Positions 1 to 64,000 of a DNA stretch of 64,000 nucleotides are shown one piece after another. Below the pieces are notes generated by a model. It was not told the DNA's origin and made no database searches. It was given only the letters and a program-made list of their open reading frames with translations. Every line of letters begins with the position of its first letter. The stretch's first letter is position 1. Where the stretch lies: positions 168,640,001 through 168,704,000 of the forward strand of contig JBNRSN020000006.1 in the NCBI GenBank assembly GCA_051313645.2, given 5' to 3'. The stretch is from Centroscyllium fabricii (taxonomy: Eukaryota). The position numbers were made by a program, and so were the translations under genes.

Positions 1-2088
1 TGGGTGCAGCATCTGTATGATATCCTGTTCCACATGTCCAAAACCGACAAGTGGGGCTGGGGCAGAGGCAGTGCGAGAGCGCAGATCTGCAACAACATTG
101 TCACATCCTGGCGTGAACTGGAGACTGAAATTATATTGGCAGAGGTGGTCAGGCCAGCGGTGTAGATGCAGTGGTCTGTGGCCCGTGCCGGATATCGACT
201 GCAGGGCAGTGAGAGCCTGATGATCGGTTCGCAGGGTGAAAGCACTGCCATACGTGTACAGGTGCCACCGCTCACATGCCCAGACGCATGCCAGAACCAC
301 ACACTCGCCTACTGAGTACTTCTGTTCAGTGGGACTAAGGGCTCGGGAGGCAAAAGTGATTGGTTTCTCCACTCCATTCTGTATGTGATAACACTGCCCC
401 CACAGCTGAAGCGGATGCGTCGCAGATAATGAAGGTGGGGCTGGCGACATTAAAGTGAGCCAACACTGGAGGTGATGTGAGCTGTGATTTGAGGAGATGT
501 ACAGCTTCCGTATAGGCTTATGACCACACCCAGGGCTTATCCTTTCGCAGGAGCTGGTGCAGTGGGGCTGTGGTGGCTGAGTACTGGGGCAAAAACCTCA
601 GGTAGTACCCAGTCATGCCAAGGAAGGAGGCAACCTGTGCTGCAGAGCTGGGTTCTGGAACGCTGTGAATGGCATCCACTTTTGACTGGAGTGGGGATAT
701 ACCATCAGCCGACAACCAAAACCCCACAAACTCGATCTCTGGAACAGCAAAGACACACTTTTCGCCATTCACTGTGAGCTTGTGTTTTGCTAGAGCCGTG
801 AAAACTCTGTGAAGGCGTTCATCGTGAGTGGAGGTCGAGGGCGCATGCACGACGATGTCATCAAAGTAGATGGCCACCCCAGGAATGCCCGCGAGCACAG
901 AGAACGTCACCTTTTGAAAAAAGCTGGATGCAGAGCTAAGTCCAAATGGCATCCTGGTGTACTGAAAGACGTCTGTATGTGTCACAAAAGCAGTGAGGTC
1001 CCTGCTGCTGGGGTGGAGGGGAACCTGTAGATAGCCCTGTCAAAGGTCCAGTTTCGAGAACAGGATGAAGCCACAGAACTGCACTGAGAGTTCCTCTGAT
1101 GTGTGCAGTGGATATTTGTCCGGGATAACGGCCTTATTCACTGCTCGAAGGTCGACACAGATGCGTAGACCACCTGACTTTTTCTTTGCGACCACCAGGT
1201 TGGAGACCCATGGGGGAGGCATCAACCGGTTCGATGATGCCAGCTTCCAATAGCTGCGCAGTCACTGGGTGTGTGTGGCTGAGCCGTGTGTGAGAGTTCA
1301 GAGTGGAAGGGGGCGCAGGAGAAGCCGCTCACTGGCTGTCTTGCTAGTTTTGCTGCACATTCGGCTGCAGACTCCACTTAAAAGGCAATGTTAACTGCCT
1401 GTGACAACAACAGATTGTCGGACTCGAGTAACAGTCTTTCACGCACTCACATGTTCTTGGTGTGCTCTATTAGTTGATCACGCACCATCTCGTCTTGTAG
1501 TGCACTGAACTTGCAGGAGCTAGCTAACCCCCTCAAATTAGCCACATACTGAAACACAGACTCGCCGGGGAGTTGGTAACGCTGTCTAAAAATGAATCGC
1601 TGGAGGAGGGCACTTTGTGGGGCAGAGAAGTGTGTGCTTAACACAGCCACATCATAGGTTTGTATCGAGTCTGCTGTCCATAATGTCCCAAGAACACGCT
1701 GGCCCTCCGCTCCCAAGCAATGGGACAACAGTACCTTTTTCCATGCTGCACTCACATCATCTAGGCCAAGAGCGATGAGGTAGGTTTCAAAGGATTGTAA
1801 CCAGCGAACCCATGGGATCGGGGGCTCACCGGGTAGTGCCAGGAAGGGAGGAGGTGGTGGAAGAAAGATTTCAGCCATCCTCGTCATCAATGTTGCATTT
1901 GAAGGGTGAAATCAATGGCAGCCTGTAAAACTGAACTCATGTCTTTTTTTAAAAAATTGAGTCCAACTAATCTAACAAACAAAAGCAAGCCTGTACCTAT
2001 CACAATCACAGACATAACATAACAATAATGCACGATAAAACTTCATGTACTCTAATGCAACACTGTAACCCAGTGTGCAGACATAACA
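1..2088 (-). mobile_element. Degenerate Ty3/Gypsy LTR retrotransposon (5' LTR, gag, RT, RNase H), truncated by the window start
   Basis: Minus-strand ORF fragments: gag 1447-1890 (PPPFLALPGEPPIPW...), RT (KKSGGLRICVDLRAVN, MPFGL, YFDD) and RNase H (CDAS). Putative 5' LTR 1891-2088 reads TGTT...AACA on minus, followed by PBS-like TTGATGACGAGG. Frameshifted. Confidence 0.85.
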
Positions 2089-3003
2089 GTCATATCTCCA
2101 AGTTTGCAGATGACACAAAGCTGGGTGGGTGTATGCGCTGTGAGGATGATGCCAAGAAACTCCAGTATGATTTGGACAGGTTGGGTGATTGGGCAGATGC
2201 AATATAACGTGGATAAATGCGAAGTTATTCACTTTGGCGGCAAAAGAAGGAAGGCAGATTATCTGAATGGCAATAGATTGGGAGAAGGGGAAATGCAAAG
2301 AGACCTGGGTGTCCTTGTGCACCAGTCACTGAAGGTAAGCATGCAGCTGCAGCAAGCGGTCAAGAAGGCAAATGGTATGTTGGCCTTCATAGCGAGAGGA
2401 TTTGAGTACAGGAGCAAGGATGTCTTGCTGCAGTTGTACAGGGCCTTAGTGAGGCCACTCCTTGAGTACTGTGCGCAGTTTTGGTCGCCTTATCTGAGGA
2501 AGGATGTTCTTGCCATGGAGGGAGTACAGCGAAGATTCACCAGGCTGATACCTGGGATGGCAGGAATGACGTACGAGGAGAGATTCGGTTGATTGGGCTT
2601 ATATTCACTGGAGTTTGGGGATCTCATTGAAACTTATAAAATTCTAAAAGGACTAGACAGACTAGATGCAGGAAGGATTTTCCCGAATGGTCGGGGAATC
2701 CAGAACCAGGGGTCACAGTCTAAGGATAAGGGGCAAGCCATTCAGAACAGAGATGAGGAGGAATTTCTTCACCCAGAGAGTGGTGAACCTGTGGAATTCT
2801 CTGCCACAGAAGGGGGTGGAGGCCAGTTCATTAAATACATTCAAGAAAGAGTTGGATATATTCCTAAGGCTAAAGGGATCAAGGAATATGGGGAGAAGGC
2901 AGGGACAGGGTACTGCATTTGAATGATCAGCCATGATCTCATTGAATGGCGGAGCAGGCTCGAGGGGCCGAATGGCCTACTCCTGCTCCTATCTTCTATG
3001 TTT
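2089..3003 (+). mobile_element. CR1 LINE 3' fragment (HER1-like)
   Basis: KFADD, YRALVRP.LEYC.QFWSP and RRNFFTQRVVNLWN motifs; 3' tail GAATGGCGGAGCAGGCTCGAGGGGCCGAATGGCCTACTCCTGCTCCT shared with other copies in the window. Confidence 0.9.
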
Positions 3004-3704
3004 CACTCACAGGGAATTTATTTCTCCTCCATTTTACCAAAGCCATTTATACAGGTTAACACCTCAGCTAAATATATTATGAAACTTCATTTAAATATCT
3101 AATTTTGATGAATGAATCAAGTACAAGGGTGCACATTCAAAATTAGGAAGTTAGGAGTAAAATAGGAAGTCAGGTGAAATCCTAGAGGTGAAAGGATAGA
3201 TTCCTTATCTCTGCTGCATATTTTGAAATTTAAGGACAGATGAATAACTTTTCCCTTCAGAGCAACCATTATCAGATGTACAATGTTGGCAAGTGAATAA
3301 TAAGTAAACTATTTTTGAATAAATTTGTGGTGTCTTTCTTTAAATTTTATTGCACTGTAATATTATCAATGTCAATTTGGCTCCCTCCAGTGTTACTTTT
3401 GTGCAACTACAGCTGCAGCACTGAAAGTCACTCATATTCCCGCCAAGTGCATCGTATACATGTAAAAGGAGGTCAACAATCACTGAATCTAAGAAACATT
3501 ACCGTTAACAGTTGCATTCTTTTTCCCTTCCAGAAAGCCAGAAATTATGTTTCCCTACACTTCAAACCCAAGACCTAAGACCGAAAGCAGGCCAGGCAGA
3601 CTTCTAATGCTATAATACAAAGAGTGTTGCCAGATTTGGATATACAACACATGGTGAGCCTGGAGTTCATTTCGATAACTAAAATCCAGGAACCATTCAT
3701 CCAC

Positions 3705-6478
3705 AGACGAGTCAAGCAACAGCCTGACATAGTCATACTCACAGAATCATACCTTTCAGCCAATGTCCCAAACTCCTCCATTACCATCCCTGGGTATGTC
3801 CTGCCCCACCGGCAGGGGTGGTGGCAGAGTGGTATACAGTCGGGAAGGAGTGGCCCTGGGAGTCCTCAACATTGACTCCGGACCCCATGAAGTCTCTTGG
3901 CTTCAGGTCAAGCATGGACAAGGAAACCTCCTGCTGATTACCACCTACTGCCTTGCCTCAGCTGAGGAATCAGTACTTGGACATGTTGAACACCACTTGG
4001 AAGAAGCACCGACAGTAGCAAGGGCACAGAATGTACTCTGGGTGGGCGACTTCAATGTCCATCACCAAGAATGGCTCGGTAGCACCACTACTGACCGAGC
4101 TGGTCGAGTCCTGAAGGACATAGCTGCCAGCCTAGGCCTGCGACAGGGACAGGTGGTGAGAGAACCAACATGAGGGAAAAACCTACTTGGCCTCGTCCTC
4201 ACCAATCTAACTGTTGCAGATGCATCTGTCCAGGACAGCACTGGTAGCAGTGATCACCGCACACAGTCATTGTCAAGACAAAGTCCCACCTTCACACTGA
4301 AGATGCCTTCCAGTGTGTTGTTTGGCACTACCACCGTGCTAAATGAGATAGATTCAGAACAAATCTCGCAACTCAAAAATGGGCATCCATGAGATGCTGA
4401 GGACCAGCAGCAGCAAAATTGTATTCCACGACAATCTGTAACCTCATGGTCCAGCATATCCCTCACTCTACCATTACCATCAAGCCAGGGGACCAACCCT
4501 GGTTCAATAAGGAGTGTAGAAGAGCATGCTAGGACCAGCACCAGGCGCACCTAAAAATTAGGTGCCAACCTGGGGAAGCTGCGACACAGAACTACATGCA
4601 TGCTAAAAAGCAGAAGCAGCATGCTAGTAGACAGATCTAAGCAATCCCACAATCAACGGATCAGATCAAAGCTCTGCAGTCCTGCCACATCCAGTGGTGA
4701 ATGGTGGTGGACCATTAAACAACTCACAGGCGGTGGAGGCTCCATGAATATCCCCATGCTCAATGATGGTGGAGCCCAGCATGGGAGTACAAAAGACAAA
4801 GCTGAAGCATTTGCAACCATCTTCAGCCAGAAGTGCCGAGTGGATGATCCATATCGGCCTCCTCCTGAGGTCCCCACCACCACATAAGCCAGTCTTCAGC
4901 CAATTCGATTCACTTCATGTGATATCAAGAAAAGGCTGAGTGCACTGGATACAGCAAAGGCTGTGGGCCCCGACAACATCCCGGCTATCGTGCTGAAAAC
5001 TTATGCCCCAGAACTAGCCGCGCCTCTAGCCAAGCTGCCCCAGTACAGCTATAACTGCCATCTATCCGATAATGTGGAAAACTGCCCAGGTATGTCCGGT
5101 CCACAAAAAGCAGGACAAATCCAATTTGGCCAATTACCACCCCACCAGTTAACTCTCAATCATCAGCAAAGTGATGGCTGGTGTTGTCGACCATGTTATC
5201 AAGCAGCACTTACTCATCAATAACTTGCTCACTGATGCCCAGTTTGGGTTCCGCCAGGACTACTCAGCTCCAGACCTCATTACAGCCTTGGTCCAAACAT
5301 GGACAAAAGAGCTGAATTCTAGAGGTGAGGGGAGAGTGACTGCCCTTGACATCAAGGCAGCATTTGACCGAGTGTGACATCAAGGAGCCCTAGTAAAACT
5401 GAAGTGATTGGGAAGCGGGGGGGAAAACTCTCCACTGGCTGGAGTCATAACTAACACAAAGGCAGATGGTTGTCGTGGTTGGAGGTCAATCATCACAGCC
5501 CCAGGACATCGTTGCAGGAGTTCCTCGGGGCAGTGTCCTAGGCCCCACCATCTTCAGCTGCTTCATCAATGATCTTCCCTCCATCATCAGCAAAGTGATG
5601 GCGGGTGTCGTCGACAATGCTATCAAGCAGCACTTACTCACCAATAACTTGCTCACTAATGACCAGTTTGTAAGGTCAGAAGTGGGAATGTTCGCTGATG
5701 ACTGCAGTGTTCAGCGCTATTTGCAACTCCTCAGATAATGAAGCAGTCTATGCCTGCATGCAGAAAGACATGGATGACATTCAGGCTTGGGCTGATAAGT
5801 GGCAGGTAACATTCACCCCACACATGTGCCCCCACCATCAATATCCTGGGAGTCACCATTGACCAGAACCTTAACCGGACCATAAATACTGCGGCAACAA
5901 AAGTGGGTCAGAGGCTGGGTATTCTGCGGTGAATGCTTCACCTCCTGACTCCCCAAAGCCTTTCCACCATCTACAAGGCACATGTCAGGAGTGTGATGGA
6001 ATACTTACCACTTGCCTGGATGAGTGCAGCTTCAACAACAGTCAAGAAGCTCAACACCATCTAGGACAAAGCACCCCGCTTGATTGGCACCCCATCCACC
6101 ACCTTAAACATTCACTCCCTCCACCACCAGCACACCGTAACTAGTGTGTACCATCTACAAGATGCATTGCAGCAACTCACCAAGGCCTCTTCGGCAGCAG
6201 CTCCCAAACCCGCGACCTCTTCCACCTAGAAGGACAAGGGCAACAGGCACATGGGAACACCACCACCTCCAAGTTCCCCTCCAAGTCACACATCATTCTG
6301 ACTTGGAAATATATTGCTGTTCCTTCATCGTTGCTGGGTCAAAATCATGGAACTCCCTCCCTAACAGTACTGTGGGAGGACCTTTACCACACGGACTGCA
6401 GCAGTTCAAGAAGGCGGCTCACCACCACCTTCTCAAGGGCAATAAATGCTGGCCTTGCCAGTGATGCCCACATCCCAG
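3705..6478 (+). mobile_element. Degenerate non-LTR retrotransposon ORF2 (APE endonuclease + RT), CR1/L2-group-like
   Basis: Fragments PDIVILTESYL, VGDFNVHH, GPDNIP, QFGFR, ALDIKAAFDRV, GVPRGSVLGP and MFADD across several frames, with stops. Confidence 0.85.
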
Positions 6479-6779
6479 GGACAGATTTTTTAAAAGCCAG
6501 AGACTCTTGTTGCTATACTTCCATGTGAAATTTCTGAGTATAAATCTGTACCACTCCATAGCAATCTCTTGCTTCTAAAAACGATGTTATTTACAAACTT
6601 AGCAACTCATTAAAATGATCTGCAGCATGCACTGGAATGTTTTTTAGTTAGATTAAGGGGGTTATGTTGGCCAAAGGGTGAAAACAGGCACTAATTTGGT
6701 GCTATGCTAATAACACTAGCCTGTTTAAAAGTCTGGATTTAGCACTCAAGTGCTGACTAGACACTATTTTCGTGGAGCA

Positions 6780-7000
6780 GTATATGTGGGCTCCTCACAC
6801 CCACTTCCACAAAAGATGTGGAGTGCTGCGGCTGGCACACAGCAGCATGTCGCAGGATGGCTCGGGGAATTGAGGGAGAGGGCACACAGGTTGTCCAATG
6901 CGGTGCTGGTGGAGAAGGTCCAGAGGAAGATGATTGTCTTGTAGTCAGGTGGGGTGCAGTGGGGAAGGGATACCACCTTGCCCTCCTGTCCTTCTCTGCT
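6780..7000 (+). mobile_element. Possible Harbinger Myb/SANT-gene remnant
   Basis: ERAHRLSNAVLVEKVQRKMIVL resembles the N-terminus of Harbinger Myb/SANT proteins; heavily degraded. Confidence 0.3.
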
Positions 7001-7629
7001 GCAGCACAGTTGGTGCTGCTCTGCCTGGCCTCATGTCCTCCTCCCATTCCTTGTCCAGACCAAGGGGGACCTCTAGCATAATGCCTATGACCAAGCACTC
7101 CCTTTCTCCTGTACGGTGTCCAATAAGGTGCAGCAGCTCAGCACTTACTTTTTTTAAATATAAAAGGTGATGTTCTCAGAATTTCCACAATAGATATTGC
7201 TCCACTGTTGGTGGAGTCTTGACAGTGTTCCAGAAAGTCTCCCAATGTGTTTCAGAGGTCCTCTTCACACCTCCAGCAGCAATAAACATGAAATGGTGAG
7301 TATCTCTTTAAGCAGTGATTGAAATCAACGTCATGTTTGCTCCCAAACAGCTAGTCACTGCTGGGAGAGGGCCTTAGTTGAAGTGCGAGCCACAAACATG
7401 CCATGAAGCCTCTTTAATGAGCACCAGCAGGCATTTTAAGTGGCAATCAGCTGTTTAACGAGCCTCCACACTCAACTCCTGGCGCTGGCTTCAACTCCTT
7501 TACCAAGATGGTGGCTTGCGCTAAACACGGGCTAAACCAGCATTGCAGTTTAAGGCCCCATCTTAGCCACCTCAGAGACGCTAAATTGAATTATACGTCC
7601 TTCCATAACAGGTAAGAATATTTTAGAAT

Positions 7630-7830
7630 AGATTTGCATTGATACAGCTCCTTTCACGGCCTCAGACCATCCCAAAGCGCTTTAGAGCCAATAAAGTACT
7701 TTTGAAATGGTCATTGTTGTAATGTCGGAAACACGGCAGCCAATTTGTGCACAAGCAGCTCCCACAAACAGCTGTGAGATGATCAAATCACCTGTTTTTT
7801 TCCAGTGATGTTGATTGAGTTAAATATTGG
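7630..7830 (-). mobile_element. DeuSINE (SacSINE1/AmnSINE1-like) 3' part
   Basis: Reverse complement matches the element at 62280-62450 (GGGAGCT.GCT.GTGC.CAAATTG.CTGCCGTGTTTCC.ACATT.CAACA...AAAGCGCTTTGGGA). Confidence 0.75.
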
Positions 7831-8079
7831 CACCAGGGTGTGGAGTAAATGGTCAAGTATCCCAGTGGGCTTTACATTAACAATTTAGCCAGAGAACAAT
7901 GTGGAGGAAGGGGGTGGGGATTGACTCTTGTTCTTGGTGCTGTGAACAAAGGAAGCTTAAAGACAAAAAATGCTGAATTTCCCTTTAGTTGTAGGTCCCA
8001 GGTCAAGATGTGACCCTTAACTAGACAAGAAAGCTGGTTGCTAGGAGCCACACATACCCAACATGGGAAACTGCTCTCG

Positions 8080-9070
8080 TTTACATAGGATATACAGCAC
8101 AGAAACAGGTTATTTGGCCCAACCAGTCCATGCCACCATTTAAGCTCCACACAAGTCTCCTCCTGTCTTTCCTCATCTAAATCTATTAGCATAATCCTCT
8201 ATTCCCCTTTCCCTCATATGCGTGTCTAGCCTCCCCTTAAATGCATCTATACTATTCGCTTCAACCACTCCTTGTGGTAGCAAGTTCCACATTCTCACCA
8301 CTCTCTGGGTAAAGAAGTTTCTTCTGAATTCCCTGTTGCGATTTCTTGGTGACTATCTTATATTGATGGCCTCTAGTTATGCTCTTCCCCACAAATGGAA
8401 ACATTCTCTCTGTATCCACTCTATCAAAGGTTTTCATAATTTTAAAGACCTCTATTAGGTCACCCCTCAGCCTTTTTTTTTCCCCAAGAGAAAAGAGACC
8501 CAGCCTGTTCATCCTTTCCGGATATGTATACCCTCACGTTTCTGGTATTATCCTTGTAAATCTTCTCTGCACCCTCTATATCCTTTTTATAATATGACGA
8601 CTAGAACTGTACATAGTACACCAAGTGTGGTCTAACCAAGGCTCGAAGCAGGTTTAGCATAACTTCCCTAGTTTTCAATTCTATACCTCTAGAAATAAAC
8701 CCATGCTTGGTTTGCTTTTTGTATGGCCTTGCTAACCTGTGTCGCAACTTTGTGATGTGTATTTGTACTCCTCGATCCCTTTGTTCCGCTACCCCACCTA
8801 GACTCGCACCCTCCAAGTAGAACTCTATTCTTCCTACCAAAATGTAATAGCTCACATTTGTGTTGAACTTCATTTGCCAATGATATGCCCATTCTGCAAG
8901 TTTAATGTCCTCCTGTAACTTGTTGCAGTCCTCCTCAATATTGACTATCCCCAATTTGGTGTCATCTGCAAATTTAGAAATTGTGTTCTTGATTCCAAAG
9001 TCTAAATCGTTAATGTAAATTGTGAACAGCAGTGATCCCAGCACTGGTCCGATGGAACACCATTACCCAC
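8080..9070 (-). mobile_element. CR1 LINE 3' fragment
   Basis: ORFs 8601-9044 (LFTIYINDLD, KFADDTKL, RALVRPHL) and 8261-8512 (RLRGDLIEVFKI). Confidence 0.9.
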
Positions 9071-9796
9071 CTTCTGCACCTTGTAGCATTTTGACAGCCG
9101 TAAATAACTAAGTACTGTACTTTGATAGCAGTCTTATGTATTACTCAGGGAGGTACAGACTGTGAGGCCACCACTATCCCATAGTCCACTAAAGCAGGGC
9201 TAGAATGATGGGATAACTTATGACTAGGATACACAAACAGATGAATACATGATGCCCGAGGCAGCCAAATAGTATAAAGATAGAGCTTTCATCCTTTGAA
9301 AGTTAGAATTCTCAGGAGTCCACAGACATTACAGGCAGCCTAGAGTCAGGTCTGATCAATCCAGGATCTAAGTTGTATGACTTGCTTGTCATTTAATGTA
9401 ATACGGTAAAACAATTGTACAGGAACAATACTGTTGTCATTCACATATACATATATAAAAAGAACTTGAATAAACCACAAGCTTGAATCACGTGGCAGTT
9501 ATTATTCAAGGACGGACACCCCTTTTGCGACAGTAATCATGACAAGCTTTATTGGCTTTCAACAGGCAAAAGCTAAAAGTTACTATTGCTACAATACAAG
9601 AGAAATCAATAGCAATTTAACATTAGCAGACTTCAGAACAATCTGATTAACCCTTCCTTTACGAGGGCATATCCAGAATTTGGACGCAAGCTCTCCATGA
9701 GTTTTATTAAGGTTCAGACATGAGAGGAAACTGCCAAGAGTATTCCTAGTCTCATTGAAATGATAAGCAAACACAATTCAAGCATTTTAAAAAGGT

Positions 9797-12700
9797 TGTG
9801 GAAATTAACGAATTTCCACAAAGAAATGAGGCCACACAAGAGCACAATCAAAACAGGCCTTTACTGTCATATACAGTAGCAGGGACTGCCTGGGCAGCCC
9901 CGTGGCTGACGTGATGTCATCATGTTTGCCCGCGTTTTCCTGCACTCTTAAAGGGGCCACGTCCCGCATATACAAACAATATATACAAAACAGTGATGCC
10001 TAACACCATGGTCGAAGATCAGGCTGGTGTTAGGACTTCATTAAAGTGCATTATGTACAGTTGTCAGTGGCCCTACCACATGCACACCCCCCCCCCCCCT
10101 CCCGCAGCCCCCAGAATTCGCTTTAACAGACAAAGTCAAACGGTGAAGGGGTCTGACAAGCCTGTCAGAACGACTCCTGTATTCTCGGGGCAGAGGCTGC
10201 TGAGCGGCTGGCGGTCTGTCCGGCAGACGCAATTGGTCTGCCGTAACAATGACGGGCGGGCTGCCTCATCTCGGCGGCTGTGCTGTCTCGACGGGATGGT
10301 CGGGGTCCAAATGTGCCGGCTTCAGGCGGTCGACCGAGACGTGGTCTGGTTTACCACCGACGTCGACGGTAAATGTTTTGTCCCCCGTTTCCAAGGTGCG
10401 GAAGGGGCCAGTGTATGGGGCCTTGAGCGGAACTCTATGTGCGTCATGGCGGATGAACACGTATTCCGCCTTGGAGCTCTGTAGGTACATGTGACCTCTG
10501 CAGCCAGTAATGGGAAGTGGGCACCAGAACAAAACATCTGGCAGCCTCCTGGTGCTTGGCTAGCTGGGCAGATGCGGACCACGGCTCCGTTGCAGTTGGT
10601 ATGAAATCGCCTGGAACCCTCAGCGGCTGACCGTACACCAGCTCCACCGATGAAGAGTGAAGGTCTTCTTTGGGGGCCGTACAAAGGCCCAACAGAACCC
10701 ACGGCAGCTTGTCAACCCATCCTGCGTCCTGGAGGGTGGCATTCATTGACCGGTGGAAATGTTTGCAGAGGTTGTTCGCCTGCGGATGGTAGGCTGTGGT
10801 GCAGTGCAGTTTGACACCAAGCCCATGAGCCACCACGTTCCAGAGTTCAGAGGAGAACTGCGGTCCCCTGTCAGATGAAAGATCAGCGGGAACTCTGAAA
10901 TGGGTGACCCACGAAGGGATGAATGCCCTGGCCACGTCCGCCGAAGTGGTGGAGGAGAGTGGAACTGCCTCCAGCCATCTGGTGGTGCGGTCGACCATGG
11001 TGAGGATATGTGAAAAACCATGGGAGAGTGGGAGCAGAGCTACCAGGTACACGTTGATGTGGTCAACACATTGCTCTGGACTGTGAAGGTGGCCAATGGT
11101 GCTTTGATGTGACGCTGAAACTTGGCCCTTTGGCAGACCACGCAAGTGCTGGCCCAGTTGCGGATGTCTTTGTGCATGCCGTGCCATACAAATTTCACTG
11201 ACATCAGCTTCTAGGGGGGCCTCCATTCCAGGGTGTGACAACCCGTGTATAGCGTCAAAGACTTTGCGGCGCCAAGCACCTGGCACAACATGTCGGGGAT
11301 CTTGCACAGAGATGTCACACAGCAGTGCGGTGCCTGCTGATTGGAACTGGACGTCAGCCAGTTGGAGGCCGGTGACGGCTGTTCTGTACGCTTGGACTTC
11401 CGGGTCTGAGTTTTGATCTGCTGCCATGAGGGCATAGTTGATATCCAAAAGGACCGTGTTGATGGCCGCGCAGGAGAGGCAGTCTGCCACCAGGTTGTCC
11501 TTACCGGCCACGTGTTGTGTATCCATGGTATATTCGGATCTGTAGGTCAGTTGCCGCTGTTGTCGGTCTGACCATGGCTTGGCGGTCTTGGCCATTGCGA
11601 ACGTTAATGACTTATGATCCACAAAAGCTGTGAAGGGCCGCCCCTCGAGGAGAAAACGGAAATGGCGGATAGCCAGAAAAAAGGCGAGCAACTCCCGGTC
11701 GAACATGCTGTAAGCTCTCTCATTCTGCTGCAGTTGATGGCTGAAGCATGCCAACAGATGCCAGGTACCTTTCACCCACTGCTGTTGAACCACATCAAAT
11801 GCGTAGTCCAACGCATCGGTGGTGAGGGCGATGGTGGCTCCTGGTTGCGGATGCGACAACGTAGTCGCATTGGCTAAAGTGCTTTTGGTGTCAGAATGCT
11901 CGGGCCATGTCATCCATCCAGTCTACCAGATTCTTGCCAGTCTTGCCCTTGAGGGCCTCGTACAGGGGCTGCATGAGTAGTGCCGCCTTAGGCACGAAAC
12001 GGTGGTAAAAGTTTACCATGCCCAGGAACTCTTGCAGGGCCTTCACGTTCTGCGGGCGTGGAAAGGATGTCACCACCTCTACCTTGCAGGTAAAGGCACA
12101 GCTCCCTCTGAGGTGATGCGATGCCCCAGGAAATCAATTTGGTGCGGGCCAAATTGACACTTGGCCGGGTTGATAATGAGGCCGTGTTGACTGAGGGGTT
12201 GGAAAAGGGTGCGTAGGTGACTGAGGTGTTCTGCCTTGATCGGACTGGCAATCAGAATGTCATCCAGATAGATGAAGAGGAACTTGGGTCCCGCAGCACG
12301 GAGTCCATCAGGTGTTGGAAGGGCTGGGCGGCATTCTTTAAGCCGAACGGCATTCACAAAAATTCAAAGAGGCCGAACGGGGTGCTGACTGCGGTCTTCT
12401 GGACATCCTGTGGATGAACTGGAACCTGGTGGTAGCCCCGGACAAGGTCGACCTTGGAGAAGACGGTGTTATCTGCCAAATGGGCAGAGAAATCTTGAAT
12501 GTGGGGGATTGGGTACCGATCAGGTGTGGTGGCATTGTTAAGACATCGATAGTTGCCGCAAGGCCGCCATCCACCGCCAGGCTTTGGGACGATATGGAGA
12601 GGTAAAGACCAGGGACGATTCGACCGGTAAATAATCTCCAACCGTTCCATGGTCGCAAACTCCGCCTTTGCGATTGCCAGCTTCGAGACGCCAGGCCTGC

Positions 12701-14223
12701 ACGTAAACTGGGGGGCCGTTGGTGGTATTGTGATGCTCCACCCCATGTTTGGTGGATGTGGAGGAGAAAGTGAGCCTCGTTAGGCCTGGGAATTCACTGA
12801 GCAGGCGAGCAAACTCGTCAGGCATCAGGAATGCACAGGAGACGGTGCGTGACATCGTGTTACTGTGGTAACACGGGAGGGAATGAAAAGCTGCTGCATT
12901 AATCAGCTGCTGATTCCAGACGTCAACCAGAAGGTTGTTGGCGCACAGAAAATCCGTGCCAAGGAGGGGCTGGGAAACTTTGGCCGTTACAAAATCCCAA
13001 TGAAAACGTTGCACCCCGAGGCACACCTCCACTCGCCGCCTGCTGAAGGTCCAGATTGCTCCACCATTGGCCGCTTCAAGGGTGGGTCCGTGATTTCCCC
13101 GTCTGCACATGGAGGGCGGACACTGGTAAAATGCTGCACTGCGTACCGGTGTCACACAGAAACTGATGACCGGAGAGGATATCGGTGATGAAGAGCAATT
13201 TTCCCGCACTACCGACCGCCACTGCGGGATGCTTGTTAGACCTGGTCTTCGGTGGGCGCGGTGTCAGTTGGTAGATTTTTTGGGGGGTCAAAAAGTGCAG
13301 GGAGGGCGGCAGCACCTCGCCTTCGTGCCGAACTGCACATGGTAGAAGCACAGCCCAGTAGTCTGATGAGCTGGGGCGGTTTCCGTGGGGGCTGGGAGCC
13401 TCGTGGCGGCACAGTATTGTCGAGTTACTGCAAAAATTTTACCAGCTTCAGCAGGGAGGGCTGCACAGTCAGTGACTTCGGAGTTAGCCAGGGCAGCTTG
13501 TACCTGCTCACGTAGCTGGCTGAGGAATAGTTCCCAAAAGAGGACGCATTCTGGTTCGGAATCCAGGAGCGTGAGCATCTGGCTCATCAATTCAGAGGGC
13601 TTGGAGTCCCCGATCCCGGGCATAGAGCGTAAATCGGTGGGCGCGCTCAGATTTAGTGAGTCCGAAGACCTGCAGCAACTGTGCTTGGAGTGTTGTACTT
13701 GCGCTCCGCAGGGGGTTTTCAAGGAGGCTGACGATCCGAGAGGCGGTGGAGCTGTCGAATGCAGAGACCACAGAGGAATTTGGTCTGATCCGTCACGATA
13801 TCTCGCAGGGCGAACTGGGCCTCGACCTGGATAAACCACACGAGCGCTTGCTGCTCCCAGAACTGCGGTAGTTTCAATGCAACGGCATTGGCTGCCATCC
13901 TGTGTAATCGTTTGTGAAATCGTTCACAAAAAAGTGGGGTCACCACTGTGGGAATTAACGAATTTCCACGAAGAAATGAGGGCACACAGGAGCACAATCA
14001 AAACAGGTCTTTACTCTCTGATACAGTAGCAGGGACTGCCTGGGCAAAGACGTGACGTCATCACGTTTGCCCACATTTTCCCAGCACTCTTAAATGGGCC
14101 ACGCCCCACATATACAAACATTATATACAAAGCACAGTGATGCCTAACACCATGGTCAAAGATCAGGCTGGTGTTAGGACTTCGTTAAAGTGAATTATGT
14201 AGTTAGTCAGTGGCCCTGCCACA
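9797..14223 (-). mobile_element. Full-length degenerate Ty3/Gypsy LTR retrotransposon, CsRn1-clade-like
   Basis: LTRs 9797-10080 and 13947-14223 (TG...CA, visibly diverged); 4-bp TSD AGGT (9793-9796, 14224-14227); PBS TGGTGACCCC (13945-13936, tRNA-Trp-like); G-rich PPT next to 10081; gag VALKLPQFW...WFIQVEAQF with CHCC knuckle CFYH...C...C; protease FLCDTG; RT YLDD; RNase H; integrase SDRGPQF. Confidence 0.92.
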
Positions 14224-16119
14224 AGGTAACCTTTTGCCATAACTCTGCTACCAAGCCATCTAGACTGTAGTACTGTGCCTTTGATCAAGTGGAATAAGGA
14301 TTTTGAAGAAATGAGAGGACCGGTAAGGATGAAGTGCTCCGACATGGGGAATGGATTGGAAGAGTAAGATATAGGCCAAAGTGGAATCTGGAGAGATGAG
14401 AGTCACATCCTTGCTGCAGCGGGCAGGGAACATGGTGGAATGTGAATCCATATGAAGCAGCCACACTGCTTCACGAGTTATCAGGATGAAACCAGGTGTT
14501 TTAAGCAAGCTCAGAAATGTTGATGCACTCCTCCATGATTAGGTCATGGATGAGTTGACTTTGTTTGCAAGACATAAAATATTTTGCAAAGCAGAGGGAG
14601 ACCGTGACTTAAGATAACACAGGTGGCTCGAGAAACTTACCTCAGGAACATGCCAGGCAAGGGGAAGAAGACAGCGGAGGTGCCTGTTGGTAGTAGACTG
14701 ATGACACATTCCAATAGGGACAATGAGGATGTCTACATTAAGGCATAGAAAGGACCAGTTTAGGATGGCAGAGAGAAAGGAGTTCAAATGCGAAAACTAG
14801 AGGAAGGAATGCCAGAGGGAGAACAGCAGACATGGGAGACAAGAGCAAAGGATGGGCAATTGGAGGTAAGGAAGGTAGTTTCAGGGGGAGAATTCAAGAT
14901 GACATGCAAGTGGAAGAACAAGGGATTATAACATTACTGCTGATAGTAATCCTGACCGCTAACCTAAACTTAGTGCTGAAGTTAACTTCAGAACAGCCCA
15001 TGGTTGAGTCCCGGCCTGATTGGAGGTTGTGCCATGTTCAAATCGAAAAATTGCTTGGCAGGTCAGAGTCTACAAAGATGCTTGAAGAACCGATTTGCGT
15101 TAATAGTCAAGAGTCAGCCTCCAAAAAGCACATTTAGTCTTGCTAATTGTGAAAATAGGGGTACTTTTGCAACATTTTATGAAGAACGTGTATAAGTAGT
15201 TAAAGCCAAAATATTGCAACTTGTATTCCTATCACTTGGAACAAAGACCTCCAATAATTGCTATATGGAAACATTGATAGCCAATAAATCTTCATAACAC
15301 ATTGCTCAAACTATCACCAGTGAGCATTTAGCCTCAGTTTTTATTCTGATTTCTCATTTCAGATTGGTCAGAAGTTTCTTGTTTTTAGGGCCATGAGGCA
15401 TGTTCCTTGCTTGTAAAACTGCACAGAATCTGCACAATTAACGTCAGGAAGATCTAAAACCAGAACAGTGCTATGTTCTTAAATACGTTCTCATCTGACT
15501 GATGCTAGGATATAGTTTCACTGGTTACTTTACCCAAGTGGCCATTCTTTATGCATGGACCCAAACATTGAGTGTGAACAAAAAAGCTAAGTCCAAATCC
15601 ATCTTCACCAGACATAACCTGATATCTAAATATGCCCGTCAGAATCAGCATTTCCTCTAAAATTAAAGTAAATGCATGCTTCTCCTTTTCTGACTCAAGT
15701 GCAAGAAGCAAAGGGGATGGTTTTTGTATAAGCCAAAGGAAGCAGAGGGAAGAATTACATCCAATACAGAAAAGAGCTCGAGTGATGGTGTATGATTTAT
15801 CCCATCCCCATTCATTTCACAGGTAATCATAATACAAATGTTAGGCAACTGAAGAATTAAACATGTTCTTCTTGGCTCTGCATTCATCTTGGACTAATGC
15901 AAATTTCTCAGATGAATGTTAGAATTACCTAGAACAGCAAATATAGAACATACTGTTTAAGTTGGATTTGTCACAACTGTATGACATTTCTATTATAAAA
16001 GTCAGACACAAATCCAGAACAATTATTTTACAAGATCCCTGTGCACATTAGTAGAATAAACCAGGAATCACTGCCTTTTATTTCCAACACCAGTTTAAAT
16101 TCAGCTCAAACTGATGGGT

Positions 16120-16615
16120 TCCAACCTCTCCTGGCCAGCCTCCCATCTTCCACCCTCCAGAAACATTAGCCCACCAAAAAACTCTGCTGCCTGTATCCTA
16201 ACTCACACCAAGTCCCATTCATCCTTCACCACTGCTCGCTGGTCTAAAGTGTCTCCCAGTCCAGTAACACCTCGATTTTTAAATTCTCATCCTAACGTTG
16301 AGATCCCTCCATTGGCCTCACTCCTCCAGCCCTACATTCTCAGAAGTCTGCATTACTCCAACACTGGTCTCTTGTGCACCCCCACTTCTTTCAACCCACG
16401 ATTGTTGGCTGTGCTTTAAGCCACCTAGGCCCCATGCTCTGGTATTCCCTTCGCAAAACCTCACCCTCCTCTAGATGTTCCTTCAAACTTACTTCGCCGA
16501 CCAAGTTATTGGTTACCCGTCCTTATTTGGCTCGGTGTCAATTTTTGTTTGATTACGCTCCTGCGAAGCGCGGAGACATTTTAATACATTAAAAAAGGTG
16601 CGATATAAATGCAAA
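16120..16615 (+). mobile_element. L2 LINE 3' fragment
   Basis: NSAA.ILT.TK and F.ILIL-type ORF2 C-terminal remnants; tail ending GCGATATAAATGCAA, homologous to the L2 at 29358-30450. Confidence 0.7.
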
Positions 16616-16840
16616 TTGCTAATGGGATAAAACTATTCCCCACTAGGGCAAGAGTTTAGGCTATTTAGACCAAATTCTCACTCTACCTGTTGAAGGATGG
16701 TGCTAGATGTGGAAATAAAAATCACAGCTGCAGTAGAGATGATTCTTGAAGTTGGATTGGTTTATTCAGAATTAGAGGAGCTTCCCTCTCGATCTAGGTC
16801 AGTATTTCTCAAACTGGGGTCTGCTGATCCAGAGACATTA

Positions 16841-19800
16841 GGGTGAATTTTCATGTCGCCGTGAGGTGGGGTTTTGGGCGGGTCAGATGGCAAAATTGCT
16901 AAACCGATGGGTCCCGACCACCCCCCTCCTCTATTTTCCACTGCCCTGTCTCCCCGCCTTGAATCTTTCCCGCTGGCAGCCGGCAGGGATGGTCGTTCAG
17001 CTCATTACGGGCCCTTAATTGGCATCTGTAATGACATTTTAAGGGCCGGTAGCAATTTTCAACCATTTCCCACCAAACCCCGCCAGCTGCAAACCCCGCC
17101 GCTGAAAGCTAGCGGGAACCCAATCGGATTACTATCTCAGGCAGGGTCCTCAATGAAGCTTCAGATTTAAACAGCTATCATTGACAGCTGCCAGGACATT
17201 GTCTCAGGCCTGGGGATACTTGTTCCAGGCTACACAACCACGGAAGGTTGGAGCCTCACACTTCTCCACTGTGACCTCCTGGGAAAGACCTCTCTCTCCC
17301 CTCACTCAGTGCTTCCTCAGCGGGGGCTGCCAGCAGAACCACGGGAGGCCTTTTCTTCCTTCCATTCTTGGCGGCACGGTGGCATAGTGGTTAGCACTGT
17401 TGCCTCAGAGCGCTCGGGGCCCGGGTTCAAATCCAGCCTCGGGTACTATCTCCCCGTGTCTGCGTGGGTTTCCTCCGGGTGCTCCGGTTTCCTCCCAGTC
17501 CAAAGATGTGCAGGTTGGGTTGATTGGCCAGGATAAATTGACCCTTAGTGTTAGGAGGATTGAATATGTGGGGTTACGGGGATAGGGTGGGATATGTGTT
17601 GGTGCAGGCTCGATGGGCCAAAATGGCCTCTATCTGCACTGTAGGGATTCTATGATTAGATGATCTCCAGCAGCAGCGTTGCAACAGTAGCAGCAACAGG
17701 AGCCACAGGCGCCTGCTGACCCTCCAGAGGCAGCACGGACCAGCATGGAAGCCCATCGGCGTAGGAGACACCCCCCAAACAGGGTCTACAGATTCAGGAT
17801 CACCTACCTCAACATGACTGAGCAGCAGTGCCAAAGGCGGCTGCGACTTTCCAGAGAGGTAGTGACTGACATTTGCGCCACTAGGTAGGCATGCCTCACC
17901 AGTGGCCAAAGTCACCACCGCACTCAACTTTTTTGCCTCGGGCTCATTCCAGGGATCATCAGCTGACATCAGCGGCATTTCCCAGTCGGCCGCACACACT
18001 TGCATCACGCAGGTAACTGATGCCCTCACACACAATCACAGGTGTGATGGCACGACGGATTGGATTAGCTCGTCTGGCAGGCTTTCCAAGGGTGCAGGGC
18101 ATCATTGACTGCACACGTGGCCCTTAGGGCACCCCATCTCAACCCAAGTGTTTTTGTCAACCGCAAGGGCTTCTACTCCCTCAATGTTCAGCTGGTGTGT
18201 GACCACAAGGAGATTTTGCATGTTTGTGCCAAGTACCATGGCAGTTGCCATGACTCCTTCATCCTGCGCCAGTCTACTGTGCCTCCGTTCTTCAGTCCAC
18301 CAGACGAACTTCAGGGATGGCTACTTGGCGCCGCTGAGGAGGCCAGCCGAGTCAGAGGAGAGCTACAACTCCAGCCACATTTCCACCAGATGCATTATAG
18401 AGCACACCATCGGCTTGTTGAAGATGCATTTCAGATACCTGGATAGATCAGGTGGAGCTCTCCAGTACTCAGCAGCCATGGGCCTCTTGTCTGTTTTGAA
18501 ACCTGCTGTGTTTTGCTGGAACTCCTTCTGTTAATGCACGGCTGCATCATTTCATAACTGAGGGCTGAGCGAATGTTGAGCATCCTACATAAGCCCTCAA
18601 TGTGGAAGCCCCATTCGCGATCTGGCAGACGTGACAACTGCAGCAGGTGCCATCAGGATTCGTCTGCACAGCTAACAACTGACTGGTGCCTTAAATGATG
18701 CAGTATCTTTCACCCAAGTGACTCCCCTTGTGCTTAATAGTGCTTTACTTTCCTCTTGCACGTGTTCCTACGTGGTGCTTCCCGTGGCGTCAGCTCACTT
18801 TCCTGCTGCTCCTGTCTCGACACCTTTGGCGGGCGTCCTCTGGGGTGGCGAGCCTGTGAGGGCTCGCCAGCAGTCTGCTGCTCTTGCGGCTGTGCAGGGG
18901 GGAGATGCCTATCTCAGTTGGGTGTGGACTCCGGCGGGCTTCTGACCGAGGGCTCTGCAGTGGCATAGAAGTGTGAGCGCGTGGAGAGGAGCCCCCACTT
19001 CCTGCAGGTGTGCCAACTTCCCTCTCATGGGTCAGCTCCCTCTCAGCGCTTGCAAGTGACTGGAGAGCACCTTGCTGCACATCAGAGGCTATGGGGACCC
19101 GCATCTGCACTGGAAGTCCTACTCAGAAGGACTTCCATGAAGGTCTGGTTTCTCTGTTCAATAGATGCCCATCGCTCCTCCAGAGATGTCATTCTATTGT
19201 GAACTCACCATGTTTTCCATTCCCTGGCGACTTACCTCATCCATGGCCATAGCCATCCTTTCCATGGTGATGCGTTGATGCGCCAGTGACTCCACAAAGG
19301 CTCTGCTCATGTTCGCTATGGACTCCTCCATTCGCTCCACACTCGCAGCGACCCTGGAAACAAACCTGCCAGAAACTCCTGCATCTCAGCATGGAGTCCC
19401 ATCACCTGTGATTTAGCACATGGACCCAGAGGGTCAACATGCAGCTGAACTGGGAGAGTCCTGTGCCCTCCGACTAGGACTCTCCACTGCTGTCCCGGTC
19501 TCCACAATCTGAGGCTCACTTGTGAGCTGTGATACACCAGGTGACAACTCTTTACACAGAGAGTGGTCGGGGAGTGGAATAGGCTACCATCTGAAATAGT
19601 GGATGTGGAAAGTCTGGGAGCTTTTAAAGGGATGATAGATAGGTACATGGAGGGGAAGGAAGAGTAGGGGGGACAGGAAAAATCAGAGACGGACTAAGCG
19701 CGGCACTACATTGAGGGCCCAAGGGCCTGTACAGTGCTGCATAATCTATGTTCTACTACTCTATGTGCCGAAGGTCCCACCGAGGTGCGAGTGTCTGCGC

Positions 19801-21060
19801 TGGTGCTGGGTGTGCTGAATACTGCGCCCTCAGAGGTAGGAGCTTCCTCTGAGGAGTCGGTCTCTTCAGCCTCTTCCTGCTCCAATGGGGACGGGGTCTC
19901 TCGATGGTCCTGTGGGGGAGTAAAGGAAATAGTTGGAGATGTGATGGCAAGGTTATATGCACATAGCATTTAGCAGATGATCATAAGTGCATGATGTAGC
20001 TTCAGAATCATTACCTGGGAGTCATGCGATGGCAATGAGATGTAAAAACACTTCTGTCACCAGCTTGCGAGGATGCCTCACCTCTCCTTCTCCCACTTCC
20101 GCCACCTCTGCATCCCTGACTATCTGAAGGACTGCTTCCTCCCAGGTGGTGAGGTGCATGATGGAGGGTGGGCCTCTGCCTGGTTTTGCTCTCTCCTGTT
20201 TATTGTGAGCTCTCTTTTTCTGCAACGAGGGAGACAAGTGGAGGTTGAGTGAGAATGAAGGAGTGTGTGCAGAGAGTGAACAGCATAGATAGTTGGAGGG
20301 AGACAAAGATGGAGTAATGTTGCAAGACCAAGGCCTCTCCCTGTGTGCTGTCAGTTGTGGTCAAAGCATCAGTGAGAGGGAGTGTGAGGGCTGCATGGTG
20401 AAATAGTTCTGTGAATGTGAGCATAGAGGGGGAATGGGTAAGGGTGCATGGATGGGACTGTGAAGTGGGATGTGGAGGAAGAGTTTCGTGAAGCTAAGTG
20501 CTGGTGAGGAAAGGCGATGGGGATCAGATTGAGGGTGATGGAAATTTCATACTTACTTTTGCAGTCCGATGTAGGTCATGGAATCTCTTCCTGCATTGGA
20601 TCCAGGAGCGTGGTGTGAGGCCCAGGGAGGTGACTCCCTCAGTCACCTGCAGCCAAGCAGCCTTGGTCTGAGAGTGAGGTCTCTTCCTCCCTGAGGAGGG
20701 GAAGAGAACCTCCCTCTGGGCCCTAGCCCCATCAATAATGCCTGTATAGATGCCTCGTCAAATTTGGGTGAGGGCCGGGCCCTCCCGCTGGCCGAAGCAG
20801 CTTCACGTTGCTGTGACATCCTCCTGGGTGTTTGCAGAAGCCTGAGGAGTAAGGGAGGCTTGCTGTCTGCATTAAAAGAACCGGGCACAATGACATCATT
20901 GATTTCCAGTCAAAGTTGCACATCGATTGGGAAGGCTTCCCACACGCGGGTAATTAATTGGGCACCTAAGCCAAAATAGCGCGGGGCTCTCAGCCACATT
21001 CGGGTCAGAAATCTGACCCACCGGAAACCCGACAATTCCCCGCACTTCTGGGAAAATTGC
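16841..21060 (+). mobile_element. Degenerate PIF/Harbinger DNA transposon (DDE transposase on +, Myb/SANT gene on -)
   Basis: Transposase fragments ~17660-18480 ([53 protein letters not shown]); Myb/SANT-like fragments on minus ~19750-20820 (PSPKFDEASIQALL, KKRAHNKQERAKPGRGPP); TIR-like ends GGGTGAATTTTC / GAAAATTGCC; TTA before the left end. Confidence 0.85.
17370..17657 (+). mobile_element. tRNA-derived V-SINE (HE1-like) inserted in the Harbinger
   Basis: A box TGGCATAGTGG, B box GGTTCAAATCC, V-domain CCCCGTGTCTGCGTGGGTTTCCTCCGGGTGCTCCGGTTTCCTCCCA, CR1-like tail. Confidence 0.9.
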
Positions 21061-21202
21061 CAGTATTTCTCAAACTGGGGTCTGCTGACCCAGGGACTTT
21101 CTAGGGAGTACGTGAAAAAAAAACCAATCTGTGATGGAGTGAGCCGGTGCAATTGAACTTGAAAAGGGGTCCCCTCCAACCAAAAAAGTTTGAGAACCAC
21201 TG
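21061..21202. mobile_element. Short hAT (Charlie-like) MITE
   Basis: Termini CAGTATTTCTCAAACT ... AGTTTGAGAACCACTG form inverted repeats. Confidence 0.7.
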
Positions 21203-22689
21203 ATCTGTAAACACTTGATGCTGACTCACTGCCAAAGGTGAGAAACATGCCATTTTCCCAGAACTAAAATGGCTGTTGAGCAAAAAATAAAACGGCAACG
21301 GCCTACCTCGCATGATTTTTTTTCCCCTTTAAAAAGCAAATGCAAATGTCTTCCTCCAGAAACCCACCATCAGCTACAAGCCGTGTCAACAAATGGCTGT
21401 ACCTGTATAGGCAAATGGACATCTTATTCAGGCAACAAAACTTGGAAGTTTCAGCAACAGCTGTATACTCAAGGGTCATTAATACATGAGGAATTATCAG
21501 AAAAAACATGTAGTTTTCTCACTAAACTTAAAATGCATTCAACATGCAAAAAAATAAAAAGGCTGCACAATAGATTACAACAAACTCTCTCAGTATTGAA
21601 GTGTTCCATTGAGTTTATAAGCATCTCACGAAACATACATACACAAATGTTGCAGGGTTATTGTCCAAGGATTGCTGGAACCAACATCTCCACCTCTCCC
21701 TACACCAGTTTAATCCAAAACAAAGGATTACCACTTTGGATTGTCAGACAGCCGGTTTCTTCAGATGTTTCACAATGGGCTTTGTCACCTTCAGCTATGA
21801 CCATTGATAATCTACTTCCAGCAGAGGTGAAGAACCCAAGGATTAATTACCCTAATCAGTTTATCGCACTTAACATAGACTTCCACTATAAAAAATGATA
21901 TTAAACCAGGACAGATTTTACAAACTGCAACTACTGCTAGGATGAGAGAAGCCTCTTGTTCTAAATTCTAATTAATTTCCATTATCCCACCATTGTGGCC
22001 ATACCTTCAGCTGCCCAGGCCCTCAGCTCGGGAATTTCTCAGCTTCTCTTCCTTTAGACGCTCCTGAAAAGCTACCTTCGACCAAGTGTTTGGTCACCTG
22101 TCCCAATATCTCGGGTTAAATTTTGTCTATGTTAAAGGTGCTTTATGAAAGCAAGTTGTTGAGATGAGGCACAAAAGTTCAGCAAATACTAAACAGTAGA
22201 ATGTATGAAGATATACATGAGCACATTCTGGACAGGCCAATTATTCTTTCTAAAATATCAGATGGGGAAAAATATCTCTGGCACAAAATTATTTCTGGGA
22301 CTGGTAAATTCAGGCCACTTTCCTTCTCCTACAACTTTGGATATTGTCATCATAGTTTTGTCTTATAACAGAACACACTGCAACACACACATGGAACAAA
22401 GTTGATTAATTTGACTATATACCATGTTTACCTTGAAGTTGAGATTCAGTTGAACATAACATTCAAATATACTGCATACAAAAAATTTGAATTACATTAA
22501 CAAAATTCATACAATCCAATCAGCACAATACACAAATTTGCCTGCAGGGGTGAAAACATCAAGTACCTATCAATTAATGAGACAAGACACTTTGATCTTT
22601 TGATCTTTAATAAAACATGAAACAGCAATTCAAAATGTGAGAATGGGAAGTGACCAATGGTATGTGGGAGGATAAAGTAAATGGAGTAA

Positions 22690-25271
22690 CATGTAACTTG
22701 TGGTTTATTAATGCAAGCAGAAAACAGCATTAAAAAAATAAGTACGATAGCACACGGTCAGATTTTAATCAAGTTGCATATAAGAAAAGGGTGCGTAACA
22801 TTACTGACTATGAGAAAGAATATATCTTCTAAACATTGTAATTTAAATTTATGGTTGCAATATTCGGTTTCTTGGATAATTGTCTGAATACTAAGTTCAG
22901 TTTTACAAAGCCATTCCAAAATTATCTTTAATTAACAAAACAAGTTTTACCAGCACTATATTAGCATAAGGGTTCCCACCAGGATTTGCAAAACTCCCTA
23001 ATTTGACACCTTTACACAATAAGTCAGAGATAAAAATGGAATTGTTTTCTAAAGCAGACTCGTATCTTTTGCATTCATGCAATACTTTCACTTCCTTTAA
23101 TACGTATGATGTTGTACACAAGTTTGTTTTTACATTCTACCTCCATTTAAAATTTTTTTTTAAGAACATTCTTCTTTCACTACCCCACAATTAAAAAATA
23201 CAGGGTTAAAAACAACGAATTTAACATTTAAGTTAAATTATTCTGACCAAAGTACACTCAATTATTTTAAAAACAGGGAAAAAACTGAAATGCTAAAGTT
23301 CCCAGCTGAATATTCTTCTGCTGTCCATCATTTAAAGACAGCTGCATTGATAGTTCATTTAGAGGTCTATAAAAGATGCATGAATCAATACAACATACTG
23401 AGCTAGAGACAAAAATGCATGCAATGCTTATGGATATTAAGGCTACTGATCAAATAAAATATTTTCAGAATTCCAGAATGGAATCAGGGATTTACATAGT
23501 TTCACACTTTTTCCAGATACACTTGTAGTTTGTTCATTGAGACAACAACTAAACAGCAAACAAACAGATTTATGAAGGGAACTAAGAATTGAGAAAAAAC
23601 ATTGTTGCCAAAAGACCATAAAGAAATAGCTCCATCAAAGGTTTGCTAAACTTTCTACCTTTACAGATAACTATTTCAGCCAGTACTGCACCAACTGATA
23701 TCAGCATGATAGTTGAATTGTGAGAAACAATCAGAATTGTGATACTTGAATCAGGATACTCCATGATGTAAATGCATAGAAGTTATACATATCAATGCTA
23801 ATTTACACTCAATTGTATTCATACTAGTTCATTTAATTCCAACATATGCAAGACTAAAGAGCAATGAAGTCATTTGTTAATATGACTTCATGTATACAAT
23901 ACAGTCTTAAACTACTTGGGGACCGCAAACTCTAAATATGCACCCCTAACTTAATAATATTATAGATTTAATTGACCCTGGACATTATAAACACAACTAC
24001 AGGATCACATTAGGAAACTGCCAAATTTAAATACATTGAAAAATAGTGTGCTAAAATAACTTAAATAGCCTTCAAAGTATGAACAGTGATTTAAGTTCTG
24101 TGCTTATAAAAAGTCCATTTTGCTTCTATTAATTGGGCTATTGGTACCTACTGAAAATACACATTATAAATTAAGGCAATTACGTCACTCTGAGACTCAA
24201 TATACAGTATGTGGTTTATGTAAACAGGAGACTATGGGCTCAGTATCTCCTAAATTGGTTGATTTCCTGTAAAGTAGTATTCAGAAATATGAAAACGTGA
24301 ATCCACACTGTAAATTAACTCATGCCATAACACTTGCTAAACAAGTATTGGATTTATTAAGCTAGTGAATCATCTAGGAGAAAAAAATTCACTTCCATGA
24401 TAGTAATCTGCCAGAAAGGCAAACATTCAAAGCTAGGAAGTTGTATTTAAAAGACATTACAGAAGTCTAAAAATTTTAATTAAACCGAGGTACATTTACT
24501 TAGGACAGTTTCATCAACGGTCGTATCAAACATCGAGCATCTCCTCCATAGACAAATGCACTTTTCTGAAACCTATGTAATACATTGTACAAGAAAAAAA
24601 TTAACATTGCATTCAACTGGTTGCACATACATTTTTAAAAATTATATTTGAAAACCAGGAATAATTTGGGTAAAGAATCTTGCATAACTTCTGGTTTGTT
24701 TCACATTTGGCAAAATATTAATTAAATTTATTTGCTTTATTTACTACAATAGTTTCCATTATATTGGATTTATTAGTTTGAACTAAAAATTACATGATAT
24801 CCAAATCATCTCTGTAGAGCAAAATTAACTTAAAAATAAATCCTAAAGCACAAAAAAGTAGGTTGAAGAGCTAAGCATTGTGAAATCTCAGATCATTGAC
24901 CAAACTACACTCGTTAATTGTTAGTATTAAACAAATCCAAAAAAAATTAATTGGTTTCTCACATTCACTCAATTTCTGTATTTCAACGAAGAGGTTGAGC
25001 ATAGAAAGACTGCAGTTACTGATAAAAGCTTTAGAAAGGCAGAAAGTGCTTGACAAAGTTATAGCGTTCAAATGTGGTTTGTGAGATAAGAGTATAAGGG
25101 TAAATGCAGCAATGAGAACCAACATGGAAAGCCAATCTTGTGTTCGAGTGTTCAAAAGAGGTTGCCTTGAGCAGTAAAGTTCCAATAACCATGATTTCTT
25201 GAAGATACTGGGGATTTCCATGGTTTGTATCATTAGTGTTGTAACTCTGGTAGAGCATCGCCTTTCAGTTA
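22690..25271 (-). other. YTHDF3: YTHDF3 3' UTR (approximate distal end)
   Basis: Follows the stop codon; ~2.6 kb, AT-rich, no recognisable TE in an otherwise TE-saturated window. Confidence 0.65.
22704..22709 (-). promoter_or_regulatory. Candidate YTHDF3 polyadenylation signal (AATAAA)
   Basis: TTTATT on + at the distal end of the repeat-free AT-rich UTR; an ATTAAA also lies at ~22606-22611. Usage is inferred. Confidence 0.5.
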
Positions 25272-25292
25272 CTATTTGCTTCTGTTCCGCTC
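25272..25292 (-). CDS. YTHDF3: YTHDF3 last coding exon (ERNRSK*)
   Basis: Minus strand: TTTTGCAG|GAG CGG AAC AGA AGC AAA TAG TAA. Joins in phase 0 to ...EEEAIRR and matches the mammalian YTHDF3 C-terminus RRERNRNKQ as recalled. Confidence 0.9.
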   Translation of the reverse strand, partial: ERNRSK

Positions 25293-26199
25293 CTGCAAAA
25301 ACAGCACAGAAACATTAGTGCCATAAACAAAGATATTTAGCACCTATCACTTTTTTAAAAAACGTAATATTTGCAACTGCAATAAATATATAAGAAGCTG
25401 TGGAAGACAATTCACACTGCCTTGCGATAGCTATACCAATAATAAATCCAGGTTTGTTATGGGTAGCTTAAGTCAATCAAATTCCACAGCTCTCCAGGTA
25501 GTATTCTTTTGAAAACTGCCAGGCCCATCCTACCATTATTTTTCAGGCCCATTAATACAGAACCACTGCTTGTTGCAACAGGTAAATAAGTAACAGTACT
25601 GAGTTAAAAGTTAGTCTGGACCAGTAACAAAAACAACAGAATGGAAATAATAGAGGATCAACAGTACGGAACACTATATATTTTTTTTACATCAAGAAAA
25701 AAGCTAGTCAGGTGTTGTGTTTGTGGAGACGGCATAATAATGCACATTATAGTGAGTCAAGAGGAAATGCCTCATTGGAAAGCAAGACTCAACCATATGA
25801 ACACAGCTGATAAAACACCTCAATTCGGAGAGTTCCTCTAATTGGGCTGTCACCTATTTATTGCATACTCGCTTTTCACTTCTTGGAGTTGGCTGAAAGG
25901 CAAAGAAAAGAGATCACTCTAATACCATAATACTTTCCCAATACATTTCACAACTGGCCAAGATCCAAAATGCATTTTCTCAGCCAAAGACGGACTTTAA
26001 ATAATTTGGGTCCTGTCTCTAAAAAAAGATAGAACTACAGAAGAAAAAGGAGGAAGTTAAATTTAAAACAAAATGGATAAGAAATAGAAAAAGACAGTGA
26101 AGAAAAAAGCAATAATCCACAGGTTTTTAATTTCATTATTAGTGATAGCCAACCCAGTGGCATTATTACTACAATTACTGATTCCTTAACCACACAGCA

Positions 26200-27322
26200 T
26201 GTGGTTGCAAAGATAAAAAATCATGGGATTGGGGGCAATGTACTGGCATGGGTGGAGGATTGGCTATCTAACAGAAAACAGAGAGTTGGGATAAATGGTT
26301 CATTCTCGGATTGGCAATCAGTAACGAGTGGTGTTCCGCAGGGGTCGGTGCTGGGACCCCAACTCTTTACAATCTGTATTAACGATTTGGAGGAAGGGAC
26401 TGAGTGCAACGTATTAAGTTTGCCGACGATACAAAGATAGGAGGGAAAGCAGTGAGTGAGGACATAAAAAACCTGCAAAAGGACATAGACAGGCTAAGTC
26501 AGTGAGCAAAAATTTGGCAGATGGAATATAAAGTTGAAAAGTGTGAGGATATGCACTTTGGCAGAAAAAAATGAAAGAGCAAGTTATTATCTGAATGGAG
26601 AGAAACTGCAAAGTGCTACAGTACAAAGGGATCTGGGGGTCCTGGTGCACAAAACACAGAAGGTTAGTATACAGGTACAGCAGGTAAATCCAGAAGGCCA
26701 ATAGAATCTTGGCTTTTATTGCAAGGGGAATGGAGTGTAAAAGTAGGGACGTTTTTCTGCAGTTATACAGGGTACTGGCGAGGCCACACCTGGAATACTG
26801 CGTACAGGTTTGGTTTCCATATTTAAGAAAAGATATACTTGTTCTCAAGGCAGTTCAGAGAAGGTTCACTCGGTTGATTCCGGAGATGAGGGGGTTGACT
26901 TATGAGGAAAGGTTGAGTAGGTTGGGCCTCTACTCATTAGAATTCAGAAGAATGAGAGACGATCTTATCGAAACATATAAGATTGTGAGGGGACTTGATT
27001 GGGTGGATGCGGTGAGGATGTTTCCACTGGTGGGTGAGACTAGAACTAGGGGGCATAATCTTAGAATAAGGGGCTGCCCTTTCAAAACTGAGATGAGGAG
27101 GAACTTCTTCACTCAGAGGGTAGTAAATCTATGGAATTGTGGAAGCTGCAACATTAAATAAATTTAAAACGGAGAAAGACAGTTTCCTAACTGATAGGGG
27201 AATAAGGGGTTACGGGAACGGACAGGGAAGTGGACATGAGTCTAAGTTCGGATCAGCCATGATCCTATTGAATGGCGGAGCAGGCCCGAGGGGCCGTATG
27301 GCCTACTCCTGCTTCTTATGTT
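26200..27322 (+). mobile_element. CR1 LINE 3' fragment
   Basis: [23 protein letters not shown] and RRNFFTQRVV motifs; conserved 3' tail. Confidence 0.9.
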
Positions 27323-27529
27323 AAAGTTAATTGGCTGGCCCTAAAAAAGGGCAGTGGTAGGGGTAGTACAGAATTTAAAGGACTGAAATATGTAGATAGA
27401 AAGAAAAAAAATTCTGCAAACCTGAAATAAAAATAATGTTGCAAATCTACAGTAGGTTAATAATCAACATTTGAAAGAAAAAAAGATTGGTTAATCTAAT
27501 CCTTCATTACAATAGGTCTGATGAACATT

Positions 27530-28241
27530 GGCCCAGATTTCCCTGTCAAACTAAGTGAGGCTAAATGCGCTCACAGTTATTTATGCAAAAATGGTACAGC
27601 AACTTCAGGCGAGGTTAAACTCAAACATCCAAAAGCTGCTGTCAGATTTGTGCCGCTCCGCTATTAGTTTCACAAAAATGGCATCTCGCTGTCTGGCTCA
27701 CCATTGAAATGCACTGAACGGCGTGAAGTTGCTGTATTTACAAGGTAGATATGAACTAAACTCGCCATAGAAACTCAAGTCTCGTCTATTCCGGTCTAAG
27801 TATCCTTTTAAGGGTGTGATAAGTGTTAATTACTGCCAAACAACCTCTCTGGCACTGAAAATTAACTAATACAAATGTGGAGTCTCATTCCTTCAGGTTT
27901 TAATTGTTGTTGGAGATATTAAAATTGCAATTTAAAAAATAATTCCTCTTTTTTCTTTAATTCAATCTTTCTTTACCTCTTTCTATACCTGATTTGACAT
28001 TGAATTCACCCACTCTTTTACACTTCCTTCCCAGCCCTTGTGCTGTTAATTTCACAATCCTTCAATCTGATTTGTTAAAGGAGACACACAGTTGCTTTCG
28101 CTGCTCACTCAGGTCCCAGGTGCCCAGTTTCCCCTTGCTGTGATGCACCAGCTCACATTTGTTTAAAAACCTAAACATGCAAGGGCAAGTCTAACGAACC
28201 GCAGACACCATTAGATTTCCTGCTACAGCAAAATTTGGCCC
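27530..28241. mobile_element. Non-autonomous DNA transposon (MITE)
   Basis: Imperfect inverted termini GGCCCAGATTT ... AAATTTGGCCC; interrupts a degenerate Penelope-type hairpin repeat. Confidence 0.5.
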
Positions 28242-28853
28242 ATTATGTTTCACTTTCGGATATCAATTGACTTTCTACGCATTGTCTGCAATTTTCTGTG
28301 TTTTTATTGAAAGTAAAGTTTACATAATTTCTTGGTTGCTAACACTTTGTATATTACATGATACTTCCAGATACACAGAATGAGGAACTTGCAGCATTTA
28401 TTAGCAAAGTATTAGAGGTTGACAATGTCAGAACATTTCTTGATACAATAGGGGCTCAGATGGTGAGGCTTCGGCACCTTGCTGAATATCAGATGAGGCT
28501 AGGATTTATGCAGTGTGTACTGTCTGATACTGATACAGGCAGAGGAGAGCTGGGGTCGAGGAAACAGATGGGATCTAGTTAACAGATAGCCAACAAAACT
28601 GACAACCAAAGTAACACCAGCAGAAAGTGCCTAACAAGCTGTGAACAGCCAGAAATGTACAGACACCAACAACGATACTGGCAAGCTGGCTTTTGGAAAC
28701 AGTCAGGCAGTAAAAGCTTGAGAACACAAAATATTCACTAGGTCCACCTGCAGAGATTAAAGAAATATTCGTGTGAAAGACACGCATATCTGGTCCACAT
28801 CATATGGGGATGCTATTACACCCTCGGCTATGGTACCATACACATATAGTGTA

Positions 28854-29177
28854 CAGGAAACTCCTTTTTATCCGGCACCAATGGGGCCGGCTTATCAAAA
28901 AGTCCTGATTACAGAGCGGTATAGTAAAAAGTACGAGAACCCTGTACACAACAACAAATCCAGGCATCCCTGTTGCTTAGCAACAGGTGCAGGAACCCCG
29001 GCCACAAGATCAGGCGTACCTGTTGCTTAGCAACAGGTGCAGGAACATCGGTTCCACAGCCACAGATCCAGGAATGGCCACTAATATGAAGTAAAACTTA
29101 CCTGAACCCACTCCTGAATTTTGCTGGTTAACAGAGATTTCCGGTTATTTAGGTGTCGGTAAATCAAGAGTTTCCTG
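28854..29177. mobile_element. Tc1/mariner-type MITE
   Basis: TA|CAGGAAACTC ... GAGTTTCCTG termini; internal 50-bp duplication. Confidence 0.65.
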
Positions 29178-29357
29178 TGGTATGAATTAAATCCCATAAA
29201 AATAAGATGCTCAGACCACTTAAGGAACTGAACCCTAGAGGGTATCTACAGCAATTTCTGGCAGCTACCTGCGATACAGAGCTACACTGGTGATGAGGGC
29301 GATTTAAAATGGTTAAGATTTAACAGTAAACAGAACAATATTATCAAAAAAAATTCA

Positions 29358-30450
29358 ACAACTTGTATTTATATAGCACCTTTAACGCAGTAAAATGTCC
29401 CAAGACGCTTCACAGGAGTGTTATAAAACAAAACAATTGGACACCAAGTCACGTAAGGAGAATTTAGGGCAGGTGACCAAAAGATTGGTCAAAAGGTAGG
29501 TTTTAAGGAGAGTCTTAAAGGAGAAAAGAGGGGTAGAATGGCAGAGAAGTTTAGGCACGGAATTCCAGAGCTTAGGGCCTAAACAGAAGGCACAGTCACC
29601 AATGGTTGAGCGATTATAATCAACGATGCTGAATAGGGCAGAATTAGAGGAGCACATATATCTCGGTTGGGGAAGGGGGGGGGGGGCAGCTTGTGGGGCT
29701 GCAGGAGATTACAGAGATAGGGAGGGGCGAGGCCATGGACGGATTTGAAAACAAGAATGAGAATTTTGAAATCGAAGTGTTGCTTAACCGGGAGCCAATG
29801 TAGGTCAGCGACCACAGGGGTGATGAGTGAGCAGGACTTGGTACGAGTTAGGACACGGACAGCAGAGTTTTGGATGACCTCACATTTACGTAGAGTAAAA
29901 CGCAGGAGGCCAGCCAGGAGTGCATTGGAATAGTCAAGTCTAGAGGTAACAAAGGCATGAATGAGGGTAGGGCGGAGACGGGACGATGTTAAGGAAGTGG
30001 AAATAGGTGGTCTTAGTTATGCTGCGGATGTGTGATCGGAAGCTTATTTCAGGGTCAAATATGACACCAAGGTTGCGAACAGTGTGGTTCAGCCTTAGGC
30101 AGAATGTTACGGAGAGTGATGGAGTCAGTTGCTTGGGAACAGAGTTTGTGGCGGGGTCCGAAAACAATGGCTTCGGTCTTCCCAATGTTTAATTGGAGAA
30201 AATGTCTGCTTATCCAGAACTGGATGCCGAACAAGCAGTCTGACAATTTAGGGACCATGGAGGGGTTGAGAGAAGTGGTGGTGAGGTAGAGCTGGGTGTC
30301 GTCAGTGTACATGTGGAAACGGACGCTGTGTTTTCCGATGATGTCGCCGAGGGACAGCATGTAGTGTGAAATAGGAGGGGGCCAAAGATAGATCCTTGGG
30401 GGACACCAGAGGTAACGATGCAGAGTGGGAAGAGAAGCCGTTACAGTGGA
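29358..30450 (-). mobile_element. L2 LINE 3' fragment
   Basis: GVPQGS, HMYTDDTQLY, LQLNIGKTE, VRNLGVIFD and LHWLPV...FKILILVFK motifs. Confidence 0.9.
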
Positions 30451-30899
30451 TTCAGTAAACAGAACAGAATTATCAAAAACAAATTCAAATCAAAAGAGGT
30501 TGCGCACGAGACTGGCAGCCAATAAGAAAGCGAAGATAGCTTCAGCTAAAGGGGCATGAGATTCAGTTAGTGCTGGAGGAAAGGAGATAGGAAGAAGTAC
30601 AAACTCAGGAAGGAGAGGGTCCAACATAAATTCAAGGCCAAGGACACATGGCATGGAGGAGGGTCTGCGCCAGCATGAGGCAGGCGAGTGCGTGGTCATG
30701 CTCTTGAACCGATAGAGAAATGTGCATCAGCAACAAGTCTGGTGATTGAAGCTGCCGAACTCTGGCCAGCCATTTTATTGAATCAAATCTTATTCTAAAT
30801 TTAGTGATGTTGATCATTTTATCTGGGCATGTTCATTGTTAGCCGATATACTAGCACATGGGACAAAAATAAATGGGCCAGCCAATTTGCACTATTTTG

Positions 30900-31150
30900 T
30901 GTCAATCGTGCCTATTGTATGGACTATGATACAATAAAGTGTACTATTCTCAGGCCGTGTGATTTAATGCCTGAAGCATATGGACAGAAATGAGTAAACT
31001 AAAAGAATCCAGATGGCGCTTACAGGGAAATGCTTATCCTATATGAAGATGTGACAGATGCAACGAGATAGCAAAGGTGTAACAGGCTACGAAGGTCTTT
31101 GTCATTTGATGTTATGAGACAGATTTCTGGAGTTAGATCCAGACGATTTA
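30900..31150 (+). mobile_element. Possible Gypsy (SCAN-like gag) remnant
   Basis: DYDTIKCTILRPCDLMPEAYGQK resembles the DY..VK.AIL.AYEL.PEAYRQKF gag motif; degraded. Confidence 0.35.
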
Positions 31151-31591
31151 AAAATCTGATTACTTGAACAGGAGTGTAAAACTTGCAACTGTGCTGACCA
31201 TTTTGTGGCCTCGCGAGCACAAGCAAGCTGTTGTATGGGTGGGAGGCTCGATTCTTCACACCATTCATTCCATTGATGAGCATCTCAATGAGCCAGCTGC
31301 TCAATCTACCCAGGCAAGACCAGAACACAGCAGCCAAGCAGAAGTCAGTAATCGGAAGACAGTCAGACCAGGTGTTTAAAATGCAGGGAGGTAGATTACA
31401 AGGTCAAACACTAGTGGCCTCTTAGAAATCCTGCAATGCAAACCGGGAGGCCATGGCAGCTTGAAGTATGTGATGGCCAGTTGTGTGGTAACCATTGATG
31501 TAGATATGTTGACTCCATAATTTCACCCGGTCGCAGTAAATGGACTGCAAGGGGGTTGACAGATACTGACTGCCCTTTCATGATAGGACTA

Positions 31592-32182
31592 CAGGTTGAG
31601 CACCGTTAATCGGTTACCCGAAAAACCGGCAGATTCAGTCGTCCGGCACAGATTTTCCCGACTGCCCGGCGCATGCGCAGACCATTCAAAATGGCCTCCG
31701 TCAGGGCTGGGCTTCCCTTTCACCTAACAGATACTCACTGGATCCCGGCTTAGTGACCACCCCCATGCCGATGGTGAATCCCAGGCCCAGAAGATAAGCT
31801 GTTGTGCCAGCTGCCTTTCGCAGGACGCGGTACAGCCAAAACTCGGCGCCCGGCTCCCCATCGCTGCCGGAAGCTGGCATGCGGTGGCGTCACGTGAGCC
31901 GGGCTTGATCCGTGCATTGGGCCTCAGGCCCGCTCGAGCCGTGCAGCCCGCTCCCTGATCCGCCATGAGCAGCAGAATAGAGTGCGTCTTGAGTTCCACC
32001 CGACCCTTGGGCCGAACATCACCTTCCCGGTACTGGCGGCGCATGCGCAGAGCATTCAAAATTTCCTGGCGGCCATTTTGAATGCTCTGCGCATGCGCCG
32101 CCAAAGCTTCAATCATTTGGCGTTTTCACAAATTCGGCAGAGTGCTGGTCCCGACCCTGCCCGATTAACGGTGCTCAATCTG
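31592..32182. mobile_element. Tigger/pogo-like MITE (copy 1)
   Basis: TA TSD; TIR CAGGTTGAGCACCGTTAATC / GATTAACGGTGCTCAATCTG. Confidence 0.85.
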
Positions 32183-32634
32183 TATCATTACGTAAACACC
32201 ATCCAGCTGGGGCAGGTTATCTCATCCAGACGGCAAATGAACAGGTACAGGCAACCCTGGAGGAACGTGAAGCAACACCCAGCTGCCACCTGGAGATGAA
32301 ACTGGGAGTACACGGTGGACCAGTCACAGGGGCCTCAGAAAATTCAGAGTTCATCAGCAAACGCAGGCAGAATGGGGGTCACAATATGTGGAACTGTAAT
32401 TGGCATGAGGTCAGAGGCACCAGATGCTGGGGATGTGTCCATGCAGTTCGTGGACTCATTGGGTCTTCAGGAGCAAGCTGCAGGGCTCATACTCTCTGGG
32501 AGGGAGATACGTCACTGCTGAGATCTTTTGATCATTTTGCCACAAACGGCAGTTGCTTCAAATGTTGAGTTTTAAAGCATACTATATCCCTGCAAATAAA
32601 ACAAGGAGGAGTCTTCGACAGTAGGTAGTGAAGA

Positions 32635-33190
32635 TGGCAGCACCACCAATGCTGCCGCCGCAAGATCCTGACAATCCATTGGCAGGATAGGCGCACCAAC
32701 GTCAGTGTATTCGCTCAGGCAAACATCCCCAGCATCGAAGCTTTGACCACGCTCGATCAGCTCCAATGGACGGGTCACACTGTCCACATGCCCGATACGA
32801 GACTCCCAAAACAAGTGCTCTACTCGGAGCTCCGACACGGCAAGAGAGCCCCAGGTGGGCAAAGGAAACGCCTCAAGGACACCCTCAAAGCCTCCTTGGA
32901 AAAAGTGCAACATCCCCCACCGACACCTGGGAATCCCTGGCCCAAGACCGCACAAAATGGAGGAGGAGCATCCAGGAAGGCACCGAACACCTCGAGTCCC
33001 TTCGCTAGGAGCAAGCGGAAGCCAAGCGCAGGCAGCGCACGTCAACCCAAGCACCCCACCTGCCCCTTCAACCACCGTCTGTCCCACCTGTGAGAGACTG
33101 TACGTCCCACATTGGACTCATCAGTCACCTGAGAACTCATTTTTAATGTGGAAGCAAGTCATCCTCGGTTCCGAGGGACTGCCTAAGAAT
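32635..33190 (+). mobile_element. RTE-clade LINE 3' fragment
   Basis: WQDRRTN, QLQWTGH..MPDTRLPKQVLYSEL..GKR..GGQRKRLKDTLK; C-terminal CPTC. Confidence 0.85.
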
Positions 33191-34649
33191 AAGAGTTAAG
33201 ATGATAATGAACTAGCTGTTGTTTCTTCATGGACCTCAAATAAAAAGCAATTTACTGGCTTATATCAGTAATCAATAAACTCCTCACACCCATTCTGTGG
33301 GCAGCCATGAAGAGAGGCATGACCCCCTACAGAGGCAGTCTGGCTTTTGAAGAGAGATGGTGGAAAAGCAGTTAGGCAGGAAAGTGAGAAGGATGGGTTG
33401 GTGAAGTGAGGAGTCAGAAAATGTGTTTCAAGTCAAACAAATGACCCACTGAAGGGGTAGTGTAGTGTTACAAACTAAGATCTAGGTGAGGTATCTACTC
33501 GGGGGTCATTGGTATCATTTCCTCCCTTGGTCTGGTTGCCTGATTTTTAAACAAAAACATAATAGACTCCCACCAGTCCTGTAGCTGCTGGTGTGGTAGC
33601 AGAGGGCACAGAAACTCCGCAGTGAACCTCCCTTGTGATCGGGACTGGATCGCCATTTCTGTAGCACATGTGCTCCTTTAATTTCATTGAAGATGGACTG
33701 GATTAATAATAGGCAAGGTGCCATTTGCTACATCAGTTCTGATGAAAGAAGAACGACCAGAAACTTTGGGGTCGATATCAACATCCCCATAATGGACAGG
33801 AGTTAGTCGAGGTTAAAGTTAAAAACTGGAAAATGCGTCCCCTACCACCATTTATACAGCAACAGTTTGCATGCACTGGTGTGCCCAGTCTTTGAAAGGT
33901 GGGGCACTTCATTATCATTTAATTCAGGCTCCCAGTGTAGTTGGGAGCCAGATTTAAATTTAACACAGCAGCGAAATAGAGACAGGAGAGAGATGTACAA
34001 CAGAGCCATAGTACGTACTGTGCTCTCCCTGGCCCTTCAAGGAAGCCTTCAGCCTCGGTCTGCGAATCATGGCCTCCCCACGCTGGCGCAATCAGCCAAC
34101 CCCCCAATCTTGAACCTCCTGCTTCACGATGGGCAAATGCCACTCCCTTTCCAAGCCCCGATCTTTCCCTCCCTCCTTCCCAATTACCAGGCTTCAAACC
34201 CTGCTCCCACCCACCAAGCCCTAATTTTTCCCTCCTGATTGCCAAGCTTCAACCCCCACCCTCGCCCCCAAATCTTTCCCTTCCTCCCTCCAAATTGTCA
34301 GGCTCTGACCCACCTGACCTTTCCGATTGCCGGGGCCTGTCCCTAGCTGCGGCCAGCCTGTCAATTAGGTTGGCTGCCGCGTAGGAAACTGATTTTTTAA
34401 AGTAATACAGCCCTGCAGTTAAATTCAGCAGGACCTCAATGTCGCCAAGATTTCTGGGTTCCCCGCTCCCTCCCCGCCAATATCAGGCCTGGTAGCTCAA
34501 TTTCACTCTTCACAGATGCTGCCTAACCTGCTGAGTGTTTCCAGCATTTTTCATTTTTATTGCCATCTGGTACAGTTCATTTTCAGCTTTATTTCACAGT
34601 AGACAAAATCTACAGAACATCATGCACGATGAGACACTTGTTTTAAATT

Positions 34650-36170
34650 TGTTTATTGGGATGTGGGCATCACTGGCATTGCCCATCCCTAATTGCCCTC
34701 GGTAAGGTGGTGGTGAGCTGCCTTCTTAAACTGCTGCAGTCCGTGTGGTGATGGCACTCCCACAGTGCTTTTAGGGAGGGAGTGCCAGGATTTTGACCCA
34801 GTGACGATGAAGGATCGGCGATATATTTCTGTCAGGATGGTGTGAGAGGGGAACTTGGAGGTGGTGTTTTTCCCATGCGCCTGCTAGGTGGAAGAGGTCG
34901 TAGGTTTGGGAGGTGCTGCAGAAGAAGCTCCTTGGCGAGTTGCTACAGTGCCTCTTGTAGATGGTACACACTGTAGTCACGGTACGCCAGTGGTGGAGGG
35001 AGTGCATGTTTAAGGTGGTGGATGGGGTGCCAATCAAGCGGGCTGCTTTGTCCTGGATGGTGTCAAGCTTCGAGTGTTGTTGGACCTGCACTCATCCAGG
35101 CAACTGGAGAACATTCCATCACACTCCCTACTTCACTCACGACTGTGCGGCTGTCCATGGCTTCAACACGATCAAGTTTGCGGACGACACCACGGTGGTT
35201 GGCCAGATCACCAACAACGATGAGTCAGCCTACAGGGATGAGATCCAGCGCCTTGTGGGATGGTGTGCCTACAACAACCTGGCACTGAACACCAAGAAAA
35301 CTAAGGAGATCATAGTGGACTTCCGGAGGACTGAAAGCAGAAGACACACCCCCATCTTCATCCAAGGGGCTGAGGTGGAAAGGGTGTCCAGCTTCAAGTT
35401 CCTTGGGGTCCACATCTCAGAAGACCTCTCCTGGTCACTAAACAACTACTCTCTGGTTAAGAAGGCCCAACAGCGCCTGTACTTCCTAAGGAAGCTGAAA
35501 AAAGCCAGGCTGTCATCCGGCATCCTCTCCAACTTCTACCGCTGCACAATCGAAAGCATACTGACAAGCTGCATCACAGTCTGGTATGGAAATTGCACCA
35601 TCTCGGACCGGAAGGCCCTGCAGCGGGTAGTCAAAACTGCCCAACGAATCACCGGTACCCAGCTACCGTCAATTGAAAGCATCTACCTCAAACGCTACCT
35701 ACGGAGGTCTCTGAACATTATTAAAGACCCCACACACCCCAGCCAGTCTGTTCGCCCCCCTGCCCTCCGGGAGACGCTACAGATCTATTCGCACCCGCAC
35801 GACTAGATTTAAGAACAGCTTCTTCCCCAGGGCTGTCAGCCTCCTGAACTCTTTAAAAAAAAAACCTCCGGTACCTGCACGCCTGATAATGTACTTTACT
35901 GTATGCAATTGTATGTAAATTATTTGCACTACTCTCGGGAGCGGCGAGTCTTCGTCTCGTTGTATTGTACTAGTACTCTGCAATGACAATAAAACTTGAA
36001 TTGAATTGAATTGTGCCTTGTAGATGGTGGAAAGGCTTTGGGGAGTCAGGAGGTGAGACACCACAGAATACCTAACCTCTGACCTGCTCTTGTTGCCACA
36101 GGATTTATGCAGCTGGTCCAGTTAAGTTTCTGGTCAATGGTGACTCCTGGGATGTTGATGGTGGGGATTA
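34650..36170 (-). mobile_element. LINE 3' fragment (same family as 3705-6478) interrupted by a Rex1 element
   Basis: Reverse complement of the 5840-6470 region (KLDTIQDKAARLIGTP). Confidence 0.8.
35130..36014 (+). mobile_element. Rex1/Babar LINE 3' fragment
   Basis: FTHDC, KFADDTTVVG.ITNNDESAYR, KKAQQRLYFLRKL, FYRCTIESILT; AATAAA followed by a (TTGAA)n tail. Confidence 0.88.
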
Positions 36171-36759
36171 ATACAATCAGTAATTCTATGTAATATCGCT
36201 TCAGTTTGCAGAGTATTACAAAATAAATGTATACATGTATACCAGCCTACTTTGGTTGGCCCATTTAATTAACTACAGGAAAGAGGAAGATAAACTGGGT
36301 AACTAGGCATATGACAGTTGCTTCACCGTAAACATTTAAAAGTATTTGTTCTGATTTATTGATTATATTTTTCTAGTTACAGAAGCCATGTACTATAAAG
36401 TATTAACCAGACCTGTAAATTTAGCAATAGGATCTGTATACGCCCAAAATGTTTAAACCCATACGTTCCAAAAGGTTTTGAACCTATTTCAACACTAAAT
36501 ACAATAATCCTAAAGAATGACTTGTACAAGTTTTTTTTCGATTGGCTCATCAGTTTTGAATTTTAGACTAATCAAAATTAATCCAGCAGTTTTGATACTT
36601 GTACTAAAAAAAAGTCTGTACGCAGCCAAAACTAAAATAAACCCAGCAAAATGCACAATAACAAATAAACCTTAAAACATCTGAACAGTAATGTTTCCTG
36701 TTTTACACCAATTACAGAGCAACTGGGGTACTATAATACCAATTATGTGGGCATGAAAG

Positions 36760-37808
36760 CAGAGCTAGCTAAAGTGATTAAGGGATAGGTCAATAGAGTT
36801 GCAGTGGCAGACATTTAAGGGGATATTTCAAAATACACAGAATATATACATTCCAACAAGAAAGAAAAAATACAAGGGAGGACCCATCATCCATGGTTAA
36901 CTAAAAAAGTTAAGATAGCATCAAACTTAAAGAAAAAGCACATCATTGCACAAAGATGGGTGGCAGGTCAGAAGATTGCACAGAATATAAAAAACAGCAA
37001 GAATGACTAAAAGATTAATAAAGGAGAGAAAAATTAGAGTACGTGAGAAAGCGAGCTAGAAATATAAAAGTATATACAAGTTGAGCACCGTTAATCCGGA
37101 CACTGTTAGTCCGGCAACTTCAATCGTCCGGAACTAATCCGGCCGACTGGTGTGCGCATGCGCAAATGGTCTGTGCATGCGCAAAATGGCCGCCGCGCTT
37201 GCGGGCCACTCCCTGACTAGTCTGCACATGCGTGAAATGGCCACCGCACTTGGCTGCGCACGCCCAGGCCTCCCCGAACGATTGATGCTTCGGCGAGCTC
37301 AGACCACTCAAAATGGCCACCGGCCTTTCACGGCAGCCATTTTGAATGGTCCCGAATGATTGATGCTTCGCCGAGCGCATGCGCAGACCATTCAAAATGG
37401 CCACGCATGCACTCGCCAAAGCTTCACTCGTTCGGCTTTTTCAGTAATCCGGCACGGGTCTGGTCCCGACCGTGCCGGATTAACGGTGCTCAACCTGTAG
37501 TAAGTTTCTATAGATATTTTTAAAAGAGTTAACAAAGTGAGCGTTGGTCCTATAGAAAGTGAGTCTGGGGAATTAATAATGGAAAATAAGGAGATGGCAG
37601 TTGAATCTAACAGGTAATTTTGCATCGGTCTTCACTATAGAGGATACAAGTAACATACCAGAAATAGCTGTAAATCAGGAAATGGAAGGAACTCAAGAAA
37701 ATTATAATCACCAGGGAAGTGGTACTGAGCTGCGGGCTGACAAGTCACCGGGTCCTGATGGGCTTCATCCTAGGGCCTTAAAAGAAGTGGCTAGTGAGAT
37801 AGTTGATG
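36760..37808 (+). mobile_element. CR1 LINE internal fragment
   Basis: PWLTK, FASVFT.ED and KSPGPDGLHPR.LKE motifs; interrupted by a MITE. Confidence 0.8.
37077..37497. mobile_element. Tigger/pogo-like MITE (copy 2)
   Basis: TA TSD; TIR CAAGTTGAGCACCGTTAATCCGG / CCGGATTAACGGTGCTCAACCTG. Confidence 0.85.
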
Positions 37809-39511
37809 GACCGACCTCTACCAAGCGGAAGCTGAACGCCAACTCTCCGACACCTCCTCCTACCTCCACCTGGACCATAACCCACTACTGAACATCAATC
37901 CACCGTTTCCAAGACTGTCACAGACTTATCTCCTCTGGAGATCTTCCCCACGACCACCAACCTCATAGTTCCCCAACCCCGCACAGCCCGCTTCTACCTC
38001 CTTCCTAAGATCCACAAACAAGACTGCTCTGGTAGACCCATCGTTTCAGTCTGTTCTTGCCCCACGGAACTTAGCTCTTCCTATCTCGACTCTATTTTTT
38101 CTTCCCTTGTCCAGTCTCTTCCCACCTATATCCGCGACTCTTCCGACGCCCTCCGTCACCAGTTTCTCGTCCCCAACCGCCTCCTTTTCACTATGGATGT
38201 ACAATCCCTCTACACCTCCATCCCCCACCAGGATGGCCTGAGGGCGCTCCGCTTCTTCCTTGAACAGAGGCCCGACCAGTCCCCATCCACCACCACCCTC
38301 CTCCGCCTGGCTGAACTTGTTCTCACATTGAACAACTTCTCCTTTGACTCCACTCATTTCCTCCAAATCAAAGGTGTTGCTATGAGTACCCGCATGGGTC
38401 CTAGCTATGGTTGTCTTTTCGTGAGATATGTGGAACACTTTGTTCCAGTCCTACTCGGGTCCCCTACCTCGCCTCTTTTTCCAGTACATTGATGACTGTA
38501 TCGGTGCCGTCTCCTGCTCTCGCCCTGAAATCGAAAATTTAATTCACTTTGCTTCCAATTTCCACCCTTCACTCGGTCCATCTCCGACTCTTCCCTTCCT
38601 CGACGTCTCCATCTCCATCTCCATCTCCATCTCCATCTCCATCTCCATCTCCATCTCCATCTCTGGGGATAGGTTGTTGACCAACATTCACTACAAGCCC
38701 ACTGACTCCCACAGCTACCTGGGCTACACTTCCACCCACCCCGCCACCTGTAAGGACTCCATTCCATTCTCCCAGTTCCTCCGTCTCCGCCGCATCTGCT
38801 CTGATGATCCCACCTTCCATACCAGTGCTTCCGACATGTCTTCCTTTTTCCTCAACCGAGGATTCCCCTCTACTGTGGTTGACACAGCCCCCTACCGTGT
38901 CCGTTCTACCTCTCGCACTTCTGCCCTCACCCCTGCCCCTCCCTCCCGGAACCACGATAGGGTTCCCCTTGTCCTCACCTATCACCCCACCAGCCTCCAC
39001 ATTCAACGGATCATCCTCCACCATTTCCGCCACCTCCAGCGTGATCCCACCACCAAATGCATCTTCCCATCACCTCCCCTTCCCGCATTCCGTAGGGACC
39101 GCTCCCTCCGCCACACCCTAGTCCACTCCTCTACCACCCCCAGCACACCTTCCCCTTCGCCCGGCACCTTCTCATGTAAGTGCAGGAGATGCAACACTTG
39201 CCCTTATGCCCTTCTCACTGTCCAGGGCCCCAAACACCCCTTCCAGGTGAAACAGCGATTTACGTGTACTTCCTGCAATTTAGTATACTGTATTCGCTGC
39301 TCACGATGTGGTCTCCTATACATTGGGGAGACCAAACGCAGATTGGGTGACCACTTTGCGGAACACCTCTGTTCAGTCCGTAAGGGGAACACCGAGCTCC
39401 CGGTGGCCTGTCACTTTAATTCTCCATTCCACTCCCATTCACACCTCACTGTCTGTGGCCGGTTGCATTGTTCCACGGAAACTCAGCGTAAACTCAAGGA
39501 ACAGCACCTCA
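37809..39511 (+). mobile_element. Penelope-like element (RT + GIY-YIG endonuclease), resuming at ~47697-47760
   Basis: LPKIHK, MDVQSLYTSIPH, GVAM, QYIDD, YKPTD, LVYCIRC..CGLLYIGET; the C-terminus (FHLGT.QP.GL...FNNF) lies after the SINE/ERV insertion. Confidence 0.9.
38605..38664 (+). repeat. (ATCTCC)n hexamer microsatellite inside the Penelope RT
   Basis: 8 perfect units 38611-38658 plus variant flanking units; encodes an in-frame (IS)n tract. Confidence 0.95.
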
Positions 39512-39761
39512 TAGAAACATAGAAGATAGGAGCAGGAGTAGGCCATTCAGCCATTCGAGCCTGCTCCGCCATTCAATGAGATCATGGCTGATCATCCAAA
39601 CCCAATACCCCACCCCTACCCTCTCCCCATAATCCCTATCGAGCCTGCACGGACACATATTCCCACCCTATCCCTGTAACCCCACATATTTAATCCCCCT
39701 AACACTAAGGGTCAATTTATCATGGCCAATCAACCTAATCCGCGCATCTTTGGACTGTGGG

Positions 39762-40774
39762 TGAGGAAATATACTTTGAACGGACACTCATTTTGGACAC
39801 TTGTCTATGAAACATGGCAACCATGTTTGGTTTCAGCCCGACTCTGAAGGGTTAAATAGTCTTGCTTTTAAATAAAAACTGTGCCTTTTCTATGTGAAAA
39901 GCAGTATTTGAAATACTGTGGAATGTTTAGAAAAGCAACCCAGTCAACCACGCATCTAGCCCCATACTTCTATCTTGATAAGATAACCTTTTGCTGTGAT
40001 CTCTTCAGGGCAGAGAGACATTACTTTGTGAAGGTATCATTTTACCCCTGAAAACTATAAGCCGTTTGTTTTTCTGAGAGAAATAATCAATCTTGTTGGG
40101 ATATAAAAACAAGTGGAGAATCTACTTTGCTTTTCTATGATAAGCAATAGATTAGTTCCAACCCTACAAAAATATCTCGTAAGCAATAGATCAGTTCAAA
40201 CCAATACCCAAAATATCTCAGTACTGATAACTGATAACCTGGTTGCACTAAAAGGTCAGTTAGAATATTTGAATTCTGCCTTTCTCGAAAGAAGCAGTAA
40301 ATTAGTTTGATACCAAAAACAACTTCTAAGGAACTTCTAAGACTTACATTTAAGCAGTAAAATATTTTCAGCAATAAATTAGTTTTGGTAATAAATTGGT
40401 ACCAAAACATCTCTCTGACCTATCTGATCTTTCTTTGATGTACGCATATGCGAGCCATTTGGAGGTTGTTATGTTTGATCGTGATATATTGAGAATTGAT
40501 CAGCCCATGTTTTTAATGCCCTTTTTACTGTATATAAGTCGCTCTGAAACCTAGCCAAGTCAGTGAATCTTCCGGAGGGAAGATTGACTCCTTGGGCTAA
40601 CATATGTGACCATTAGAAGTTGTGATCAGACTTGGTCGACTTTCTGTTGAGACCCTGGTATAATAAAGAAGGGTTTTTGTTTGTATCTAACTGTGTTGTG
40701 TTTTCTTACTGCTGACAAACTCGACAATTACCAGCGAGGGTACGGAAGACTCTATAGAAAGGGTCAGCTCGACA
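39762..40774 (+). repeat. ERV 5' LTR
   Basis: 1013 bp; TATATAAG at 40531-40538; AATAAA at 40662-40667; ~39-bp U3 direct repeat at 40141-40219; several GATAA motifs. Confidence 0.97.
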
Positions 40775-40777
40775 TTT

Positions 40778-40795
40778 TGGTGGCAGCGGTGGGAT
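40778..40795 (+). promoter_or_regulatory. Primer-binding site, tRNA-Leu
   Basis: TGGTGGCAGCGGTGGGAT(TC), 3 nt after the LTR; complementary to the 3' end of vertebrate tRNA-Leu(AAG/TAG) (...GAATCCCACCGCTGCCA-CCA, recalled). Confidence 0.88.
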
Positions 40796-41386
40796 TCCAA
40801 TCGAGGGTTTGATGTGAAGTGGTTGAACCAGTGACCCAGACGAAAGGACTGAGGGAATTGGCCAGCAAAGTGAGTATATTTAGTTAAATTGCCACTTTGT
40901 TTTCCCAACTGTCTTGAAACTTTGAGTCCATATCACCACTGAAACATCACCCCGAGACGGAATCCGAATCAGTCAGTTGTCAGAGTGATTAGAAAGAAAA
41001 CCCAACGAAAGCATCCTGTGGTAAGTAGTAAACCGTGAATCTCGTCAGAGTAGGTACTAAAAGGATACGGTAAAAAGACCGTGAGGAGACCCGTCTGGGC
41101 AGGTTAAAGGAGGAATTCTGAGTGTCGGAAAAATTTGAAGGTTTAAAGGCTGAACCGAGGAAGGAAAAGAATCCCGTCAGGGTGCACTCCCATAAAGAGA
41201 GAGAGTGTTTAAATTGGGGAAGAGCCCACATTCGGAAAAGAGACACTGTGATTGGAAATACAGGAATCCTCCAAGGTAGGAAAAGACTGATCAGCATTTA
41301 AAAAAAAAAAAAAAAGGTAAAACTGTTATTACATTAAATAAGGACCTCACTCGTAGGGGTGAGGAATTGACGGAGTATATAGACAT

Positions 41387-41539
41387 ATGTATTTAGTAAT
41401 TGTTTTTCTTATAATTATAATTATCCTGGTTCTTTTGTTGATTATCTGGTTGATTGAAAAACGTAATTATCACTGTGTCCCAATTGTCGGTAAAACCAAA
41501 CTTAAACCAGCTCAGGAACCCTTAACTACCAATGGGTAA
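41387..41539 (+). CDS. Putative 50-aa pre-gag membrane micro-ORF
   Basis: Manual translation MYLVIVFLIIIIILVLLLIIWLIEKRNYHCVPIVGKTKLKPAQEPLTTNG*; overlaps the gag ATG by 8 nt; shorter than any ORF in the supplied track. Confidence 0.45.
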   Translation: MYLVIVFLIIIIILVLLLIIWLIEKRNYHCVPIVGKTKLKPAQEPLTTNG

Positions 41540-42560
41540 TATTCAGGACACTTGCACGGACCCATCCCGACCCTTACAACAGTTATGTAACATACATCCT
41601 GAGAAAGGGGTGGACTTTAGACAATTGTCCGCAGGACTGAGTAAAAAATTAGGACTTGAAATCTGGCCAGAGGGAGGATCTAAGGATCTAGATGTTGTTC
41701 AACGAGCTTAAGAGTTATTATGGAGTAAATCAATAGGAACTGGAAAATATAGGAAACTAATCAAACATTCTCACTTGGTCCAAGCTATTACCACCTTTTA
41801 TTTATCTTTTATTTCTCCAAAAGTAACCCAATATACCTATATTGTGCTCGTTGAAATTAGACAACTGTCTGTGGAAAGGGTTAACTGCTCTGCAGATTTT
41901 TGGAAGGTGGAGCTAAACAATCATGGCACACATGAGCACGTGACTTCACGTATCAAACTGCTTTGGAAAAAGGTTACCATAGCAACCGCAAGGTTACAAC
42001 TTCTGGAAACTTCAATCTTTAGTCGTTCTTTTCAGTGTCTTTTTTTAAATACAAGATTAAACTTAAATTAGTTCAAAGTTTTTCAATTCTAGAGGCACAA
42101 TCTTATAATTTTACAAAATCCAAAACAAGACAAAGGAGCTAGCTTCTTTTAACTCAGAAGTGGGAGGAGCTAAAACAAACATACCAGAATCTTCAAGCTG
42201 AAAAAAAAAAGAAAAAACCAGATTAGAAAGAGAGAAAACCCTCAAAGACAGTTGGCAACACAATGCCTTAAAATTAGGAATTGCCCTAACCACCGGAGCC
42301 GGTGAGAAGTCAGCTGAAATATTAAAGAAGGAATGTGCAATAGCCAAATACCAGAAAAGTAGTGAAACTGAAAAAGAAAAAGTTCAAGAAGACTTACGTA
42401 AGTCAATGGTTGGCATGAGCCTTCAAGGGGATGATGAGAATTTTATGGGTGATTTACCAATAACGTATCAGTCCCTCTACCCACCTTTTCCCCTTCCCGC
42501 TCCTGTTCTTCTTGCTCCTGCCCCTCCTAATGACCCTGACCCCGTCTTAGTCCCACCATT
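41532..42560 (+). pseudogene. gag: ERV gag remnant (MA, coiled coil, Pro-rich region); disrupted and truncated
   Basis: MGN myristoylation start and WPEGGS matrix motif; in-frame TAA after ...VVQRA; frameshift at an A-run (~42201); SLYPPFPLPAP; CA and NC absent. Confidence 0.8.
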
Positions 42561-44086
42561 TAATAAGTGCCTGCAGATTAGCTGAAGACAAATCTGTTAA
42601 CATTTACACTGACTCTAGATACGCCTTCGGCGTGGTCCATGACTTTGGACAGTTATGGAAGAATAGAGGATTTCTCACCTCATCAGGAACACCTATTTCC
42701 AACCAATTACTAGTCTCCCAATTGTTAGAAGCCTTGCAGTTACCCCTTCAGATAGCAGTTATTAAATGTGCAGCACACACTTCTGGTAATACACCCGTAC
42801 AAATTGGTAATCGTAATGCCGACTTTGCAGCAAAGGCAGCGGCTAAGGGGCCAAAAATTGTGGTTCCCCAGATGATGATACAATCTAAAAGTTCACAGTT
42901 GAACAAGGAGGTCCCGAGAAAACCTATGCCAACCATCCAAGAGGTTCTTAACCTACAGGGGGACGCTCCTGATGCGCAAAGAAATGAATGGGCCTTGCAC
43001 GATTGTAAGCAAGAGCTATCTGGCCTCTGGACTACTCCAGTAGGTCAGACCTGTATGACTGATACTTTAGCTTTTTGGGTTCTCGATTGTATACATCTGG
43101 CAACTCATTGTGGTGCAAAACAGACTACGGATGCGTTGCTCCACACTTGGTGGCATCCACGTCTAAAACAGTTGGCTGATAAAATCAGCAACCGATGTCT
43201 CACCTGTGCTACATTTAATCCTGGCAAAGGAACCATTTGCCAGGCTGGGAAAACCCCACTACCTCAAGGTCCCTTTGAGACCTTGCAAATGGATTACATT
43301 GAGTTGCCCAGATGTCACTGTTATAAATATGTTCTTGTTATTGTTGATGTTTTCTCAAAATGGATTGAAGCCTATCCTACTGTTGATAACAAAGCCACCA
43401 CGGTTGTTAAAGTTCTTCTGCGAGAAATTATTCCCAGGTATGGCATACCCGCCAGACTCAGTTCAGACAATGGACCCCACTTTATCGGGGCGATCAATAA
43501 GGAAATGTGCCTCCAATTAGGCATTAATCAACAGCTCCATTGTGCCTATCGACCCCAAGCAGCAGGATTGGTTGAAAGAATGAACCAAACCTTAAAGACC
43601 AAGCTTGGCAAATTACAGGACCAAACAGGTTCTACCTGGCTTAAACTCCTACCTATTGCTCTTTTTCAAATCCGTGTTACCCCAGCTGGGGCCAGCAGAT
43701 TATCACCAGCAGAAATTGTTTACGGACGCCCACTCCGTACCCCTTGGACTGATGTCACCCCTGCTCCTGTACAATTTCACCACATGACTGAGGAAATGAC
43801 CACTTATGTTCTTTCTCTAACCAAAGCTCTCAAAATTGCTCACTCACAGGTTAGAGCTGCCTTCGGTGAATCAATCAATATCCCTGAGTCAACAGCAATC
43901 ACTCCAGGTTCATTTGTTCTGGTTAAAAACTTTGCACGTAAGCACTCGCTTGAACCTCGCTGGGAAGGTCCGTTCCAGGTACTACTAACTACCCCTACAG
44001 CTGCCAAAGTTGAAGGTCGCTCAGCATGGATCCACTTTCACCACTGTAAAGTGATTGGACAAGGCCAATCAAAGGGGGGAGAGTAA
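42560..44086 (+). CDS. pol: ERV pol remnant: C-terminal RNase H plus intact integrase
   Basis: VNIYTDSRYAFGVVHDFG, KCAAH, GNRNAD; HHCC finger; LQMDY / SSDNGPHF / GLVERMN DDE triad; WEGPFQVLLTTPTA. No protease or RT upstream. Confidence 0.93.
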   Translation, partial: LISACRLAEDKSVNIYTDSRYAFGVVHDFGQLWKNRGFLTSSGTPISNQLLVSQLLEALQLPLQIAVIKCAAHTSGNTPVQIGNRNADFAAKAAAKGPKIVVPQMMIQSKSSQLNKEVPRKPMPTIQEVLNLQGDAPDAQRNEWALHDCKQELSGLWTTPVGQTCMTDTLAFWVLDCIHLATHCGAKQTTDALLHTWWHPRLKQLADKISNRCLTCATFNPGKGTICQAGKTPLPQGPFETLQMDYIELPRCHCYKYVLVIVDVFSKWIEAYPTVDNKATTVVKVLLREIIPRYGIPARLSSDNGPHFIGAINKEMCLQLGINQQLHCAYRPQAAGLVERMNQTLKTKLGKLQDQTGSTWLKLLPIALFQIRVTPAGASRLSPAEIVYGRPLRTPWTDVTPAPVQFHHMTEEMTTYVLSLTKALKIAHSQVRAAFGESINIPESTAITPGSFVLVKNFARKHSLEPRWEGPFQVLLTTPTAAKVEGRSAWIHFHHCKVIGQGQSKGGE

Positions 44087-44316
44087 TAGTAAAAAGTGAT
44101 AGATTATGAAGTGAAAATGAACTGTTAAATGACCGATATCCGAATATTATGATTATATTTGTTTTAATTAATGTGTAGTTGGTATTTGTGATAATCATTA
44201 CTTACCTGACCCACCTCAAATAGCCCGCCCAGAAGAAAATGAAGAACTAGAAATGGTCCGACAATAGACCAAGCCACTGATACTGTTATTAAGTTTTGTA
44301 TTATAGATAAACCACG

Positions 44317-46422
44317 ATGAGCCTGACATACCTACTACTATGTGTTCTGATGCTGCTATTATCGGTGGAGATCAAAGGAAGAATAAAAAGATGCAAGCCC
44401 GGAAAGAAAATAATCCACCTATGTAAAGAAGACATAGCATCTTGTGAAGACCCCTCAGACGCTTTGGGATCGTGGAATGTCACCAAGAAAGATTTTTGCA
44501 ATGGACTGTTGACTCAATTCGACCAACAGGTCGAATTGAACGATAGACACTTCTGGACATTACCCTGTTACTTTTACAAATGCAAATATGATTTCACCTG
44601 TGAGGGGAATCGGAGCGAAGACAAGGTGTATAAGGAGCGGTTACTTGACGGGTTGTGTTGGAAAGAAGCTTTAGAAAGTCGGAACCTAGAGGTACAGGAA
44701 AGGGCTAGGCAGTCGAGAATTATTGATGCGACCAAGCTAAAACGCCGATCAGTGTCGAACTGGCACTCTTGGGATAACAACCAGTTCGTGCAGGCTTACC
44801 GAAAGATGTTTTATAATTCAACTGCATGTTACCCCTCCCTGTCTTTTTCTGATTTATTTACCCCAATCCCGCTCCCTGACCCCACCGAGTACTTGGTACA
44901 GGAGTTCGAAGAAAAGCCGCATACAAACGTTACCAAGGAGATAACCCTTAGAATGACTGCTACCTGTCTGAATGGCACGGGAAACAATGCCAATGTCAGC
45001 TATCCCTTTTGCTGGAATGGTACGGGTTATGGGTGTGCTGTAGTATGGGTACCAACCAACCTCACCTGTATTTATGATAGAACAAAGTATCAGTGCAACA
45101 AAGACGTCAAAACAGGAGAGGTTAACTGTCACCCGCACCAGCATTGTCTAAATCTTACTGGGGGAGGCCCTCAATTGGTGTGTGGGAATGCTAATCAGAC
45201 CCACATGACCATAGGTGAGCATAAGCTGACCATCATGCCTCGATTCGGTGATTCCAATAAAGGTGCAACCCCATTTGTACAACCTCTGTGTCCTGGATGG
45301 AACGGCATGGAGTTTGTCGTACCCGTCCCAGCTAAAGGCTTTAGGTACGGTGAGCATCTGTGGATAGCCCATCACCTGAAGACAGCCTTTACTAAGAAAT
45401 GTAACCAACCGGTAAAAAAAACTGGGGTAGTATACACTAAGAACGACTATTGGTTCTTTTATCAAGGGAAGGACGGTAAAGGAAAGGCTAGCAACTTTCT
45501 GGTTCCAAATGATCCTGATGGACCCACTCGGGTGGCTGTGGGAATGGTTGCACCACTAACAGTCCCGTGCCCCACTGAGTGGAAGAGACCTCCGCGGTAT
45601 TCTTGGTCAGATAGATTGAAGCGCGATGTTTACAAGGAATTTTGTGCCGACTGGGACGATCCTCAGCCCATTGGTGGCGGGGGACATGTGTTCGGTTACG
45701 CACTAGGATCGTTGTTTTCCTTGGGAGCATCCGCTGGGGCAGAAGCAGCTGAAAACCGAAACTATCTGTCTTGTGGGTTGACAATAGTAGGCAACGAAAC
45801 CCGGGATGCCATTGCGATAATCAGAAAAAGTTTAAGTGATCTTAGGGCTTTCACTTACCAAAACCGTTATGCCCTAGACTACCTCCTAGCCAGGGAAGGT
45901 GGAGTATGTGCCATAGTCCAAGGTACCTGCATTATGGGAGTTGAAGACAGATCAGAGGATCTGCTAAAGATTGAGGATAATCTAAGCACATGGTTGAGTG
46001 GAATGACGGAGGGAAAAGGATGGGGAGATTGGGGATTTGGTGGATGGTACGACTGGATTATTAATGTATTGATTTACCTTGGTATGATTGTATGTTGTAT
46101 TTTTGTTGGAATTGCTGTTTTAAAGTGTGTATTAAGCCGGATGATGAAAGCTGTGTCAGGCATTGGTAAAACCCCAAAAATGTTGTTATTACGTATAAAC
46201 TCGCCAAATTCACTGTATGTCCCCCTGAATCAACATGAAGTCACCAAATATGACAAACCCGAAGAAGAAGACGAAGATGTCTACAAGAACTTAACCAAGG
46301 AGGATAAACTAATCCGAGCAGCAGAAATCAAACAAGTGATACTGCTGGAGATCGAGGAAAGAGAAAACCGACGTTTAAATGACGAACTTCCCGGAGAGCC
46401 CACTTTTGGGGTGAAAGGGTAA
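44317..46422 (+). CDS. env: Intact 701-aa retroviral envelope glycoprotein with filovirus-GP2-like TM subunit
   Basis: Signal peptide; N-glycosylation sequons; RLKR furin site (aa 433-436); immunosuppressive-domain motif QNRYALDYLLAREGGVC; CX6C; Trp-rich membrane-proximal region; TM helix; ~95-aa tail. Acceptor TTTTGTATTATAG ends at 44306; start context CCACGATG. Confidence 0.95.
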   Translation: MSLTYLLLCVLMLLLSVEIKGRIKRCKPGKKIIHLCKEDIASCEDPSDALGSWNVTKKDFCNGLLTQFDQQVELNDRHFWTLPCYFYKCKYDFTCEGNRSEDKVYKERLLDGLCWKEALESRNLEVQERARQSRIIDATKLKRRSVSNWHSWDNNQFVQAYRKMFYNSTACYPSLSFSDLFTPIPLPDPTEYLVQEFEEKPHTNVTKEITLRMTATCLNGTGNNANVSYPFCWNGTGYGCAVVWVPTNLTCIYDRTKYQCNKDVKTGEVNCHPHQHCLNLTGGGPQLVCGNANQTHMTIGEHKLTIMPRFGDSNKGATPFVQPLCPGWNGMEFVVPVPAKGFRYGEHLWIAHHLKTAFTKKCNQPVKKTGVVYTKNDYWFFYQGKDGKGKASNFLVPNDPDGPTRVAVGMVAPLTVPCPTEWKRPPRYSWSDRLKRDVYKEFCADWDDPQPIGGGGHVFGYALGSLFSLGASAGAEAAENRNYLSCGLTIVGNETRDAIAIIRKSLSDLRAFTYQNRYALDYLLAREGGVCAIVQGTCIMGVEDRSEDLLKIEDNLSTWLSGMTEGKGWGDWGFGGWYDWIINVLIYLGMIVCCIFVGIAVLKCVLSRMMKAVSGIGKTPKMLLLRINSPNSLYVPLNQHEVTKYDKPEEEDEDVYKNLTKEDKLIRAAEIKQVILLEIEERENRRLNDELPGEPTFGVKG

Positions 46423-46518
46423 AAAATCTTTTGCCCACCTTGTAAGAAACACCCCAAAGGGACGAAGAAGAACAGATGAAGAAAAATTATGGACTAATGA
46501 TGTTGCCATGAAAATGAC

Positions 46519-46531
46519 AAAAGGGGGGAAA
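46519..46531 (+). promoter_or_regulatory. Polypurine tract
   Basis: AAAAGGGGGGAAA immediately before the 3' LTR. Confidence 0.9.
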
Positions 46532-47545
46532 TGAGGAAATATACTTTGAACGGACACTCATTTTGGACACTTGTCTATGAAACATGGCAACCATGTTTGG
46601 TTTCAGCCCGACTCTGAAGGGTTAAATAGTCTTGCTTTTAAATAAAAACTGTGCCTTTTCTATGTGAAAAGCAGTATTTGAAATACTGTGGAATGTTTAG
46701 AAAAGCAACCCAGTCAACCACGCATCTAGCCCCATACTTCTATCTTGATAAGATAACCTTTTGCTGTGATCTCTTCAGGGCAGAGAGACATTACTTTGTG
46801 AAGGTATCATTTTACCCCTGAAAACTATAAGCCGTTTGTTTTTCCTGAGAGAAATAATCAATCTTGTTGGGATATAAAAACAAGTGGAGAATCTACTTTG
46901 CTTTTCTATGATAAGCAATAGATTAGTTCCAACCCTACAAAAATATCTCGTAAGCAATAGATCAGTTCAAACCAATACCCAAAATATCTCAGTACTGATA
47001 ACTGATAACCTGGTTGCACTAAAAGGTCAGTTAGAATATTTGAATTCTGCCTTTCTCGAAAGAAGCAGTAAATTAGTTTGATACCAAAAACAACTTCTAA
47101 GGAACTTCTAAGACTTACATTTAAGCAGTAAAATATTTTCAGCAATAAATTAGTTTTGGTAATAAATTGGTACCAAAACATCTCTCTGACCTATCTGATC
47201 TTTCTTTGATGTACGCATATGCGAGCCATTTGGAGGTTGTTATGTTTGATCGTGATATATTGAGAATTGATCAGCCCATGTTTTTAATGCCCTTTTTACT
47301 GTATATAAGTCGCTCTGAAACCTAGCCAAGTCAGTGAATCTTCCGGAGGGAAGATTGACTCCTTGGGCTAACATATGTGACCATTAGAAGTTGTGATCAG
47401 ACTTGGTCGACTTTCTGTTGAGACCCTGGTATAATAAAGAAGGGTTTTTGTTTGTATCTAACTGTGTTGTGTTTTCTTACTGCTGACAAACTCGACAATT
47501 ACCAGCGAGGGTACGGAAGACTCTATAGAAAGGGTCAGCTCGACA
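46532..47545 (+). repeat. ERV 3' LTR
   Basis: 1014 bp; by eye identical to the 5' LTR except for one extra C (TTTTTCCTGAG vs TTTTTCTGAG). Confidence 0.97.
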
Positions 47546-47790
47546 TGGGAGGAAACCAAAGCACCCGGAGGAAACCCACGCAGACACGAGGAGAATGTGC
47601 AAACTCCACACAGATAGTACCCGAGGCTGGATTTGAACCCGGGTCTCCAGTGCTGTAAGGCAACAGTGCTAACCACTGTGCCACCGTGCCGCCCTGTGGC
47701 TTTCACTTAGGCACTCGACAGCCCTCTGGACTAAGCAGAGTTCAACAATTTTAGATCATAACCTCAGCCCCGGTCACATTTTTATATATA

Positions 47791-48514
47791 CAGGTTGAAC
47801 ACCATTATACCGTCACGGGCGGGGCTAGGCCTGCGCCAGTACAGCGAAAAAACCGGAAGAATGAAGCCTGCCAGCACCATTCAAAATGGACGCGCGCATG
47901 CGCACAACATTGGAAATGGCCGCCGGAAGTTTTGATCACCTGCAGGCCTGAGTGAAATGAGTGAAAGCCTGATCTTACAAACCCATCCGCAGGAGGATCA
48001 TTTTATATTAAAAAGCGGATTCACCGACAGCTCAAAATTCACACAAACTCGTTTCTCATTTCCTCGCCTAAAACATGTCACTGCCATCTGACAGCAACAA
48101 AGTCCCTTCTTCCTCACCTGTTGCAGGTAAAACTCGGCGACTCACTCACTTGTAACAGGTTTAATAAGATGAGGTACACGTGGTTATCTACCAATCTCTC
48201 ACACCAATTTTTAAAGCTTCGTCCAGCCCCATAGCGCTGGCTGGCTGCACTGTGCTGGCCCCACTCAGGAAAGGCCCCTCTCCGATAAATCGCCCTGACT
48301 GCCATGTGCATGCGCAAAATTGCCGCCGCGATCGATGCTTCCGGCGGCCATTTTGAATGATCTACGCATGCGTTCGGCGGTGCATGCGCAGATCATTCGC
48401 TGAAGCATCGATCGCGGAGGCCATTTTGCGCATGTGCAGGGCAGTCGGGGCGATTTATGCTGGACGACTGAAGTTGCCGGCTTTTCGGTTACCGGATTAA
48501 CGGTGCTCAACCTG
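47791..48514. mobile_element. Tigger/pogo-like MITE (copy 3)
   Basis: TA TSD; CAGGTTGAACACC ... GGTGCTCAACCTG termini. Confidence 0.8.
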
Positions 48515-49471
48515 TATATATTTTTTCTCTTTTTTCAATCAACACTTTTGTCTGGGCTTTTTGCTTCTCTCTGCCAGAGCCGTTCACACCTCCTAGAGCC
48601 ATCCTGTGTTCCTTGAATTTCTCGTAAAGGCCAATTCATTAAATATATTCAAGAAGGAGTTAGATATATTTCTTAAGGCTAAAGGGATATGGAGGGAAGG
48701 CAGGAACAGGGTACTGAATTTGGATGATCAGCCCTGATCTCATTGAATGGCGGAGCAGGCTCGAGGGGCCGAACGGCCTACTCCTGCTCCTATCTTCTAT
48801 GTAAGTAACATATGCTGTGGATAAAGGGGAACCGGTGGATGTACTGTACTTAGATTTCCAGAAGGCATTTGATAAGGTGCCACATCAAAGGTTATTGTGG
48901 AAAAAAGCTCATGGTGTAGGGGGTAGAAGATTGGCTAGCTAACAGGAAACAAAGCGTAGGCATAAATTTTTTGGTTGGCAAGATGTAACGAGTGGCGTGC
49001 CACAGGGATTACTGCTGCGGCCTCAACTTTTTACAATTGATATAAATGACTTGGATGAAGGGACCGAAGTTATGGTTGCTAAATTTGCTGATGACACAAA
49101 GATAGGTAGGAAAGTAAATTGTAAAGAGGACATAAGGAGGCTACAAAGGGATATAGATAGGTTAAGTGAGTGGGCAAAGATCTGGCAAATGGAGTATAAT
49201 GTAGGAAAATGCGAAACTGCCCATTTTGGCAGGAAGAATAAAAAAGCATATTATCTAAATGGAGAGAGATTGCAGAGCTCGGAGATGCAGAGGGATCTGG
49301 GTGTCCCAGTGCATGAATCACAAAAGGGTAGTATGCAGGTGCAGCAAGTAATTAGGAAAGCTAATAGAATGTCATCATTTATTGCGAGGGGAATTGAATA
49401 CAAAAGTAGGGAGGTTATGCTTCAGTTATACAGAGCATTGGTGAGACCACATCTGGAGTACTGTGTATAGT

Positions 49472-50890
49472 CAGGGTGCTACAAAAAAATAAAAATTCAC
49501 TTGCCCGTTCGGGCAAGGGGATTTCTAAAACATTTGCCTGAACACACATTTCATTTGCCCAATATTTTTAAAGAAATAAATAAATATTTTACATTTTTAT
49601 TAAAATGCTTCAATATAAAGCCATAGATTGCGATTGTGCCTTTAGTTGCATTGGCCCGGTTTCTACCCCTCTCTGCCAGGGTCTCTCTACTCTGAACATT
49701 CTTCCCTCATTTACCAAACATTCTGTGAAGCCTCCGCAGGCCACGGGCTCCCTCACTCTCTCCCCGCCTACCTTCATCCAGCAGCCGCTCCGGTTTTTTC
49801 TCTCCCCCTCAGCGGGTCGACGGCACTGACCCACTCTTGCCGGGCACCACCTAACCCGACTGCTGCCCCGTCCCGATTGACACGCCGCCGCCTCCTCCAA
49901 TCCCCACCGCGCCGCCCGGCCCTCCCAGCCAATCTGCACCCGCTTCCAGGACGGGAGCCACCTACCCGTGCCCTCGATCAAAAGTGGTTTTGTCGCGCCC
50001 TGGACGGTCCCTGGATTGGGTCTCTGGGTGCCAGGGTCCCTGGATTGGGTCTCTGGGTGCCAGGGTCCCTGGATTGGGTCTCTGGGTGCCAGGGTCCCTG
50101 GATTGGGTCTCTGGGTGCCAGGGTCCCTGGATTGGGTCTCTGGGTGCCAGGGTCCCTGGATTGGGTCTCTGGGTGCCAGGGTCCCTGGATTGGGTCTCTG
50201 GGTGCCAGGGTCTCTGGGTGCCAGGGTCCCTGGATGCCAGGGTCCCTGGATGCCAGGGTCCCTGGATGCCAGGGTCCCTGGATGCCAGGGTCCCTGGATT
50301 CGGCAGACTGGCAACCTGTAACCCTAATGGGAGATGAATCAGAGCTCTGTCAAACCACTGACAAGCACTACCCCCGGGACACACACTGGAAAAGCTGCCG
50401 CGCCCCTTGCACTGCGGCCACGTGACACAGGCTGCCCCGCCAATCAACCGCCTAGAGGGCAGGGCCTGGGCGTGGCTCCGTAAGTTCAAAGGTTCCCCTC
50501 TGCCGCGGACGCAGAGAAGTGAGTTGGGGACCGCCGCCTCACTTCACTGCTGGTTCGAGCTGCTGCGAGACGCTGAGGTGTTGCGGCGCCAAGTGGCGGC
50601 CGGTCGGCCAGAGCAAGCTGTGATTGGCCGAGTACGGACAGGGGGCGGGGCGCAGCACGAGAAAACTGCTGGGCTGTGATTGGCCGAGCTCGGGCGGGGC
50701 AGAGATGAAAACCAATCGGCCGATGCGCGCCCACCCCACCCCCCGCTAATCTGCACCCGCCTCCAGGGCGGGATCCACCCACCCGTTCCCATGGCCCCGA
50801 TCACTTGCCCGGTCGGGCAAGTAAGATTTTCATTTACTTGCCCGGCGGTGCATTTTACTTGCCCCGGGCAAGCGGTTTTATCGCGCCCGG
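49472..50890. mobile_element. Non-autonomous hAT-like element with a 5-bp TSD
   Basis: ATAGT|CAGGGTGCTACAAAA ... TTTTATCGCGCCCGG|ATAGT; subterminal TTGCCC/GGGCAA palindromes; the CR1 is restored on removal. Confidence 0.8.
50006..50299. repeat. Minisatellite: ~7 x 29 bp then ~5 x 16 bp
   Basis: (GGGTCCCTGGATTGGGTCTCTGGGTGCCA)n followed by (GGGTCCCTGGATGCCA)n. Confidence 0.95.
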
Positions 50891-51319
50891 ATAGTATTGG
50901 TCTCCTTATTTAAGGAAGGATGTAAATGCGTTGGAAGCAGTTCGGAGAAGGTTTACTAAACTAGTACCTGGAATGGGCGGGTTGTCTTATGAGGAAAGGT
51001 TGGACAGGCTAGGCTTGTATCTGCTGGTGTTTAGGAGTAAGAGGTGACTTGATTGAAACATTTAAGATCCGGAGGGGTCTGGACAGGGTGAATAGGAGGC
51101 AGGAATGTGGAGTAATCGAATCAGCCATGATCTTATTGAATGGCGGAGCAGGCTCGAGGGGCCAAGTGGCCTACTCCTGCTCATAATTTGTACGTTTGTA
51201 TGTAATACACATACCCAAATATTGTTGCATGTAACATTTTAGCTCAGCTTGAACCACTGTATATGACAGGGGCGGATTGTAAAATAATAAGTGTTCTAAA
51301 CCATACAAGCCATGATATG

Positions 51320-51950
51320 GAGCACCAGTCGGGGAACACTTCAGCAGTCAAGGACATTCAGCTTCTGATCTTCGGGTAAGCATTCTCCAAGGTGGCCTTT
51401 GAGACACACGACGCAAAATCGTCGAGCAGAAACTGATAGCCAAGTTCCGCACTCATGAGGACGGCCTCAACCGGGATCTTAGGTTCATGTCATGCTACAT
51501 GTAACCCCACTTGACGTAGAGTCATCCAGCCTCGAGTCGTCATTGGTTTGTTCTCTACACAGATGCGGCTGGACCTGCTGTGATTTCCAGCAAAACATTT
51601 TTTTTAATTTTATTTTTTATTGCTTTGTTTGTTTGCTGTTTTTCATACAGCAGGTGCAACATTTGACCTCTTGTGACCCCACCTCATTGTTCTTTGATGG
51701 AATGTTTTGCTGACTGACCTGTTTGGACACCATTTACACCTTTGATTGCAGTGATTATCTCTCTGCCGAGGGGTGATAAAGGGCAGTTAGAAAAATTACC
51801 TGTAATCATCTAGCATTGTTTTCTGACTATATATGCTGTGCCTATGTGCATCTCTTCACTTCACCAGACTAAGGAGCAGCACTCTGAAAACTTGTGATCT
51901 CAAATAAAACAGTTGGACTATAACCTGGTGTTGTGTGACTTCTTACATTA
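51320..51950 (+). mobile_element. Penelope-like element 3' end
   Basis: PVGEHFS..GHSASDLRVSIL, EQKLIAKFRTHEDGLNRD; degenerate hammerhead-like motif at ~51862-51895; AATAAA at ~51903. Confidence 0.75.
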
Positions 51951-53360
51951 AAACATACAACAGATCCATTACTGACAATTCCCTTGCTATCTTACATGAA
52001 AAGATGATTTGGGCCTCCGGTAATTCAAAGGTTGTGAACTACAGCCAAAATTGCATTTGACGAAATAATTTAAGAAAGGGATTTGCAAATCATTTTGGAT
52101 ATCTGCAAGCAAGGTTTAAAAAAATTCTCTTTTCTCTCCTGTAACCTTGCTTTGAATAGCTGGTTCATTCAAACAGAAACTCCTTGATAACCGTTCTATT
52201 AGCAGAAATGCCTACATTCAACTCTACCCAAAGAAAGACTTTTGCTGTAATTTAAGAGCAAGCTTTCTTTCAGTCCTTTCATGTTAGATGCAGGCAATTC
52301 AAATGGCAAGCCACGGTCTATCTTGGGACTGGGAATCCATCACATTTTGAGAGAAAGTTCAAACTCTCTTCCCCTCCTCCCATCAAGGAAATTGGCACAT
52401 TCCACATTCCAATTGTTCTCTCATCGCTGCTCCTGTCTCTTGCCTGATGCTTCTGTTTCACTTGGGGAGGGGAGTTATGGCTGCGCCCTATAGCCAAGAA
52501 TCCCTGAGCTTGCAATAGTTATACCACTCACAGACAGGAGCCAGGAACAAGGTGTTTGGAAACTGATAGTGTGAATTGGGAAGGAGACTGCTTCATAACT
52601 TGGTGGGTGGAGAAGAGGGGGCTACTTCTGCAAAAGGGAAGAGTATGTGTTGATTTTAAATGAGGAGGAAGCTATTTGCATGTAGGAAATTTGAGCAAAA
52701 CTTAAAGACCATGCACTCTACGAGCACTCTGCCAATACCAGGCCCAAAGGTTAATTTTTATAAAGTAACTTTAAAACAAACAAGTTAATCAAATTTAGCA
52801 GAGTACCAAACATATCCACAATATTTAAAGAAATAAAGGAGTTGGGGTGGAGGGGGGGGAAAAGAGAGAAAGAGGGTCCAAAAAAATCTCTCTTCATACA
52901 TTACTTTTATCCCAGTCCATACAAGTTAAAAGCCCCCAGTATTATGGTTCTGCTGTCCATATCCCTCCTGAACTACTACAAATTTCCCACTTTGTTTCAT
53001 TTCCACTGTTTGGTGATCTCTAACGCACAAAGAATTATGGCATTTCCCTTCTTGTTCCTTACCTCTCATTTATATGGACTCCGTCTTAACACAACCTCCC
53101 TAGGACATCCTGAAGTTCTTTCTAGTGCTTGATTGAATTCTTCAATACTGCCACCCCACCCCCCTTTCCTCTACAGCTCCCACTCCTGTCCAAACCGACA
53201 CAATGCCTGTTATAGCTACTCTATCAGAATTATTTTATTAATTCAATTCAAATTGCTTTATTGGCATGACAAGATACATCTTATGTTGCCAAAGCACAGA
53301 AAAAGGACATATACAATTGAACATACAAATGCAGATTTAGACGTACAGTGAATGGACAAA

Positions 53361-53370
53361 TATATGTATG

Positions 53371-53432
<62 letters not shown>
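53361..53432. repeat. (TATG)3(TA)n microsatellite
   Basis: Direct reading; about 29 TA units. Confidence 0.97.
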
Positions 53433-53438
<6 letters not shown>

Positions 53439-53469
53439 AATAATATTTCTTCACTATTTACTTCAGCTA

Positions 53470-53990
53470 TTTCAATAGCTTTATTAATCCTGTTCTCCTT
53501 TTAAGTCTCAAGCCTAGACTGTTGCCCACCCCCACTACGCAAGGGCACTGGTGCAGTTTCAGCTGCAAGTGAAGGTCATTCCTTCGGAATAGACTTCTTT
53601 GTTTCCAGAACTCACTCCAAGGTCCCAAGAATGTGAGCCCTTCCCTTCTACACCAATCTTGCAGCCATGCATTGGCCATCTCAATCTTTCTCTCCTTAAC
53701 CTGCCCAGCATGTGGTACAGGAAGACACCCAGAGATTAACACCCATTTCAAGTTAGTGCCCAACTAATTCAACTCCCTCTGCAAGACCCCAAAGATATTT
53801 ATATCTTGGTCATCGGTTCCAACTTGGATCTCCTTCCCTTTGCAGTTTTTCTACCCATTCCATGATGTCTTTCACCCAGACACCAGGAATAAAACACATC
53901 AAGCAGCACACCCAGTCCTGACTGCAAAAAAGGCAATCTAATCCCCTTGCTGTAGAATTTCCCACCACTCCTATTTTTGTGACTCCCTGG
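53470..53990 (-). mobile_element. CR1 ORF1 (SGNH esterase) remnant
   Basis: VVGNSTARGLD, CFIPG..VKDI, NAWLQDWCRREGLTFL, LFRRNDLHL. Confidence 0.7.
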
Positions 53991-54374
53991 TCTTTCACTG
54001 CTCCATGGTGCCAAAATGTTGATCAGGTCTACCCTCTTCTGAGTGACTGTCACAGCAAGCTCATTACATTTAACAGATCACACATAGTTTTTAACTAGTC
54101 AATTGCAGTAAGATTAACACTGTGCCAGAAAAATAGTATTGGCAATGGAACAGTGTACTGATTATTGCTGCCTAAAATCTCCCAAATGACACCATGGCAG
54201 ATCATTGTAAAACAGGTAAATGGAAAGGTGTTTGATGGCCAGTTCTCAGAAATATAGAAATCAGGAGCAGGAGTAGGCCATTCGCCCCCGCCCCCCCCCC
54301 GAGCCTGCACCGCCATTCAATGCGATTATGGCTGATCATCCAAATTCAGTACCCTGTCCCTGCATTTGCCCCGG

Positions 54375-56130
54375 CAGAGATTTGGCAGATGGAATATAAT
54401 ACTGGAAAGTGTGAAGTTATGCACTTTGGCAGGAAAAATAAGAGCGCGAGTTATTATCTAAATGGAAAGAAACTGGAAAGTACTTCACTGCAAAGGGATC
54501 TGCGGGTCCTGGTGCAGGAAACACAAAAAGTTAGTATACAGGTGCAGCAGGTGGTCACGAAGGCCAACGGAATGTTGGCTTTTATTGCTAAGGGGATGGA
54601 GTATAAAAGCAGGGAGGTCTTGCTGCAGTTGTACAGGGTATTGGTGAGACCACACCTGGAGTACTGCATGCAGTTCTGGTATCCATATTTAAGAAAAGAC
54701 ATACTTGCTCTCGAGGCAGTGCAAAGAAGGTTCACTAGGTTAATTCCGGGGATGAGGGGGCTGACATATGACGAAATGCTGAGTAGATTGGGCCTCTACT
54801 CATTGGAGTTCAGAAGAATGAGAGGCGATCTTATTGAAGCATATAAGATTGTGAGAGGGCTTGGTCGGGTGGATGCGGTGAGCATGTTCCCAATGGTGGG
54901 TGAAACTAGGACTAGGGGGCATAATCTTAAAATAAGGGGCTGCCATTTCAAAACTGAGATGAGGAGAAACTTCTTCACTCAGAGGGTGGTGGGGCTGTGG
55001 AATTGGCTGCCCCAGAGAGCTGTGGAAGCTACTACAGGTTGAAGTTCATTAATCCGGCAGGTCGGGACCAGCACCCTGCCGGATTGGTGAAAACGCCTAA
55101 TTATTGAAGTCACGGCGGCGCATGCGCAGAACATTCAAAATGGGCGACACAAAATTTTCAACGCTCTGCGCGTGCGCTCGCCAGTACCTGGCAGTTGATT
55201 TTCAGCCCAAGGGTCGGGTGGAACTCGCACTCGATTTTGCTGCGGGTCAGGGAGCTGGCTGCACGGCTCCAGCGGGCCCAAGGCCCAATGCGCGGCTCAA
55301 GCCCGGCTCATGTGACGCCACCGCACGCCACCTTCGGAACGCGGCGTCGTCAGCACGCAGCCATCGATTCTGCTGCGGGTCAGGGAGCGGCCTGCACGGC
55401 TTCAGCGGGCCTGAGGCCCAATGCGCGGCTCAAGCCCGGCTCACGTGATGCCACCGCACGCCACCTTCGGAACGCGGTGATGTCAGCACGCAGTAGCCTC
55501 CGGCAGCGATGGGCACCGAGCATTGTCTGTGTCACGTCCTGCAAAAGGCGGCTGGCACAACAGCTCATCTTCTGGGCCTGGGATTCACCATCAGCATGGT
55601 CACTAAGCCGGGATCCAGTGAGTACATGTTAGGTGAAAGAGAAGCCCAGCCCCGATGGCGGCCATTTTGAATTGTCTGCGCATGCGCCGGGCAGTCGGAA
55701 AAATCTGTGCCGAACGACTGAAGCTGCCGGTTTTTCGGGTGCCGGATTAATGAACTTCCACCTGTACATTGAATAAATTTAAAACAGAGACAGACAGTTT
55801 TCTGGAAGTAAAGGGAATTAGGGGGTTATGGTGAGCGGGCAGGTAAGTGGACATGAGGCTAGGTGCAGATCAGCCATGTGATCTCCTGGACCAGTTTGAC
55901 GCCTAGATGGGTCGGAGAGGAATTTCCCAGATTTTTTCTCCCAAATTGGCCACTGGGATTTTTATCTGGTTTTTCGCCTCTCCCGGGTGATCACATGGGT
56001 TTGGGCGTGATGGAGAGTAAAATTGAAAGCAAAATTGAGGTTAGGATCAGATCAGCCATGATCTTGTTGAATGGCGGAGCAGGCTCGAGGGGCCGATTGG
56101 CCTACTCCTGCTCCTATTAATTATGTTCTT
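54375..56130 (+). mobile_element. CR1 LINE 3' fragment nested in an oppositely oriented CR1 tail
   Basis: ORF 54320-55042 carries CR1 ORF2 C-terminal motifs; the host CR1 tail lies at 54255-54370 (minus) and continues at 56135. Confidence 0.88.
55035..55764. mobile_element. Tigger/pogo-like MITE (copy 4)
   Basis: TA TSD; TIR CAGGTTGAAGTTCATTAATCCGGCA / TGCCGGATTAATGAACTTCCACCTG; interior is the reverse complement of copy 1. Confidence 0.85.
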
Positions 56131-56134
56131 ATAT

Positions 56135-57490
56135 CCATTGATCCCTTTATCCTTAAGAAATATACAACTACTTCTTGAATATATTTAATGAATTGGCCTT
56201 TACGGCCTTCTGTGGTGGAGAATTCCACAGGTTCACCACTCTCTGGGTGAAGAAATTCCTCCTCGTCTCTGTCCTAAATGATTTACCCCTTATCCTTAGA
56301 CTCTGACCCCTGGTTCTGGACTCCCCGGCCATCGGGCACATCCTTCGTGCATCTAGTCTGTCTAGTTTTTAGAATTTTATAAGTTTCAATGAGATCCCCT
56401 CTCATTCTTCTAAACTCCAGCGAGTATAAGCCCAATCGACCCAATCTCTCCTCATACGTCATTCCTGCCATCCCAGGTATAAGCCTGGTGAATCTTCCCT
56501 GAACTCCTTCCATGGCAAGAACATCCTTCCTTAGATAAGGCGACCAAAACTGCACACAGTACTCAAGGTGTGGGCTCACCAAGACCCTGTACAACTGCAG
56601 CAAGACATCCTTGTTCCTGTACTCAAACCCTCTCACTATGAAGGCCAACATACCATTTGCCTTCTTAACCACCTGTTGCACCTGCATGCTTACCTTCAGC
56701 GGCTGGTGCACAAGGACACCCAGGTCTTGTTGAACTTCCACTTCTCCCAATCTATCGCCATTCAGATAATAATCTGCCTTCTTGCTTTTGCCACCAAAGC
56801 GGATAACCTCACTTTTATCCACATTACACTGCATCTGCCACGCATCTGCCCAATCACCCAAACTGTCCGAATCATACTGGAGTTTCTCGGCATCCTCCTC
56901 ACAGCACACACGCTCATCCAGCTTTGTGTCGTCTGCAAACTTGGAGATATTACATCTAGTTCCCTCGTCCAGATCATTAATATATATTGTGAATAGCTGG
57001 GATCCAAGGACCGATCCCTGCGATACCCCACTAGTCACTGCCTGCCAATCGGGAAAAGAGCCGTTTATTCCAACTCTTTGCTTTCTGTCTGCCAACCAGT
57101 TCTCTATCCAAGTCAATACCTTGCCCCCAATCCCATGTGCCTTAACTTTACACGCTAATCTCTTATGTGGGACCTTATCGAAAGCCTTTTGAAAGTCCAA
57201 GTACACCACATCCACTGGTTCTCCCCTTATCTATTTTACCAGTTACCTTTTGTAAATCGATGTTGACTTTGTCTGATCCGGTCACTATTTTCCAAGTGCT
57301 CTGCTATTACATCTTTTATAATGGACTCTAGCATTTTCCCCACTACAGATGTCAGGCTTACCGGTCTGTAATTCCCCCGTTTTCGCTCTACCACCTTTTT
57401 TGAACAGTGGGGTAACATTAGCTACCCTCCAATCCAAGGGTACTGTTCCAGAGAAGATGACCAGCAATGCATCTACTATTTCTAGGGCTC
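56135..57490 (-). mobile_element. CR1 LINE ORF2 fragment
   Basis: 310-aa ORF 56283-57215 with [11 protein letters not shown] and KFADD; NYRPVSLTSVVGK upstream. Confidence 0.92.
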
Positions 57491-58073
57491 TTGTTTGCCT
57501 GATGTGCAACACTTACACTGAATGAGTGTTTTTTTTGGCAACTACCAACTGGTTTGAAGGTGGTTAACATTTCGAAGCTTCTTTTAAGGACAATCCCTGG
57601 GTAACCAGAAGTTAGTTTTTTGTATGCATTTAAAATTCAGGCCTAAAGCAAATAAAGATCAGGTTAAAGAAACGTTAATACTGTCAACTGCACTTGAAAG
57701 GTAATTCAAGTTCTGTGAGATCTATATAGCTAAGTATACCAGTGTCAATTTTGAAATGTACAAATTACATACATCAATTCGTCTAAATGTGCCAGTTTAA
57801 TTCACAAGGTAAACACCATTCCCTCAATCTTTAAGTGTTTCAAAGGTCACAGGCCTGTAGGGGAGAATCAGCAGTACCCAGAATAGTTTCTTGTGCACTA
57901 CAGATTTCGAATATACACTCAAATGCATATATTAGGCAAGTGCATTTAAATTATGGGATTATCTGAAAAATGCCAGTGTACAAAATATCTGAAAACTAAA
58001 GAATTTTAACCACCAGTACAGCACAGCATAGCTGCAGACTAAATATCAGTCTCAACAGTTATTTTATACTTGC

Positions 58074-59642
58074 CCTACGTATGGCTTCCTCCTCCTCTTG
58101 ACGCTTTTCATAATGTGCAAAGTCATCAAAGATTGAAGTGGTATGCTTGTAAGTAGCAATTATTTTAAGCACTTGCTTGGCTTTTTCCAGGGGCACCTCC
58201 TGGGTGTCCCTTGAGTTGGTAACCGGTTTGTTATCATTGTTTTCCAATCGAATATGCCGTAGCTGGTTATTGGGTACATCTTTCACAAAGATCCACTTCA
58301 CTTCAAACTTGCCCTTCCACTTATCCTGTGACCACACTCCAGCATAAGCGTTATAGTCCACTGCGGACTTCATCTCAGCCACTCCACAAAAATGTCCACT
58401 TCCATTTACACTGAAGAGTAAATAGAGTGGCCCTTTACCGTTCAGGGAGCGGAAAGCAGCATCCAAACGTTTATTACCATGCTCAGTACTACACCAAATA
58501 GAGTATTTGATAGAACGGTGTATATCGTCCTCAGAGTAGCTTTTAATTATAAATACTCGGCCTGTCTTCAGACTCCAGTCAAAATCTTTGGGGTTGTAAT
58601 TGTGTATGCCCTTTAGTTTTTCCAACACAGGATGTACTTCTCCTCCAGATGGTGAAGTGCTTAATGATGCCATACCCAACACAAAATTCTCACTATTCGC
58701 TCCACTGTTCTGATTGAAGCCAGCTCCCCGATTGCGAGGAGCCACCCAGCGGTTTTGTGGCTGCTGTTGAACTTGAGGCTGTGGTTGTTGAGGCCCTGGA
58801 TGCGGTGGTTGTTGCTGATGTGTTGGGTGGGTCTGAATAGCAATTGGTTGCTGTGGAAGTTGATGTTGCTGGATAACAACTTGAGGAGGCATAACTTGCT
58901 GTGCAGGTGGGACTTTGGGCACATTACCTTTCTCTTCCCAAGTTCCAATATTCATGTTGTGTTTTATAGGTGGTGGTGGCACTGCAGGTCCACCTATTCC
59001 CAAGTTAGTCTTAGGCTTTAGTTTGGGCTGAGGCTTTGCAGGCTTCCTAGCAATAGCAGCCCATGATGTTGGTTTAGGTGCTGAAGTGGTTGTTGCTTGG
59101 TTGCTATTAGTAACAATGCTACTGCACATTCCTGTACTACTAAGAGCAGAACCTACAGTTTTAGTGACAGCTGTTGTCATATCTCCTCCAATCTTCAGTC
59201 CAGTCATGCCTTGCTCAATGCTATTTATGCCAGGCACCTTACTCAAAGAATCATTGCCAAATCCAGCTTGTCCATCAGCTATGGCTCTTCCAAGAGAACT
59301 GGGTGGGTATCCATAGCTGTTGCTATATGCAGAACTTTGTGTTGACTGTCCTTGAGATCCACTCGCACCCCAAGTAGAAAAATCTGCATTCCCAGGAAAA
59401 AAGTTAAATCCATGTTGATTCAAAAATGGCGGGGTGCTCCCCAGGGCCCCGGGCTGACTAAATACACCATCTGGTATAAAGTGATGTTCACCATTGCTCA
59501 TCTGTCCATATGTTGTTAAGTATGGCATTGGAGGATCTCCCCCTGTTGACCAGGGAGCTTCACCAAGTGAATATGGAAATCCAATGGAAGGAGCATAGTA
59601 ACTGGGCATATATGGGTCGGACATTGGTGGGTAGCTGTTGCT
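58074..59642 (-). CDS. YTHDF3: YTH domain-containing family protein 3, large internal coding exon (523 codons)
   Basis: Acceptor TTTTTATTTCTTGCAG|AGC; [30 protein letters not shown]-terminal region; P/Q-rich low-complexity region; complete YTH domain ([29 protein letters not shown]...SRDTQEV). Donor AGG|GCAAGT. Upstream exons are outside the window. Confidence 0.95.
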
Positions 59643-60510
59643 CTGCAAGAAATAAAAACAAAATTTAATCTACGAACATAAACAATACAGCACAAGAACT
59701 ATACATTTTTCACACAAGCTATCAGACCTTCTGTAGTGCTATTCGAGACAGAGCACACCCACTGTTTTATAAAGACATCAGCAATTATACAGTACAACAC
59801 ACTATTACTAAAGTGCAGCTGCATTTAACTTAGTGTTCCTTTAAGGTCAGATGGTGCAATTCTTATTTTTTTAATTTTTAAGAATTAAATCAATTGAAAG
59901 CTATTTTCTGTGGGTGGGAACATTTCTCTGCACACTGGAACAGACTGATTTATTCTCTTTCAGACGTGGCACAAATTTGCTTACAAGATGATGTAACACT
60001 TGAACTGATTAGCTTTATGTAACTCGTGCACACGAAACAATCCCTCATTAGTGACGGAGAAAAAAATTAATACCACATAGCAAAAACAATCAAGATTAGT
60101 TTGCAGCAATTCAAACATCACACAAATTATCTGCTATATTAAAAGTGGTTATAATCCTTTAGTTTTGTTTTAAGTTGCAGTCACTTTATACCACAGTTGC
60201 TGAACTGTTTCAAATGGTGACCTGCAGTCAATTCACACAAAGCTGAAGTTTGGAATACAAAGACATATCTATTTCATACAGTAAGCGCACACCTCCCAGG
60301 ATCTGCTGCTACTCTGGGAGCTTAATTCAATCTATAAGTGTAATTGGCCCAAAAATCTAACTACAAAAACTAAGCTGCCTTCAGGGCAATTTCTGCGGTG
60401 CCAATATTTCCATCAGCGTGCATTTATACTTCCAAAAGGGAAAATTAAACTTGGAATTTTTCTACAGGAAGCCTGCAGAAAATTTCGCTTTGCGACTATA
60501 TAAATGCAAG

Positions 60511-60725
60511 AGCAAAATACTGCAGATGCTGGAAATCTGAAATAAAAACAGAAAATACTGCAAATACTCAGCAGGTCAGGCAGCAACTGTGGAGAGAGAA
60601 ACAGAGTTAACGTTTCAGGTCGACGTTCCGACGAAGAGTCATCGACCTGAAACGTTAACTCTGTTTCTCTCTCTACAGATACTGCCTGACCTGCTGAGTA
60701 TTTGCAGCATTTTCTGTTTTTATTT
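60511..60725. mobile_element. Penelope-derived palindromic element with a hammerhead-like core and 14-bp TSD
   Basis: Inverted arms ~60540-60623 and 60642-60725; direct repeat TATATAAATGCAAG at 60497-60510 and 60726-60739. Confidence 0.8.
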
Positions 60726-61849
60726 TATATAAATGCAAGTACCCTGTACTTTTAAAGTCATTTGAGGCCCCCTAAAGTCATACTGGTAACTGCAACATTA
60801 CAACTGTGAAATACCCAATGATCAAATGTCCACACCACTATTTATTTTGATGACACATCAGAATTTTCGCTCTTTTGATCCTGAAGGCAGCTGATCATCC
60901 TAATGACTAGAAACCTCTCTGGAACCTTGTGCAACTAGCCATTCTTCAGCAGAAAACTTAGAGGATAAGTGTCGACCAAAAGAGTGCAAATACAAATTAT
61001 ATCCTCAGATGCAAATTTTCCAGTAGGCGTTAGTGGCTAGCATTAGAAACTGGACCACTGGTCGATTTTAACCATCCGAGCCAAGGAGGTACAGAGATAA
61101 CTGTACTGCCTTCACTGCTGATTGAGATCAGCTGACGCAGCACAGATCAGAGACCAAACCTGGGACTTCCCCGTCTGTACAACTCAACACTACAATCTGC
61201 AAAGTCATAAATTACAATATAGAAGACAGTCATTTTACCTATCGCACTAGTACCTGTCCCAGCATGCATTCACCCACTGAGACATAAGGAGCCCACATCA
61301 TTTTACGATTTAGATTCCAGGCTCAGTAAACTACATTTAAGGTTATTCCCTGTGCATGTTTAAAAGTAGCTTATAAAAAGGTTTCAGAAACCAAACACAG
61401 GTCAGTGTTTGAAACTCATAACTCCAATTTGCATTGGCCCCAAACATTTTTATTTATTTTTTAAATCTACAAAGCTGTTTGTAAGACTTCAATCCAAACA
61501 GATTCTCCAGCAGCCCCTGGTTAAAACAAAGATTCCCAGGTAAAGAGATGCTTTTAAGTTTAATGATACTGTATACATATACAATCCAGAACCAGTATTA
61601 CCACCACCTTAAACATCCTTGCAGTATTTAAACAACATGCAATTAAAATCATGAGACAACAGGCTGCTAAAACAGCATATTTCACTTTCTAAGAAATAGA
61701 GGCCCCAACTAACTCATGTTTCTCTCCTTCCCTCTCCCTCCCATAAATACTGGGCTGAAATTGGAAGTAATTGCTACCCTTCCCTTCTACATGTACTGTT
61801 GCTAAAGACCAAAAGAATTCCCGTGCATTTTTTTTTTTTTTTGGAATCG

Positions 61850-62450
61850 GGCCATGGGATCTTTTACATCCACTTGAGAGCACAGCCTTGATTAAACATC
61901 TCATCTGAAAGACACACCTCCAACAGTTCAATACTCCCTCAGACTGTCGGCCTGGATTATGTCCTCAAACCTTTGAGTGGGGCTTGAACTTAGAAGCTTC
62001 GGACTCAGGTGAATACTACCACTGAGACAAGACTAACACTCAAGCCCTTAACACCATCTCAAGGACTCGAGTACAAAAATCTAGGCGGACACTGCAGTGC
62101 AGTGCTGAGGGAGTGCTGCACCGTTGGAGGTGCCATCTTTCGGATGAGACATTAAACCGAGGCCCTGTCTGCTCTGAGGTGGACGTAAAAGATCCTATGG
62201 CGCAATTCTGAAGAAGAGCAGGGGAGTTATTCCTGGTATCCTGGTCAATATTTATTCCTCAATCAACATTGCTAAAACAGATTCTCTGTTCTTTATCACA
62301 TTGCTGATTGTGGGAGCTTGCTGTGCGCAAATTGTCTGCCGTGTTTCCTACATTGCAACAGTGACTACACTCCAAAAAGCGCTTCATTGGCTATAAAACG
62401 CTTTGTGACATCCGGTGGTTGTGAAAGGTGCTATATCAATGCAAGTTTTT
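61850..62450. mobile_element. Two DeuSINE (SacSINE1-like) copies in divergent orientation
   Basis: Plus copy ~62060-62450 with Deu domain (GGATGAGACATTAAACCGAGGCCCTGTCTGC...GTAAAAGATCC); minus copy ~61850-62030 complementary to it. Confidence 0.8.
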
Positions 62451-63497
62451 CTTTTTTATCTCAGATGAGGTCAGCCACCTGAAACCAGGGAATAAACAAG
62501 ATTTTCCTAGACTGTATGATTCAGTTCTACAATGGCTGGTCCATCCACTCACTAAGCTACTGGGTAAGTTCCAGATCACAATTCTATATACACCAAGTTC
62601 AGTATACATATTCTGCTTCAGATAACCTTTGATAGCTGCAAAAACATTTTACAAGAACAACAAACACTTCCATCATTTAATAAAGCCTTCAGTTTAAGCC
62701 CCTTCAAGCCTTTGGGCCAAATGACATTTCCTGAAATTTAAAAACATCTCTGTTGCCAACATATTTTCTTTGCACAACAGTTAATCTTGTTCCTTGGCAT
62801 GCTGTTGGCTGCATTTTTTTCTTACTTGAAAATTAGTCTTAATCGATAATACATTGACCCAATGAAGACTGGATGACTTCTAATGGAAACAAAGTGAAAA
62901 CGGTCACAATCCAAATAAGAAGCTGAATAAACAAATCTCAAGTATCAAATTGGTCTTTGCTATATCAGTATTTATCCCAAAATTGAGTCACACTAATTAT
63001 TGCACCAATGCGCTCACTTTGTTCAATGTTAGGTTTTAATAACTGGATCAGTAACCAGCTGAAATATCCACCTGATCTTGAATAATGAGTCCACAATGCA
63101 GCCCCAGTGTCAAGATCACTGCTCCTCAGGTTCTGTGCTTGCTGGCAGTGAAGAGAGCTGATCGCCAGGTAACACCAGATCAGCCAAATTATATTTTAGT
63201 GCAGTACTCTTAGCACATGAAATATACAGGGTCAGGATGCCGGATGCCCAGAGCTTGGCTTCTTAAAAGGACAGCTTTAAGGGTGAACAACAGCGTTTTC
63301 TTAATAGATGCTGAAATGACTGGAGCAGGACAAGGAGGTACAACATACCCATTTAATGAAGCTTGCTTTAGAGGCATTGCTCATTCTACAAAATGGTGGT
63401 CTTTTATGGAGAAAAAGGTCAACCTCCAGTGAAGAGCACTAATAGATCTGTATAGATGAAAGTGGTATCACAGCAAGTCTCCAAGAATAAAGTTAAT

Positions 63498-63960
63498 CAG
63501 GGTGAAATGAAGCAAGCTGCAACAAAACCGCTTGCCTGCTTGCCCGGGGCAAGCAAAATGTGCCATCGGGAAAGCAGAAGAAAATCTCACTTGCCCGACT
63601 GGGCAAGCGATGTGCGGACATGACCCGAGTTGACAGGGCCAGAAATGGCGCTGAGGGTGTGCGCACGCAGCCAAGCGGCGAGCGCCGATGGAGAGGCTTA
63701 ACAGGGTGCGACAAAACCGCGAGGCCAAGGGAACAGGTGGTTGGATCCCGCCTTGGAGGCGGCTACGGATGGGCCGGGCGCATTTCAGCCGATGGGTTTG
63801 GAACTCTGCCCCGCCCGAGCTCGGCCAATCACAGCCCAGCAGTTTTCTTGCGCTCCGGCGATTTTGAAGCACTGCGCCCCGCCCCCTGCCCGTGCTCGGC
63901 CAATCATAGCTCGCTCCGGCCAACCACTGCAGCAGCTTGAATCGAGCAGGAAAGAGAGGG
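63498..63960. mobile_element. Partial copy of the hAT-like family at 49472-50890, inverted
   Basis: CAAAACCGCTTGCC...TTGCCCGGGGCAAG, CAGGGTGCGACAAAACC and CGGCCAATCACAGCCCAGCAGTTTTCT match the reverse complement of 50600-50890. Confidence 0.8.
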
Positions 63961-64000
63961 CGATAGTAAAATACTGCAGATGCTGGAAATCCGAAATAAC

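Follow-up and report, generated by a model that had tools for sequence, protein, structure and literature searches.

The provirus and its host locus

The 64-kb window, by which we mean the whole stretch of Centroscyllium fabricii DNA that was analysed, contains an integrated retroviral provirus of 7.8 kb, recognisable from two full LTRs with TG...CA ends, a short target-site duplication (TSD), a primer-binding site (PBS) and a polypurine tract (PPT). Its boundaries and signals, together with the surrounding intron, are as follows:

39758..39761, + strand: left TSD, TGGG, inside a host SINE-like repeat
39762..40774, + strand: 5′ LTR, 1013 nt, TG...CA, with TATATAA at 40531 and AATAAA at 40662
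40778..40795, + strand: PBS-like 18-mer
40796..41531, + strand: leader, holding two candidate splice donors (40870, 41021)
46519..46531, + strand: PPT
46532..47545, + strand: 3′ LTR, 1014 nt, TG...CA, with AATAAA at 47433
47546..47549, + strand: right TSD, TGGG
25293..58073, − strand: host YTHDF gene, probably its last intron, GC-AG, about 32.8 kb, as predicted from genomic DNA

The full LTRs at both ends, their TG...CA termini and the perfect 4-bp TSD show that the element arose by normal retroviral reverse transcription and integration. An L1-type processed copy was ruled out by the full LTRs at both ends and the lack of a poly(A) tail. The host SINE-like repeat resumes past the insertion, and the flanks match one other copy of it (17617-17496 and 17497-17370). 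Neither a second copy of the element within the 64-kb window nor any Rfam match (0 in a scan of 39500-47800) was found.

The original prediction of near-identical LTRs, differing by one indel in ~1 kb, was confirmed by 0 substitutions and one 1-nt indel (an extra C at 46844, adjoining a T5 run). Moreover, every signal that it listed as retained could be located, namely the PBS, PPT, TATA box, splice donors, env acceptor and poly(A) signal. We take the PBS to be of tRNA-Leu type; no tRNA gene occurs in the 64-kb window for comparison. The leader contains two GTRAGT sites, against 0.38 expected, and its two ATGs upstream of 41025 give rise to short uORFs only. A YTH domain exon lies at 58059-59669, followed by the GC donor, with a short terminal exon at 25292, and the provirus probably sits antisense in the last intron of this YTHDF gene.

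Coding remnants of gag, pol and env

Between the leader and the PPT we distinguished the following features:

41532..41768, + strand: start of gag, probably matrix (MA), its N terminus MG, with an in-frame TAA at 41709-41711; similarity at motif level only
about 41769..42130, no strand assigned: foreign-looking segment, its limits approximate, from reading frames and composition
42131..42558, + strand: probable gag remnant, with a charged stretch, a probable frameshift near an A10 run (42201-42210) and a Pro-rich end
42559..42560, + strand: deletion junction, joining the gag remnant out of frame to mid-RNase H
42560..44086, + strand: C-terminal part of RNase H plus integrase (RH-IN), open, with an MLV-type C-terminal domain
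44305..44306, + strand: candidate env splice acceptor AG
44317..46422, + strand: env, 701 aa, open frame from ATG 44317

We label it gag from its position, an MG at the N terminus and a single matrix-like motif (E about 0.08). No gag family in Pfam matched, not one of 376 candidates in the homologue search gave a score, and no homologue of the remnant at 42131..42558 was found. A sensitive tblastn with the N-terminal 700 aa of 15 relatives returned weak matches only, the matrix-like motif being one, and a further match of 32 aa (E 0.007) is probably compositional. Gag had been described as carrying a stop, a frameshift and a foreign segment. The stop is real, whilst the frameshift and the segment limits come from frames and composition only; all gag lesions are defined here without an intact homologue, and a frameshift at a homopolymer could be a sequencing error.

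The foreign-looking segment has a GC content of 0.35 and a purine content of 0.47, compared with 0.59 and 0.55 on either side. It contains an E-box (41937) and, on the minus strand from 41986, an RFX X-box-like palindrome, and no clear terminal repeats bound it. Two sources for it were considered and rejected. Of three queries, one gave an RT-like match (E 0.014) that hinted at an inverted piece of pol; however, a profile built from the 40 best pol matches scored -2.7 bits, and 29 of 100 shuffles did no worse. As for a copy of the LTR or of other DNA in the window, the best match was 26 nt, T-rich, at E 0.024.

The pol homology of the closest relatives begins abruptly at 42560, which bears out the predicted deletion from the Pro-rich region of gag to mid-RNase H; CA, NC, PR and RT have been lost, together with the first part of RNase H. 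In a skate relative, itself starting at about the protease, 805 residues precede the junction point. The element is unable to make its own capsid, protease or RT and is a non-autonomous ERV, in which functional gag-pol is absent and the cis signals are kept. The RH-IN frame spans 511 codons stop to stop (42551-44086), with its first Met at codon 108; hence the integrase frame is open as predicted, although the length given for it, 484 aa, fits a count from a GTG at 42632. HHCC (ORF codons 182/186/216/219) and D-D35-E (D248, D306, E342) are conserved. Nevertheless, the frame is apparently untranslatable, with no evident route: a gag-IN fusion protein is excluded by the out-of-frame junction, and a spliced message for IN is unsupported, several out-of-frame AUGs (by eye) preceding the first in-frame Met.

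RH-IN is 65-75% identical to elasmobranch ERVs (Leucoraja LOC129703191, Scyliorhinus LOC119973770 and Heptranchias protein P0010). In a midpoint-rooted RH-IN tree of the window element and 37 sequences selected among 120 listed matches (38 rows in all), it fell in an elasmobranch clade (100/100) nested in a group (99/96) that also holds ERVs of fish and amphibians as well as walleye WEHV1, the last on a long branch. By this RH-IN tree, RT being deleted, the element is placed as a class I epsilon-like ERV of an elasmobranch lineage. In contrast to it, the Leucoraja, Scyliorhinus and Heptranchias proteins carry RT, and therefore elasmobranchs do have members of the lineage with RT. The element is likened, by description rather than sequence, to CmiERV lineages II/III; the two dated CmiERVs have LTR divergences of 2.4-3.3%, against 0.1% here, and are put at 50+ Myr (PMC4422223). 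We found no description of the element itself in the open-access literature on elasmobranch ERVs and env architecture; the supplements of bioRxiv 10.1101/2021.11.23.469661 may list the lineage.

The env frame is open over its 701 aa, as predicted, and may be expressed from a spliced message. Its layout comprises a signal peptide, an additional N-terminal domain rich in Cys (about aa 22-145) with KLKRR after it, the SU, RLKR at 433-436, a Cys-flanked internal fusion loop (C443-C486), CX6C (C531-C538), a TM helix and a tail of about 85 aa with two YxxL-type motifs. In Pfam it reached 23.4 bits for PF00429 (cut-off 22.5) and 20.1 bits for PF22307, under the cut-off of 27. An ISD-like segment and TM homology (TLV_coat, HR1-HR2) assign the predicted protein to the gamma type, although the canonical covalent form is not seen: SU lacks CXXC, and TM has CX6C, not CX6CC. 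It resembles the GTE-AV and CXnC env variants (bioRxiv 10.1101/2021.11.23.469661) in the ISD-like segment, the Cys-flanked fusion loop and a TM near filovirus GP2 (E 6e-13, above MLV p15E at E 2.5e-4), but differs from them as described there in having CX6C without a third Cys, no CXXC in SU and the extra N-terminal domain. The best env relatives are 51-59% identical and mostly fragments; a word-index search yielded one relative among 4969 candidates.

The predicted model of the whole env is poor (pLDDT 56) and had no match to the PDB at E<=0.001. For a model of the N-terminal domain (pLDDT 67) the best Z was 3.4 among 48,161 chains, BFVD gave no match at E<=0.001, and Atlas features led to env clusters only (best 0.91). 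These blanks, coming from predicted models, do not establish a new fold. As a side observation, the TM is filovirus/alpharetrovirus-like, and it accompanies a cysteine-rich N-terminal domain without a fold match.

Timing of the lesions

The LTR comparison puts a 95% upper bound of 0.0015 per site on substitution since integration. At this bound at most 0.015 stops are expected in the 177-nt matrix stretch, yet gag carries not only a stop but also a multi-kb deletion, a probable frameshift and what looks like a replacement. Therefore the lesions probably predate integration, as originally proposed, provided that the LTR identity is genuine; given that, gag damage after integration is unlikely.

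The proviso matters, since low LTR divergence can mislead as a measure of age (PMC4724089). Were the identity a product of gene conversion or of assembly collapse or polishing, the lesions could be post-integration. Sharks evolve slowly, and with the rate assumed in PMC4422223, 2.2e-10 per site per year, an age of up to 6.7 Myr would fit the bound; moreover, large deletions keep a different clock from substitutions. However, an old insertion should show damage in IN and env, of which 3.6 kb are open; the TSD is perfect, and the length of the frames that are open nearby points to an assembly with few errors. We regard this reading as decidedly unlikely.

The lesions are unevenly distributed, with three to four in 1027 nt of gag and none in 1524 nt of RH-IN or 2103 nt of env. 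For three lesions, clustering in gag has P 0.011 against IN and env together and 0.065 against IN alone (0.026 for four lesions). CpG observed/expected ratios (0.43 and 0.32 versus 0.41 and 0.63, from small counts) gave no indication that the 5′ part is the older of the two.

At the upper age bound, env would be stop-free without selection with P=0.85, and RH-IN is equally intact; the suggestion that env was selectively retained is thus unsupported. RH-IN, without evident translation, still keeps HHCC and D-D35-E, and therefore open frames here need no current selection. It is conceivable that env is kept for a benefit to the host, by blocking receptors or as a fusogen, while the rest decays: the promoter, the donors, the acceptor and the whole of env are present, and fish are reported to have captured env genes (PMC12813294). 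Against this, the young age of the insertion makes selection unnecessary, and IN is as intact as env. Tolerated insertions are usually antisense and intronic, and the position of the provirus is typical of them. Host benefit is very unlikely.

Proposed helper copying and proposed supply of env

We consider that the chances lie somewhat in favour of a young, replication-defective, epsilon-like provirus copied via a complete helper, with an older, damaged 5′ part and a 3′ part recently derived from an env-bearing genome. A complete helper from the same family would have packaged RNA of the element, which keeps promoter, PBS, leader, PPT and poly(A) signals, and the enzymes of the helper would have reverse-transcribed and integrated it. 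An older defective copy is the most likely source of the damaged 5′ part; RH-IN, env and LTR would have come recently from an intact, env-bearing genome, the two parts being joined by a template switch between co-packaged RNAs at or near 42560. The parent was probably env-bearing because the intact end of pol is contiguous with env. Env and integrase would then be open as young passengers, with no selection on env required.

The proposal that the genome was copied by a helper is upheld in part. Several separate lesions are improbable in one round of reverse transcription, but a single deletion needs no helper. Trans complementation is conventionally recognised by one disabling change that recurs from copy to copy (PMC6407205); with a single copy in the window, trans mobilisation is our best reading of one locus. 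No close relative of env (best 51-59% identity) or of gag was found, and the helper is accordingly a putative one.

An autonomous genome might instead have been damaged in the same reverse transcription and integrated by its own particle's enzymes, with neither helper nor non-autonomous lineage. Such a one-off origin explains the fresh IN and env and is consistent with the lack of a sibling in the window. However, within a single round or shortly thereafter it would need not only the deletion but, about 430 nt upstream, a separate apparent replacement, as well as a nonsense codon and a probable frameshift; this is unlikely, general retroviral error rates being well under one change per genome per round.

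Copying by a helper, the reading that we prefer, has known parallels. The canid CfERV-Fc1(a) is likewise young, with high LTR identity, no intact gag and an open env, and is interpreted as having spread by trans complementation; its lesions, however, are common to 12 of 19 proviruses and its env has a dN/dS of 0.525, whereas the window offers one copy, and it is a gamma-like mammalian virus with a CWIC/CX6CC env, in contrast to the epsilon-like pol and CX6C env seen here (PMC6407205). RecKoRV, ETn/MusD and, in cattle, the ERVK[2-1-LTR] D-type elements keep LTRs and terminal gene portions, have lost the central region or swapped it for foreign sequence and are moved by competent relatives, but they retain part or none of env, whilst our element keeps the whole env and integrase (PMC10924933).

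The original prediction went further and made the element an env donor in reciprocal complementation with an env-less gag-pol element. All clear lesions lie in gag-pol and none in env, and supply of env in trans exists: the chick helper factor is an endogenous env that complements an env-less virus, although this is an experimental rescue of Bryan RSV and our element is known from its sequence (PMC1617120). It has also been suggested, hypothetically, for Harlequin HERVs (PMC4724089). However, no env-less partner was seen, the pol relatives found coming from other species, and a long-lived env-only lineage should lose IN along with gag, contrary to the distribution of lesions (P 0.065 for three, 0.026 for four). 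Intact IN contiguous with env implies a parent with both, and high-copy anamniote ERV lineages of this env class mostly keep env, in 66-91% of copies (bioRxiv 10.1101/2021.11.23.469661). The one favourable point, gag-clustered damage, is equally explained by recombination with an intact helper. The donor role is therefore unsupported, and we give it very little credence.

Equally improbable is its fullest form, a multi-copy env-only subfamily mutually dependent with an env-less gag-pol subfamily, that is, a bipartite retrovirus spreading in an elasmobranch germline by means of an envelope whose fusion subunit is filovirus-like and whose additional N-terminal domain, perhaps released by furin, would have an undescribed fold. 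A word-based search of the open-access literature found no reciprocal dependence of two endogenous subfamilies; an env-less partner together with selection on env, if true, would make a naturally segmented retroviral system. Defective, open-env ERVs moving by complementation are already described, and no concept is changed by this locus. The element does mark recent retroviral activity in a germline of cartilaginous fish, and its intact env belongs to a class that has been little studied.

Structure and insertion site of the provirus

The principal features of the element are listed below.

39762–47545 (+): provirus, bounded by two LTRs
39762–40774 and 46532–47545 (+): the LTRs, starting with TG and ending with CA
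Either side of the provirus: TGGG, a 4-bp duplication
42551–44086 (+): open frame (RH-IN) that spans the C-terminal portion of RNase H followed by the whole integrase (IN), with HHCC and D-D35-E present

When compared with each other, the LTRs show no substitutions and a single 1-nt indel, bearing out the near-identity originally predicted. The insertion is clean, since the TGGG duplication is accompanied by one SINE-like host repeat that continues across both flanks; a further copy of this repeat lies at 17370–17617. The PBS, PPT, TATA, poly(A) signal, two leader donors and env acceptor were all found where predicted. We take the PBS to be of the tRNA-Leu type, and the window holds no tRNA gene to set beside it.

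The provirus probably lies antisense within the last intron of a YTHDF gene, judging from its YTH domain exon at 58059–59669 (-) (E 1.8e-49) and a probable short terminal exon at 25272–25292 (-). This intron is probably GC-AG and ~32.8 kb long, and an AT-rich region at 22–26 kb fits a long YTHDF 3′ UTR. Adjoining the SINE on its left is a Penelope-like element (37881–39522), whose GIY-YIG match (E 0.0014) falls below the cut-off. Other repeats in the window include an older Gypsy-like LTR retrotransposon (9797–14223, minus strand; LTR parts 87% identical, gag-pol decayed), near-perfect tandem arrays of 29-nt and 16-nt units (49977–50303) and, by eye from translations, Gypsy-like gag and RT fragments at 518–2592 and many LINE 3′ ends throughout.

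Among the 120 listed of 288 pol matches the best are elasmobranch (Leucoraja 69%, Heptranchias 75%, Scyliorhinus 65%). In a 38-row RH-IN tree (the window and 37 of the listed matches, picked for host spread) these proteins and the element form a 100/100 clade, nested in a 99/96 group whose other members are ERVs from fish and amphibians, among them walleye WEHV1. This placement makes the element a class I, epsilon-like ERV, and its host is very likely a cartilaginous fish.

Nature and age of the lesions

The gag remnant is the weakest annotated part of the element. It has an MG start at 41532, a stop (TAA, 41709–41711) and a matrix-like motif (E ~0.08); a Pfam search matched no gag family and none of 376 candidates was a gag homologue. 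Of the predicted damage to gag, the stop stands, and so, by its composition, does the foreign-looking segment (~41769–42130), whereas the frameshift is putative and, given the homopolymer close by, may reflect an error in sequencing. The segment is LTR-like in composition with promoter-like motifs, and may represent an acquired promoter or part of a U3; a search for its origin found none. Its perfect palindrome, the sole match in the window to the X-box pattern used, is presumably RFX X-box-like and its second motif presumably an E-box.

The predicted join of the gag Pro-rich region to mid-RNase H at 42560 is supported in that homology of the RH-IN frame to its closest relatives begins there, past RNase H's first catalytic residues, but the two sides are not in the same reading frame. 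The IN frame is likewise open, although its predicted 484 aa are counted from a GTG within the longer frame, for which the sequence offers no evident translation route.

The absence of any substitution between the two 1013-nt LTRs caps substitution since integration at 0.0015 per site (95%, one-sided); with the slow rate that a passage of PMC4422223 assumes for sharks, this allows an age of as much as 6.7 Myr. At this bound the matrix stretch would be expected to have gained 0.015 stops, RH-IN 0.11 and env 0.16. Therefore, the gag stop, replacement, frameshift and deletion are very probably, taken jointly, older than this integration, as had been proposed, unless the LTRs were homogenised. With so few stops expected, open frames are also expected without selection (P 0.90 for IN, 0.85 for env), and the proposed selective retention of env is not borne out.

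Origin of the defective copy

Given retroviral error rates, a single round is unlikely to have produced three or four separate lesions, and thus the best reading is that proteins were provided in trans for one round or more. To this extent copying by a helper, as originally predicted, is favoured; the deletion alone would need none, since the reverse transcription that makes a provirus can itself delete, as described in part of PMC12657518. All lesions fall within 1027 nt of gag, whereas RH-IN (1524 nt) and env (2103 nt) are free of them (for three lesions, P 0.065 against IN alone and 0.011 against IN plus env). The simplest account is that an older defective genome supplied the damaged 5′ half, that the 3′ half was acquired recently from an intact genome carrying linked pol and env, and that template switching would have joined the two. 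However, neither half looks older by its CpG content, which counts against such a recombinant.

The element had further been cast as an env donor to an env-less gag-pol partner. Supply of env in trans by an endogenous locus is classical, as with chick helper factor (an excerpt of PMC1617120), and has been floated for Harlequin HERVs (in sections of PMC4724089). For the donor model itself there is no positive evidence, and we consider two subfamilies in mutual complementation highly improbable: a long-lived env-only lineage would have lost IN as well as gag, and intact IN beside env implies an env-bearing parent for the 3′ half, so that no env-less partner is needed. A word-based search of the open-access literature found no published account of such reciprocal complementation.

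Supply in trans, our preferred reading, is one of three standard ERV amplification routes (a passage of PMC10435555). The element appears to work like known non-autonomous ERVs: canid ERV-Fc1(a), whose young copies likewise combine broken gag with open env and spread via complementation (parts of PMC6407205), and recKoRV, ETn and bovine D-type elements, in which a central segment is swapped and competent relatives provide movement (parts of PMC10924933). Accepted proof of complementation, in those parts of PMC6407205, is lesions common to several loci; the 64-kb window contains no second copy. A word-based, open-access search found no published description of the element, though supplements of bioRxiv 10.1101/2021.11.23.469661 may include its lineage.

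Envelope architecture

Two things are mildly unusual here, the youth of this elasmobranch ERV and the layout of its env, which carries an additional Cys-rich domain at the N-terminus. The predicted 701-aa env is open and complete, with signal peptide, RLKR cleavage site, Cys-flanked internal fusion loop, TM helix and long tail. Its relatives (392 matches at E<=0.001, 12 at E<=1e-30; top identities 51–59%, over fragments) are more distant than those of pol. The extra domain (44380–44750, env aa ~22–145) ends in a second basic site, KLKRR. Among 20 aligned relatives (19 picked among 150 listed matches, and P0001) it is shared by 7; in 4, SU follows directly on the signal peptide, and the other 9 do not extend over the region. 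It is modelled as a small beta domain plus helices; fold searches with this model gave no match, a blank that is not proof of a new fold. The env has CX6C without the third Cys and lacks CXXC, and its TM is nearer to filovirus GP2 than to MLV p15E, a kind known among gamma-type envs from portions of bioRxiv 10.1101/2021.11.23.469661 and bioRxiv 10.1101/2023.10.07.561363.

Follow-up and report, generated by a model that had tools for sequence, protein, structure and literature searches.

An intact envelope gene with probable filovirus kinship in a young class I endogenous retrovirus of the shark Centroscyllium fabricii

The window, a 64,000-nucleotide stretch of contig JBNRSN020000006.1 of the Centroscyllium fabricii assembly (GCA_051313645.2), contains a provirus with all the hallmarks of a class I endogenous retrovirus (ERV), namely long terminal repeats (LTRs), primer binding site (PBS), polypurine tract, target-site duplication and gag-pol-env gene order (Table 1). 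Its two LTRs are near-identical, with 0 substitutions and one one-base indel, and the provirus is very young; together with the many near-identical copies described below, this bears out the recent activity that had been predicted. The PBS-complementary pattern occurs 197 times in the shark's own genome, and the three such loci that we scanned gave one tRNA-Leu(TAG), one unclear tRNA and one site with no tRNA call. According to blastn against sister copies, a large internal deletion fuses gag to the RNase H end near 42559, so that the 3′ part of gag, protease and reverse transcriptase (RT) are missing; because it has no protease or RT, this copy is unable to replicate alone. The predicted pairing of the Env with a class I pol is supported by the Pfam match to MLVIN_C and by MLV/XMRV RNase H matches. 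A related lineage bearing the same Env type likewise has an MLV-like RT (486 bits for MLV/XMRV, 193 for foamy virus). Judged by sequence, the pol is class I and gamma/epsilon-like. Within gag, 433 bases (41766-42198) are unmatched in a sister copy and are skipped by contigs of three sequencing runs. The provirus presumably sits within a shark SINE (39700-39761 / 47546-47690). LINE fragments lie at 34961-35806, 37881-39522 and 48943-49470, and a 29-bp tandem repeat array at 49977-50246, whereas an Rfam scan of 38500-48500 returned nothing.

Table 1. Features of the provirus and its env gene, in window coordinates (residue numbers refer to Env).
Feature	Position	Strand	Remarks
Left target-site duplication	39758..39761	+	4 bp; identical 4 bases at 47546-47549
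5′ LTR	39762..40774	+	TG...CA, 1013 bp
Primer binding site	40778..40796	+	complementary to tRNA-Leu 3′ end
gag, 5′ part, broken	41532..42559	+	blastn against sister copies
pol remnant (RNase H end and integrase)	42560..44086	+	Pfam RNase_H, rve, MLVIN_C; MLV/XMRV RNase H matches
env, open	44317..46422	+	701 codons; between integrase and 3′ LTR
Putative signal peptide	44317..44376	+	hydropathy
Cysteine-rich leader domain	44392..44733	+	aa 26-139, 8 Cys; between RIKR (22-25) and KLKRR (140-144)
SU core	44749..45624	+	aa 145-436, 12 Cys; ends in furin site RLKR (aa 433-436, 45613-45624)
C443-C486 loop, putative internal fusion loop	45643..45774	+	42 residues enclosed; hydropathy; C443 codon at 45643, C486 codon at 45772
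HR1 with N493 sequon, immunosuppressive domain, CX6C	45775..45930	+	N493-E-T at 45793; C531 at 45907; C538 at 45928
Membrane anchor	46051..46131	+	hydropathy up to 3.2
Cytoplasmic tail	46132..46419	+	96 aa, acidic
Polypurine tract	46519..46531	+	
3′ LTR	46532..47545	+	1014 bp

In Pfam, the env product matched TLV_coat (23.4 bits, cut-off 22.5) and, below the cut-off of 27, Ebola-like_HR1-HR2 (20.1 bits), with no match to Filo_glycop, the GP1 family. The leader domain matched no Pfam family and fell only into ERV Env clusters of the protein atlas (0.89-0.91, with low shared-feature counts); it is kept in related lineages of the same genome, distant ones among them, and in other sharks, and is absent from others. 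Two lineages (L016 and L017) join a near-identical leader to differing SU cores, and such leader/SU-core mismatch among related lineages suggests env recombination. No CXXC was found in the surface subunit (SU). In some copies, 8 residues directly before the furin site are tandemly duplicated (window 45595-45618). As read in the original prediction, the transmembrane subunit (TM) does not begin with a fusion peptide: RLKR is followed by the polar DVYKEF, and between C443 and C486 lies a loop of 42 residues whose hydrophobic core is near aa 456-471 (hydropathy peak 1.28 at aa 461-471). The immunosuppressive domain (ISD) precedes the cysteine motif, as in canonical gamma-type Env, within an HR1-ISD-CX6C-HR2 core. 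This motif is CX6C rather than CX6CC, since residue 539 is Ile. Canonical gamma-type Envs have CX6CC, CXXC and an N-terminal fusion peptide, none of which is present in the shark Env.

To place this Env among its copies and relatives, we scored 150 of 3372 candidate TM matches in the 7.2-Gb genome. Fifty-six of them, the window copy included, are 96-100% identical, with 31 falling within an open frame of 703-715 codons; the remaining 94 belong to related lineages at 54-67% identity. All four TM cysteines and Ile539 are kept in five other copies. Among 1.84 billion protein representatives the search found 416 hits, the best 150 of which were listed and 30 looked up; the best matches align from the first cysteine onward. 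All eight named family members among the 30 come from sharks or rays, the hosts being Heterodontus, Mobula, Pristiophorus, Hemiscyllium, Rhincodon and Chiloscyllium, and a Scyliorhinus protein was added by a separate search. At the level of sequence, the Env lineage is widespread in sharks and rays, in agreement with the predicted cartilaginous-fish lineage. When 13 family members were aligned with Env-Mab2 of the lizard Mabuya and the glycoprotein (GP) of Tapajos virus, C486, C531 and C538 were found in all 15 proteins and C443 in 14, and the third cysteine of CX6CC in none. The viral contigs searched yielded no relative, and the listed sequencing runs matching the provirus included no RNA run; contigs cannot show expression. 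Summing contig depth in one run gave 312 over env (44338-46088), about one eighth of the ~2700 over integrase (42560-44320); depth not being copy number, this hints weakly that this env is missing from many copies of the pol family.

The original prediction compared the TM with Zaire ebolavirus GP2. Aligned to fetched Zaire GP (P0208), C486-C538 matched C556-C608 without gaps at 22/54 identities by hand count, just as had been counted, and C511, C556, N563, C601, C608 and C609 are invariant in seven mammalian filovirus GPs. The 45-residue Cys-Cys spacing and the NET sequon are indeed present, but neither is peculiar to Ebola: the spacing also occurs in alpha-like Envs (C274-C319) and in Tapajos GP (C339-C384), and gamma-type Envs from outside the mammals are reported to carry the sequon commonly (PMC9967133). 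Of the 150 listed matches, 43, all from outside the family, score 23-29 identities across this 54-residue stretch, against 22 for Zaire. Whole-TM BLAST likewise gave a tie between Zaire (67.0 bits), an alpha-like Env (67.8) and a gamma-type shark Env (65.9). The identity count, the spacing and the sequon were therefore rejected as evidence of a special Ebola affinity, and the claim of special closeness to Ebola is not supported by the features cited for it, which are shared with many non-mammalian Envs. The likeness to GP2 nonetheless exceeds chance: in a PDB search with the TM, filovirus GP2 chains came top (E 3e-11, 46.7 bits), with MLV TM at 27 bits and ASLV TM at 24 bits; this ranking favours GP2 because the MLV and ASLV chains are short and start at or after the second cysteine. 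The shark TM has, at the sequence level, what Ebola, Marburg, Lloviu and Mengla GP1,2 have, namely a cysteine-bounded loop after the furin site, the HR1 sequon and the gap-free HR1-ISD core. These glycoproteins differ from it in carrying CX6CC with a GP1-GP2 disulfide, where the shark Env is without the third cysteine, and in their mucin-like region, which the shark Env lacks. GP1 and shark SU gave no significant match, and the loop interiors are unrelated, BLAST and HHalign alignments to Ebola both beginning near aa 478. The alignment of a shark profile (15 sequences) with the seven mammalian filovirus GPs was confined to the TM (126 columns, score 150.3).

A longer match was obtained with Tapajos virus, a snake filovirus, and with Env-Mab2 (ATY46612). 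Tapajos GP (YP_010798909) gave 87 bits in an alignment that spans the furin site (aa 375-581), and was the best named viral match, followed by Marburg, among the 30 of 150 listed matches that were looked up. Within the 150, Tapajos GP stood 19th; Marburg GP (24th) and Mengla GP (33rd) ranked lower, amid ordinary ERV Envs. The shark profile aligned with Tapajos and Mab2 over 367 columns, from the SU start to the anchor (score 220.5, E 1.4e-29). An SU-only profile also matched this pair (probability 95%, E 2.6e-8) and gave no significant match to any of four controls (mammalian filoviruses, E 0.033; an unnamed loop-bearing group, 0.04; alpha-like Envs, 0.056; gamma-type Envs, 0.35). Against Tapajos alone the SU match is weak (E 0.006 and 0.0095 in two comparisons), with Mab2 supplying most of the signal. 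Both proteins share with the shark Env the cysteine-bounded loop, the lack of a third cysteine and a cysteine near both SU ends. They differ in their 21-23% identity, in having CX7C instead of CX6C, no leader domain and short tails, and the Tapajos loop has 37 residues against 42. By sequence, lizard Env-Mab2 and Tapajos virus GP are the nearest named whole-protein relatives, whereas Ebola and Marburg align in the TM core only.

The same profile scored 133.3 against alpha-like Envs, 153.2 against the unnamed loop-bearing pair (P0078 and P0100) and 235.8, over 155 columns of TM and tail, against ordinary gamma-type Envs. That the last value exceeds the one for Tapajos and Mab2 counts against reading profile scores as kinship, since scores are not a phylogeny. 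The unnamed pair forms a third group of Envs in which cysteines bound the loop and the third cysteine is lacking, and it aligns to the shark profile in the TM and at the end of SU. Avian gamma-type (alpharetrovirus, ASLV) Env resembles the shark Env, at the sequence level, in the internal fusion peptide flanked by cysteines, the sequon and the 45-residue spacing (PMC3758190); it differs in its CX6CC with covalent SU-TM link, where the shark Env has no third cysteine, and in its class II pol, and its SU is not alignable to shark SU. The alpha-like stand-ins used for this type were picked out by their motifs from database entries either unnamed or unchecked, and one of them (P0137) has, by eye, an apparent immunoglobulin domain before SU. 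Chen et al. (10.1101/2021.11.23.469661) described CXnC subtypes and new fusion peptides among gamma-type Envs of anamniotes, including members from cartilaginous fish whose pol is class I. Their set may include the shark family. In the text of that work, however, the new Envs are said to be without N-terminal similarity to the alpharetroviral type.

Nino Barreat and Katzourakis (2024; PMC11521997) reported that ectodomains of cartilaginous-fish ERVs are sister to the GP2 of ebola-, cueva-, marburg- and dianloviruses (posterior 0.83), that Tapajos groups with lizard elements (posterior 1), and that fish, filovirus and reptarenavirus sequences form a clade apart from other retroviral TMs (posterior 0.89). 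Their table has 14 cartilaginous-fish loci, with Tapajos GP as the best viral match in 5, and two Mab2-Tapajos segments are listed, one of them in SU. The host group, the retroviral context and the best viral matches (filovirus GPs, including Tapajos) are those of the shark Env, from which we infer that it very likely belongs to this lineage. The lineage has thus very likely been described already, an outcome that the original prediction named as counting against it, and kinship of cartilaginous-fish Envs with filovirus GP, supported here and in agreement with the published tree, is not in itself new. What the present locus adds is a whole, intact Env in a young multi-copy family, with an anatomy that points to the Mab2/Tapajos side. 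In the main text of PMC11521997, the terms fusion loop, fusion peptide, cysteine, CX6C, GP1 and surface do not occur. Neither the cysteine-bounded loop, the CX6C with its missing cysteine and the leader domain of shark Envs, nor the homology of shark SU to Env-Mab2 and Tapajos GP, was found in the literature searched, most subscription journals lying outside it.

Taken as a whole, the locus is probably a young class I ERV with a gamma/epsilon-like pol and a class I fusion Env of this shark- and ray-wide, filovirus-related lineage. The provirus anatomy and age, the near-identical copies, the shark and ray relatives, the conserved cysteines and the SU-level match to Tapajos and Mab2 argue for this explanation; against it stand the published placement of the fish sequences with Ebola and Marburg, not with Tapajos (PMC11521997), the weak SU match to Tapajos alone, the higher score of the ordinary gamma-type profile and the poor model of the loop. 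We further propose, tentatively and with rather less assurance, that the shark and ray ERVs, Env-Mab2 and Tapajos GP might constitute one lineage of whole envelopes, SU as well as TM, in which the fusion loop is internal and no disulfide joins the two subunits. If so, the fish Envs would have to be moved from their published position beside Ebola and Marburg, the capture by Tapajos virus would have involved a complete env and not the TM ectodomain alone, and the recently active shark family, whose Env has an extra cleavable leader, would represent in intact retroviral form the kind of envelope that filoviruses took up, and so a model of it. As to where the filovirus glycoprotein came from, the answer in print rests on a TM-ectodomain tree with moderate support, and intact full-length Envs allow the capture model to be tested through the fusion loop and the surface subunit.

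A possible, though somewhat doubtful, alternative makes the TM specifically sister to Ebola, Marburg, Lloviu and Mengla GP2, the SU likeness to Mab2 and Tapajos being ancestral and since lost by a fast-evolving GP1. The posterior of 0.83 (PMC11521997), the first rank of GP2 in the PDB search, the shared N-x-N-x-L-x-C-G-L and LR-x-F stretches and a weak SU match to GP1 149-171, not significant but on the same strand as in the other controls, all speak for it. The tied TM scores, the ranks of Marburg and Mengla GP below Tapajos among the 150 listed matches, the loop interiors that do not align, and the CX6CC kept by mammalian filoviruses where the shark family, Tapajos and Mab2 have no third cysteine, speak against it. 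It is unlikely that the Env is simply a further divergent ERV Env of gamma/alpha type that has no particular tie to any filovirus, its likeness reflecting ancestral features of non-mammalian Envs: none of the 43 non-family matches with 23-29/54 identities has a cysteine at the C486 position, SU homology reaches the Tapajos and Mab2 profile and none of the four controls, and the clade apart from other retroviral TMs was recovered with a posterior of 0.89 (PMC11521997). A host-domesticated env or an integrated filovirus glycoprotein gene, to which the open env beside broken gag and pol and the annotation of some relatives as syncytin-like host genes might point, is already largely refuted and most improbable, given the position of env between integrase and 3′ LTR, the dozens of dispersed copies and the missing Filo_glycop match; the open frame is accounted for by the young age that the near-identical LTRs indicate.

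Structure prediction from the single sequence gave a pLDDT of 34, too low to be of use. With an alignment the value rose to 54 and a post-fusion-like hairpin was predicted, the C443-C486 loop staying below 50. Foldseek of the latter model returned no PDB match at E 0.001, and a fold search with SU listed no match. In BFVD the model matched best to turtle herpesvirus F-env, ERV Envs and Zaire GP, and in VIA-align the predicted hairpin tied, within 1 Z unit, with reptarenavirus, syncytin-2, MPMV and Ebola cores. By analogy with ASLV and filovirus GP2, furin would cut at RLKR and free the TM, the C443-C486 pair would close an internal fusion loop that inserts into the target membrane after triggering, and HR1 and HR2 would zip into a six-helix bundle. 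SU and TM are predicted to be held non-covalently, because the third cysteine is missing, CXXC is absent and the cysteine counts are even (leader 8, SU 12, TM ectodomain 4); the shark Env would then be a natural internal-loop retroviral fusogen seemingly without an SU-TM disulfide. As guesses, a C171-C418 bond may form inside SU, both cysteines being kept in the family, Mab2 and Tapajos, and the leader domain may be cut off at KLKRR. Entry by Ebola/Marburg-type GP1,2 depends on cathepsin, NPC1 and low pH, and endosomal, low-pH triggering is a further guess by analogy. Finally, the Scyliorhinus protein (P0003), which bears the annotation of an LDLRAD3 isoform, has at its end an Env of the shark family that lacks the loop region, and is either a gene-model artefact or a real host-virus chimeric transcript.
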